Assembly (NCBI GenBank): GCA_973895155.1
Contig: OZ316894.1
Coordinates: 20,156,451-20,220,450, forward strand
Direction of reading: 5' to 3'
Source of the DNA: Marsupella aquatica
Lineage: Eukaryota > Plantae > Marchantiophyta
Length of the DNA stretch: 64,000 nt
Shown: positions 1-64,000 of the stretch, piece by piece
Numbering within the stretch: position 1 is the first letter of the stretch
Layout: every line of letters starts with the position of its first letter
Notes under the pieces: generated by a model
Seen by the model: the letters and a program-made list of their open reading frames with translations, nothing else
The model's database searches: none
Told to the model about the DNA's origin: nothing
Made by a program: the position numbers and the translations under genes

Positions 1-1001
1 AGGTAACGGCATCCTTTGCAGGCATCTTATTGAACACACGACGTGCATCCTCTGCGCTCCCACATTTAGAATACATATCAATAAGGCTGGTCCCTACAAA
101 AAGATCCCGTTCCAAGCCACTTTCTATGATCAATGCATGGATCCGCTTGCCTTCCTCGAGGGCTCGTAAATTACCACATGCCTTGAGCACCGGGACAAAG
201 GTGAATGTGTCCGGATTCCTCCCCTCGTTTTGCATCTGTTGAAAAAGCTCCAGCGCCTCAACCTCTTGCCCATCTCTTACATATCTCGCCAGTTTTTTAT
301 TCCAGAACACAACCGGTAGTTCTACGGTTCCTGGTGCCATTGCAGCCAGCTCTACTTTCACCCATTCAGGATTTGAGTTGTCATGGATCCAAAGCGCTTC
401 CCCTGTCTTCTTATGTTTGAAGTCGGGATATCTCGCACTTGTCTACCCACCAGAAAGCCCAAATCAAGTTCGTTAGTCGTTGAATTGTCATAACCCGAGG
501 TTGATATAAACAGTCACGCCCTAAATTAACTACTATTCAAAGAAGCCATGTAGCAGCATCTTCTTACAATGAAAATCACTGTGATGTGCATTCCATTTTG
601 CAAGGGATAAGTGAAGTATTCACCTTACCCAACCTATGGTCCCACCATTGCGATGGGTCGATGAAAAACTGTCTCCAGCGTTCTTCGACTACACTTTTCT
701 TGCCTGCCACGATTCCAGGTTCGAAGTTGTAAATTGGGGCCAGCTTCTGGAGCTGTAAGCTCGATGACGATCGCCTCAAGGCACGGAACAGCACTGGTCC
801 GAATCCAGTCCCGGCCGCTCCCATGAAGGGAGCTGGAGCGGAGGAAGACGAGCAGGGCATCGGCAGAGCCGAGCATGGAATCGGCGCTGTGGAACCCACA
901 TAGGAGGAGCCAGCCTCCGATGCGAGCGAACAACGCATCAACGGAGCAGCAGCTGATGACGATCCTCCTCCTCCTCCTCCGCGCAGGAACGCAGCAGCCA
1001 T
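1..1001 (-). CDS. PLS-class pentatricopeptide repeat protein with N-terminal transit-peptide-like region and OSB-type PDF motif; exon 1 1001-624, intron 623-443, exon 2 442-1 (runs off window)
   Basis: ATG at 1001. A GT..AG phase-0 intron joins WRQFFIDPSQWWDHRLGK to TSARYPDFKHKKTGEALWI. PPR motifs follow: WNKKLARYVRDGQEVEALELFQQMQNEGRNPDTFTFVPVLKACG, RIHALIIESGLERDLFVGTSLIDMYSKCGSAEDARRVFNKMP. Confidence 0.9.
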
Positions 1002-3275
1002 GCTCAATCACCTCTGGCACTCGAAGGACTACATTTGTGGGCGATTTCTTTCTTGAAGCTCTCTCGAGCCATGGTCACAATCAGCTGGGCCTAGAATGAC
1101 TGCCTTTGTGCGCATTTCTTGAGGGGTGCACTGTCGATTTGTGCTCACTGCTTTCCCTCCCTCTCGGTGACATTCTCATGCCTGCCTTTCTGCCTGCGTG
1201 CCACGAAGCTTTTGCCCTCTCACCAAGGCAAGAACACGAACGAAATCGAGAACGAGCAATTGCCATGGTGGCAAAAATACAGACTTCAATGAATTCCTCT
1301 GTTTGGCTGAAGAAAATCCAAAATCCCGGATTGTGTGGCCCTATTGAATATTAGGGACTAGGGGAGGGAGAGAGAAAAGGCCTTGATGGCCACTCCAGGG
1401 AAACAAACCCCTGACAAGGCCCCCTTTCTCTAAGGGATTTGTTGGGCCCCAAGTCCCCGTAGCCCATGTACTCCTCCATTGTCAGCCAGCTTGGTACTAT
1501 GGAAGCCTAGTGTCCCTACCAACCAAGTTTTTTTTAAAGGTTTTTACTCTCTTTTTTCAGAGTGGCGAATGTCATCTGGTGTGAAGTCCTTATATAATTT
1601 TATTAGATTTGGGCAAAGGTCACGTGGTGTGAAGTGGAAGATTCTCAGAATGTTCCACATATAGTTTTCTTAAATTAATTTGAACATTAGATCTCCACAG
1701 ATTGAATGCCAACTAGATTCTGGTAAATGGGGTTGTGGCTAGGTGAGAATTTGGCAAATACTTGCACTTTAAAAATTCACTTCCTTCCCTCCTTCTGGCC
1801 GCCATGTTGCAGCATGTGTTGGCATTCTAGAGGCTTCCTTGCAACCTACAAAAGGAGAGCAAGAGGCAGATAGAAAAGTTCTGGGTTTGCGCTAGGGCAT
1901 CTCAAAGTAGCCCTTCCCCAGTTAGTTTCTATACCCAGATTGCTATGGGTTGGATCATGGGATGTTTCTCCACTAATTGGTAAAGTGAGGACATGGTTGC
2001 CCACACCAAAATTGGTCCGCACAAATTTATTGGTGCCGTACTAATGTTGAGTTAGCCCAGCTAGGGCGGGTGTTGTGATGTCGACCCGTCTCAAATCAAA
2101 AATACCCTAGGTTAATATTCCCAGTGTATGTTTGATATGTAGTGATGCTGCAGTAGGGTGTCTCAAAGTTGTGTCTCACAATTTACAAATTTCAGTTTAC
2201 AACTTTACAACATAAGTCATGAACAATAGACTTCAATGGTGATTGATACAAGACATAGATAACCTGAGTATATCTAACACTAGCCCTCTATTATTCATTT
2301 TGTAAATAATTTTTTTCTGGTCAAACAGGCTCAATCCCCAGCTCAAACCAAGTCTTAGATAAGGATCCTTCATAGTTTGTGAACAACACTTTGATCACAT
2401 CATGACTTTTTTGGGTTGCTAACTCGTCAATATGTGGAAGGTTAAGTGCTCATGGGAGGGCTTTCAGCCACAGAGATTTTCAATTTTGGGGAATACTCCT
2501 GACAGGAGTATCTTAACTAGCTTTAAGTCATCTGCATCTTATGTGTCCAGCAAACTTTATGGATAGGATAGTACAAATGCATCCTGTCAAGGGTGAATTT
2601 GGGGTTGACGAAAGCCACTGTCAAAATTTCTTTGCATGGATGGTGCTTTAAAAAAAGCGTGCTCAGCATCCGGATGGCTTAAAAATGTGCTAGAGTTCTA
2701 TAACTTGGAACTGAAAGTTGTAAGTGTATGCCAAGATATATCTAAGTAAAATTGAATATGTAATGTGAATATTAAGCCTGCAGGATGGACCGAGGGGCTT
2801 GCTTTGCCTATTCCCATGGGCTGGGTAACAAGTTGCCTCACTTTACACGCTAAATTCAAACACGGTCTGCAAAAGGTCAGGAACCTGTTGTTTACAGGTC
2901 ACATTTCAGTAAAACTATAAAGAGTGCTATCCAAGCATGTTCTGATGTTTTGCATCATTTAGTCCATACCAGCTTTGGAAATCCACCGTGGCCTCACAGC
3001 AAACCCCTTGGTCCTTCCAGGCTTAACATTCCATTCCTTTACACAAAATTCACAGATTGGTTTGAAAGTAAATAAATTTTTGGATGCGTTTGAAAGTAAA
3101 TAAATTCCTGGATTGGCTATTGGGTTGGACATAAGCCAGGGACCACAGCGTGCAAGTGTCCGGTATCCTGTACCAGTGAGTATCCATCCTTGTGCTTCGC
3201 TGAGGGGCATCAGTCTCTTCGCTACTATGTGAAGAGCAGACACAATGCGTGTGGTGCAAGGAGGCACCATCCGTG

Positions 3276-3534
3276 CTCTGGGGGTTCACCTTATGAATCT
3301 TTTCTACTACATGTGTGACGGCCCCAATTGAACCACCTCCCTTCAAACGAAGTGGACGTACTCCAGGGGTTCACCTTTTCAATCTTTGCTATTCTATGTG
3401 CGACAGCCCCAATTAAACCACCTCCCTTCAAGGGAAGTGGAAGTACTCCAGGGGTTCACCTTTTGAATCTTTGCTATTCTATGTGCGACAGCCCCAATTA
3501 AACCACCTTCCTTCAAGCGAAGTGGAAGTACTCC
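3276..3534. repeat. Tandem repeat, 3 x 85 bp
   Basis: Unit CTCCAGGGGTTCACCTTTT...CCCCAATTAAACCACCTCCCTTCAA...GTGGAAGTA starts at 3276, 3361 and 3446. Confidence 0.85.
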
Positions 3535-3890
3535 TTGGCTTTGCACCATCAAAGCGATGAGCCTTATCCCAGACAGGCGATGAGCAGCAGGAATCAATTG
3601 ACGATCTAGTTTACGTGGAGTTTACAATGAATTCAGGTTCGTACAGGGAAAAATTCTCATGATCTTCCAAAACCATCCCCAATCAAGTCATTTTTAATTT
3701 ATGGTTGTTTTGCACACTTCCATCTTCTCCGCACATGTCCTGGTTTTCCTGAACAGAAAAATAATTACAAGCTCAAACTCGTCTAAAAATTGCGTTTCAA
3801 GACCTACTCTATAAGTTGCTTGGAAGTCATCTTCACATGTACTGTACTCTAAGCTCCTTGTCAACTGTACAAATAGAATGTTAGAACTGT

Positions 3891-5768
3891 CTAATATTGC
3901 CACACGGGATACTCCTGCTCTACTTCTTGTTGACTGTCGTAGTCATACTCCTCTCCAGTACTCGAATATGTCTTCTCTTTCTCGTAGCCACATATATAGT
4001 TCAAGCCAACTAGGAGCTCTGTAATTGCTGCCTCAGTTTTTGCCAGGTCTGCAAAGTAAAGTGTTTGAAACAGAAGAATGTTGGAGCGTTGTAAGACCCG
4101 TTGCAGCTGCTCGAAGTTGTGCTCAGACTGCCAACGGATCATATTGTGGGCCAGAGGAGTGAGCCATGCAAGTATTCTTTCTAGAGCATTCTTCCAGTCT
4201 CTGGCAATATCAGCATCGAAACCGTCTCCCCTCCGCATTCCTGCCTTCAGTCTGGCCTTTAGGGTCATTTGAACGCTGTTTGGTAGCATGTGGTACAAAT
4301 TAGCCCTGGATTCATGAGATATGAAATGTGGAAACTTGATCATCTTGTCAACGATGATGACAATATTGGAGTAGTGTTGAGCCAGGGCAGCCCCTCCCAG
4401 GGTAGTAGACGGTGCGTTATGATGCCTGTTTTTTGGATCAAAGAATACTTTCCTTGTGTAGGAAGTTTGATTGAAAAGATCATGACATGAAGAGATACTG
4501 GGTTCCCTGCAAGGAGTTCTATTGGACAATTGTGGAGAGCTGCGGAGAGTGGAGGAGCTAACGGTCTCTGCAAAACTAGACCTTCGAGTTCCAGCTCCAA
4601 TGTAAGTGGAATTGCCGTCTAGGCTAGGATCTACTGTTAGGGCCTGGAAGTCTAACGAACTCCTGGTGGAGGAGTAGAGGCACATTTGATAGAGCGAAAA
4701 ATAGGAAGTTGGAGGACTCCTAGATTGACCTAGTCTCGCTCCAGATTGTTGAGTTGGGCACTTGTCAGAAATCATAGGGGATACTCTAGAGAGATAAGCG
4801 CTACTTACTGAACTTGTGGCCCCGTCAATCGACTTGCGATCACGCGAAGAGTCAGGAGTGAAAGGCCCCAGAACAGAAGAGCCAGTTGAGGACGGTGATT
4901 CCAAATGTTCCCAACTTCTTCGTTGTTCCGAACTTCTGCGCTGAGTTAGTTGTGTCAACTTGATCAAGTTTGAATTGCTTATCTTCTGGCGACACGCCTG
5001 AGTGTCTCGTAGTCTTTCAATGGGGAACAGTTGAGGCAAACCCAGGAGTGGAGAACCAAAGACAAAGGTAATTCGTCCATGAATGGTATACACAGTTTGT
5101 GCTAGAAGACTTCCAATCTTGTCACAAGTGCAACTCCAAAGAGATATTTCTCTCAAGTAATTGATTTCCTGACGATGAAATACAGCTTTCTCCTCCACCT
5201 CCATCAATCTCTCTGTGTCAGGTTCCAGGGTACCTGACAGATCATCCTGCATCGTTCGGATTTCCATCTCCAAGGTTTCTAGAATCTCTAGTTCCTCGTA
5301 CAAGCTTGAAGTTGATGAGATGAACTGTTGCATCTTCTTAACCTTTGTTTCCATGCGTTTGCGGGAAAATTCCCACGTTCTCATGTCAATTTTGCGATTC
5401 AGGACATCATTGTAGACATGCTCAAAACCTTGGAGTAGTGGATCTGGGCATCTCTTCCCCAAACGAGCAACTGAACCGGCTACTGCTGTCAGATCCTGAA
5501 GTTTCTCCATGCAAGCCAGACTTAGAAGAATAGCCTCATTATCGGATACGAGGTTGCGAACGCCCTCGGCCTTTATCGCACCTGTTTTAAGCCGGAGGAT
5601 CTCTTGATCGCTTAGAGACTGCCACAGCTGCAATATTTTGGTCATAACATTTGCTACCTCAAAAGAAAGGATTCCAATTTCGGCTTTCTCTAACTTCTTT
5701 CCCTTCCTATGCCGTTCACGGACCACCTTCATGGTGCTCACCTGGCTCCCCATTTTGAACCAGAGCAT
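3891..5768 (-). CDS. DUF3475/DUF668 protein, PSK SIMULATOR-like; single coding exon
   Basis: IGILSFEVANVMTK (DUF3475), and TLGGAALAQHYSNIVI, LYHMLP, WLTPLAHNMIRWQSEHNFE, QTLYFADLAKTEAAITELLVGLNY (DUF668). Start at ATG 5768 or 5753 (MGSQVS). Confidence 0.92.
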   Translation of the reverse strand: MLWFKMGSQVSTMKVVRERHRKGKKLEKAEIGILSFEVANVMTKILQLWQSLSDQEILRLKTGAIKAEGVRNLVSDNEAILLSLACMEKLQDLTAVAGSVARLGKRCPDPLLQGFEHVYNDVLNRKIDMRTWEFSRKRMETKVKKMQQFISSTSSLYEELEILETLEMEIRTMQDDLSGTLEPDTERLMEVEEKAVFHRQEINYLREISLWSCTCDKIGSLLAQTVYTIHGRITFVFGSPLLGLPQLFPIERLRDTQACRQKISNSNLIKLTQLTQRRSSEQRRSWEHLESPSSTGSSVLGPFTPDSSRDRKSIDGATSSVSSAYLSRVSPMISDKCPTQQSGARLGQSRSPPTSYFSLYQMCLYSSTRSSLDFQALTVDPSLDGNSTYIGAGTRRSSFAETVSSSTLRSSPQLSNRTPCREPSISSCHDLFNQTSYTRKVFFDPKNRHHNAPSTTLGGAALAQHYSNIVIIVDKMIKFPHFISHESRANLYHMLPNSVQMTLKARLKAGMRRGDGFDADIARDWKNALERILAWLTPLAHNMIRWQSEHNFEQLQRVLQRSNILLFQTLYFADLAKTEAAITELLVGLNYICGYEKEKTYSSTGEEYDYDSQQEVEQEYPVWQY

Positions 5769-8700
5769 TTCCGGATTCAGACCAACACAGTAAAAACTCT
5801 TCACCAATAACACTAATACCCTCGAGAGATGTGGATCACGAAAACGATGAATTATTTTAAACCCTTGGCAGCCCGGTACTGTAGACTGCTCGAGTCAGAA
5901 AAAAATATATGACTTCAGAGCTATGAAGGCTAGAAATCCCTGGGATGCAATCCATAAAGGGCTAATTGTGGCTTTGTACTTTTACACCTGCATTCGAAAG
6001 AACACACGGGAACCCACGTCAGGGTAGGTCCTTGACGTTGTTCAATTTGAGGAAATCAACTTGATTCTTCAATAGAAGGATAATTACTTCTCAATGGTTA
6101 AATACAACAAACGAATTAAAATTTTTTCTGGGCGGCTTAAGTACGTAATGGTAGCACTGGATTGCGATAATACTGATTCTTTTCGTTCCCCTCTCATGTC
6201 TTCAAGGAATGAATGTGTAGAGGAGTAAGAAAACTGACCAATAAGGCAAGAGAAAGAGAATTTCCTTTCCCTTCTCAATGCGAACCATCCATCTCATTGC
6301 GTGGGCACGCGAGTCCTGGTTGAATTTGTGCTCTGCTTCATAGCAGATACAATGGATGAAAGAGGAGGATCAGGTGACGTCCTTGAATCGCATGACCTTC
6401 GTGGATCGGAGGTGTCTGCAGTTCCTAAGACCAAAGTATGTCGATCATGTATATATATTTTTTCTTTGGAGGTCTAGGCAGTTTGCTGGACAGATATGTG
6501 TGGAAATAGGCCCACGGACAGCTCACGCATCGGGTGGAAGGTGGGATAGGAACTTACAGATATTCGAGGGAGATCGATAAGAGAGCTGTGATGGGAAGTA
6601 TGGGAAGCAGCGAATCCATGTTTAGGTTCGTAACCTTCTAGCCCGGACGTGAAACAATTGATAGGGCCTAGTATAAGGGAGCGAGGCAGAAACAGGGGAT
6701 TTTGGGGTATAACTCCAGTTCAAATGTATGCAATGTGCACAAATAAACCGCTCCCAGCTATGTGGTCAATTCAGTGCTCCAGGAGTGCGTCGAAGCATAG
6801 AGCTCAGACGATGATCTAAAGCTTGGCTAAATGAACAGAGGACAACAAGATGATCGCTCTCATGCTGGAACGCCAGTTGGTTTGCAATCAAATTCACTGT
6901 CTTGCAACGTATTTGAATTTGCCATCAGACGCATGTTCCATTTAGCAACAGGTTTGTAGTCACATGAACAGGACACCGCCAATCCAGAAACGCTTACAGC
7001 TGCGTTGCAAAGACGTCGATTCGCTCATTTCATTTTCGAACAACATGCGCAAAAGACAAGCGAAGCTGCAGTGGCTCATATATACTGACATAAATCCAAT
7101 GAATCTGAACATGATGATGACATTTCTCACTAAGAGAGCAGCACTCTCCGAATAAAATTCTATACATCCAAGGAGACGTGGCCAGACAATGTCATACATA
7201 ATAGGTAGTCTCGACGTTGCCGCAGAAGTGCAGCCCGAATAGCTTCAGATTCATGTTGATCCTTCCAAACAGGTATGCTCTCTTCGAGCCAAATCCAGCT
7301 CCTGCTCACAAGCACAGCACGTCACGCGGTGTGAAATTCTCAATTCATGTCATGAGGTCGAATTGACATGTCATTAACGAGATGGCAATAATTTCTTTGC
7401 AAGTAATGCCATCTAAAAAAATGTAACACACAGCTATTGCTCGTAACGGTATACGAATGCAAACAGGGAGGGTTGAGTATCTAGGTAGCTAAGCGGTGGA
7501 CACAATGGACATAATTCATTCGTGGAGGATAGCACTGACCTGAATCATTAATTAGTGAGAATCAGATTCAGCATTTGCGCGGTCTAAGGATTGGTCCGAA
7601 CGTTCTCAGGGCCCCAAAACACACTGAATTCACGTTTAAAATCTTCAAAAATTGACGGCATGTAAGTCGCGAAGACCTTGGGAAATGTTGAGTCGGATTA
7701 CTGGAAGACAATGCGGGACACCTGAGGCTGAAGCACAGGCCACCAGGACCACTGCCACTCTTTAAAAACCCAACAATTCCCTTTCCTCTTCGCCATGATG
7801 ATGAGATTTCAAACAGAGCTCCGATCCACCACCACTACAGCGCGCTCCTCGTTCAACATGCCACAATGTATTTCTCTCTGTGCTTCGTTCTCATCAACTC
7901 TCAGCGAACTCTCAGAGTCTACAGAAACGAAAGAATGGTATGACGAAAAGCAACAACAAAGACCAGCTGGAGACTTACTCTGTGAGTAAGATATTAACAA
8001 CTCAATACGAAAAGTCTGTCCGAGTGAATAAACCATGAAGTTGCGTACAAAAACGCACAATGATCTGTTCACACTACTCACCGCAATGAATGGATATCAT
8101 GAGAACATCAAGTCATCCACACTTCCACAGCAACGCAAATGGTCCGTTCCAACACTGAGCCAGTGGAACCGACATGATGCCCCTGGCCGCCGGACAAGAG
8201 TACAACACTGGTACACCCAAATGTGCGTTTCGCATAAAGGGGAGAACTGATCATTATCATGCTTCCCTCTCCCTCTCCCCCTCCCCTTCTCATTGTCTTT
8301 CTGGCCTGGCTATCGCTCTCATTCCCCATTGTTAAAATTGTTTGTTGTCTGCGTTTGGGCTGACAAGTGATTTTGCTTTCGCTCCACCTGACGAGACTGC
8401 AAACCAGCAACTAGACTACTGCCCTCGTTCAAGGAAAAACAGAAATCCGTGGCCAAGCTGGCCGTGATTCACCCAAATCGAATGTACGTCTCTATCATTC
8501 ATATCAGGTCGATGCAGTTCCATCGAGGATAATCCACAGGAGTGGTAGACTTGGCTGGCAGGACATGACATTCAAGAGGAGTGCAGGAAGGAAAGGTCAT
8601 CGAGGACACAGCAGGACATGCCAATGTTGGATCAGAGGACTGTGCACGTCATTTGGGACCAATGGTGCATATGATTTATTTATTCAGACGACTGTCTGGA

Positions 8701-10701
8701 CGAATGATTTCGACCTCAAGCATCATGAATGTGAGCACACCTTTCTAACTTTCGGACATTTAATGAGCTTGTTTCTACTTGAGTTGAATTCATCAAGTGC
8801 AAGAGCAGAGGTCTATTAGGACTCTGAATTACAAATTAATGAATCTCAGACCTCGCACATACGGAAGACCATATGGGCCTTGTTACAAACCATTCTCGAT
8901 TCAAGGTCCCTAATTGCAAAGAAAACCCCACATAGACACAAAGGTTGGTTTCAGACGCAAACTATCTTACTATAAAAGCGCCAACTATAAAAGCGCCAAC
9001 TGAGGTCTACTTTTAAGAGCCTAGGTCTAGAGTGAAGTCTCTAGACCGTAACTCTATGGCCATCATGTGCATGGGAAAAACTGGTGACATGACTATGATG
9101 TATGTCAACTGGTACATGCAAATTTTTTTCCAATAATTCTTAAGTATTTACATTCAAAAAATATGGGCACTATGGCCCCACCACAACATAGTGCATAGAA
9201 GATGGATATGCATACAAAAAGACTGATGTGCACATAAAAGAGAATGGTATATTGTATATGACTATTAAAATGATGAGTTTTTTTATCATTTCATTAACCT
9301 TCAAAGAATATGAATAGATAATAAATTTTGATAATATTTTTATTGTTCTCTCCACTATTCATGTTCAAAGAACGGGTAGTCGGGGCTAGTAAAGTAACAA
9401 AACAGTTAATATCAAAGTGCTCTGGAAATATTACCCAGTAGAGCGGTGGGAGTATAATTTGATGTCAGTTTGGATTGTATGTATGGGGGTCCTGTGAGTC
9501 TACCTGAGCACCTTGTCCAACCTTTGTTTGTATCCATGCTTTTCGTTCTCCCTATTTGTCTCCTAATTAAGTATGGATTTGGCAAAAAACATGTTCCTCA
9601 CCTAGAGTAGAGCATTGTTTTTATTGAATGTTCATAATTTTCAAAGCCCTTCCAGATATGACATAATCCCCATGAACAAACAGTGCACCCTGGGAAACAC
9701 ATCTTTGGGGTGCAAGCAGGCGTCTTACTCAGGTCACCAGGTATTCAAGCGTGGGATTGAAGTAAACCAAGAGAAGGTGGTAGCATGGACGGCTGTCACT
9801 TATGACCAAGGTCAATTGGCTTTAGCATTTGTATATTATTTTGAGCATTTTGTTAGGTGTCCCCAAAACATCTTCACCTGTCTTTTGTCCACCAAAACAG
9901 ATGGGCTAAAGGAATAGAGTAACCATATGAGTGTAATAATTCAAATATACGGCCATGCATAGGTACCCGGGAAATACTTGATCCAATGGTCGAGTAGAGT
10001 AGGGCACAAATTGAATGTAATACTAGGACATATTTTGCTTTACTCCCATTATGGCAGTCTATCTATCTATAAGTATATAATAGCAATCAAAAGCTGTTCC
10101 CTGGGCCTACTGTAAGTCTAGAGGGAAACCTCAAGGCAGTGACTCTAATTAAGAACATAACTGAAAGTGAAGGTGCAAACTAAAAACATAGAGGGGGAAA
10201 GGTGAACAGGAACAGTCCCTCTAACTATGGGCATAACTGACAGTGGGGTTGTAGACAAAAAACAGAGCGGGGGAAACATGAAAAGAAACAGCCAGGAGTC
10301 TTCTTTTTTGCAAGGTGCTTTTTTGTGTTCACCTCTTACTCAGGCTAGTTTACTCACGTTTTGCAGTTTTGGAATAAATACTACTTTACATAACTGTGTC
10401 TCCACATCTCCATCGGTAATCTACTTAAGGGTTTAATGTATCCTATCTTATCCTATCCTAAAATTGAATGCTTTGTAAGTTACAACTGCCCCAGTGGAAA
10501 GGTACATTCACATGCATGGCCTGGTAAAGAAACAGAATATCAATAGGAGCAATCCTCCTCACACCCCAAGAGGAACAGAATCAATCCTATCTATACTCGT
10601 AGGATTTGTTTCATGTATCTATTCTCTTTGACAGCAAACCCAATTGATTAAAATTTCTACTTGGGAGGGGCACCCCATCCCGAAAGGCTGAGTGGGAAAA
10701 A

Positions 10702-13700
10702 TTACTGAAAGTGGACTTTACAAATTACAGAGGTAAAATTACTAGTACGTTTACAAGAAAATTCATCGAAGAACTTGTACCTACTAGTAGCATTGAGCGA
10801 CTTAAGCGAACAATGCCTGGGATACTGAATGGTATCAGTACAATCTAGATAATCTAAATGCTCCTCAATAGAAGCATCCACAATAATGTTCCTGAGCCCA
10901 CCGATTGAAGCTAATAATGCCATGAGCACCCCGATGACTATCAAAGCCTGCAATTACAAATTAAAGTTATTAAATAACTGCATACAAGATTAGCAGTGTC
11001 TATTTACTTGGGATAGTAAAACCCAATGACGGTGTCAAATTTAACACCTATCCGAGTCACGAGATTAAGCCAAGGAATTACAATTATGTCTAAAAGGAAG
11101 AAGTGAGAATAAATGAGCAAGAATAGACGTTAAGATAACCAATTAGGAAACAATAACACCTACCCAATTGATCAGCCAAGAGACGCTGAAAACCTTGGGT
11201 TTTTTCAATTTCAACCATAGGATGCAAGGCATCTGCACAGAGCAATTTAGGACGTCAACAATGGTTGTTTTTTTGGTATTACTCTTTGGTTCATGAGTAA
11301 TGAAACTTCATTGCACTTGAACGCAGAATTCTTCAAGTAGACGTATTCAAGACATCATAGCAAGGGTGCTGCATGCCCAACATCCATAATTAGATTGATT
11401 GAAGAGAAGTTCTTAGTACATACAAAGTAGGTGGTCGGAGTCATTGCAATTCCTCCCACAAAACCGAGTAAATCTTTGAAGAACGGGAAAGCCAAAGCGA
11501 CAGACGCCGTGCACACTGCAAAACAAACCAAACATGTTAGATCACTTTGCAGACAACAAATGAAAGGCGTCACATGGCAGAACCTTGAAAAACAAGGTTG
11601 TCAGGAATTGCAGGGTAATAAGCGTTATATACCAAAGCAATCCTGTCAAGAACTGAAAAGCTTTTCACAATTCCTGACAATGCCATATTACTGTAAAATG
11701 ACAAAGCAAAAATGTTTTCAGCAGAAAACTTACGAACGTAAGTACTTCTAGTGACAATTCGCATCATTGAAGTGCCTCCCGGTGGAGTAGGCTTGAAGCC
11801 AAACCGCTTGACCAAAATCTTCTCCATCAAGTCGAACATTGGCATTGCATACACCTGCACAGGGGAACAACCCACTTATTTACTCCGACTTGTACAATCA
11901 TCTGTTATGATCCAGGTCTACACATTCCTTCAAGTTGGATGATCTAAATAATAAAGCCCCGGCCCTGGGTAGGTTCCTGGCCTAGTCTCTAAGATTGAAG
12001 CCAGCTTACATCGAAAGGATAGACTAGACAGTGGTGAGTGTCCAATTCAATTTCAAAGTACAGGTTTCATTCCTTATTTCTCATAAATTAGAAAGGCCCA
12101 TTTCTACCGTAACTGAGGTAGTAGTATAATTAGAACGATACGCGTATTTTCAATATTGCACGTGGAAAAAGAAAGAATTGCAAGATCACAACAGCAGTTC
12201 CCGGGTTGCTAGCTTCTGGGCTTCAAAAAGATCAGGAGTGGACTATACATTGGAAGCGCTCATTATGGCAAGGTGGTACTGTGCATACCAGGTAACCGCC
12301 AGCCAGATGTATTGCAACAAACAAATTGGCCGTCGCAATTAGTGCTCTTGGCTCACCCAACTGGAGCAAAATGTTGCCGCTCCGTGGATTTCCAGTTGAA
12401 GCTCCACGGGTAGGCAAGGTTGTTCCAAATGCCCAATAGCCAGCAAAAGCGACGGGGAAGTAACAGAACGCCACAACTATGTATGCCACCATTACCCCCC
12501 TCCACATCGCAATCTTGGACGGACATTTCAGGGTGGAGGGGAGGGTGGCTTGTATCTCGAGGACCACATTATGACCAGAATGTGCGAAAAGCACAATTCC
12601 GAGTGCCGACATGGCTCCAAACACTTGGTCTGATTCTCTGATGCGAGGTAAATAATCTGTCGCCAGGGCATTCGCACCAGAAAACTGGTAGGAAGTGGGG
12701 CAAACAGCCAGAGGTTTCACGGGATCCGCAAAATCTGAATGATTTGACTTGCCCAAATGCAGAGAGTCGATCCACGCAATCATACAATAACTGCGCCCCA
12801 AGCAATCAATATTAGACTTTATGGATGCTCAAGGATGCAAGAATTGAAATCTTGAAACATATCACTTGTGTGCAGAGGAACCAGTATACACATACTGGAC
12901 AGGAATTCTCTCTCTGTCTGCGAGGACTGGAAAATCAACCAGTCATTCTATCCCTCTGTCTCCATCAATAGGAAATCTATATAGTAACGTGACAATGAGA
13001 ATGTGCAGAAGAAGGTAGGCTAATACATACCAGATGGACATCATAGAAGATAGCAAGCTCACGCTGGCGATGGAGTTGAAATCCGAAAGCTGGGCCAAAA
13101 CAAGCGGAAACAGGGCGAAGAAGACGACGAATGCGGCTCTCCCAAGTTTTCCGCAACACTGGTTTCCGGCTCCTACGGCCACCAGCTCAATGTGTGGACA
13201 ATGAATCAGCACGTAGAAATGCCAGAGAGCATAGCCTCCTGTGATCATGTACACAATGTTCGTCCCCACCTGATGTATGACCTGCTGGGACAGGACAATC
13301 CATAGGCCCAGGGTCGGTCCAAAAGCTTTTTGCCCAAGCTGGTAGTAAGTATCTGCCCTGTCACCGTCCTTGGTCTCATGGAGCTCCACCATCTGCCACA
13401 ACGTGAAGAGGGTGATGAACCAGGACATGACGAGGACGACGGCACCCCCCCCCCTGCGCCAAGTCAACACGTAAAGTCTCGTCAACTTATCTCAGTTCAA
13501 CTGGACCGACTTCGCATCCAAAGAGTCCTCAAATTATTCAGCCACTCTTGCTCTAACTACTCTAGTAGTCAGACTGACATTGCAATAAAATGAAAAACCA
13601 TGAAAATGGTGTCAGACTTACATTGCAATAAAATCAAAAATCATGAAAATGGTGATTGATCGTAAGACTCACCAGCCAAGATAGACCATTGCCGTTGGAA

Positions 13701-14219
13701 GACCAAGCACACCGGCTCCCACAATGGCGGTGACGTTGTGATAGGTTGCATACCACCATTTGCCATTGCGGGAGAAGTCCAGAGGTAGCACAAAGCCCTC
13801 ATCGGTTTCTTCGGCATCCTGTGGGCTTGGACCACGAACTCCAGAGTTACGACTGTATAACTCTACACAAGACACCTCAGCAGCGGAATTTGAACCCAAT
13901 CTCTTTTTTCTGAACAGTCTACATTCAATTGCCAAATAAGGTTTACTCATACAATTGGTATCAGTCACAGATCAAGCAGGTACTGGACAAGAATGTATTC
14001 AGTACTGGAGTTAATAACAGAGGTCCTAAACTCAAAAAGCGATGAGACTTCACGTCGAGAACGACGAGAAGAGCTATATCGTTGACCATACGCTACCATT
14101 ACTTGTACGTTAATACTGACACTGACCATCAAGTCTTCCCGTACCTTATCATCCATTTTGCCGATAGGTCTTCGATCTGACAAGGTCACTGGATGCCCAT
14201 CCTCAACAGACGTTGCCAT
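10702..14219 (-). CDS. Lysine/histidine transporter (LHT, AAAP family)-like amino-acid permease; exons ~14219-14145, ~13852-13673, 13453-13031, 12790-12289, 11854-11734, 11515-11424, 11232-11164, 10947-10702
   Basis: Motifs [108 protein letters not shown]. Junctions from exon 2 onward are phase-consistent GT-AG; the exon 1/2 junction is unresolved. Confidence 0.88.
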
Positions 14220-16999
14220 CGCACGTACTGCACAACTATTGTGCTCCCGAGGGCGACTCAGTTTTCCCGCTTGTAGCTAGATTTTCCGCTTGTAGCTCTC
14301 GTATAATTGTAGGACAATTAGCCTTCCAACAATTACCGGAGTACGGGAGCACCAGTTTAGCTACGTCAGAATGGTGTAGAGGATTTAGATCATGTATTAG
14401 CAACTCTGTGTCCGATAATGGTTCGAATTAACTGCAGTCTCGGAAATCCAAACATTTGTATGTCGATCACCTCAGGCTCTCGCTCAGCGCCCCATAGCCG
14501 GAGTGAACCGATGCGGCTCCGACATACTAGACAAACAACCGGGCCCCACACTTAATTCAGTACAGCGAACAATTAGGAAGGTGGACTCCCGCGTGACTTC
14601 GGCAAAGGCAACGCGTTGGACGACTTCTGAGGTGGCTCCTTCGAGAAGCCTTTCGACGGAAGTCCTACGAAATTTCCTTTTCTTTGGATTGCAGTCTGCG
14701 GTCACCAATTCGTCACAATGTTGTGGGGCCTCGCTCGCTATGCGGGAAAGCGAGAATTCATACCTCTCAGAAATGAAGGATGGTAAATCCTGTTCCACAC
14801 TTTTCTGCTTTCGAAACACACCACTTTCGCAGAAACATTGGAGCTATTTACCACTATGCACTGTCCGTCGATCGCTTCTTACTTTCCATATTTAGTCAGG
14901 AAAGACGATACGGCACATGGAGTAAAAGTAAAGTTCCATCTCTTTGAACAATAGAAGAAGTTTGGTTGACTTGTTGACGACTTTTGAACTTGTCTTGTGC
15001 GCGTGGTGTCGGAAGCTGCGGTTTGCGTTATCTGACAAAATCATAAGACGTGTGCATGATTAATTAAACCGCCACTACCCAAGAGAAAAACCTGGTGGAG
15101 TCCACGGCATTCCTGATACTCTTTGGCCCCGGTCAACCTGACACCTTCTGACCCAATCATTTTATCTTTTGGCCCGGTCAGGTAAATAATGCTAGTGCAC
15201 AGTGTTTACTCAACACTGTTCCTGGTGCACCACAGCGAGCATAGTTCAACTAATTCCGTTTTGTTGTGCTGCTAGGTCTACAGCCATTCCACTGACATCC
15301 ACTTGCACACCGTCTGTCTACTCTGCGACAACCATTCCACACAGCCATTCCTTCTTCGACTTCGACTGCGCCCTCCTTTCGACATCTCTCTTCTCTTCCC
15401 CTCCTACAAATCATCGTCTGGATCTCCAGTTCGTAAATCAATATGCATATTGTCGTCTACGAGAGGTAAGTAGTAAGTGGAGTAGCAGGGAAGTTCAACT
15501 GACAACACACAATTTTCACAGACGAAAAGCACGAATCAGAATCCGGCCATGTCCCAAATTGCATAGCTCGCAAGTGCATTTACCATCTCTGAGCATGAAC
15601 TTCACTAGCGAATTTAGAGAGCTATCACATTGTGAGCACCAAATCAAGGCGCAAAGACATACTTCGGGCTGAAATTATTGTTTCTGTCGCGGCTGTGTGA
15701 TTTGGATCTTTGACGTACTTCTCAGAACGTCTAATTTTTGGTGAATTTATGAGCAAAGATACAGGAAACTGTTGGGAACTTTACTTTGTTACACACGAAA
15801 AGTACATAGTTTAGTGTTTAGTGTTTTCTTCTTTAGATAATATTTCTGTTAGGTAGGATTTGTTTATGTTAGGTAAGCTTAACTTATTATCTCTGACTTC
15901 CTGCGCCTGCTTAAACCACCACTCTCCATATAAAAGGAGAAGTGTCCAAGACTCCTCACTTTTTCACTTTTCTCTCCTCTCGGGTGAGACTTTGCTCCAC
16001 AATATTAAGAAAAGATACTAAAAATGATGAAACCTGGTTTTGTGATGGACAGTGGGGCTTTAAGAGGAGTGTTGCATGAGCAGTGTTGCCTTAAGCTTAG
16101 GAGCACATCGTGGTGATTGGCTCCCCCCCTGGGTGGGTACTATTTGTTAAGCTCCACTAGCTGGTCCCAATAGTTCAGAAAAGCTTCCTATTGGAATCAC
16201 ACTGTATCATAGCCATTAGCTGAGGCTGCACGGGCAGGCCTTTGGGGAGTTAGTGACCTGCACGATCTGGACACATTGTGTATCGAGGGGGCCACATGGG
16301 AATATGCAAGGCACGGTGAGCAAGGGACTCATGTGCACCATTCTAATTAATATAGAGTATCGATTGTTTTCCGGGATCAAATGCTAACTGTTCTTGTTCT
16401 CCTTCTGATTGTATTAATATTCTCTTTGTGTAGCCTATCTTGCTACCGTGCGGACCAGGACCAAGTGCTAACTATTCTCTTTTGCTAATTTGTCTAGTAT
16501 TCTCTCTATGTGTCCTATATTGCTACCCTGCAGGCCCTATATAACTATTTTGTTTGTCATTACTTGTAAGTCTGTACACGTGTTTTCTTCCTTTTTTTCC
16601 TTTTTCTCCTCCTCGTAGGCAATTTGATGTACCCTAGTGTCCATAAAGTTATGGAGAACAGAATTTATATCTCCATTTATAGTCCATAACTTTTTGCCAT
16701 AAGTATTGGTCTTATATATGCTATAACCATTAGTCACTGTAGAGACTGGTGAAAAAAAAAAACAAAAAAAAACTTGTATAGAGTCTTGTGAAAAAGTTAT
16801 GTCGACCCCGGTTATGATTGTATGCGATATAGTAGGTAGCCAGCCTCGCAGGTCCAAATTTCAACGAAGGAAGGTGACCTTGATGCTAAGTATACTACGA
16901 TGTAGTAGGTAGCCAGCCTCGCAGGTCTATTCTTTATGATCATCTATAATTTCCAAAAGCTTTGAGATGCCCTAATTAATAGTCAAGCATCATGATGAT

Positions 17000-17490
17000 T
17001 GCCGGAAACATTAAGCAGATCACTGGGTCAATCTTCCAATTACGTAATCTGGAAATGGCCTAATTGACTGGGGCATCTTGGAGGATCATGATCTTTGGTA
17101 CCTTGTGAATGAGGACAGGGCTGTCCTTTCTGCAGAAGAAATCTGAAGCCAGTGATAAATTCTTTTCTTTCTGCAAACTCATTGAATCGAAAACCAGTTC
17201 AATTAATGTCAAGATTAGTTCTCTTTGCACTAACAGACGGGGAGAATTTTTGTCAACTGAAGGGAATTTTGGAATTTTTGTGAGAAACGTGGCATCTCAA
17301 GGCAATATCTTGACGGCAGCCTATACCCCACAACAAAATCAAACTCTGGTTGAAAGACCCCGGTCCATGCTCATTCATATCCATCCACCTCACAGTTTAT
17401 GGTGAGAGGCTCTGCATACTGCTAATTTCTTAGTCAATAGATCTTGATTGAGCCAACTCTGGCACTACTCTTCATGAAAAACTGTATGAA
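17000..17490 (+). mobile_element. Ty1/copia integrase remnant
   Basis: FLQKKSEA..F, TNRRGEF, TAAYTPQQN, RSML..LW*EALHTANFLVNRS: a degenerate rve domain with stops. Confidence 0.75.
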
Positions 17491-18150
17491 CAAGAAGCCT
17501 CAAGGGATGAGTCCAACGACTTGTTTATCTTTTCAAAACTTTCATGATATACCAAAACGTGTTCCAAAACAACATAAAAAAGTGGAATATATTTTTCAAA
17601 TTAGACTCTGGAGAGTTTAACCATCAAAATTTAATCATATTTAATATAGTATTTTCACAATTGTGTAAATCTTGAAATATGCACTTTATAATGGTGGTAA
17701 AAAATGAAGTCATTGATCTAAGTTTGCCAAACTCAACGTTTTACAAAATATCACCCCACTTATGACCTAGTACTAAGATCCAACGCTCTGAGTCTCTCCC
17801 GGGGTCTCTCCATCAAGTTAGTCTAATCCAAAGGTACCGCTTCCCCTTTCCCGCTGAGTTTAGTGCAGTTAGACACTCACTAAAGGACAAAATATTGTCA
17901 AGTCTTAACGACAATATAGAAGTGTATTTATGTCTACAAGAGTGTAAACATTAATGCATTTATTGATTGGTTACGGCAATGCCTACATAAGAAGCATTAT
18001 TAATAAATGCAGCACACAATTATGTAAAAGCACTTTCATACACTTATCCAGTTGAAGTGTGCAATATGAGGGCTCAGGATATGAGGAGTCCAATGTGTGT
18101 GACCGGACAACACAACATGGAAGACGCATAAGTTATTTCCCATAGTTACA

Positions 18151-21100
18151 TGTGACAAGGCCCCAAACCCAGTAGTAACTTAGGGATAACTTATAATTGC
18201 ATATATAAGTAGAAAGACAAGTAGGTGTAGCAAAAGTGTTTGGATTTTTAATTTTTTTTAGTTTTTGTTAGTTCTAATAAATTGATGCGACAATCGGAGG
18301 CCGGAGTTGAGAGGGGTGTTGGGCGGTGATGGATGACAATGGAGCCATTGAGGGGGTACAAGGAGGCCAAAAGGCAGCCCAAGGACTTGGAAGCCAAGGT
18401 GTGGGAATCTTGGAGGGGTGGGGGCTGGTCGGAGGCTCCACGTAAGGCGCAAAACGGGAAGAATGACCAAAATATAGAAAACATTGAAACTTAAAACAGA
18501 TGTTGCTGCGCTAGTACTATTCCAAACATGGTCATGTTTGGATTCATTTTGAAGCCCTCAATGAGCCCCATGCGAAACTGAGGTTCTCTAGTTGATTTTA
18601 GGTCTATATCAAACAGTGACATCTCGAGGGACCTAAACTCCCATAAAATGGCAAACTAGACCATCTTGGAGTAGTGATGGTGGAAGGGCCCTTAGAAGGA
18701 AGGGACTCCCACAATTTCCCTTCCTCAATCCGTAGTTTTCCATAATTTTCCTTCCCCACTTCGTAGAAGGGGCACTCTGTAGAAGAACACATCTGTAGAA
18801 GGGGCCCCCACACTTTCTTCCTCCCCTTTTTCTCTATTCTCACTTGTGAGGTTCCCACTCATTCCTAAACACTTTTTCTATTGTGCTTGCTTTCAATGTG
18901 TGTACGGACCTTGGTTGTACGAACATCAGGTTTTTGGCCATCTCAAAATCAGGAGTCTACGGTTTTGTTGGAAAGAGCTCGCCGAGCTGAATCCAACGAT
19001 GTGTCACACGGCCGAAATGAACCTAAGACGGGGGAGATACAACAAATCGCATTTTTTGAGAATACTGGGGCTTTTGAGGCGTACGGACGTCCGTACTGCA
19101 AGAGGTCTCGGCTTTGCAAGGGAAGGAGGAGGTAGCAGCACATACGAGGAACCGTGATCCGTGTTTTGCAAAGCCGGGGCCCCTTGGTGTTGTATGGACG
19201 AAACGGAGGGAGACGGTGCCCCGTAAAAACTTAAACGATCATATCTTGGCCGTTTGACCTCCGTTTTGTGCACCGTTTACGGAGCCGTGATCAGGAAGAG
19301 GAGGGCTCCTCAGATATGTTTTCAGAAGTGAATTTTGAGAAAATTTTAGTTTTGATAATTGTAGGGGCCCTCTCCTTTTATGACGGACCGGTGGTGGTGA
19401 TCAGGAGGATTGAGGCTGGTAGGCAGGGTAGATAGATAGGATAGGAGGTGGTGGACTCAAGTGAGTCCTTGCTTAGCGAAGTGGCATTCACTCCAGATGA
19501 AAGTGATGACAAGGCCAACTCACGGGGCTCAAGCCATGGTATCGTGAGTCATGAGGAGGAGGACTAGGGTGGCCGTATGGACTTGGTCGTACGACCTCTT
19601 AATTTTGATACTTTTGAAAGTGGGCACTCACGGGCTTGTTGGAAAGAGCTCGCGGAGCTGATTCCAACAAGAGGCAACGCTCCTCAAACAGAGCCAGGAT
19701 GAGAAAGTTAGAGCCCCGAAGTTGGTTGGTATGAGATACTAAAATAACCATAACTTGGTCGTCCGATGTCCGTTTTGGGAACGGTTTGGTGATTCATGAT
19801 CAGGAGGAGCAGGGAAACCCAGGAATGTGCTCAGAGGTGCAATCAAAGTGGCCCCAAGTTTTGGCAATTGTAGGGTCCCTTGTATTTTTGCTGTTTACGG
19901 AGTGATTTTGTGGGGCACCATCGAAGGCACCGTCGGCCCCTTGGTTAGGTAGGGTTAGGGTTATATGTGTGCCGCATATTTCTAGGGTTTAGTTGACATT
20001 CACCTGTTGGTGATAGGATTTTAGGTGGCGCCGCTAGGAGAAAGTGGCGGCTTCCAATGTTGAGCATAGACGACATTCGCAACTACAAGCCCATGAACCA
20101 TCCAATGTACAAGAGTCGACACAGAGAGATACGTGGTTCACCTCCACATGAGGCTATGTCCATGAGAACACACAAGAGCTTTACTGCACTCTAGGCCGAC
20201 TGGCCATACCAAGCATCCACAACGCAAGCTCTCCCTATCTCTCAACTAGCTTCGTAACAATGAGCCTAAGTTCCACCAGGGTCTAGCATCAGCCCTGGCT
20301 ATACACACAACAGCACTACCGCTAACATTAGCTAAGTCCTAACCCGAGTTAGACTAACTATGGTTAGCTCATGAGTCACAAGACTAGAGCAATATCTAAC
20401 ATCCAAGTGCCGTTGGGAGCTTGGATGTTTTGGGGGTTCAAGAGTATTTAGGGGGAGAGCCCCGTAGTGAATGGGGGGGAACTCAGTTTGAAGTTAGAGG
20501 GAGGATAGCGGATAGCATTAGGAGCTTGAGAGTGTGTTCAGAGTAGTGAGGTGGAAGCCATACTCATTGTCCGGGAAGGGAGGAGTTGGGGAGACGGCAG
20601 GAGGCCAGGTTACTCATGCAATGTGTATCACTTTCACCAAAAGATATGGATCTGAACATTTTAGTTGATGGATTTCTTTTGTGTGATTCCTCTCCCTCTG
20701 CCTTCTCCGTAGTTGTGTTCTCACTTGTATGATTTGAAGACACTTGCATGGTTTGGGTCGGCCTTGTGAGTAGGGGTGGTGATAACACCCTTTGGACGAC
20801 CCTGCGTGGAAATGAGAAGAGAGTAGTCGGCAAGACTTGATCAAAAGCTGTGGGGTGGAGTAGTCGGTAGACTTGATCAAAACGTACATTTCCGGGAGCG
20901 GAAACTAAACTACTCATCCTTGGTGTGAGAATAATCCAAATAGCGTCCCTCCGAAGTAACCCGTACACGATACAAACGATGTAGTAGAGAAAACTACGTA
21001 GTTGTCGTCTTAATCGTTTGATAAGCAAGTGACATTACACAGTCATACTTATTACCGAGTGCAGACCATGCACATATGGAGAAGCCAGGGCATAAATGAT

Positions 21101-22200
21101 GTCCCATAGTGGTGGACCTTGCCACCCAACGCCCTCACCAATCCCAACACCCACGCCTAAGGGCCCCTGGTGCCCAAATGCCTCCACGAAAATCCTCGAG
21201 AAAGCAACTCCATGCCCTTGCACTGCCCACAACCCCTCCCATATGAAGCCATGCTTGCTCCCTAACACGATTGTCGCTCAGATCCTCACTGTCTGCACAA
21301 GCAACCAAGTACCTTGGTAAGTAACCTGAAAGGATCTAGATCTCCCCAAGTCTAGCATCCTAACTCAAGCTCAATAGACATTTGGTAAGTAGGTCAACGA
21401 TAGGTCCTCCCGTTGCCATAAGCCGGAACCAAAGCCTACCCCACCATTCATTCAGAACAACCCCTCTTTGGGTGCAGCCCAAGTTTCCCCTTGTACCTAT
21501 CCATCACCAACTAACCACCCTACCCCCAGGACATGCTCATGGCCCAAATAGCATAGCTTGTCCTGGCTAAAGCTTGTCCCATCACACACGAGACCACAAT
21601 GACCCCGACTCTCGCAACCAACTCCTAATTCTCGCCTCACTGATGGTCTAGGGCCCAATTTCCCTTGGAACTCAACCTGCATGCCTACTTGGCCTTGCCT
21701 CCCCAATGCAAGCACCCTGGCTTGGGAGACTAAAGGCGGCTTGGTTGCTATTTTGGCAGGATTTGGTAAGCAAGCGAGATAACCCCCGCAAACCCCCGCA
21801 AACCCATGACATCCCTAGACCCAGCTGAGCTCAGGAGGATGTAGTCCTCTTTGAGATTTTCTAACGCACCCAAGATGTCCTCCAACAAACTTTCCATTGG
21901 AAAGTTATCATCATTTTTGTTTGGTGTTTTCAATTCCCTTAGTGTCACGACCGTCGAGACTCACGAATTAGGTTCGCCCTAGCCCCCAGGAAGACACCAC
22001 TCCCCTCATATATGATTCTAGAGACTTGTCCCCCCCCACCTACTTTGGTTTCCAAATTCGGGCCTCCCACTTGGACCCCAACCCGCACGTCTGGGTGCGC
22101 CACCAACTGGCTATGCCCATAACTTTCTAGTTAGGCATTCGTAAGCAAAGTGCTTTAGCATGTTGTGATTGGACCGACCCAGTGCTCACGTCTAGCCCCT
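18151..22200. mobile_element. Degenerate LTR-retrotransposon-like (probably Ty3/gypsy) sequence
   Basis: TGTGAC start at 18151 and internal direct repeats (TTGTTGGAAAGAGCTCGC at ~18965 and ~19636; TGATCAGGA-GAG blocks). No intact ORF, and the boundaries are unresolved. Confidence 0.35.
20058..20401. mobile_element. Solo LTR (344 bp)
   Basis: TGTTG...CTAACA flanked by 5-bp direct repeat TCCAA (20053-57 and 20402-06). Confidence 0.75.
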
Positions 22201-22252
22201 CAAAATTTGTTGATGCCCCCCGATCGGCCAAACCTGGATTGGGTTGTAGCTC

Positions 22253-22539
22253 CTCGGGGGTCTCACTATATGGATGCCTCCCCATCATCTGCGACATTTC
22301 TGGGCCCCGAACCCCCTAAAATGTAAGAAAAAATATTTTATTTTTCAACCCCTATGAATTTGGAATATTCCAAAAATTTGATTATAAGGACCCTAATCTT
22401 CTTATAAGTCTCAAAATTTGATTTAAAAAACCTTATTGTTCTTCTCATAAAATTCTTAAGTCTTCCCTTTGAAGCAATAAAATGACCCTATACTTTGTCG
22501 CACGTGATGTGCCATTTTTGTGGAAGTGAAACCCCCGAG
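22253..22539. mobile_element. MITE family A (TIR CTCGGGGGT.TCAC)
   Basis: TIRs CTCGGGGGTCTCAC / GTGAAACCCCCGAG. Degenerate 8-bp TSD TGTAGCTC/CGTAGCTT. Colinear with the copy at 51339. Confidence 0.85.
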
Positions 22540-22661
22540 CGTAGCTTGTGCCCCAAGCGTCCATTGCCCATGGAGTAAACTTCATTTGTCTTGGGCCCAA
22601 GAGGAGCTCTCACTCAAGCCCTCAGAACTCAAAGTTTGTCGAGGGGTCCGAATAGTCAACC

Positions 22662-22905
22662 CTCGGGGGGTTCACTATATGAAGGGTCATACATCACGTG
22701 CGACGGTTTGGGTCATTTATGACCCCCTAAGTCACTTTCTATAAAGTTGTACGACACCAATCATGTGATGACACGTATGCATTTTGCAATTAAGCAACCC
22801 TATGTTTCCATTGAAGACTTAATGAGTCTTCCACCAAAACCATTTAAATGGCGCTATATTTCGTCGCACTTGATATGCCACTTCCATGGAAGTGAACCCC
22901 CCGAG
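22662..22905. mobile_element. MITE family A variant
   Basis: CTCGGGGGGTTCAC...GTGAACCCCCCGAG with perfect 8-bp TSD AGTCAACC. Confidence 0.9.
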
Positions 22906-24180
22906 AGTCAACCTTGAGTCCGGCCCTTTTTGCTTGACCCAACCAGCTCTCAGCTAGTCTAAGTCCTTAGTGTGCATCACCAGCTTAGCGTCTTGCCTTT
23001 GTCAGTGTCATGCCCCATTGCCCACAAGTCTCTTCATGCTAAGTCCTCCCCGGCCAGATGGCCGTTCCGGGCCTGCCACAGGGGAGCTCGGCGTCGGAAT
23101 CAGCGACGCCAAAGCTAAGTGTTAAGGTAATCGAATTCTGCAACTCCCATGCACTACAACATATATAGTACATTCCATGGCTGGATAAGTGTTGGTTGCA
23201 CTAAATTGGTAGTGTCTTCGATTCCGGGGAGCCTACACTTAGACACGGTTTAATCAATGCACAGTTCCTCAATCTTCCACCCCCTCTCCCTCCCTTACTT
23301 GCTCACGTACATACCCACACCTCCAATCCACATCATCTTAGTGCCAATACATTTGGGAGATATACACTCGATGGACCCCCAAAATGAGAATTGTTACTTG
23401 ACACTTCCTGTGCATATGCAGACACTTCAAACCATGGTGACACACATCCACCAATCCTCCCCCCATGCCCATCAGGTCTTAAATTTTAGTATCAAATGTT
23501 GCAAATACAAAAAAAATCCAAAATTCTGACTTAGAAAGCTTTGGACAGTAATTAACATTGCTAAACAGACCAGAGTGAATGCTGGGATATATACTCAGTG
23601 AGGTTAAGTTCAACTGACCTTTGTGGGGTTGTGGTAAAATCGCAAAAGGCATATGGCCGGACTGCTAGGACATTGTGAGAGAGTCTAGAGCTTGGTCTAG
23701 AGATGAAGATGTCGATTGAAACATTGAATACAAGGATTCAGTCAGTGGATGTTGATGACACTAAATTACTGCATGTTCTAACCGTGGTTGAAACGGGGGT
23801 TGAAACATCCTTACCGTGGAGATATGTGTTGGCTTGGTTGATGGATGGTACATGTCAATGCAAGATGGCTTCGCTGATGGATGGTATGTCAATGGAGGTT
23901 GATGAAAACAAAATTGCACTGCGCGCATCTTCATGTCATGGTTGGGACATGATTGCACTAGTCAGACAAAGGAGCTCCAACTTTCAAAGTAACTGTTGCT
24001 TGCTATATTGAATGTTCTGTTGCTAGAGTAATTAAGATAAACTGGCGCTCTCTTAGAGTAGCTTTTGTACTTGGGAAAACAAAATTGACAAAGGACTAGT
24101 ATACTCCGGCGGTAGCTGCAAAGCTAGGGGGCCATGCGGCACATGATTAAATGGTATGGATTAAAAGTTCATATAAGATA

Positions 24181-24451
24181 CTCAAGGGCCTCAATCCAAG
24201 GGGTGTCCCATATCACGCGCAAAGTTTTGAGTGAATAAACACCCTAAAACTTAAGTCAATAGAGTTTTTAAAGGTTTTTTTGCCTCTATTTTGGTTTAAA
24301 AAACCCTATGATTTTTATAATTCTCAAAACTGGATTAAAATAACCTTAATATTCTTCAACAAAAATTTAAAATTCTTTCACTAAACTGAATAAAAAAACC
24401 TATACTTATTCGCACGTGATGGGTTGGAAGAAAATAAATTAGGACCCCGGG
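24181..24451. mobile_element. Diverged MITE family A copy
   Basis: Same AT-rich body and subterminal ATCACGCGC / TCGCACGTGAT motifs, with eroded TIRs. Flanks ATAAGATA/ATCACATA (6/8 match). Confidence 0.55.
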
Positions 24452-24754
24452 ATCACATAATTAAAATATTCACAGCAACTTGTCCATCACACACTCCTAG
24501 CCTGCAAAACAAATTAAAAACTATACACCAAATGAATTGAGAACTGGCTACAATTCAAATTATTGCACAAGATTTTCTTATGACATTGCGTGCACTCAAG
24601 TCTGTAATATATTGCACAAATGAAACAAAGTTATCAGGAAGGTTGTGGGCCATGATCAGGGCCATCACCCGGGCCATAATTCCCTGGCTGAGGTTGGGGG
24701 AATTAGTTGATTCAAATCTGTGTATTATTGGTGTGGATTGATCTGCAAGTCTCC

Positions 24755-24938
24755 GGCCAAAGCACAGTTGTTCCAGTATTCAATAGTTCCTGTTCTCTAT
24801 GGCCAAAGCACAGTTGTTCCAATATTCATTAGTTTCTGTTCTCTATGGCCAAAGCACAGTTGTTCCAATATTCATTAGTTTCTGTTCTCTATGGCCAAAG
24901 CACAGTTGTTCCAATATTCATTAGTTTCTGTTCTCTAT
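24755..24938. repeat. Tandem repeat, 4 x 46 bp
   Basis: Unit GGCCAAAGCACAGTTGTTCCAATATTCATTAGTTTCTGTTCTCTAT. Confidence 0.95.
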
Positions 24939-27328
24939 AACTGACTAGTCTCTTCTTCAAGGGCCATGGCCTGTAACGCCCTCGGGCTGACCACCTCATG
25001 GGATAACAGCCCATAACCCCCTTGTGATTACTTAGCTGCCATCCCTTTCTAGTGCAAGGGAAAAAACCCTCTCTGCATGTCCAACCCCATTGTCATTCGC
25101 AGAGTAGTTCCACAAAACCTAAAATCAAGTCTGCACCAAGATCTACAATAAACGTAGCCTAAACGTCTCGCAGATTGAGAACCTTGTTGGGAACGTTAGG
25201 AACAAGCTTCAAGCTAGAATCACTGACAAAAACCAGAAGAGCAGGGGGTTGAATGGTACCACATGGAGATTCTTTGTAAAGTATCGGACTCAAGTTAGTG
25301 GGACCTCTAGTATTCCTAATTTGGAACTCAGTCACATATTTTGTGATGAGGTGCCCTTTAATTTATTGGACGAGCTGCTGATTGGGCAGCAATTTATGGT
25401 ATATGGTCTGTTGGACATGACTACTGTTCCCAAAACAGATCGATGATGTCTCCTTAAGTATCAAAAGTTTATGTAAATCAAAACAGTAATGGAACTTAAA
25501 ACAGGATTGGAACTTAAAACAGCATTGGAACTTAAATCAGTATTGGAATAATTCTTGTATCAAAGCTTGTCAAAGAATAGGCACTTATGATCATGTGGTT
25601 TGAGCTATGAACAAAAGAGAAATCTCTCCTAAGAGCCTGGCCCCTGATGACCCTTAAACCAAACGTAAATCTTGCCGTCCTACTTGCCTGCTTCGTGTCA
25701 TATCGCTTCGTGCTTCCTACCCAGCTAGAGTGGTACTTGCCTGCTTAGTCGGTGTCATATCGCTCGCTGCTTCCCACCCAGCTAGAGTGGTCACAGCCGG
25801 GGTCACAGCTAGAGTTATCCAGTTTTCTTTTGTTTTCTTTGATCCTTTGAATTTAATTGAGTGTATTTTGGTGCATTTCTCATGATCTTCGGTGGCTCTT
25901 CGTCTCCTTCCTGGGGTGGCTTCCTCCTCGAATCTATAGAAATTTAGAGCGACAGCAGCTAGCACTTTTGGAGAGAAATCTCTAGCGAAGGTGAGAGAGA
26001 GGATGAACCAGAACTCAGGTGAGACATCTCGAGAGCAGCACGCGCGCAGCAAAGCGAAGGTGAGAGAGAATTAAAATGAATCAGAGCTCAGGTGAGAAAT
26101 CACGAGAGCAGCAGCAACAGGTCTGGAGTGAGATCTAGTCAGAGCTCCTCGTGTTTGCAATCTCAAATTAAGTTCTTTCCAATATGTTCCAAAACAATGT
26201 CGCCCAATTGAATGTGTGCTTTCGACGTTTTTTCCTCATTCTGCCTCACGCTCCCTGTCCTACTGAAAGACAGAATGAGGAAAAAACGTCGAAACTCTCT
26301 GTCTCACGCTCGCTGTCCTGTGTGCTTTCCATCGTAGGCCGGAGACACCGCTCACAGGATAGGGATCAGACTCAACACACACATGCGCAATACTCTCCCG
26401 ACCCGGGCCACTCGTTCAGGTAATATATATAGGCCCAAAACTCTTTGTTACAACAACTGCAATAGGAACTTTGTATTATTTATGGGAGTTTCCTTCCTGA
26501 GCTAAGCATTTCGTTGGTTCCTATCAAGCTTCTACGTCCATCCGCCAGTAACATGCGACTTTTTGTAACTACAATCAATGACAAATTAAATCGAGCTCCA
26601 GTTATTCCTCAGTTCGAACAGTACTGTCATTTGTGAGTTCCCGATTTTTCAACGGCCCTCTTGGGACGTCCTTTCAGTAGACTCCTCAGGAATTCAGCCG
26701 TGTTCTATCGTTGTGTTCTTGTCTGGAATCTTGTCTGATGGATTACACATACAGTTTCTCTGGGAATTTGGGACTGGTAAATTATACCATGAGTCAAGAT
26801 AACAGTATTTCTCAATAATTCTTCTCAACTTCCACCAAAATTGCATAAACTGACCAAATTTGGAGCCACCAATAAATCCTCCATCGAACGTAATCGCTCG
26901 TGAATTTTTTCTTGTACTTTGATCGACAGCAATGGCCATAATTCCCTGGCGAAAGTTGGGGGATTCTCTCATTTAAATGTTTGTGTTATTCGTGTCATCC
27001 ACGGCTCCTCCTAAGCACAGTTCTCCCAATATTCATTAGTCGAGTGAATGCTAGGTAACTCCTCTCCTCTTGAAGGGCCACTGCCTGTAACCGCCTCGGG
27101 CTGACCACCTTGTGGGATTAACCCTTGCTAGTGCAGGGGAAAAGCCTTCTCTTGTGGGATTAACCCCACTGACTAGCTATCATTCCCAAAATAATTAATC
27201 CCAAAGCATCCGGAAACTAACTCTGCAACAAACTATACAGTGAAGTACTCCAAACGTGTCCCAGATTGGAAACAAGCTCCTTGGAAGCTTCTTACAAAAA
27301 ATGCAGAGGAGCTGGGGATTCAAAGGTA

Positions 27329-27693
27329 CACTGTCCAGCACAATTAGTGTTAGTCGGTCACACTAATTGCGTAGCCCTTCAAATTTTACATCTCACCTAA
27401 AATAATGTAACTCACATATTTCAGGTGTCACTCCAATTACACGTCACATGAAGTCGCACTTTTGGTCTCACTAATTGAGATGTTCGCCTAGGATACTGCA
27501 CACTGAGAATCGAGGCATAAAACTGAGGCCCAAGCAGACTGTCAACACAAAGTAAAGTGTGTGATTTAGAGTAGTTACTTAATTAGTGTGATTCGGTTTA
27601 GAAAAAATATGTTCACACACTTTAGTGTGAGTAGGTCACTCTAATTTTGGTGTCACACTAATTATGTACTCACACTATCTACGGTGGACAGTG
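27329..27693. mobile_element. Non-autonomous TIR element (CACTGTCCA termini, TA duplication)
   Basis: TA|CACTGTCCA...TGGACAGTG|TA, with subterminal AATTAGTGTG/CACACTAATT repeats. The paralogous segment reads GGTACC (empty site) at ~25255. Confidence 0.8.
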
Positions 27694-27950
27694 TACCAAA
27701 TATTGACTGTGTGGAAAGTATCCGAGTCAAGTTACTAGGACCTCTACTGTAGTTACCTTAATTTGGAATTCGATCACACTTTGTGTGATGGACTGTCCTT
27801 TATTGAAAGAGCTGCTGAGTAGGCAGAAAATTAACAGATGTAAAAGTATATGGTCTATTGGACATGAGTTCTGTCCCAAGAACAGCACTACTAATTAAGC
27901 TTTAATATAAAATCATAGAATTATGTGTATATCTCCTATGATCGAACAGC

Positions 27951-29393
27951 TTACAACTTCAGCTCATCACACCGGACCTGGGCATAGCTAAACTCTTGCT
28001 TCTCCCGGTCATGAAGAACCTGAAAGTTCTGTTGTGCTACATTTCCGAAAATGCTGAAGGACGAGAAACTATCTGCAAAGGCCAGGCAGTAAGTGGAGTT
28101 GCTCGGAATATAGATGTTAAATATTTGCCCCCCTAGGAAGACGTTATCCCAAGGGAGATCCAGATCCAAACCTTCAAACTCCATTGTGACGACGGGGAAT
28201 GAGGGATTGCTCACACCCGTCAGATCATAGCACAGGTCGAACCCAAGAGACGCGCTGTAAGGACTGATAGGATACCTGGTCAACACGCTTACCTCGGATA
28301 GCAGAGGGGCGAAACCAGCACTTGCAAGATAAGTGAGAGTCGTTCCAGAATCTGAGATCGTTCCTCCGGTTCCGTTGGCTGCTATATCGAACGTGCCAGC
28401 AGGTATGGCGAGGGCCTTTCCATTCACCTTGATACCCTTCAAACCGATATAGTAAAACGTTGGGGTACCATAATAACTAGCATTCGGATTCTGTACCATT
28501 GGAGTGGAGCCAATGATGGGAACCTTAGGCACCGCAGCATCTCCGAACAGCAGCAGACTGGCCGTGGTATTGCTGTCGTAATAACTTACTAGACAGTAGG
28601 AGAATTTGTTGCTGAAGAGACCGCCCAGCTGAGAGGTGAATGACTGAGGGCCTTGTCCCAATCCCACCAATCCGTCAACTCCTCCGAGGGCCAGATAGGT
28701 GTCCTTATCACATCCAAACGCGAAATGGCCCGCAGTCGTCGGGTTTCCTCCCGTTGTGGTGAGGGTAACGGTTTCGTAAGACATGGTTCCAATTGTCTGA
28801 CCGGATCCATATAAGTAATTGTATTCGCAAGTCGAGTTAGTGTCGCAGTAATCCTGTGGAGCCAAGCATAGACTGTCGGTGCAAGACATGGGGCTGAAGG
28901 TGGACGATTGCGCGGGGTCATACAGGGGGTCATTTTGAGGCAGGCAATAATCGCACGGTGCGCATTGGACCCAGACCAGATCGCTCCCCGTGTCAGCGAT
29001 GGCAGAAAATTTCTGAGCCGGTGTACCAAGGGTGATGTGCATACCATACTCAAATACCATATTAAACAATGGAGAGTAAAAGCTTGTCGAAGGCGCGGGG
29101 CCCGGGGCCGGGGAGTAGTATGACGGACCTCCCTGCGTCGTGCCTGAGAACGCTGCTGCTCTCGCATAGCCGCTCTGAATAGCGAGCTTCAACCTTTCAA
29201 CGAAGTTGGTCCCGGGAACGAATTGTGGAGCTTCGGGGTTAGACCAATGTAGAAGTTTGAGCTGACCTCCATGAGAGCTACTTTCGAGCAAACGCGTGCT
29301 GTCGAATGCATCGGAACCTGAACTGAGAGCTAGAATACTAACTATCCCCACCATGAGCACCGGGAGAGTGCATAACTGAGTGTACGTCCACAT
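27951..29393 (-). CDS. Secreted A1-family aspartic protease (nepenthesin/CDR1-like), intronless
   Basis: Hydrophobic signal peptide, catalytic ADTGSDLVWVQC and SDSGTTLT, Cys-rich NAP-type insert, KFSYCL, FYYIGLKGIKVNG, SIFGNVAQQNF. Start at ATG 29393 or the downstream MVGIVS. Confidence 0.95.
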   Translation of the reverse strand: MWTYTQLCTLPVLMVGIVSILALSSGSDAFDSTRLLESSSHGGQLKLLHWSNPEAPQFVPGTNFVERLKLAIQSGYARAAAFSGTTQGGPSYYSPAPGPAPSTSFYSPLFNMVFEYGMHITLGTPAQKFSAIADTGSDLVWVQCAPCDYCLPQNDPLYDPAQSSTFSPMSCTDSLCLAPQDYCDTNSTCEYNYLYGSGQTIGTMSYETVTLTTTGGNPTTAGHFAFGCDKDTYLALGGVDGLVGLGQGPQSFTSQLGGLFSNKFSYCLVSYYDSNTTASLLLFGDAAVPKVPIIGSTPMVQNPNASYYGTPTFYYIGLKGIKVNGKALAIPAGTFDIAANGTGGTISDSGTTLTYLASAGFAPLLSEVSVLTRYPISPYSASLGFDLCYDLTGVSNPSFPVVTMEFEGLDLDLPWDNVFLGGQIFNIYIPSNSTYCLAFADSFSSFSIFGNVAQQNFQVLHDREKQEFSYAQVRCDELKL

Positions 29394-29769
29394 GATGACG
29401 GATCCTGAATGAATTTCGATCACATTTGATTGAATGATCTCTGTACTGAGCACAGTTGGAGCTCGCGTACCAGCCAGAGAGCTGAAAACTGATCCGGTTT
29501 GTCCAATTGATGGACGATAGTTCTCATATATACTGAGCCGGCCCTCTGTGTAAAGCCAGCTAATTGACTAGCGGTACAGTCAAGGAGCGTCGATCTCAAG
29601 GACGATCTCGCTGAAAGTCAATTGCAATTGTATTTTTTTCTTCGAACGGAAGTCAACTAGAATTCTGGTTTGCATCGCTGGGCAATCCGTAAAAACCAAA
29701 ATATGCATGTACCGTTGCCATTGTTCTCGATCGCCCTCCAACTGTCGGCCTTAGTTCTTTACGTTGAGT

Positions 29770-29884
29770 ATATTGTTTTTCAGGCTACTATACCTTGTCA
29801 ATAACAAAGTGAAAATATCTTTGAGAGGATATTGTTTTTCAGGCTACTATACCTTGTCAATAACAAAGTCTAAATATCTTTGAA
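29770..29884. repeat. Tandem duplication, 2 x ~59 bp, upstream of the aspartic protease
   Basis: ATATTGTTTTTCAGGCTACTATACCTTGTCAATAACAAAGT occurs twice in tandem. Confidence 0.85.
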
Positions 29885-30108
29885 TTCTAAATACATCTTT
29901 TAATTACTTTGCAACTAAGGATTGTAATTCAAAATATTGACACTGTTTTTTATATTTATAAAAATGCCACGATTTGGTATATTGATGAAAAGTTTACCAA
30001 GGTAAGCAATATTTTTATAAAATACAAAAAACAGTTGGTGTCAATATTGTAAATTCATTTGAACATTTTTAGTGATATTGTACTTAAAAGCTGATTCTAA
30101 ATATTCAA
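29880..30108. repeat. AT-rich imperfect palindrome (MITE-like)
   Basis: AATATTGACACTGTTTTTTATATTTATAAAAAT pairs with ATTTTTATAAAATACAAAAAACAGTTGGTGTCAATATT. Confidence 0.55.
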
Positions 30109-32077
30109 CCTGTCCCATGGGTTGTGAAAACAGCTGCTGGACTAGCGGAGTCACTCCACTGAAGAGTGTCAAGGTAAAGAAGACACCAGGTTAAATGAAC
30201 ACTCATTGAGGCTCCCTAGTCTTCTTGGGGCCCTGTACCCTGCTTGCCCCAAATCCCAAAGTTGTTACCCGCAAGCCCGCTTGAACATTGAATGATCACC
30301 GTTCCAGCGCGCAGTCCCTAAATTCACTAGCCCACGATCCGTTGACAGACACTCAGAAACTTCCGTCCTTTTTTTAATTTGTTGCCCTTAGGGCGCAGGA
30401 CAAGCCTAGCTAGCTTCTCACCCTCACGTTTGTGGGCTCTGTTTTCCTCCCTCGTTGACCACTATGGAGATTGGAAGCCAGGATTGGCCCATAATGATGC
30501 CACAATTTGTAAGGTTGTCAGATTTGAAATGTTAGGGAAGGTGTATTTCAGTTGTGACAAATTTGACAACCAGCATAATCCATATTAACCTTGTGCTAAA
30601 TTGGTTGGAAAGATGGAGAATTTATAAAATTGGGGCGAGGGAGAGAATAATAATATCCTGAAAGCGGAAACTCTTGGCTTAGTTACTTACCATAAACCAA
30701 TAATAAATTGGTTCAAACTATCTCAAGTAAGTTTAGTCAAATAAGCAACCAACTGCACAAGTCTTTTAAATAAAAAAAACCAATGCAACTACCATTAATT
30801 TGCTTGGTTTTTAATGCTATGGCTACTTTGGGGACTGAGTCCCACATCACACCCACATGTACATAAATATCCCATTATCAGAGTCAAACACCGGAAGCGC
30901 TTTGGTTAGAGTTAGAGTGCCCCTAACCTGAATGCCTAACCTTTCCTTATAAATAGATGCTAAATATCCTCGTCCTTGTTTCCAGTTCCACTCGAGCACA
31001 TCGGTCCTGACTACCACATGGCAGAAAGATCAGGAGCTACAGGAGAGTACAGAAGTGTACTACATTCCATCTGTCGTAGCAAGACAATCATGCACGAATT
31101 TACTACTTGGACGTGATTTACAAGGATGTCTGACATTAAATCTCCTGCACGTAATTTAATTCAATGCCAAAACAACAATGTGGGCAACAGATGCTAGTTT
31201 TGGTTTTGAATTGCGGATTCAGCTTGCACTAGAATTCCAATAGTATAATTTAGTATTCCTTAGAGAGGGCGAATGATGTGCTCAAATTTGGCTTGCATGA
31301 TTGTCATTAGTATGGTCGACGTTAGTGCATAGAATGGGGCGTGGTCATCGTATGGAATCAGGACACGGATATAGTGATACGCTGATAGCCTGATACCTTT
31401 TACAACTTTAGAAAGTAAAGATCAGCCAGGCTTCTGTATCATTATGTTGTATCATTAGCATGCATCTCATATACCAAAGTGTCATTCCAGTTTGCGGAAC
31501 AATTAATAATTGTAAAAACTTTGCACCTGACTAATGAATATTTCTGGGTACTTCTGAAGCCTCCAAAGAGTTTTGTATTACATTTTATGAATATTCTAAG
31601 CATGTTGGTAAACACAACTGTCTAGTGTATACATAACTTTGAAATTAAAAAAATGACAACAGGATAATAATAGTGTGGCCTTGATGAATTACTGAAAGAT
31701 AATTAAATCTACTACTGTTTCCTGCAGGCACCCTGGTGGAGGAGCTGGATGGCATTGCCGTTTATACTTTGGCTTGTTTGAACTGTAAGGGTTAATTGCA
31801 TGTGTGTCATTGTCAACATTTAATCTAGTTCTTGCAGACTAGCATATTTTCCCATTATGATTGATTCCATGATATCTTTGTTTCACACTTAAACAATTTT
31901 TGAAACTTACAACAAGGAAAACCAAGAGTAAAAGATCCTTGGTTTCATATGTCTGACCCTACCTTACCAGTGATACAGGTAGCACTATTCACATTTTAGA
32001 ACAATGAGTCATATCAGTGTCTCCTTCCAGGTTCATCTCTACAAGTGTTTCCTTTAGTGCTCCTCCGACTCAAAAGT

Positions 32078-33097
32078 GACCCCTCTTAATGACCAGTATG
32101 TGACCTGTTCTTGTGTGGTGCCTACACCTGTCCTTGTGTGGTGCCTACTATGTACTGTTAACCACACTCATTACCTTGTAGTGCAATATGCTCCCAGGTC
32201 CAGTTCACCACACTTGTTGTTGCAGTCTACAGTGCCTAGTCCACCACGCGGGTCGCCATAGTCTACCGCTGTTCATCAAAATGGGCAACAATACCATTAC
32301 CACAAGATTCAATGGGTTAATGCCTGAAGACACAATGGATTATGTCTTCCCGTGTTTCAAGCTTTAGGGTTTAGGGTGTACCCCAACACCTTTGGGTCTC
32401 TCTTGTTTTGAAATTGTTTGTATGCATTGCACAGGGGAGTATGATCACCATTTTTTGAGCGCATTTGTCGATTATTTGCCAACTTTTGTTGTGGCGGCAG
32501 TTGGGAAATTCCAAACATTGAACTTGAATATTCTTTGTGGACATTTGGAGATACCCCACACTAACACTAGTAGTCGCACATGAAAACATCATGAAAAACC
32601 CATGTGCACCGCGTCAAAAACATACCTAATGACTACCCCGCAATACGGTAAAAATTTGAACCCGAAGACATAATCCATATTGTATTCAAGTCATGGTTTG
32701 GGCAGCGGCGGCAGCTTTTCACAGTTCTCTCACATCTTCTCCGCAATTTCACTTGTTTCTCCCACATGTTTCTTCGACCATGCAGGGGTGGCGCCCTGCA
32801 CGGTCCGATAGTCACAAAAACCCATACAAGCAAACATAATGACTACCACGGGAGCAGTCAAATTTTGAATCCAAAGACATTATAATGCATATTGTCTTCA
32901 AATCACAGTTTTGACAGCAACAGTCGCTTTTTGCGGTTTGTCCCGAATAATCTTTGTGGTTTCTTAGTCGACCATGTAGGGTCCACTGCACGGTCCAATC
33001 GTGCAGTTTGCCTGGAGTCATTGTACATAGTAGGCACCACACAAGGACAGGTGTAGGCACCACACAAGAATAGGTGTACTGGTCATTAAGAGGGGTC
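32078..33097. repeat. ~78-bp inverted repeat arms (32078-32155, 33023-33097) around ~0.9 kb containing a direct repeat
   Basis: GACCCCTCTTAATGACCAGT..TTGTGTGGTGCCTACACCTGTCCTTGTGTGGTGCCTACTATGTAC and its reverse complement. Confidence 0.8.
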
Positions 33098-34115
33098 CCA
33101 CTTGGTGAAAAACATTATCTAGGGGCCCATCAGGTAAGAAAAGTTCACCAAGGGGCCCATCAAGCATATATCTCCCACACATCCTATACCTCAATCCTAT
33201 ACAAGTGTACTCGATGGCCTTGAGCCCCATACAATGATGATGCTAACCTCTCACTCCATATCTCAATCATGCTCCTAAATAAAAGGTAATAATCTAGATA
33301 AGATAGTGCACTCAAAATGGGTAGCTAGTGGATCTCAGCCTTACATTGGACTAGAGTACCCAAAATGGACGAGGAATGCAGAGTGCCATACTTGTACTGT
33401 TGCTCTTTTCATTACAAAAATTTATTACATTCAAGTAATGTTTATAGAAAGTTGCAAACCTATGATTGACTGTAACTTAGTGCATGAAACTCCAAACCTA
33501 TGATGTTTGGACTCATTTTGAAGATGGCCATGAGCCCATATACCAATGATATTAACGTCTCCATTGTGTTATTCAAGTAAATGTAATAATGGAAATAAGA
33601 TATTGTGCTCAAAATGGGTAGCATTGGAAAATACAAAGGGAGGAGTCTTTGCGTGTCACTATATTATGAAGTTTCAGGATGAACTTTTTAAATTTCAACT
33701 CAAAGCATCATCCTACCCTCCCAGCCGTCAAAACAAATATGATTAGGCATCCCTCAAATTTTGAGGGCCAATGAATTTGTTTTTGTAATTTGTGAGGGAG
33801 TTCTTCAAACCGGTGAATGCCTCAAACTAAGGTCTATGAGTGAAAGTATGTGACTGGGGCTCACCTAATATTTGATTTTAACATTATATTATTAATATTT
33901 GTTCCCTTCATTTTTCTTTGTATTATTTCACCAGATCTGGAGAAGGAAAATTTTAACAATATTTAGCCGATGACCCTACAGTAGTAGAAGTTTAGGGTTT
34001 GAGAAAAAATAGAATTACATTTTTTCCTAAAATTTTCCTTGACTACCAAATGTTTTAGAGTGCTTATGAAAGATCCAAATAATTGTGATTTGAATTTAGA
34101 AATGTTATGCTTATA

Positions 34116-37100
34116 CTAGCCCTGCCAATGCATGTGCGTTTCACGTACTGACAGAAGATGTTGAGGTGAGAAAAAATGTTTCAGAGGTGAGGAAAAGATA
34201 TCGAGGAGATAAAAAGATGTTGAGGTGAGAAAGATGTTGAGGTGAGAAAAAGATGTTGAGGGGAGAAAAACTTTAATGAGAGAAAAAATGTCAAGGTGAG
34301 AAAATGATATTAAGGTGAGGAAATCATGTCAATGAGAGAAAACTGTGGAAATGAGAATATGATGTTGAGGTGATAGAAGATTGAGGAGAGAAAAGGTGTA
34401 AAGGAAAGGAAAGGAAAGATGTCAAGGTGAAAAAAAGATGTCAATGTGAGAAAAGACCATTGAGGTGAGAATGGGTGTCAAGAAGAGAAAAGATGTCAAA
34501 ATGATAAAAAGACCTTGAGGAGACAAAAAGATGTCAAGATGAGAAAAATATGTCAAGGCAAGAAAATTGTCAAGTCAAGGCAAAGATATTGAGGCAAAAC
34601 ATGTCCCAAGGTGCTATTGTGAAAGCAATGTTGTGGGGGAGGGTGAGAGCATGGGAGGGAACGCAAGACAGGGGCAGCGGTTAGGGTGTTACAGGGTCAA
34701 GTGTGGTTGCCCTCTGCTCTATGGAAGGAGAGAAATTCACTTTTTTTCCTTGTTTTTCATCAATCTCCTTTTTTGTGCCCTCCGTTCCTCTCCTTCCAAT
34801 CTTGCATCCTGGCTCTTTGGCATCCTCCCTCCCCCTTCCAACATAATTAAGAAAGAGAAGACCAGCAAAATACTTGATGGGGACCCTCTAATGAAAGATA
34901 TTCCTGACTAGCCCCTAACTTTCCAAATATACTCAATGGGGTGCCTTGTCCCTGTAACCCTTTCTCAGGACCTCTCTGTAGGAATGTAAATGCCAATAAC
35001 CGTGTATAGAGTCTTGAATGGTGTGTACATATAGTTGTGTCGCGTGACCGACTGGTCTGGTCAACGGGTAAAGTCGGGTAGAGTCTAGCTAACACTCCCC
35101 CTTGGATATATAGTGACTACTATGTAGACAACATAGACTATACCTATCATATCATGTTCATAGAAAAGACATGGTATGAGTACAAGCGAGGTAGATTGCC
35201 TCGTTAAAAAACCTTTATCAACTCTAGCTATGTAAAAACTCTACCAGTGTAGCAGAGAAAAAGTATAAGTGCTAAAGGAAAAAGAGTGCAGTCTAACAGT
35301 CCTTGTCGTAATAAATGTCAATACTATATGAAGTTAGATGCTATAGTAAATCTAGCTTCAGGATCTGTCTTGAGAGTAAGTCGTCAGTAGTATCAATCAT
35401 GGTGTAGCAGCAGCCTCCACAGTCATCATGCGTCGCACGCTCCGTAGTCCAATCGCCTGGCAGTGTCGGTGATGAACGGCTGGCGATAGTGATTTGGTGA
35501 AGAGATCCGCACAGTTGTCTGCACTTGAAATCTGCAAAATGTTGATCTCTGTTCCATGTAACTCATGGGTGTAGAGAAACTTTGGAGCTATGTGCTTCAC
35601 TCGGTCACCTTTGATGAATCCTTTCGTGATCTGCTGTATACATGCTGCGTTATCCTCAAAGATATTAGTAGGCTTCATTAGTGTTGGTAGGCCGCATTTA
35701 GTATTGATGTGGTTTATAAAAGATCGTAACCAAATGACTTCACGACTAGCCTCATGTAGACCTAAAATCTTTGAGTGATTCGATGAGGTTGCTGTTAGGG
35801 ATTGTTTCACGTTTTTCCAAGAAAAAACGGTACCCCCTATAGTAAAAACATATCCAATTAGGGATTTTGCGGTGTCACTATCGGAAAGATATCTGGCATC
35901 TGCATATCCTGTGAGTTTGTGGTTTGCATCGAATGGGTAAAATAACCCGGTATCAGTGGTGCCACGTAGGTACCTAAATACGTGCTTAACTCCATTCCAG
36001 TGTCTGGCTGTGGGAGTTGCACTGTGCCTAGCTAGTAAGTTAATAGCAAATGCAATGTCTGGTCGGGTCTGATTTGTTAAATACACTAATGCTCCTATCG
36101 CAGAAAGATATGGGGTTTCCGGTCCTAATAGTGGTTCGTGTTCTTCGCGCTTGCGAAAAACATCAATGTTGTTTTCTAATGAACGTACCACCATTGGAGA
36201 TGTTAGTGGGTGTGCTAAGTTCATATTGAACTGTTTTAGGATCTTTTCAGTTTGTGTTGTCTGATGGAGCATCATGCCAATGGGTAGGATCTCTAGTTGT
36301 AAACCTAAACAAAAGTTTGTATGGCCAAGGTCTTTCATCTCAAATGTTGTTTTGAGACGGGTAATAGTATCTTCTATAATTTGGGGTGTCCCAAATATGT
36401 TTAAGTCGTCAATGTAAATAGAAACGATGACATATTTGTCGTCCATGTGTTTAATAAATAAACATGGAGTAATTGCATCATGGGAAAAACCCATGGAAAT
36501 CATCTCATTGATCAGTGAATTTTTGATGCCATACTCTGCCACTTTGTTTCAGGCCATATAATGCCTTCAACACGCGGATAGCTAGTTTGCGGCGAGTATT
36601 CCGTACGGCTGACACAGGGGTGTCATTGTTATGAGTTACATGTGTAGATGACACATGAGATGTAATTTGAGGTAATTGGTTTATAATCTTATGTAAATGG
36701 AATATGCGATGTAGCGCCTTGAGCTAAAGCTCGGCGACGTTGCTCCAACTTGGGAGGTGATCGCATGTATAGACAAGTGTCTAAAGTTCCATATATGTAT
36801 GCGATCGCAACATCCAGTTGTCACATCTGAAGTTTATGGAAAATGGCAAATCCGATAAGGTATTGAAATGTTGTGCTATCCATAACCGGTGAGTAAGTTT
36901 CATCGTAATGAATTCCCTGTTGTTGGGTTAATCCTTTCCCTACCAGACGTGCTTTGTAGCGTACAACCTGGCCTTTATCATTTCTTTTGCGGACGAAAGT
37001 CCACTTGTAGCCAATGAGGTGTACGTCTTGCGGTGTTGGCTCAAATGGGCCAAAAGTGTGTCTGCTTAGTAGGGAATCTAATTCTCCGTTGATAGCTTTT

Positions 37101-40100
37101 TGTCATTCAGGCCAATCTGGTCTGTTTTGGCATTCTAAGATGGGGAGTGGTTCAGGTGTATCATCATTGATATGGATTGCCACCATTAATACAAAAGCAT
37201 CGTCTATTGAAGTAGTATTTCTATCCCACATAGCACCTGTGTGTGCATAGTGGATAGAGATCTCTTCATGAGTTGTAGAGTCAGTATGATCGACATTAGG
37301 TGAAGGAGGGATAGATGAACCATGCCTTCTTGGTTGTTTATCTTTTGATCTCAAGGGTCTGCCACGTTTGGCACGAGGCTGAGATGTACTTGCTGGCTCA
37401 CTTGATAATTCGATGCGAGCGGATACTCTCGCAGCTGGAATATGTGAGCGGGTAACTTGTGATGTATCGACAAAAGCGTTGGAAAGTTCTTCCACAATCT
37501 TGTGGAGTTGCAAAATTTGCTGAACTTCTTTCTCCCCCTGATTTGTTCTAAGGTCTTGCCAAAATGGCGAATGTCTCTCCCACTCCAAAGGTGGTTGTGG
37601 GTGTTCAGGGGTTATTAATGGTGGATAAATATGCTCATCAAAATGGCAATCTAAAAATCTGGCTTTAAAAATGTCGCCTGTTGTAGGCTCCATATATCGG
37701 ATTATGGACGGTGAGTCAAATCCGATGTATATCCCCAACTGTCGTTGGGGTCCCATCTTGGTTCGTTTGGGTGGAGTAATGGGGACCATTACTTGACATC
37801 CAAATGAACGAAGGTGGGATAGATCGGGTTTGATACCGTTAGCAATTTGGTATGGACTATAAGTATTGAAAGCTGATGGACCGTATTGAATTAATGCGTT
37901 AGCCTATAATATGGCATGTCCCCATGCTGAGACGGTGAGTTTCGACTGCATTAGTAGTGGGCGTGCAATTAGCTGAAGGTGTTTAATGATAGCTTCAGCT
38001 AATCCATTCTAAAAATGCACGTGGGGTACAGGATATTGTACATCAATACCTAGTGATGTACAGAAGTCGTCAAATGTTTCAGATGTGAATTCCCCTGCAT
38101 TGTCCACCCTTAGTGTTTTAATGGGGTGATCAGGAAATTGTGCTTTCACGCGCAAGATTTGTGCCAAGATGCGAAGCATAACCATGTTCCTCGTTGAAAG
38201 CAGGGTCACATTTGACCATTTGGTTGATGCATTGATCAGTACCATAAAGTAGCGGAATGGTCCGCTTGGTGGGTTAATTGGCCCGCAGACATCCGCATGT
38301 ATTGTCTTTGCAAGAACCTATGGATATGGCGTCTAAGAAATACTAGGGCCTTGGATTCATTGGCTTTGGTTAACGGGTCTGGTTGGGGTTCGCCAGCTAG
38401 TATGGGTTGAGCGATCTCTATAGCGGGGAGTAGGGTTAAGGAGGTCAGGTTCTCCTTTAGGTTAATAGACCACTCGAGGTAATTGTTACCATCGATTTCT
38501 AAAGCTGGGAAAGTCAATTTCTCCAGGTTGGCCATCGGGGTGGTGGCTAGGTTCCTTTTAATGGTGATTGGGGCTTATGTTCTAGTAAGTATAGTAAAAA
38601 TCGACAAAGCACATTTATGCGGCATGCAAAGTGGGACTGGGTGTAGAGAGCATGCAACTTTAGAATTCAATTTTAGGGTTTGCACTTAGGATATAGGTTT
38701 TCCTTGTTATTTGGTTAACTGCAAAGTTTCCTTCGTTGTTTTTTTTTAATGAATGAATGTTGTGTATAGAATGTAGAACGTCTAATACATATGGTTGTGT
38801 TGGGTGATTGGGTGATCCGGTCAACGGGTAAAGTCGGGTAGAGTCTAACACTCTCATGTTAGTTTTTCCATTTTTTAATTGTAATATATTATACAACTTT
38901 ATCCGTCAGCCCACCAGATGTACTATCTAGAAGCAATTCAATATACTTTTGTTTGAAAATATATATATAATTTATGTATGAAGTATTTAGCACTTTTGAC
39001 TCCCATGTTAGCTGTCATTAGTTTTTCCATTTTTTAATTGTAATATTCTATACAACTTTATCCATCAGTTCACCAGATGTACTATCTATAAACAATTCAA
39101 TATCTTTTTGTTTGAAAATACTTATATAATTTATGTACTAAGTATTTAGCACTTCTGACCCCCATATTTGCTGCCCATATTCATTTGTGGCAAGTTTTGA
39201 AATACTTCTACAAGAGTACATTGAAAATTGATTCTAAATAGTATATTTGATGGACTGATGTAGATAATTGTACCGTCATGTTACAATTAAAAAATGAAAA
39301 AACTAATATGACAGGTCATGAGAAAGGGTTACAAATACAAGGGCCCCCTTAAGTATATTTGAAAAGTGAATATCTTTCATTAGTCTGAGGGGCCCATCAA
39401 GTATTTTGCTGTGGAAAAATACTTTCAAGCATGAGTACTTTTAGTAATTGTTAGGGAATAAATAAAGAGAATAAATACTCCCTACTTTCTGTGCAGGAGT
39501 AATATTTAAAATGAATATGAGAGTGACAAGGGCTAAATACTTTGTACATATGATGTATACATATTTTAAATAAGAGTTCATTGAAAATTGATTCTAGACA
39601 GTATATTAGATGGACCGACATAGATAAGTGTACGGTCATGTCACAATTAAAAATGAAAAAAACTAATATGACAGGTCCTGAGAAAGGGTTACAAGGACAA
39701 GGGCCCCATTAAGTATATTTGGAAAATTAGGGGCTCGTCACACCAAGATATTTCATTACAGGGGCCCATCAAGTATTTTGCTGAAGAGAATAAGAAACAA
39801 CATGGAGCCAAAGATAAATGATCTCTAAGAAAAATGAAAATTTCTGTTCTACTTAGCCAAAAAAAACAAACAAATCTGATACCAATGTAATGCACATGTC
39901 AGTCTTGAAAGTAATTAGCCAGCACATGTATCTTGTAAATACTTACTTTAGAAGCAAAAATATACATGGTATTCACTTCCATAGGTGATCCCTTTCACTC
40001 AATCCAAGGGTATCAAAATCATCGAAATATATCTTATGGTATTGGTTTGTTCCTTCCTTTTTCACTTTTGTAGATTGTATTAAATCTTTGAGATGAGGTA

Positions 40101-40758
40101 GTTTTTTATAATGTGATTTGAAATATGACATATATACAAACCCATTGCCCTAACTTGCATTGCACATTTGTCATTACAACCATTTCATTGTTACAATCAG
40201 TTATCATTCTGGCCATTTGGTTGTTGGAGCCGTTTTATTCTTGAGGCCATTGTGTCTTTGGTCAACAAGGCTATTGCAATAAAGAATTTAGGATTGAGTG
40301 TTAATGTAATTTGGAAAAAATACTTCATAGAGATTAGAAAAAACAGATTTTTGATCTACTCCCAGTAGACTTTTTTTTCACTTTCCTATAAATCATCCCT
40401 TTTGAACTCACAACATAATTTGTATTGTACTTCAAATGTCTACTTTATTTGAATGGGGCAATCATGTGGGGTCTACTTAGAAGTTCTTGTCAGACCCATC
40501 TACCCATGATTGCCACATGTCAACTCACACTTAATTCCCAATGACCGTTTTCTATATGTTTGTGTATGAGTCTATGTGTGGGGGAAGCCCATCCGTGCCT
40601 CAGGGTAGGACAAACTCTTTAATCTTCCTTACACAGATCTGATGGGCAGGAAAATTTAAGCTTTAAATCCAACGGTCATAATGAGTTCCCTCCAAAAGTG
40701 GATTTTGTAAGCAGAAGATGAACACAAAAAGGCGGGATTGTATGTTATAGTGAGTAGA
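34116..40758 (-). mobile_element. Non-autonomous Helitron-like element (hosts a copia)
   Basis: On the minus strand, A|TCTACTCACTATA... at 40758 and an imperfect hairpin GTACGTG-AAACG-CACATGC shortly before CTAG|T at 34116. Interior has a GATGTTGAGGTGAGAAAAA minisatellite (34157-34580) and 150-360 bp duplications (38856-39790). Confidence 0.6.
34977..38850 (-). mobile_element. Ty1/copia LTR retrotransposon, Bianca-like, internally deleted and pseudogenised
   Basis: TG..CA ends with TSD CTCTC, LTR ~118 bp and PPT AAGGGGGAG. Gag start MANLEKLTFPALEIDGNNYLEW; IN FMVLINASTKW...RVDNAGEF; RT YIDDL; RNase H FEDNAAC, ADLFTKSL. Contains stops and frameshifts. Confidence 0.9.
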
Positions 40759-41369
40759 TATTTTAATGTGTAAAACAAACTTTGTAGTGTCTGCAGTATT
40801 TTTAAAATCAGAAAAAAACAAGCGGGAGAACATGTATTAGCTTACCCAAAAGTATTAATACTCCAACAAGGCATGCTGCTGTAATGAAAGAATCAAGTCT
40901 TTGAATAAGTTACAATAGAAGAGAAGGTAGCCAAGACTTGGATACCTCAAATACACTTGCATTGGATTGTATCAAATGCCTGACTCCTACAACAATATGA
41001 GAGCTCTAACAGAAGAAAGGGGGTGCTGTTTCGAAGCTCACAATGTCCATTCTAGCAAGTTGTTTAGTGAGAGCAAGTATTGATGGTTGAATTGCAAGTG
41101 CCTATCACACAAAGGATTTGACTAGCATGCTAGAAAGCTTTTAGAGATGTTGAAGCTTAGGTTCATTTGCTTTAATTTTGTTTCCTCTTTCTCAGGTTTT
41201 AGAGTTTCTTTTTGCTCACTTATTTTGAGTTTGGTTAAGGTCAGGTTTGGACCTCATTTATTTGTTCTTTCGTTTGTACTCTATTTGGCCCTTTGGACCT
41301 CATTTGTTTGTTCTTTCGTTTGTACTCTCTTTGGCGCTTTCTGTACAATGTTTGTTTTGTTGCAAAATG

Positions 41370-42448
41370 TTTTCAGAGGCGGTCAAACTTCGTTTGCCGG
41401 CAGTTGTAGGAGAGTCTGTAGCGCTGTTCAAGAAGCAAACAATACGCCACGGAAATCACCATATGCGCTACCCTTCACAATTTCTCTGCCATTGCGGACA
41501 CGGGGAGTGATCTGGTCTGGGTCCAATGTGCTGCGTGTGATTTTTGCCAGCTTCAATTCGATCCGTTTTACGACCCTCAAAATACTCGACGTACAGCAGG
41601 AGGCTATGCCTTCCAGCGATCCTTTGTGTGCAAATCCATAGGCTAGCTGCTGTGACGCTAACACGAGTTGCGAGAGAGTTCTTAGGAGCGACTTCTCTTT
41701 AGAAACAATTAGTTTCACCACAACGGCAGCAATGATGACGAATGCGAACCGTTTCGAGCCTGGATGTGATTTGGAGACCTTTCTGTACCTCTATGGCGTT
41801 GACGGATTGAGTGAAAGCCCTCTGTCATTCATCTCTCAGCCGGGCAGTCCGCCTAGTCTGGTGCTTTCGGAGATGCTGCGGTGCCTAAGCTCCAATGGTG
41901 CAAAATCAGGATGCTATGTATTTTCGTACCTCCACCTCTTACTACAGTGGTTTGATGGGTATCAAGGTGAACGGGGAAGCCCTCGCCATTCCTGCTGGCA
42001 CGTTCTATATTGCTACCAACGGTACTGGAGGAGTGATCCAAGATTCTGGAACGACTCTCACCGATTCGAGAACTAGTGGTTACTTCCCTCTGCAAAACAA
42101 CATCACCTACTGATCAATTATCCCATCAGTCCGTAAGGCGCGACCATTGGGTTTGACCTGTGCTATGATCTGACGAATTTGTCCAGCCCCACAATTCCCC
42201 GTCGTCACGATGGCGTTAAGGTTTTGATGTGATCTCCCTACAGATAACGTTTTCGTAGGGGCCCAACTCTTCTCGGCAATTGGAATAATTTCACTTACTA
42301 CTGCATGGCGTTCCTTAATACTTCTTCACCGAGGAGCGTTTTCGGAAACATCGCACAACTTGATTTTCAGGTTCTTCATGACCGGGAAGCGCAAATGCTT
42401 GGCTATGCCCAGGTCAAGTGTGATACGATGTGACTCGTTCAGGCTTAA
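41370..42448 (+). pseudogene. Pseudogene paralog of the 27951-29393 aspartic protease
   Basis: Fragments ADTGSDLVWVQC, TYYSGLMGIKVNGEALAIPAGTFYIATNGTGGVIQDSGTTLT, GFDLCYDL and VFGNIAQ..FQVLHDRE, spread over frames with indels. The 5' part is missing. Confidence 0.88.
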
Positions 42449-43037
42449 TAGATGTACAGTACATGTGAGCCGCACAATCGTGTCCATTGGCAGTCGAAAT
42501 TTTGGACCAAATCTTGGAACATCGGGATTCTTCGGCACTACTTGCTGTTCAGTCGATCTCGCTGCTCAATTTTTTCTAGATAACTGCGCAGCAACAGTTA
42601 TTCAATCGTCGCCAAAACTGCTGTTGTCCTAGCCAGGATCGTCATTCCATATAAAGCTCTAAAGATATGAGCAATTCTGTCAATACATTAAGTACAAGCT
42701 AGCTATCGAGTATGTATTCCGAGACTATCCAGAAAACGACACGAAACGTTGTGAACTATCGATTTCATCCGATCATGAATGATGATGACGAAAAGACAAC
42801 ATTCATAAGTACAGGCATGATATTGCAATCATCCATGATTGTTGACACAGATGAGAGTAAACAAAGAGAGATTGTATTTCGCTCTCAGGCGCTTGTAGAA
42901 ATCTTGAGTGAGTGTTCTCTGACACAAAACTTAGAGCACAACTCAACAAGACACGAGCCGGTATATCCGACGTCTGCTTGCTCAGTTCAAAACAACAGAC
43001 TACGAGCTCTTAGGTTCAGAACACGAACAGAGTGACA

Positions 43038-43148
43038 CATGGCACAAGCTAAGTAAATCGGCCTGGCTAGAATAGACTTCTGGCCAAATCGATCAGTTTC
43101 TCTCGAATTTGTTTCCAGCCAGATTCGGTCGATTTAGCTTGTGCCATG
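43038..43148. repeat. 111-bp hairpin (mini-MITE or MIRNA-like foldback)
   Basis: Perfect 15-bp arms CATGGCACAAGCTAA / TTAGCTTGTGCCATG plus an inner imperfect stem CTGGCTAGAA / TTCCAGCCAG. Confidence 0.6.
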
Positions 43149-44216
43149 GCCCACTGGCCGGTGGTTCTCAATCTGGCTTAAGTCCATTATTTTGTAGATT
43201 GAAACAAACTCAAGAGAAACCGACTGATTTATCAAATGTCTGCAGACAACAAGATTGGGCATGATTCATTAGATAATGATAGTTTTCATTTTGAAAAGTT
43301 ATTCAATTTTGGTTGTGGAGTTGATTTATTTGTTGCGTCACTAGTATGGAAAACATCCAAGTTCAGAATAGGTCCAGGAAGCAATGTTCTTGTACCCTGA
43401 CCGCAACTTTTGTGTCGATTCTGGATTAAGGCACCGACGATAGACAATCAACTACAACGAGATCCAAATATCGCTTGTGCTGACTATTTTCGTGTGTCAA
43501 TTGTCCGACCTACATCTTGTCCTCTGACTCTCTTTCATTCATCGGAGAATTCTCGTTTTCAACTTCTGTCAAAGCGAATGAACCATTCTCTAACGGCCAT
43601 CGTAGTTCGTGAGCCAGGTCTCTCAATTTCTTCTTGGAAGTTTCAACGAGCTGTCTTTTGCATAGATCTCTCTTGGGCTCATCAAATAACAGTTGTTTTT
43701 TTTTGTTTTTTTGTTTTTTTTTAATTTATAAATTTGCTTTTAATCCATTTGAACCCCACGGAGAAAAATCAGCAGGCTCAAGGGCAAAAGTGGCCTCAAG
43801 GGGCAAAAAATAAGTCGAAGTAAGGTAGAGTAACTTAGGTCAATAAGATCCCTTTGTGTAAAACAGGGAGCTACCTATCACATCTCCACGTATTCATCTA
43901 GTCCTCTCAAGTTCCAAGCAGAGCCGTCCCGACGAGATTAGACATTGACCCAGGGTTCCCTTCTATTTCTGTCTGCCTTGTAGTGAATTGTCAGCCTCTT
44001 ACAGTAACTATTTTGTTAATTCGCTTCCTTATGAGAACACTACGTTCAGCTTCAATGAACTTCAAAGCCCCAGTCAATCTACCCAGCTTCCTACCAGAGA
44101 GAGGTGAAGTAACTGAAAGCACTGCCGTGAGATGATCCATTATCTCTGAGATTGCTTGCAGTGGATCAAAAGAACGGCAGGGCGTTAAATCAAACACCTG
44201 AGCATTCCTGGCATTC

Positions 44217-47200
44217 TGTCAATCTGAATTGTCTTCCTTAATTCTGACATACGACTGGAAGCGATCGACCTGTTGATGACCGTATAGATATACGTAGACA
44301 GACTAGTCAGCATTTGCATTAGCTGTAGTTTTCAGCGACACGTAGTTAGCTATCATTTTCAGCGACACGTAGTTAGCTGTCGTTGTTTCTCTCTTTCTGT
44401 TCCACTTGGTTGCCAGCAGGGCCACTCCCTGGACGCGCTCCATTCCACTTGGGCTGCGCCCCTGTCTGCCGCCCGCGGATGATTGTTCCTTCATGTTATA
44501 TGTCCCTGCCCTTGCAGTGATTGTATTATTATCAGACATACCGTGAGAAGCAGATCTGAGCACTGCGTTCATATATTCCATCTCTTGTATATTCTCTCGT
44601 GTACGTGCATCTACAAGTCGTTATGTGTTTTAGATTCACAGGTTATGGGCCATTTTTAATTTTTCAAATCTAACTACATTACACTTTGTTCTAGTACTTC
44701 GATAGTTCATTCGCTCCCTAGCTCTCATTGTACTACCTCTAATTCTTTACTATCTCCAAGTCCAACATCTCCTTTGTTTCATGCTTCGATGGGTAGTTCT
44801 TCCATTGGCTACAATAGTCACCTGATACCGAAACTTGAAGGTAGCCAGAATTTCTCCACCTGGAAAATTCTGTGCACGTCAACCCTCAAGGCTTCAGGTG
44901 CGTGGAAGTTCATTGATGCTACTGCTACCGAACCAGTCAAGGATGATGCTGAGAAGGACTACCAGTTTGCTGAACGCCTGGAACTTTATCACTCTCGTGC
45001 TGCCCAGGCTCGCAACATTATCTTATCAACTTGCAAACCTCACATTCAGCAAACGCTTGCAGACATTATGTCGGCAAAGGATTGTTGGGACAAGCTCCTA
45101 GCAACGTACGACGCAGAAGGCCTGATTCACCTCCAGCACATCTGGGCTAACTTTGTGCATTGTTCTTACCAAGGCGAAGATATTGAGGATTTTTGTGCAA
45201 AATTTCGTGCCAATGTCGATAAATGCAACATTGCAGGCATTGCCACTCAGGAGAAGATTCAAGTGCTGCATTTTGTTACCATTCTTGATTCCCATTTCGA
45301 ACATTGGACTGCCAACAAGAGGGAACAGATGCGCCGTGATTCTGATAATCTTCCTACCTTAAACTCATTGATTAATGAAGTTGTGGATGAGTCTCGCAGG
45401 AGCAATGAACGTGCAGCTCTTCAAGTGATGACAAATCGTGCATCTCCTGTGGCCCCACGACTGAAGCGACCAAAGCCTTTCAAGGCTGAGAGCTGTACTA
45501 CTTGTCAGCTTCCCAACCACAGTGAGGAGCGCTGCTACTACACGCATCCTAATCTTCGACCAGAGAAGTGGTAGCCAAATCCGACAACCATGCAGTGGGT
45601 CCAAGAAAACACCCGACATCTTCACCATGTGCAAGTGCTGCCAAACCATGATGCCGAGTCTGAGTACGATATATTCTCGAGTTATTATGCACAGTTTGGG
45701 CATGCACATGCAACAAATCAGCTTCGGCATCACAAGGATGCCACGATTTGGATTGTTGATTCTGGTGCAAGTCACCATTTCTGTAATGATCGTCACCTCT
45801 TCACTGAGTATGAAGTAGATCCTTTACCTATCAACACGGGCAATGGCTCTGTGATCTCACCAGGCAAAGGAGTCATTCAATTAAAGGTGACTACAAACCA
45901 CTCTCCTTATCCAATGTGCGCTACACACCCTCGAGTTTTCTAAACACAGTTTCAGAGGATATCCTTGAGCAGCATGATGTCAGTTGGCGTAGTGAACTTC
46001 AACAATTCATTCATCTGCCTTCCGGCACAGAGTTTGCTGCTGTCAAGAAGCAACATGGTCTCAAGATGTTGGATGTGCGTGTCCCCCAAACTTCAGAGTG
46101 TCATGCTATTTTACTTCCACAAACTCAGCTTGATCTCAACATCTTACATCGGCGCCTGGCTCATCTACACATTGATGGGATCAAACAGCTCATACGTCAA
46201 GAACATCTTTCGGTCAATACTGATGCTCCCTTCCTCCCTTGTGAAGCGTGCTCCTTGGCAAAATCTACCAAGATTATTTGTCGTATACCACATGAGCGTG
46301 CTACACAACCTTTTCAACGCGTTCATGTGGATACCTGTGGAAAGATGACTACCATTGGCATTGGCCGTAAGCAATACTTTCTGATTTTTACTGATGATTA
46401 TTCCCGTCATCGATGGGTGGTTAGTCTTTCCAATAAGGGACAGGTATTCTTGGCACTGCAACATTTTTTTAAATATGTCGAAACTCAGTTTCAATCCAAC
46501 ATCTCTGAACTCCAGATAGATAATGGTACTGAGTTCGGAGGCAAACAACTTGTTGAGTTTTTGGAACATCATGGATGTCGCCTCATCTTATCAGCACCAT
46601 ACCATTATGAGCAGAATGGTATTGCGGAACGATCAATTGGCATTATTACTCAACGTGCTCGTGCCATGTTAATTGATGCATATCTTCCCAAACAACTATG
46701 GCCGGAGGCAATTGCAGCAGCTGTTCACATCACCAATAGATCTCCTACGGCTGTCAACCCAGGGGAGTGCACACCTTACACACGGCTTCAGCAGGCCCTT
46801 GACCGTCCGCATCACAGCAACATTCAACACCTCCGTACCTACGGTGCTATTGCGTATGTTCACACTCCGCCTGAGAAACGTCCTCGTGGGGAAAAATTTG
46901 TTGCGCGTGCCCGTAAAGGGTATCTGGTTGGATATGCCAATGGATTAAATTACCGTGTGTGGTTTCCTTCTTCTAATGAGATTGTGCGGTCTGCTTACGT
47001 TCAATTTGATGAGTCTCCACGCCAAACTCCTATCAACTACATTGATACACTTCACACTACTTCGATTACCAGCAATGAGTGTGTTGAATTGTTTCTCCCC
47101 TCGCCATTGGCATTACCTGGAACATCAGATGCCGATCCAGTGCAGCCGGCTGATTTGCAGAATCCTGACTCAAATCAGGCTTTACAACATGCTCCTATGG

Positions 47201-49469
47201 ATAGCATTTCATCAACACATGCTACTGTGGACATACCAACACCCGTCATTTCACCACCTCTTGGGAATCTCTCTGATGCTGAAATATATGTGGAGCGGGC
47301 AACTCATGAGCAACCTCGCCGTTCGGCTCGAACCAACAAAGGTGTTCCACCCGTTCGACTTGACCTGGCAGTTCACAAACTACTTACTGCACTTCCGCCT
47401 ACTCTTCTTTATAGCTATGCTGCCGCTCTTTATCCACAAACTCTGGATGACTTTCCTCGTTCACACAAGGAAGCTATGACCAGACCTGATGCTGCCAAAT
47501 GGAAGGAAGCGGAGGCTCTTGAACTTCAACAACTACACAAGCTTCGAGTGGCAAATCTTTTGACGCTTCCACCAGGAGCACGGTTGATCCCATCCAAGTG
47601 GGTATACAATGTGAAACGGGATGGGCTTTACAAAGCTCGCCTGGTGGCCCGAGGGGACAAGCAACGTCCCGGGATGGACTACGAGGACACTTTCGCCACT
47701 GTTATCCGCCCAGAGACTTTTCGTTCAGTAATGGCTCATGTTGCATCTGCTGATCTTGAAGCACATTGTGTTGATATTATCACCGCTTTCCTCAACAGCC
47801 TAATGGCATCGGATCATCCCATTTACATTCGTCCACCACCTGGCTATGAGACCTACGATGCCTATGGTGTTCTACTTGTTTGGCTTCTTCTCCGTGCACT
47901 TTATGGCCTCAAGCAGTCAAACAAACTGTGGTACGTAACTCTTACTGAATATCTTATTCAAAATGGGTTTCTACCATTGGAGTCTGATCCTTGTGTACTC
48001 CGCAATGATCTTGGTGATCTGTTGGTCCTGTGGGTAGACGACATTGTCATCATCTCTAAGAATCTTCATGGAATTCAATGCATCAAAGCTCTCTTGGCTG
48101 CACAATTTCAAGTACGTGACTTGGGTGAGATAACCAATTATCTTGGAATCTCTATCTGTCGGAACCGTGTGGAAAAGACTCTCTACTTATCACAACATAC
48201 ATACATTCGGAAGATCCTTCGTCGATTTCATATGGAAGATGCTCGTCCAGCACAGTCGCCATCTATTGATACCACTTCACTTGTTCCATACTCGGCTATT
48301 GCAACAGCTGATCAGCGACAGTTATACCAAGCAATGTTGGGGTCAGTAATGTATGCTGCTGTGTGGACACGACCTGATTTGTCTGAACGATGTTCACGAC
48401 TTGGCCAATTTGCCCACAATCCAGCTCCAGAGCATGAGAGCTGCTTGCAGAGGGTCTACAGTTACCTTTGTGGCACGATCTACCTTGGCATATGTTTCCG
48501 TCCAACGTCAGTTACAGGACTTGAAGTTCATTCGCTTGGATTCGTTGGCTACTCTGACTCATCTTATGCTGATAACATCAGTGATTGCAAATCTACTAGT
48601 GGATACCTTTTTAAACTCACAAATGGCCCGGTATCTTGGAAATCTTGGAAGCAGCCTGTGACTGCAACCTCCTCGACTGAGAGTGAATATATAGCTTATT
48701 CTTTTGCCACCAAAGAGGCCATGTGGCTCAAACGACTGCTGAGGGAATTACAGTATGATGCACCAGATGTTCACAAGGTATTGATCTATGGAGATAATAA
48801 ACCAGCAATCTCACTCACGATCAATCCAGCTCACCATTTCAGGACAAAGCATATAGATGTACCATATCATTTTGTTCGAGAGCAAGTGATGCAGGGTTCT
48901 GTTATCATTGAGTATCTGTCTACGAAAGACATGCCTGCAGATGGACTGACGAAGCCACTCACTGGAAGCAACTTTCTACACTTCATGAATCGTCTTGGCC
49001 TAGAACTCTTTCCTACCAATTCGAATGTTCAGAATCTGGGGGGTGTGTCAATCTGAATTGTCTTCCTTAATTCTGACATACGACTGGAAGCGATCGACCT
49101 GTTGATGACCGTATAGATATACGTAGACAGACTAGTCAGCATTTGCATTAGCTGTAGTTTTCAGCGACACGTAGTTAGCTATCGTTTTCAGCGACACGTA
49201 GTTAGCTGTCGTTGTTTCTCTCTTTCTGTTCCACTTGGTTGCCAGCAAGGCCGCTCCCTGGACACGCTCCATTCCACTTGGGCTGCGCCCCTGTCTACCG
49301 CCCGCGGATGATTGTTCCTTCATGTTATATGTCCCTGCCCTTGCAGTGATTGTATTATTATCAGACATACCGTGAGAAGCAGATCTGAGCACTGCATTCA
49401 TATATTCCATCTCTTGTATATTCTCTCGTGTACGTGCATCTACAAGTCGTTATGTGTTTTAGATTCACA
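44217..49469 (+). mobile_element. Full-length young Ty1/copia LTR retrotransposon inserted in the LINE
   Basis: 424-bp LTRs at 44217-44640 and 49046-49469 (about 6 differences by eye, all A/G), TSD CATTC, PBS GGTTATGGGCC, PPT GGGGGG. Gag-PR-IN-RT-RH motifs: WIVDSGAS, TDDYSR, DNGTEF, QNGIAER, YKARLVARG, LYGLKQ, WVDD, ADGLTKPL. Confidence 0.97.
44789..49056 (+). pseudogene. Copia gag-pol polyprotein with an in-frame TAG (45572-74) and a frameshift near 45905-45940
   Basis: ORFs 44774-45574 and 45590-45943 share one frame; the 1046-aa ORF 45916-49056 is in another frame. Confidence 0.88.
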
Positions 49470-51088
49470 CATTCCATAAGCTCCAAAGAACTTGGTAAAT
49501 CGTGAATGCCCTTAGTGACTGAATAGGTGAACGTCCTTGGAAGTATTGTATCAGCTCAATGATACTATCAAAATTCCCAATAAGGTCTCCATGCCTCCAG
49601 GTCTTTATCTCAGTCCAGACATTGCCCGCATGTTTACAGTGGCTAAACAGATGGGGGATTGTTTCAATCCTAGGAGCGCATAGAGCGCATCAGCCATCCG
49701 ATTTCCCAATTCGCAGGGCCCTAACCCCAGAAAACAGCCCCTGTGCAATAATGCGCCACATGAAGACCTTAGCTCTAGTAGAAAGGTCAGAAGTCCACAT
49801 CCCTTTCCAAACAGTACTCCAATCCTTTTCGTCAAGTGTCATGCTCCAAATCCGGTTCAGCCGTTCCCAATCCGATCCCTTCGGGCGAAGCATTTCGTAC
49901 ACTCTCAGATTCGTTAATCCAAAGCGCCTCATCTCACTCTCAGTATCATTCCATCTCCAAAGCCTAGCATCAGCATCCACCTCCATGCCTCCCACAGTCG
50001 AACAGCAGATCGTGTTGTAAAGAGCTATACACTGTACCCGTCCAACCTCAGATAATCCTCTCATCCTTTGTAGTTTCATTGAGATGTCTTTCCAATCTTG
50101 ACTCACAGCAGACCGGTCATAGATCTTCTACTTTCCTCATTCCCAGGCTACCAAATGCTCTAATAATCTCCATTATATAATTTTCAGGTAAGTCAAAGAA
50201 ACCCTGCGTACTTCGTACCAAATCCTCAAATCCCCAATGCCCTGATATAGCCCTTCCATCGGGGTAGAAGATCAAATGCTCCCTTGCCAACGCCCAGGCA
50301 CTCCATAGTTTACCTGTATAGACCAATTTCCCAAAGCTACGAGGTGTGCTCAGTAATAATTTATCACTCAAAGAATACCTGAATCTTCTTACCGTCCTGT
50401 AGTGGCACCATTTTGTTAATCGAAGATTTTCTGCATACATCTGCGCCCACTCAGAGTTCGGGTTATCCAATGCTCCTGTGAACCATTTGCATAGCAAAGC
50501 ATCTGAGTGACTGCGAAAGTCCTTGAATCCGAGCCCGCCCTCTAGCTTAGGTCTAGTCATTTTTTCCCACGCCACTAAGGGGACTCTACGTCCACCCTGT
50601 GGATTGGTACCCCACAGGAAGGATCTGTTGAGTTTAGTCAGTTTCTGAGCTAGTGTCGTGGAGGATCTGATAAACATCATATGGTAGATAGGGATTGCCT
50701 GTAGGACGTGTTTAATCAACAACATCCTTCCTGTAAACGATAAGAATCGTGTGGACCAAGATGACAATCGAGTGCTTATTCTATCCAGACATAAATTGTG
50801 TAGTTGCGATTCTAGAAGTCCAACCCCAAATGGTGCACCAAGGTATTTCTGAACCTCTCCATTTTCACTGATTCTGCATCCTGTGTCCCTAAGCCAACCG
50901 GTATTTCCTCCATGGCAAAAGGGATGATGATCGATTTCTTCAAGTTAAGCTTCGCCCCAGTAGCACATTCATAGCAAGTAATTGCACTTTTAGCCTGCTC
51001 AAAAGCAACAGCAGTGGCAGGGATAAACAATCCTAGATCATCAATGAATAGTCGAAAGCAGATGGTTAGAGCCGAATTAATCCTCAGT

Positions 51089-51290
51089 CCATGGGCCCTT
51101 ACTCCGTGTAAAAGAAGTGGACCCCCTACGATCGGGCCCTTTTCCTGTTTACCCCTTGTTATTTCCATTTTACTATTAAAAGTTCCCTTATTACCAGTAA
51201 TAATTATAATTATTAGTTCAAAATTAATAAAAACTACCCTTCGAGCGTTCGCACGTCCTCCACGTATTAGTTAAGACTGAGGGCCCAGGG
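51089..51290. mobile_element. MITE family B (TIR CCCTGGGCCCTCA), short copy inside the LINE RT
   Basis: CCATGGGCCCTT...TGAGGGCCCAGGG with perfect 8-bp TSD TCCTCAGT. Confidence 0.9.
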
Positions 51291-51338
51291 TCCTCAGTCC
51301 TTGAAGTCTTCCCGCCGTTATTTCAGCATTGCAGAAAT

Positions 51339-51634
51339 CTCGGCGGTCTCACCATATGGATGTCTCCCCATCCCCTGCGACGTTTTTAGGCCTCGGACCC
51401 CCTAAAATGTAAGAAAAAAAATTATTTTTCAACCCCTATAAAGTTGGAATATTCTTGGAATATTCCAAAAATTTGGTTAGAAAGACCCTAATGTTCTTAT
51501 AAGTCTCAAAATTGAATTTAAAGGACCCTATTGTTCTTCTACAAAAATTCTTAATTCTTACCTTCAAACCAATAAATTGACCCTATACTTCGTCGCACGT
51601 GATGTGCCATTTTTGTGGAAGTGAAACCCCCGAG
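51339..51634. mobile_element. MITE family A copy inside the LINE RT
   Basis: CTCGGCGGTCTCAC...GTGAAACCCCCGAG with perfect 8-bp TSD GCAGAAAT. Confidence 0.93.
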
Positions 51635-54344
51635 GCAGAAATCCATGAATGGTTGAGTAGAAATTGCAAACAGTAGAGGAGAGAGAGGGCATCCTTGCCT
51701 CACGCCACGTTTCATCTCAATATCCTCTGTCCACAGACCATTGACCAAAGCTTTGGAGCTTCCATTGCTCAAGAGGAATCGAACTAAAAAGATAAAGTGT
51801 GAACCAACTCCCAGCAGGTTCATAGTTTCCCAGATATATGACTGGTCCACCCTATCAAAAGCTTTTTCAAAATCGAGTTGCAAAAAAAGGGTTGGAGTCT
51901 GCGTGATACTAATCCAATCACTAGCAAGCCAAGTAAGTGAAATATTTTCTAGGATGTGGCGTCCGGGAATAAAACCAGTTTGCTGTGGATTAATCATCTT
52001 CGGTAGGTGAATCTTGAGTCTCAGAGCTAGAAGCTTTGCCAGGATCTTATACGTGGTGGTTAGCATTGTGAGCCCTCGCCAGTCACCTAATCTTCTTTTA
52101 TCCGTCTTCTTAGGGATAAACCAGATTACTCCATCTTTAATCCCGTAAGCAATGTGTCGGACAGACTTCCAAAATTCACAAATCATCTCGTACGTAGAAT
52201 CCTACTTTCATGAATTCCTAGCAACTTCGGAGTACCTCCGCTGTTATTCCATCAATACCCGGTGCTTTGTTGCCAGGTAGTAATAGCAATGTTTCATGCA
52301 GCTCTTGAATAGTAGGTAGCCTCTCTAATCTTCGTATCTTTGCAGCCGAAAGAGCAAAGTTTGTGTGCTGACATAACCTTCTCCTGGCAGCAAGCATCTC
52401 CCTACGCATCTCAGTCGTAGCCACCTCAGAAGTGTAAAGTTTCACACAATGGCGTTGCACTTCTTTAATCACCATGCTCTCTTCCGTTATCTCTTCCCCA
52501 TCTGCCCCTATAAGATATTCCATATGCTCCCTGTCTCTTTTTGCTTTCACCATTGCAAAAAAGAATTTAGAAGGCTCATCTCCTTGTCCAAGCCAATTGA
52601 TTCTTGCGAGCCTCCAATTACGATGGGCTTCTTCCAGTTCCATGTCTCTGACACACAATTCTGTATATGTGAAGTCCAGAATTGTGTCCTCAAAGTAGTC
52701 CTCCATTATTGCAACTTTCAAAAGACGAAGCCTAGCCCTCAGTCTACGTAGCTCTTCGTCCCAAGGCACAGGGGAGTGCTGGATCTCCATGTAGCACCTT
52801 CTTAACCTTTGTATAGCATCCGCAAATCTCAAGTGAGGGTCCACCGTTCCTTCCTCCCCAGCTTCCCATGCTGCTGCCAGAGCTTCTATATTCTCTCTTT
52901 TTCCAAGGACCGAAGGATTTGCCTTGAAGTATGTCACTCTGCGGACCTCAGTAGCCAGGGGGTTACATGGTGTCATTCGAACGGTAATAATAATAGGGTC
53001 ATGATCAGACAATGTCGAGGATCCATCATGCATCAGTTCAATCACCTCCTCCAGCCATTGTCCCTTTTTGCTCAGATTAAACCTGTCCAGTCGAGACTGA
53101 ACCAGTCTGCCATTCCTTACTCTTCTCCAAGTAAAACCGGATCCAGTCACTTGTCCTAAAATGACAAGGGCATCCTGTAAGTCAAACCGTAGTTTCAATA
53201 GACGCCAAGCGTCCAGCTCTCTTCCTCTCACTCTAGGAGATAGGCCGGTAGAGTCTTCTTGCTGCTCTGTCATGTTGAAATCCCCCCCCCCCCCCCATGA
53301 TCCATTTACCCTGGGGCAGGGTGTTCAACAAGTCATTCCACAGTAGAATACAATCACTCATCAGGTTAGGGGCATAGATACTGATCAAGCCAAAATCCCC
53401 TTCCTCCGAATGTATCTTAATCCACACTGCCCTACCTCTATCCAAAATTCCAGATGCCGTCACAACAAAAGACGGATGAATCAAAATGGCTGTACCTCCC
53501 TTACCCTCGTCTGGAGGTGAATAGAAATACTAAAAGGAAGGTAAAATTGTTCTCAGCGCAATGTCCAGCCTGAAAGCATCCGCTTTAACCTCTTGTAAAG
53601 CTAGAAAATCAATGGGTGAACGTAAAGTTGAAACCCACTTAACCACCATATTTTTACGGTCAGGACTACAGAGTCCACAAACATTCCATGAAGCAAACCT
53701 CAAGGTCTTCATCAGTTCCCTGTATCCCTCCAGTACAGACCTCCACAGGGTGGAGCCCACTCATTCCTCCACCTCAGAGGTTACAGTCGGGGTCAGCCTT
53801 CGGGCTCCGCAACTCAGACTCCGGGGGCACAACACTTTTACTTACCAATGATATTTCTACCAGCGCCCCAGTGTCTTCTGTCTGCACACTCACAGGCCCC
53901 AATTTTTCCGACTGCAACATTGCAGGACCCTCCAAGCTCCTGCGTAGTTCACCTTTCAGCTTCTTCTCCGGTGTAGACCACCCCTCCGCCTCCTGCACTT
54001 TGGCAATTGAAACAAAATGTAAGGAGCGCTGATTTCTTGCCTTCTTTTTCCATTTCTCCTTTTTCTTATCTTTAGGTGGAGATCTTCTGGCCAACTTCCT
54101 AGTTCACTCTCTCTTGAGTTCCGTTCTAGCAATGTAGCCCTCAAATTCGGACATTTCCATGTCCGAGTGGGGTTCAGATGCCGAGATGCGTTCTCCGTCC
54201 CCATCTTCCGAGGTTAAAGCGGGATCTCCGCTCGCAACACCAATTTCATTGGTCACGCTAGGATTCAATGTACCCCTTGCAGGTCCGCTTATATCACTTC
54301 CTTCACCAATTGTAGCAACAATGGGAAGTACCGTCCCTTGCAGG

Positions 54345-55626
54345 CCCTGGGCCCTCAGCATTACTAATGCAGGGAGGACGTGCGAACAACGCAAGGGTAT
54401 TTTTAATGTAATGCAAACTAATTTTTATAATATTTTTTAAAGTAGGCAACATCCATGTATATACATTCATCACAATATTAGTAATAAGGCTCTTATCAAA
54501 TACATGTCACATTAATCTTATGCAAGGGTACCTAAAATGCCAAGGACACGTGTCACTATATGGTTGGCACACATGTCATCACTTCATTGGCACACATGTC
54601 CATATAGTCAATCAGACATTTAATTATTTATCCTCTTAAGGCAAGTTTGGTTTCATGGGTTTGCATGGTAGACTTGTTTACCCGCATGTGTTAAGTTGGG
54701 ATTTAAGTAAATGGTGGGCCAGGATTTTGGGGCCCAACTCGTTTGGGGTTCTGGGATTGATGGGGACCCATGAATCAATCCCACATAGACAAACAAGATT
54801 ACTTTTGAATTCCCTTGAATCAAATGGCCAGGTGTGTTTGTGTGTGGGGTGGTGTACTCCCTTGATCATTGGGTTGGGGGGGGGGTACCCGGTGCTCACA
54901 GTTGTTTGATTGCAGAGATGGCAGGAAAATTACCCACCATGTCTAAGTAACAATTTCAGCCAAAGGAGATTTGATGGTATTACTCTCCACAATTTTCAGT
55001 AGTCATTTTTTGTATTATTAGTACTTTGTGTCTAGAATATGTATGATTAATGTGTGGTTTGATGTGTCAGGTTGCATGAAAGAAGTTGCCAAAAACTCTA
55101 CTTATCATTTGGTGTTAATGGTTGATGTCATACCATTCTTAGTCAAGATAGAATAATTTAGCAATTGGAGTTTACATAAGTAGTATATATGCAATTATTC
55201 CTCCAAGGATATAGCATAGCATAATAATGCATTTGTAATAGTTAAGTTTATCTCTATGAGGTCTACAAGTTGCCTGAGTTATAGTCATATACTCTAGGAA
55301 GAACTATAAATCTTTAGTACTAATTTTGTTATGATCTATATAAAATATGTACCGTGAACATCAGCGTAACATAATATTCCCCTATGCAAAATAGAATCTT
55401 TTATGTTTCAGTATGATATTTACAATTTTTAAAAATTCAAGGGTTTTTTTAATTCCTTCAAAAACTCTGTTATAATTTACAAAAGGATAAATTTTTATAG
55501 GAAAAAATAATGTTTTTACATTAACAAGGGATTTTTTTTTGTGAACAAAAATATTAAGAAGGGGTACACGGGGGGTGTCTGTTCTCAGGGGGGTTCACTT
55601 AATATAGTAAGAGTGAGGGCCCAGGG
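54345..55626. mobile_element. Family B non-autonomous element (1.28 kb) inside LINE ORF1
   Basis: CCCTGGGCCCTCA...TGAGGGCCCAGGG with perfect 8-bp TSD CTTGCAGG. Confidence 0.93.
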
Positions 55627-56924
55627 CTTGCAGGTCCTGTATAACCTGAGGAATATCATCATTATGCAGAAGGGCAAGAGGTGAGTGCTCCACCAATTTG
55701 TCATCTTCAGTTGGCATTCCCCATTCTTTGTCAGTGTTTACAGACTAAGAGTTCACATTCACCTCGGCAGAATGCCCAAAAAGAATTGGTTGATCCGACA
55801 TTTCAGCGCCCGGGTACATCGAACCACAAATTGGGTTAGTCATCGTCAGGGCATCAATCACAGATGCCGCGGCCCCATCCGGAATGATACTCAGAGGCGC
55901 AACCTGCGGTTGCGTAACCCCCTCCTCAAGGGGAGCATCAATGTTTCTCACAATCGTGGGCTCCTCTCAGTGCTCCTCAACATTCTCAGGAGGTGGAACC
56001 ACCATCTCAGAGTCCTCTAGTGACCTACAATCGCGAGCTAAATGTCCTTTTTTCCCACATCGAAAGCAGTGGAAAGGGATGTTTTTGAAAGTCACAGGTT
56101 GCCAGATTGACAATCCTTCTTGAATTTCCACTTCAACACTCAGTGGCACCTCTCGTTGCGTATCCCAGAGCACACAAGCACGGTCATGTGGGTAGGAGCT
56201 GAGATCGTCACCTTGAATATAGCGGGGAATATAGTGGAGGATGTCTCCAAGAGAAGCAGCCAGCTTCCTTCGACAGGGCTCAAAGATTAAAGCTCTGAAA
56301 GGAATTTCGATCCAGATAGGCAACATAGTATAGGACTCACTCCGGATATCAAAGGATGGGTCCCACGGGAATGTGAACACTCGGGGGTCTCACTCCGCGA
56401 AAATCTCATATCACGTGCGACGAAGTATAGGGTCCGTTAATTGGGTTTCTCGGAAGACTTAAGAAGATTTGTGTAAGAACAATAGGGCCAACTTTATATG
56501 TTGGACAACTTGTAAGAATAATAGGGATATTAATATTTTTGACTTTGTAGATGGAAGGCATACAAAGAAGTTAGGGGGTCTTTGTGTCAGACTATGTAAA
56601 GTACACGTGTCACTATGTCATTGGTACACGTGGCACACATAACATTCCCAATATATTTTCCTAATTTTTCTAATATGTTAACATGGCAAGAATTTGAGAA
56701 TGATCTGGTTTTATGGGGACTCACGTTTAGGGTTTGACCGGGATTAAGTTTGAAATTTTTCTGTTTAACGTGTCTCGTTTACCTCAATTGGCCCTTGTCA
56801 GTCCCTCCCGTGTCGTTTCCCTCCACTATCCCTTTGGCCCCACCCGCTCTTTGCCTCAACAGAGTCTCTTTTGTTTGTACCTTGCAGCAAATGGCCTAAA
56901 CGGGGTCTAAACCAGTTGTGCTCC

Positions 56925-57760
56925 TGCTTGGAGTGAAGGTCGGATCGAGCGAGAGTGTGCTCTCGACTGCACTTGGAGTGAAGGTCGGATCGAGCGAGAG
57001 TGTGCTCTCGACTACACTGTTGCTGGAGTGAAGGATCGACTCCTGTTGTGCTCTCGACTGCACTGCTGCTGCGGCTGGAGTGAAGGATCGAGCTGCGTTG
57101 CTGCTGCGGCTGGAGTGAAGGATCGAGCTGCGGCTGGAGTGAAGGATCAAGCTGCGGCTGGAGTGAAGGATCGAGCTGCGTTGCTGCTGCGGCTAGAGTG
57201 AAGGATCAAGCAAGATTTCTCGGAGAAGGATCGAGCTGCGTTGCTGCTGCGGCTGGAGTGAAAGATCAAGCAAGAGTTCTCGGCGAAGGATCGAGCGAAG
57301 GAGTGAAGGGGAGAGCGAGAGTGAAGGGGAGAGCGAGAGTTCTCGGCGAAGGATCGAGCGAAGGATCGAGTGAAGCGCTGCTACTTGGAGTGAAGGGGAG
57401 AGCGAGAGTGTTGCGCTCTCGGCTGTGCTGTTGCCGTTGCTGCTTGAAGTGAAGGATCGACCAAGAGTTCCTGGCTGCGCTGCTGTTTAGAGTGAAGGGG
57501 AGAGCGAGACATCTCAGCTGCGCTGCTGCTTAGAGTGAAGGGGAGAGCGAGACTTCTCAGTTGCGTGCGCTGATTAGAGTGAAGGAGAGAGCGAGACTTC
57601 TCAGTTGCGTGTGCTGATTAGAGTGAAGGGGAGAGTGACACTTTGCAGCTGCGCTGCTGCTTGAAGTGAACCCGGGAGTGAAGGGGAGAGCGAGACTTTG
57701 TAGCTGCGCTGCTGCTTGAAGTGAACCCGGGAGTGAAGGATCGAGCAAGAGTGTTGCGCT
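56925..57760. repeat. Compound minisatellite (GGAGTGAAGGATCGAGC / AGAGTGAAGGGGAGAGCGAGA / GCTGCTGC)
   Basis: More than 20 GTGAAGG cores with variable spacers. Confidence 0.9.
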
Positions 57761-58032
57761 CCGGGAGGTGGGTGTCGAGAGTGTTGCATTGCTGCTTTCT
57801 AAAACGGGAGCTGCTAGCTTGCTGAAACGGGAGGTGGCTACTGCAGGGAGTGTTGCGATATCTCAAACCGGAGTGCCAGGATTGGAGCTGCATTGCTGCG
57901 TTGCTCAATCGGGAGGTAGGCGCTGCCTACTTTGACGATCGTACTTGCTTGCTTGCTACTATTTGACGCCCAAATCTATCACGCATGGCACACCTAGAGT
58001 CGATCTGGTAGCGGTCATAGACGAGGAAGCAC

Positions 58033-58260
58033 CTGATCTGCCCGTTTAGCTTTTCAGCTATAAAATTCCTGTTCTGAGCTCCGTGAATGGCGATAAGCTC
58101 TTTGAGTATTTTGTCCTCCAGAGCTCGCCATGCCCTCGCAGATAAGGTTTGGAGCCACTGCTGAGATCCAGCTCCAACTTCCCAGCCGAATACTAGCTCA
58201 GTATTGTCGTCATTTGTCTCGACGTTGTCCATACTCATCTCTCCTTCTGTGTCCGCATCG
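58033..58260 (-). pseudogene. Captured R2R3-MYB first-repeat exon fragment
   Basis: RG(H)WRALEDKILKELIAIHGAQNRNFIAEKLNG(RS)G ending at AG|GT. Matches the RGHWRPAED.KLKELV..YGPQNWNLIAEKL.GRSG pattern with two 1-nt indels. Confidence 0.75.
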
Positions 58261-58986
58261 ACGACTTGACGCACATGTTTTTTGGATGCATCGTTAGAGT
58301 AACCGCGAGTACAGGTCTCCAATGATTGCACTTGCCATGATTGACCACCTTACATGATCTCCATCCATGGGCTGGACCCCAGGAAAAAAATCATGTAACT
58401 TGACTTCTGTCGTCCCCCACACACCCGCACAAATCTGGTTCTCTATTACATGCCTTGGTGTCCCGTTGGCTGGTTCCTGCAATTTTCTTTAAGTCATCTA
58501 GAAGAGAAGACTTCTTTAAGTGTTTACTCAGCCAGGGGGGACCACAGCCTCCAGCCATACTGGGTGGCGGGCCTGGTCAAGACGTGGATGACGCTCGTGC
58601 TTGATTTTAAATTCTCTTTTGTTTCTCAAGCTTCTGGGCAAGGGCATTACCATTCTGGATTCTGAACTTGATCCTATTCAGGTTAGCTATTCAGGTCTGT
58701 TGAGCGATTGGGTTATTATTTTATTGCTGTAGTAACATGCATGGCCAATTGGTTGTCTTCATGTAATGGGAAGTTTTTGAAACTTAGAAATTGAATGGTG
58801 GTTTCAATTTTGTTCACAGGTTGCAAAAGGAATTGTAGAGGTTGTCATCAGCGCTTGCAGCAGTGAGCACCAACACTTGCGGTGAAGCAGTTTGCTAGAA
58901 CACATAGTGTACCTAGTGAATTGTAAGTTGCCTGTCATTGCACGTCTAATCGTCTGGCCATTCACCGAGTATAAAAAAATAGTGCC

Positions 58987-59385
58987 ATGGCTATATTGGG
59001 CATTACATTAGAAGCGAATTATGAGAAGCTCCTTCTGCAGCATCCAGATGAATGCTGCTGGTGTGAACCTTGTGTCAAGTGCAGGGTTGGTGATGGGAAT
59101 TTTGAATGGTTCCATTGCTTCTGCTTGAAAATGCGTGGAAGGCTTGTTACTAGGACATACATGGGAAAGCATGGCAAAGTTGTCACACGTCGTTGGAAGT
59201 GCTCTTGTATAAGGCCAACCATTTGGCCTCAAAATGAGTGTCTTTTACGCAAGATTGTCATCCCGGACACGCTTGACATTGTAGTCCCTGATAGTATTCC
59301 ACATTCAACTGAGCTTGATATTGTAGCCCCAGATAGTATATCAGATCAAGCTAAGGTTACAACCCATGGATGCTTGACATTGTAG
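58987..59385 (+). CDS. Small Cys-rich ORF, possible degenerate PHD-like zinc finger
   Basis: CCWCEPCVKC...EWFHCFCL...RWKCSC; ATG in AGTGCCATGG context, downstream of spliceable non-coding exons. Confidence 0.4.
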   Translation: MAILGITLEANYEKLLLQHPDECCWCEPCVKCRVGDGNFEWFHCFCLKMRGRLVTRTYMGKHGKVVTRRWKCSCIRPTIWPQNECLLRKIVIPDTLDIVVPDSIPHSTELDIVAPDSISDQAKVTTHGCLTL

Positions 59386-59701
59386 TCCTTGATAGTACAT
59401 GGATGCGTTGTTCATATATGACTAGGCCTTTGTTTGCAAGGCTGCAATTGTACCATCCATGATATATGAGAATATTTTTCATTCCCATTATGTGGCAAAG
59501 TTTTGCAAGCTGGCATTGTATTTATGTATGTCTTGGTTGGTGGGTGTTCAGGTTGCACTGTGTAGTTGACTTCATCTGGGAGGGAGGTTTGCAGATCATT
59601 GGAGCAGGTGCTATGATTAACCTTATCTTTGTCTATGGATTGCTCACTATCATCATGTCCCCCTCATATGTGATGTGCTTTGTGATGATTGCAGTTGAAC
59701 C

Positions 59702-60376
59702 ATGCCGACAAGGACTTCAAACATAAAGAAAGCAACACAGTCCTCTGACAGAGGAGCCTCTTTGGAAGAGGTATTGCGTATTCCGTTGTTCTCTGAGCAA
59801 GAGATTCTACAAACTAGCCCTCATGTTTGTGCAATTTGTGAGCATGGTGGGAAGTTGGTAATTTGTGATGGGCCATGTCACAGGCAATTTCATTATGTGG
59901 TTGGAGATGAAGCCCCTAATGACTCTTGCCCCTGTGTAGTCCTTCCCCTCCATCATGGAGGGAAGCCATGGTTTTGCCCAAATTGTAACCAGGACCAGGC
60001 CATGTGTTATGGGTGCCGCACTGTGGGACCGTCACCTACAATTGTGCGAAAATGCTCTGATCGTTTTTGTGTACGATTTTATTGCTTTGGGTGTTTGGTA
60101 GCTGATGCAAAGTCCTGCCCACTGCATACATGTGTGACATGTTATCAGAGTCTTGAGGGTCAGATGGTCAAGAACATGGTACAATGTCTACGATGTCCAA
60201 ATGCCTGGCATACAGATTGTCTCCAGATGATCAAAAGCAAAGGGTTCGCTCATGATAGGGACATCTGGGACCATGAAGCACATGGACAACAGCGACAGAT
60301 GTTTTATTGCCCCCGTCATCCTATTGATCCACACCTCAAGACTCCAATCAGGGACCACATTTCATGGCTCCAATGA
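59702..60376 (+). CDS. EDM2/NSD-type composite PHD-finger protein (transposon-borne)
   Basis: VCAICEHGGKLVICDGPCHRQFH..CPC..WFCPNC..CYGC..KCSDRFCVRFYCFGC..CPLHTCVTC..QCLRCPNAWHTDCL..YCPRHPIDPHLKTPIRDHI. Intact 224-aa ORF. Confidence 0.85.
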   Translation: MPTRTSNIKKATQSSDRGASLEEVLRIPLFSEQEILQTSPHVCAICEHGGKLVICDGPCHRQFHYVVGDEAPNDSCPCVVLPLHHGGKPWFCPNCNQDQAMCYGCRTVGPSPTIVRKCSDRFCVRFYCFGCLVADAKSCPLHTCVTCYQSLEGQMVKNMVQCLRCPNAWHTDCLQMIKSKGFAHDRDIWDHEAHGQQRQMFYCPRHPIDPHLKTPIRDHISWLQ

Positions 60377-60871
60377 TCTGAATAATGAACAAACCTATTA
60401 CTTAGGTTTCAACGTCTTAGTGGGGTATGAGCAAGGCACATACTTAAGGTGCATCATGGGTGGTAGTACCCAATTTTATTAGTGTTGACATTTTGTCATA
60501 ATTAAGGTCACTAATAGTGCTGCATTTTGATGAGCAGAAGCACTAAACTTCGGGAATTGTTAGAAAAGCAGGCGAAAAGGATATTTTGTCCAAAGATATT
60601 TTATCCAACTTTAGCGGTATATCATGATTTTCACTGAATACATTTGCATGTATGATGGATTGCATTATAAAGTGTTTTGGCCTATTAGCACTTCTATTGT
60701 TAAATGTATGCTGACATTATGTACATTACATGAGAATGTGTATGTTGTCATTGCATCTCTTGAAGATCCTAATGTGTTTCCCTTGTGTGTATTTCAAATG
60801 TATTTGTGCAGGTCTTTCTGTTATCAACTCCAAAAGCAATGGTGCTATGCATGTTCTAGATTTGTATTGCA

Positions 60872-63800
60872 ATGGCAGCCCCTAAACCCAACTCTGTTAA
60901 ATTAATACGCAAAGTTGGGGATGACAAGGCTGATTTACCAATTTGTGTTTTGTCATTCAAAGAAGGACACACCCTACATGATTTTAGGGCTCGTATTGCC
61001 TCTACTCTAGACTTTGACTTTGATTTTTGGGATGAGAGACTTCCTGGTCGAGTGAAACTTGTACATGAGAAATTAATTGATCTGTCTGAGCTGGATGGAA
61101 GAGTTATTGTTGTACAACAAGAACTTGGAGATGGTGGGAGGATCCCACCAGTACCCTGTCATCCTTGCACTCCTGCATCATTGGGTCCAAATACTGGGAC
61201 ACCACAACTGGGGCCAACGGCACTAGCACCCTCCCCTGTAAGGGCTTCTTTTGAGTCACAATTGATGGGAGATGTCCCATCAAAGCTATGGAAAGATGAG
61301 TGGATGAGGTTAGAGAAATGGGTACATAAGAAGGGTTATGGTGATCACAATTGGAGAATTCGTACCTGGGATGAGGGGACAGATGTTCGAGGGCATCTGG
61401 AGTGTCTTGAATGTAGGGAAACTTATGGCAATGCAGACAACTCTCAGAACCCTAAATCCATCTCCAATTGCTTTAGTAATTTTAAGACCAAACACTTGGT
61501 CTTCAATAAGCACAAGGATAACTATTGTCGGAGAAGGGGCATTCCTTCTACTTTGGTTCAGGTAGCAGACATCTCTGAGAAGCCAGAATATGATCATGCA
61601 GACGCCATCAAAGTAGGTGTTGAGATAGTTCAACGATTGAATGCTGAGCTTGGGGATGATGGCAAACTATTCTCTATTGTTCCTGATCCCAGTACTCCTG
61701 AGTATGTAAACAGGTCTTTCCTGTTTAAGGTTCGATGTACTGTCTGTGGAATTGCTTCACACTAACTTGTGCCCCAAGAAGCTTACCTTGGAGCCCAATT
61801 TGAGGACACACTTAGTGAGTCGAGATCACTTGGATGCATTGGAGACTAGGCATGACACAAAAATGCTTGCCTTGAGGTCTGGGAAGAGGGGCAGGCCAAA
61901 GAGGACTGATTCTAGGGACCTACATCCTGGTCAGAGCGGGATTTTGAAGTTCTTTAAAGATGATGGGTCCCGGACAGGCAGCAGTTCAGGTTCAGGTTCA
62001 GGTGTGTGTGAATCTGTTGATCTTGGTCTGAGTTTGCTTTGCTGGGGATTATGGGTAGAGAGAGGTGTGCCTCGACTGTTATGGAAGGGTATATCTTATG
62101 ATATTTCTGGCATTTTAGATGATCAGTCTGGGGGAATTACATGGCATTGTGAGCCAAGTTGTTGCTTGGATGTTTTCCATCCAAGTAGAGAGAGTGTTGT
62201 GAGTATAGCAGGCTGTTTTAGACACAAGGATTGCTTGAGGTTATCACAGAATGGAGGAGGATTTGAAAATCTAACTTGTAGTGAATGTGATTCTATAACA
62301 CTAGAAGATGATTTTCGTGGACGGGTGCACAGGGAAGCGGAAGCAGTAGTCCACAGAGGGAGCCGAACCACTGCTGGTGGTATACGTTTGGATTATTTGA
62401 CCAACACAGAGTTAAGAGATCAAGTGCACAACCTGAACTCTGTGCGACGAAAAGAGCGTTGGTTGTTAGCTTTGCAGGCTCAGAAAGTATGTGCCTTGAG
62501 CACCAGGAAACGAAAACTAGAGGAGTTGTTAGGAGTTGCAGCAGACAGGAAGGATTTGAGATTGTTTCTTAGGAGTATTTTGAATGGACACAGGAATGGT
62601 GCATTTGGTGGTAAGGAGGGTTTGTGGGATTTCTTGAAGGATGTAGCTCGCAATTTAGGCAGGAAGCCAAAAGGTAATCGTTACAGTAATAGGACTCGAG
62701 CTATTGCTCAGGCTATGTTCCAATTTGGGGGCCGTCAAGTTGCTCATTGTTTTGCACGAAACTTGACAGCCCCTAGCCTTGTGACCCTAAAACGTGATAG
62801 AGCAAAACTCACACCTTTTCGAACCGGGTTACGGAAGGAAACCTTTCAGGAGATTGCTAGAGTGTTGTCTGCTGCAAAGCACTCATTGGGCATTGAGGGG
62901 GATGTGCCTGTTATCTTTGCTGAGGATGAAACAAGGATCAAAGAACGCCCTAGGTAATTGGAACTGGACATTTTTCCAATTGTTTTTTTAATGACTTTAC
63001 AAGTAGCACTTGGCTGGAATTGCTGTGATATTGAAAAATTGCATGTCTGTGTTTCAGGTGGGAGGCAAAGTATGATACTCTCATTGGTTTCTGTGGACCT
63101 TCAGAGCAGCATGTATGCTCCTATGGTTTGGAAATTCTAGTTGGTGAAGGTGATGAGGGGTATGATAAAATTGTAAGTACATTTGAACAATGCCCCAAGT
63201 GCATGTATGCCCGAGTTGTGATTGTGAATCCTCTGCATGAGTCCTTACCTAAATTGGCTGTGTGTGCACTTCCAACTTGTAATAAGTTCACAGCTTCTTG
63301 GGTACGAGAGCATTGGGTCCAGTTAAAGGCTTTTTGGGATGAATATTGTAGAGCTATGGTAGGCCCTTTGCTTGGACATGCTAGTGATGGTGATGCACGT
63401 CGCCGAAAGCTGATGCTGGAAGATTACAGAGGGCAGAATGGATCATACCCAAGGTACGGAGTTGGGTGGGAAGGGTGGACATACTCTGTTTCAATTCTAC
63501 CAAATGGAGATTTGTATGGCTTTGGTGACCAAGACCAACCTCATAATGGGAAAAAGATGATAAACCCCTTAGACAGAGTGTCTTCTTTACTGGTGCTAGG
63601 AGATCAACATGCATCTTTATCTTATGTAGCTAATGTCTACAATCATTATCCAATTCATGAACATGGCATGGCTTGGGATGATGTGAATAGGACTGACCGG
63701 CAGAATTGGGCAGGTCCACAACGAATAGCAGCAAGAAGAGTGCAGCAATGTCTGAAAGATATGTATGAGAGGAGAGATGTACAACATGAACGAAGTTTAG

Positions 63801-64000
63801 GAACTCAGTTGTACTTGGAGATTTGTGCAGATTACTTAGATATTTTCTTTTCTCCAGTTCATGATTTGAGGTCCCGTATTGTGTTAGCATCCAAGGTTTC
63901 ATTCTTTCTACGTTTGTGGAGATTGTGGTTGAGGTTTGGTGACCATTCAGTGGGTGGGAACTTTGCAGCACACACTGAGAAAGACATGATGTCTATTCAG
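60872..64000 (+). CDS. P-element-like DDE transposase; exon 60872-62953 (one frameshift at ~61750), intron 62954-63057, exon 63058 to >64000
   Basis: Two C2H2-like fingers (CLEC..H..H; CTVC..H..H) and AT-hook KRGRPK. Core motifs VIFAEDETRI|R-WEAKYDTLIGFCG, GHASDGDARRR, DQDQPHNGKK, DRQNW, FFLRLWRLWL. The last exon is open for 314 codons to the window end and is missed by the ORF track. Confidence 0.8.

Follow-up and report, generated by a model that had tools for sequence, protein, structure and literature searches.

An EDM2-like triple PHD-finger gene inside a repeated, likely P-element-like transposon of the liverwort Marsupella aquatica

A histone-reading module tied to a transposase-type enzyme is exemplified by the PHD finger of RAG2 together with RAG1. 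For plants, only a small number of chromatin factors encoded by transposons have been reported, and those that were tested recognise DNA motifs. Additional chromatin genes in transposons have already been described: VANC of the VANDAL (MuDR) elements binds tandem sequence motifs of its own element and removes methylation (PMC5735166), while TET/JBP in fungal DNA transposons and a SET domain in HarbingerS and MuDR represent host-type chromatin genes present as a second ORF (PMC12730594). The host protein EDM2 binds H3K9me2, favours distal polyadenylation together with AIPP1 and ASI1, and acts on silencing marks in both directions, increasing them at some elements and reducing them at others (PMC7472560, PMC7529245). 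For P elements, DDE and D(2)H motifs have been described (PMC3698922), and Table 1 of PMC9033089 includes six land-plant TIR superfamilies, with P not among them. The main text of a review on plant gene capture (PMC13317346) leaves PHD unmentioned. Neither an EDM2-derived gene in a transposon nor P-like elements in bryophytes were found in the literature searched, although subscription papers, Repbase or supplements may hold some.

The window analysed here, a 64,000-nt stretch of Marsupella aquatica DNA (contig OZ316894.1, positions 20,156,451–20,220,450), contains at 59702..60376 (+) an intact single-exon gene of 224 codons from ATG to TGA, with an upstream in-frame TGA 6 bases before the ATG. 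Its product consists of a short N-terminal tail, a family-specific helix, three PHD fingers of the NSD/EDM2 type and an EDM2-type tail. In Pfam it matched PHDvar_NSD above the cut-off (5.8e-08) and, below the cut-off, PHD-1st_NSD (2e-05), PHD_NSD and PHD (both 0.0014), and the best solved relative by sequence was NSD2, residues 657–795 (E 4.2e-06). The preliminary description had likened the Cys/His spacing and the C-terminal tail to the composite PHD region of EDM2, and this was confirmed: all 24 Cys/His zinc-ligand positions were kept in comparison with 11 host EDM2-type cassettes, with a single His-to-Cys swap, finger 2 had a deletion of roughly 10–20 residues, and the tail YCPRHPIDPHLKTPIRDHI matched the land-plant EDM2-like pattern. 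The latter was present in 10/10 land-plant EDM2-like proteins tested, in the PHD ORF itself and in seven of ten relatives, and in none of the six proteins of the algal-type group of the tree or the seven other NSD-type cassettes. The RFD and methyltransferase-like parts were absent from the ORF, which is stop-bounded at 224 aa (its relatives had 187–304 aa), in agreement with the stand-alone form without a methyltransferase-like C-terminus proposed before; a DNMT1-RFD was detected by Pfam in the host protein P0093. The structure predicted for residues 31–224 with 71 aligned sequences reached pLDDT 94.4 and pTM 0.88, the fold prediction from 7 sequences only having a pLDDT of 44.6. The closest structural matches were the PZP and NSD tandem PHD modules, with a low best Z-score of 5.5 (rmsd 2.8, 75 aligned) that confirms the finger fold only, and apart from NSD2, found by sequence, no solved structure of a whole EDM2 cassette was present in the structure searches. 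The product is predicted to be a chromatin-binding three-finger zinc module.

Six relatives of the PHD ORF were found among 22 candidates, with 213–304 aa and 44–82% identity, and a profile search gave 518 matches with small proteins making up the top five and, within the 150 that were listed, at least another five; this small family was extended by three cluster members. In metagenomes, 4 of the 139 scanned stretches gave relatives, two of them distant, and none were present in 144 prokaryote genome stretches or 28 viral contig stretches. The phylogeny with EDM2 and NSD modules suggested in the preliminary description placed the small proteins apart: they formed one group with a support of 98 in a rapidly built tree, whose 64 rows comprised 14 small proteins, 42 host rows selected from 140 covering the cassette, and 8 others, and a clade of their own in a careful tree of 37 rows (100/100), with a stem branch of 1.35 changes per column. 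By this phylogeny, the PHD ORF belongs to a separate clade of stand-alone 190–300-aa proteins. The check for purifying selection was positive: against L001, a close relative, pS was 0.89 (saturated, with 7 of 32 four-fold sites identical) and pN 0.36–0.39, so that no pN/pS ratio is computable at the saturated synonymous sites, but it lies well below 1, which argues for long purifying selection on the small family. The zinc ligands were complete (24/24) in 9 of the 14 full-length members and 23 were kept in the remaining 5; from six incomplete members, five stop or go out of frame early and one has no start. The two close relatives whose loci were retrieved are both broken, L001 by a premature stop and L002 by a shift of the frame; copies of a transposon would be expected to look like this, although lesions in metagenome contigs could be assembly errors. 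The downstream sequence of these two loci (670 and about 70 bases, respectively) had no transposase match in such short stretches, and the pairing with a transposase is thus established for the element family of this window only. A passive capture of the Pack type, meaning a fragment close to its donor and in neutral decay, was also considered, and the data argue against it: identity of the small family to host cassettes is only 29–37%, the family has its own clade, and pS is saturated against the much lower pN.

Concerning the donor, the top-scoring host proteins for 13 of 14 small-family members were short liverwort paralogues (in Marchantia, for instance, MPTK1_1g03210), which end 5–49 residues after the PHD tail and are already without the methyltransferase-like domain. 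Another Marchantia gene, MPTK1_4g03050 (P0109), is annotated as a PHD-only EDM2-like gene of 280 aa and has a long branch in the short liverwort group. Since the short liverwort paralogues end after the PHD tail, the capture need not have been the step at which the methyltransferase-like domain disappeared. The previous suggestion that the element had captured an EDM2-type gene and kept only the reader holds for the stand-alone form of the module, but this form may be partly inherited. AU tests accepted both the grouping with the short liverwort paralogues (p 0.43) and that with full-length bryophyte/lycophyte EDM2 (p 0.37), and we infer an old capture from an EDM2-like gene.

In other PHD fingers, the acidic residue before the first Cys reads the H3 tail, and the Asp of the finger 1 Cys-Asp core contacts it. 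An Asp or Glu 2–4 residues before the first Cys was found in 90 of the 94 other cassettes versus 0 of the 19 small-family members (33 of 127 rows, in which the pattern was unmatched or cut, having been dropped), and at this place the small family has a Pro/Ala-His motif and a conserved helix. The finger 1 core, Gly-Gly/Gly-x-Leu and Cys-Asp, was kept in 18 of the 19 members. Because the acidic residue before finger 1 has been lost, the mark preference of EDM2 is not assumable for the PHD ORF; the loss could mean weaker or no histone binding, and the comparison suggests that the histone-tail pocket of the transposon module has been changed relative to EDM2.

The left TIR of the element together with its subterminal region is located at 56380..56487 (+), starts with CTCGGGGG and cuts into a LINE ORF1; it was recognised by a 74–80% match over 94 nt to MITE ends and by a jump in contig depth. 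Directly before it, TGTGAACA at 56372..56379 (+) is a candidate left copy of an 8-bp target duplication, as judged from the duplications of this length at the related MITEs, with the right copy beyond the window. No second TIR was found from 56380 up to 64000, the window end, and the right end of the element lies beyond it; the PHD ORF sits 3.3 kb inside the left TIR. Three MITEs with the same TIR type are present at 22253..22539 (8-bp duplication with 2 mismatches), 22662..22905 (perfect 8-bp duplication AGTCAACC) and, within a LINE, at 51339..51634 (perfect 8-bp duplication GCAGAAAT). The 5′ region of the element includes a CpG-rich tandem array at 56931..57739 (+) with 17 copies of GAGTGAAGG, and no such units were found elsewhere in the window. 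Two of the array units resemble the TIR core in reverse, and the units may represent transposase-binding sites or a promoter array. The CpG observed/expected ratio was 0.75–1.0 over 56380–58379 versus mostly 0.14–0.47 further into the element. A probable captured MYB-repeat fragment at 58041..58133 (−; Pfam Myb_DNA-binding E 0.0096, below the cut-off) belongs to a variable part of the element, where many indels were present among copies in the run contigs. Upstream of the PHD gene, a Cys-rich frame of 136 codons at 58975–59385 (+) had no Pfam match, and the contigs had deletions and replacements at its 3′ end.

The PHD ORF had been described as lying inside the element and directly upstream of the transposase, and both statements were upheld, the stop codon being followed after 498 bp by the transposase ATG at 60875. 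Six runs under three organism codes contain the stretch, and the contigs of four were compared (X2, X3, X5 and X6). Run-contig depth, which is not equal to copy number, was 405–424 in the LINE flank, 6535–6672 in the ORF bins and 1592–10048 in the transposase bins in X2; 250–262, 1595–4500 and 1986–5018, respectively, in X3; and 0–7, 121–133 and 114–187 in X6. It thus stepped up at the TIR and was level across the ORF and the transposase in these three runs, and therefore the PHD ORF shares the repeat status of the element. The main ORF contig had a depth of 1636 versus 1999–2165 for the main transposase contigs in X3, and of 91–99 versus 115 in X6. The run X5 was shallow and uneven, with a depth bin of 1984 at 59815–60095 and about 10–25 around it. 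The region 59053–63975 was tiled by overlapping contigs from different runs, and no single listed contig spans from the TIR to the transposase; one X3 contig joins 57856 to 63968 (with 33 letters on the short side), which reads as a copy deleted internally and thereby deprived of the two genes. The PHD ORF was whole and nearly invariant among copies, with 1 difference in a 554-nt X3 contig and 5 in 519 nt of X6, and none of the best-supported 40 of 772 substitutions and best 12 of 116 indels fell into it, a count that is not a rate. The CpG observed/expected ratio was 0.33 in the PHD ORF, 0.24–0.39 in the transposase and 0.59 in a host gene of the window. Both genes of the element are read in one direction, share a single CpG-rich region on their 5′ side and are each preceded by an acceptor-like AG. 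The PHD ORF is inside the repeated element and present in its copies within this element family, as judged by the shared repeat depth.

The transposase gene starts with exon 1 at 60875..62953 (+), which aligns from residue 3–7 of relatives with 1,479–1,529 aa and includes the first predicted catalytic Asp at 62925. It is followed by a 104-nt GT-AG intron at 62954..63057 (+), predicted from the sequence and from the flanking frames being contiguous in relatives, and by exon 2 at 63058..64000 (+), cut by the window end, with the second predicted catalytic Asp at 63386 and the D(2)H motif at 63533–63544. An extra base near 61752 shifts the frame in the copy of this window; it is missing from the contigs of X2, X3 and X6, and therefore most copies are open there. 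The SDGD and QDxxH motifs were invariant in 41 aligned transposase sequences, and a later Glu, beyond the window end here, was invariant in the relatives; this fits the DDE and D(2)H motifs of P elements and thereby a feature of the P superfamily transposases. In a protein atlas, the nearest clusters of P0007, a relative with 76% identity, were P-transposase families (score 0.94, 196 of 256 features), and these neighbours carry PF21787/PF21788/PF21789. In Pfam, neither the three transposase pieces of the window (at E 0.1) nor five long relatives (at 0.05) had a match, including THAP, and sequence searches against solved structures gave no P transposase match. The transposase is likely P-element-like, and because a THAP match was missing, the element is filed as P-like and not as a canonical P element. 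Named relatives include liverwort proteins, from Riccia (with identities of up to 60%) and Calypogeia, as well as proteins of a fern, a brittle star and a coral, and some relatives in this family of about 1,500 aa are fused to Tudor, C1 or Ulp1 domains. Scans for the transposase were positive in 1 of 78 stretches, a 2.1-kb contig, and in 0 of 33. The positive one, positions 176–1155 of L005, is a 39% relative in a contig of an archaeal MAG and probably a eukaryotic contaminant of the archaeal bin. A PHD-transposase fusion protein was also sought and rejected, since 0/68 transposase relatives matched the PHD ORF and none of the 150 listed PHD matches matched the transposase; longer fused forms of the PHD module gave one match among 3,076 candidates, which was unrelated, and this is weak evidence. 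None of the 12 small-family proteins looked up came from a named, annotated genome, and many transposase relatives are named, from Riccia and Calypogeia; the PHD gene may be absent from many elements of the transposase lineage.

The preliminary description had also called the insertions of the family into other TE sequence consistent with targeting. Two of the four insertions are indeed in TE sequence (both in one LINE), but the two at 22.3–22.9 kb are not within a recognisable TE, the four nearest frames of at least 95 aa around these MITEs having no Pfam match. To the left of the element lie 56.4 kb, of which about 15.6 kb (about 28%) are recognisable as retroelements, at which cover the chance of at least two of four insertions in TE is about 0.3 by hand arithmetic and thus not significant; therefore, the insertion sites give no evidence of targeting, and selection against genic insertions pushes the same way. 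Among other features of the window, a Copia element at 44217–49345 (+) has 300-nt LTRs that are 98% alike and long gag and pol frames, which indicates a recent insertion. The LINE contains a roughly 1.3-kb insertion at 54339–55632 with 28-nt inverted arms, an end of which resembles a Helitron/Helentron start. An intact aspartyl protease (TAXi) gene is present at 27954–29567 (−), with an inverted, broken duplicate at about 41100–42400 (+) that is 74–79% alike.

The PHD ORF is probably a functional accessory gene of the element. Our main reading, to which we assign a probability of roughly 0.4, is that it represents an intact and conserved second gene of a multi-copy P-like transposon, whose predicted chromatin module would dock the transposase on nucleosomes as an adaptor. 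According to it, an EDM2-like gene would have been captured by the element long ago and everything but the reader lost. The PHD module has no enzyme part and no evident sequence-specific DNA-binding domain, and for any action on its own element it would depend on a partner, the simplest being the transposase. The latter has zinc fingers and would attach to the TIRs, perhaps also to the 5′ repeat array, and the PHD module would dock it on nucleosomes, so that the pair may reach element ends in methylated chromatin or bias the target choice; the CpG-rich 5′ region and the AG acceptor-like sites of both genes are compatible with one promoter and two spliced products. Transposases can activate their own copies (bioRxiv 10.64898/2026.08.24.746577). 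A complex prediction for the PHD module with transposase residues 1–292, made without alignments, gave no informative model (score 0.00). In a more extended and unlikely version, an old, so far unlisted land-plant P-like lineage would have made a chromatin cofactor of its own out of the reader module of the host EDM2 system, with the histone pocket retuned. This cofactor would bring the transposase to nucleosomes bearing marks, and it might also determine if transcription ends behind the PHD gene or continues through the transposase gene.

The same arrangement, with two genes on one strand behind one CpG-rich 5′ region and an AG acceptor-like site before each, would also suit an anti-silencing decoy competing with host EDM2-type/H3K9me readers, or a read-through factor favouring transcription past the end of the PHD gene into the transposase, in both cases without touching the transposase, and the tandem array in the non-coding 5′ part resembles that of VANC-target elements (PMC5735166). 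However, a lone histone reader has no evident way to pick its own element, in contrast to VANC, which binds sequence motifs (PMC5735166); moreover, the family departs from EDM2 in having lost the acidic residue ahead of finger 1 (0/19 versus 90/94) and is without the other domains of EDM2, and the strong CpG depletion of the coding parts indicates that the element bodies have long been methylated, and we regard this explanation as rather doubtful. The loss of the acidic residue, the gain of a family-specific helix before finger 1, the His-to-Cys swap, the deletion of roughly 10–20 residues in finger 2 and the stem branch of 1.35 would also be expected if the module has been selected for binding a non-histone target, be it DNA, RNA or a protein of the host, and might, for instance, stabilise or repress the transposase; against this, the Gly-Gly/Gly-x-Leu and Cys-Asp core of finger 1 has been kept in 18/19 members, and such a role appears improbable.

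Two further explanations were considered. If the small family were a conserved bryophyte host gene family, from which the element took one copy fairly recently and passively (Pack-type), its deep conservation would reflect selection in the host; Marchantia does have an annotated EDM2-like gene with PHD fingers only (MPTK1_4g03050), the element also carries the probable MYB fragment, and the short flanks of L001 and L002 are without a transposase match. But P0109 belongs to another clade, the host paralogues come from named, annotated genomes in contrast to the small-family proteins looked up (0/12), 10 of 19 relatives lose a ligand or leave the frame or end before finger 3 is complete (excluding the one without a start), and the PHD ORF is whole and nearly invariant among the element copies, which makes a host family improbable. 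Two unrelated elements with a normal host gene, or with an independent nested insertion, between them might be argued for from the right TIR not being within the window and from no single listed contig reaching from the TIR to the transposase; this has a very small probability given the depth step at the TIR, the level ORF depth, the tiling contigs, the 57856–63968 deletion joint, the lack of another TIR in between and the CpG depletion common to the ORF and the transposase.

A reader-only EDM2 derivative in a young multi-copy element would be a compact system for testing the way in which cut-and-paste elements deal with histone marks. If true, the hijack of the EDM2 reader would be the capture of machinery that lets plants read through intragenic heterochromatin. 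The PHD module would provide a 194-residue natural model of the EDM2 cassette, and the locus would add a P-like system whose MITEs could serve directly as substrates, within a group of plants for which laboratory models exist.

In common with Arabidopsis EDM2 and EDM2-like proteins, the PHD ORF has the three-finger NSD-type PHD cassette, with its 24 ligands at corresponding positions and with the C-terminal tail of these proteins. However, it is without the N-terminal RFD-type and the C-terminal N6-adenine methyltransferase-like (ELP) domains, has the His-to-Cys swap and the deletion in finger 2, has lost the acidic residue that precedes finger 1, groups in a clade of its own and is located inside a transposon; from these sequence differences, the family is not a plain copy of the EDM2 reader. 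With the P superfamily (P element, Galileo, 1360, THAP9) the element shares TIRs, 8-bp target duplications, the D..D and D(2)H motifs and MITEs, as far as these are described in PMC3698922. A duplication of 7–8 bp, as in this superfamily, was found in the three MITEs (two perfect, one with two mismatches), the right end of the large copy being beyond the window. In contrast to the described P elements, there was no THAP or P match in Pfam, the transposase of about 1,500 aa has its own N-terminal region, the TIR starts with CTCGGGGG, and the element carries a second gene. With VANC of VANDAL (MuDR) it has in common an extra transposon gene acting, by prediction here, on chromatin and tandem repeats in the non-coding part, but the transposon protein in Marsupella is a PHD cassette. 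A histone-reading module tied to a transposase-type enzyme is likewise present in chromodomain-bearing Gypsy integrases, as given in PMC9033089; compared with these and with the RAG2 PHD, there is no homology beyond the PHD fold, and for the PHD ORF the contact with the transposase is a deduction. Finally, in contrast to the transposons bearing TET/JBP and SET genes, which encode enzymes, the second gene described here encodes a predicted reader without a catalytic part, and it does so in a plant P-like element.
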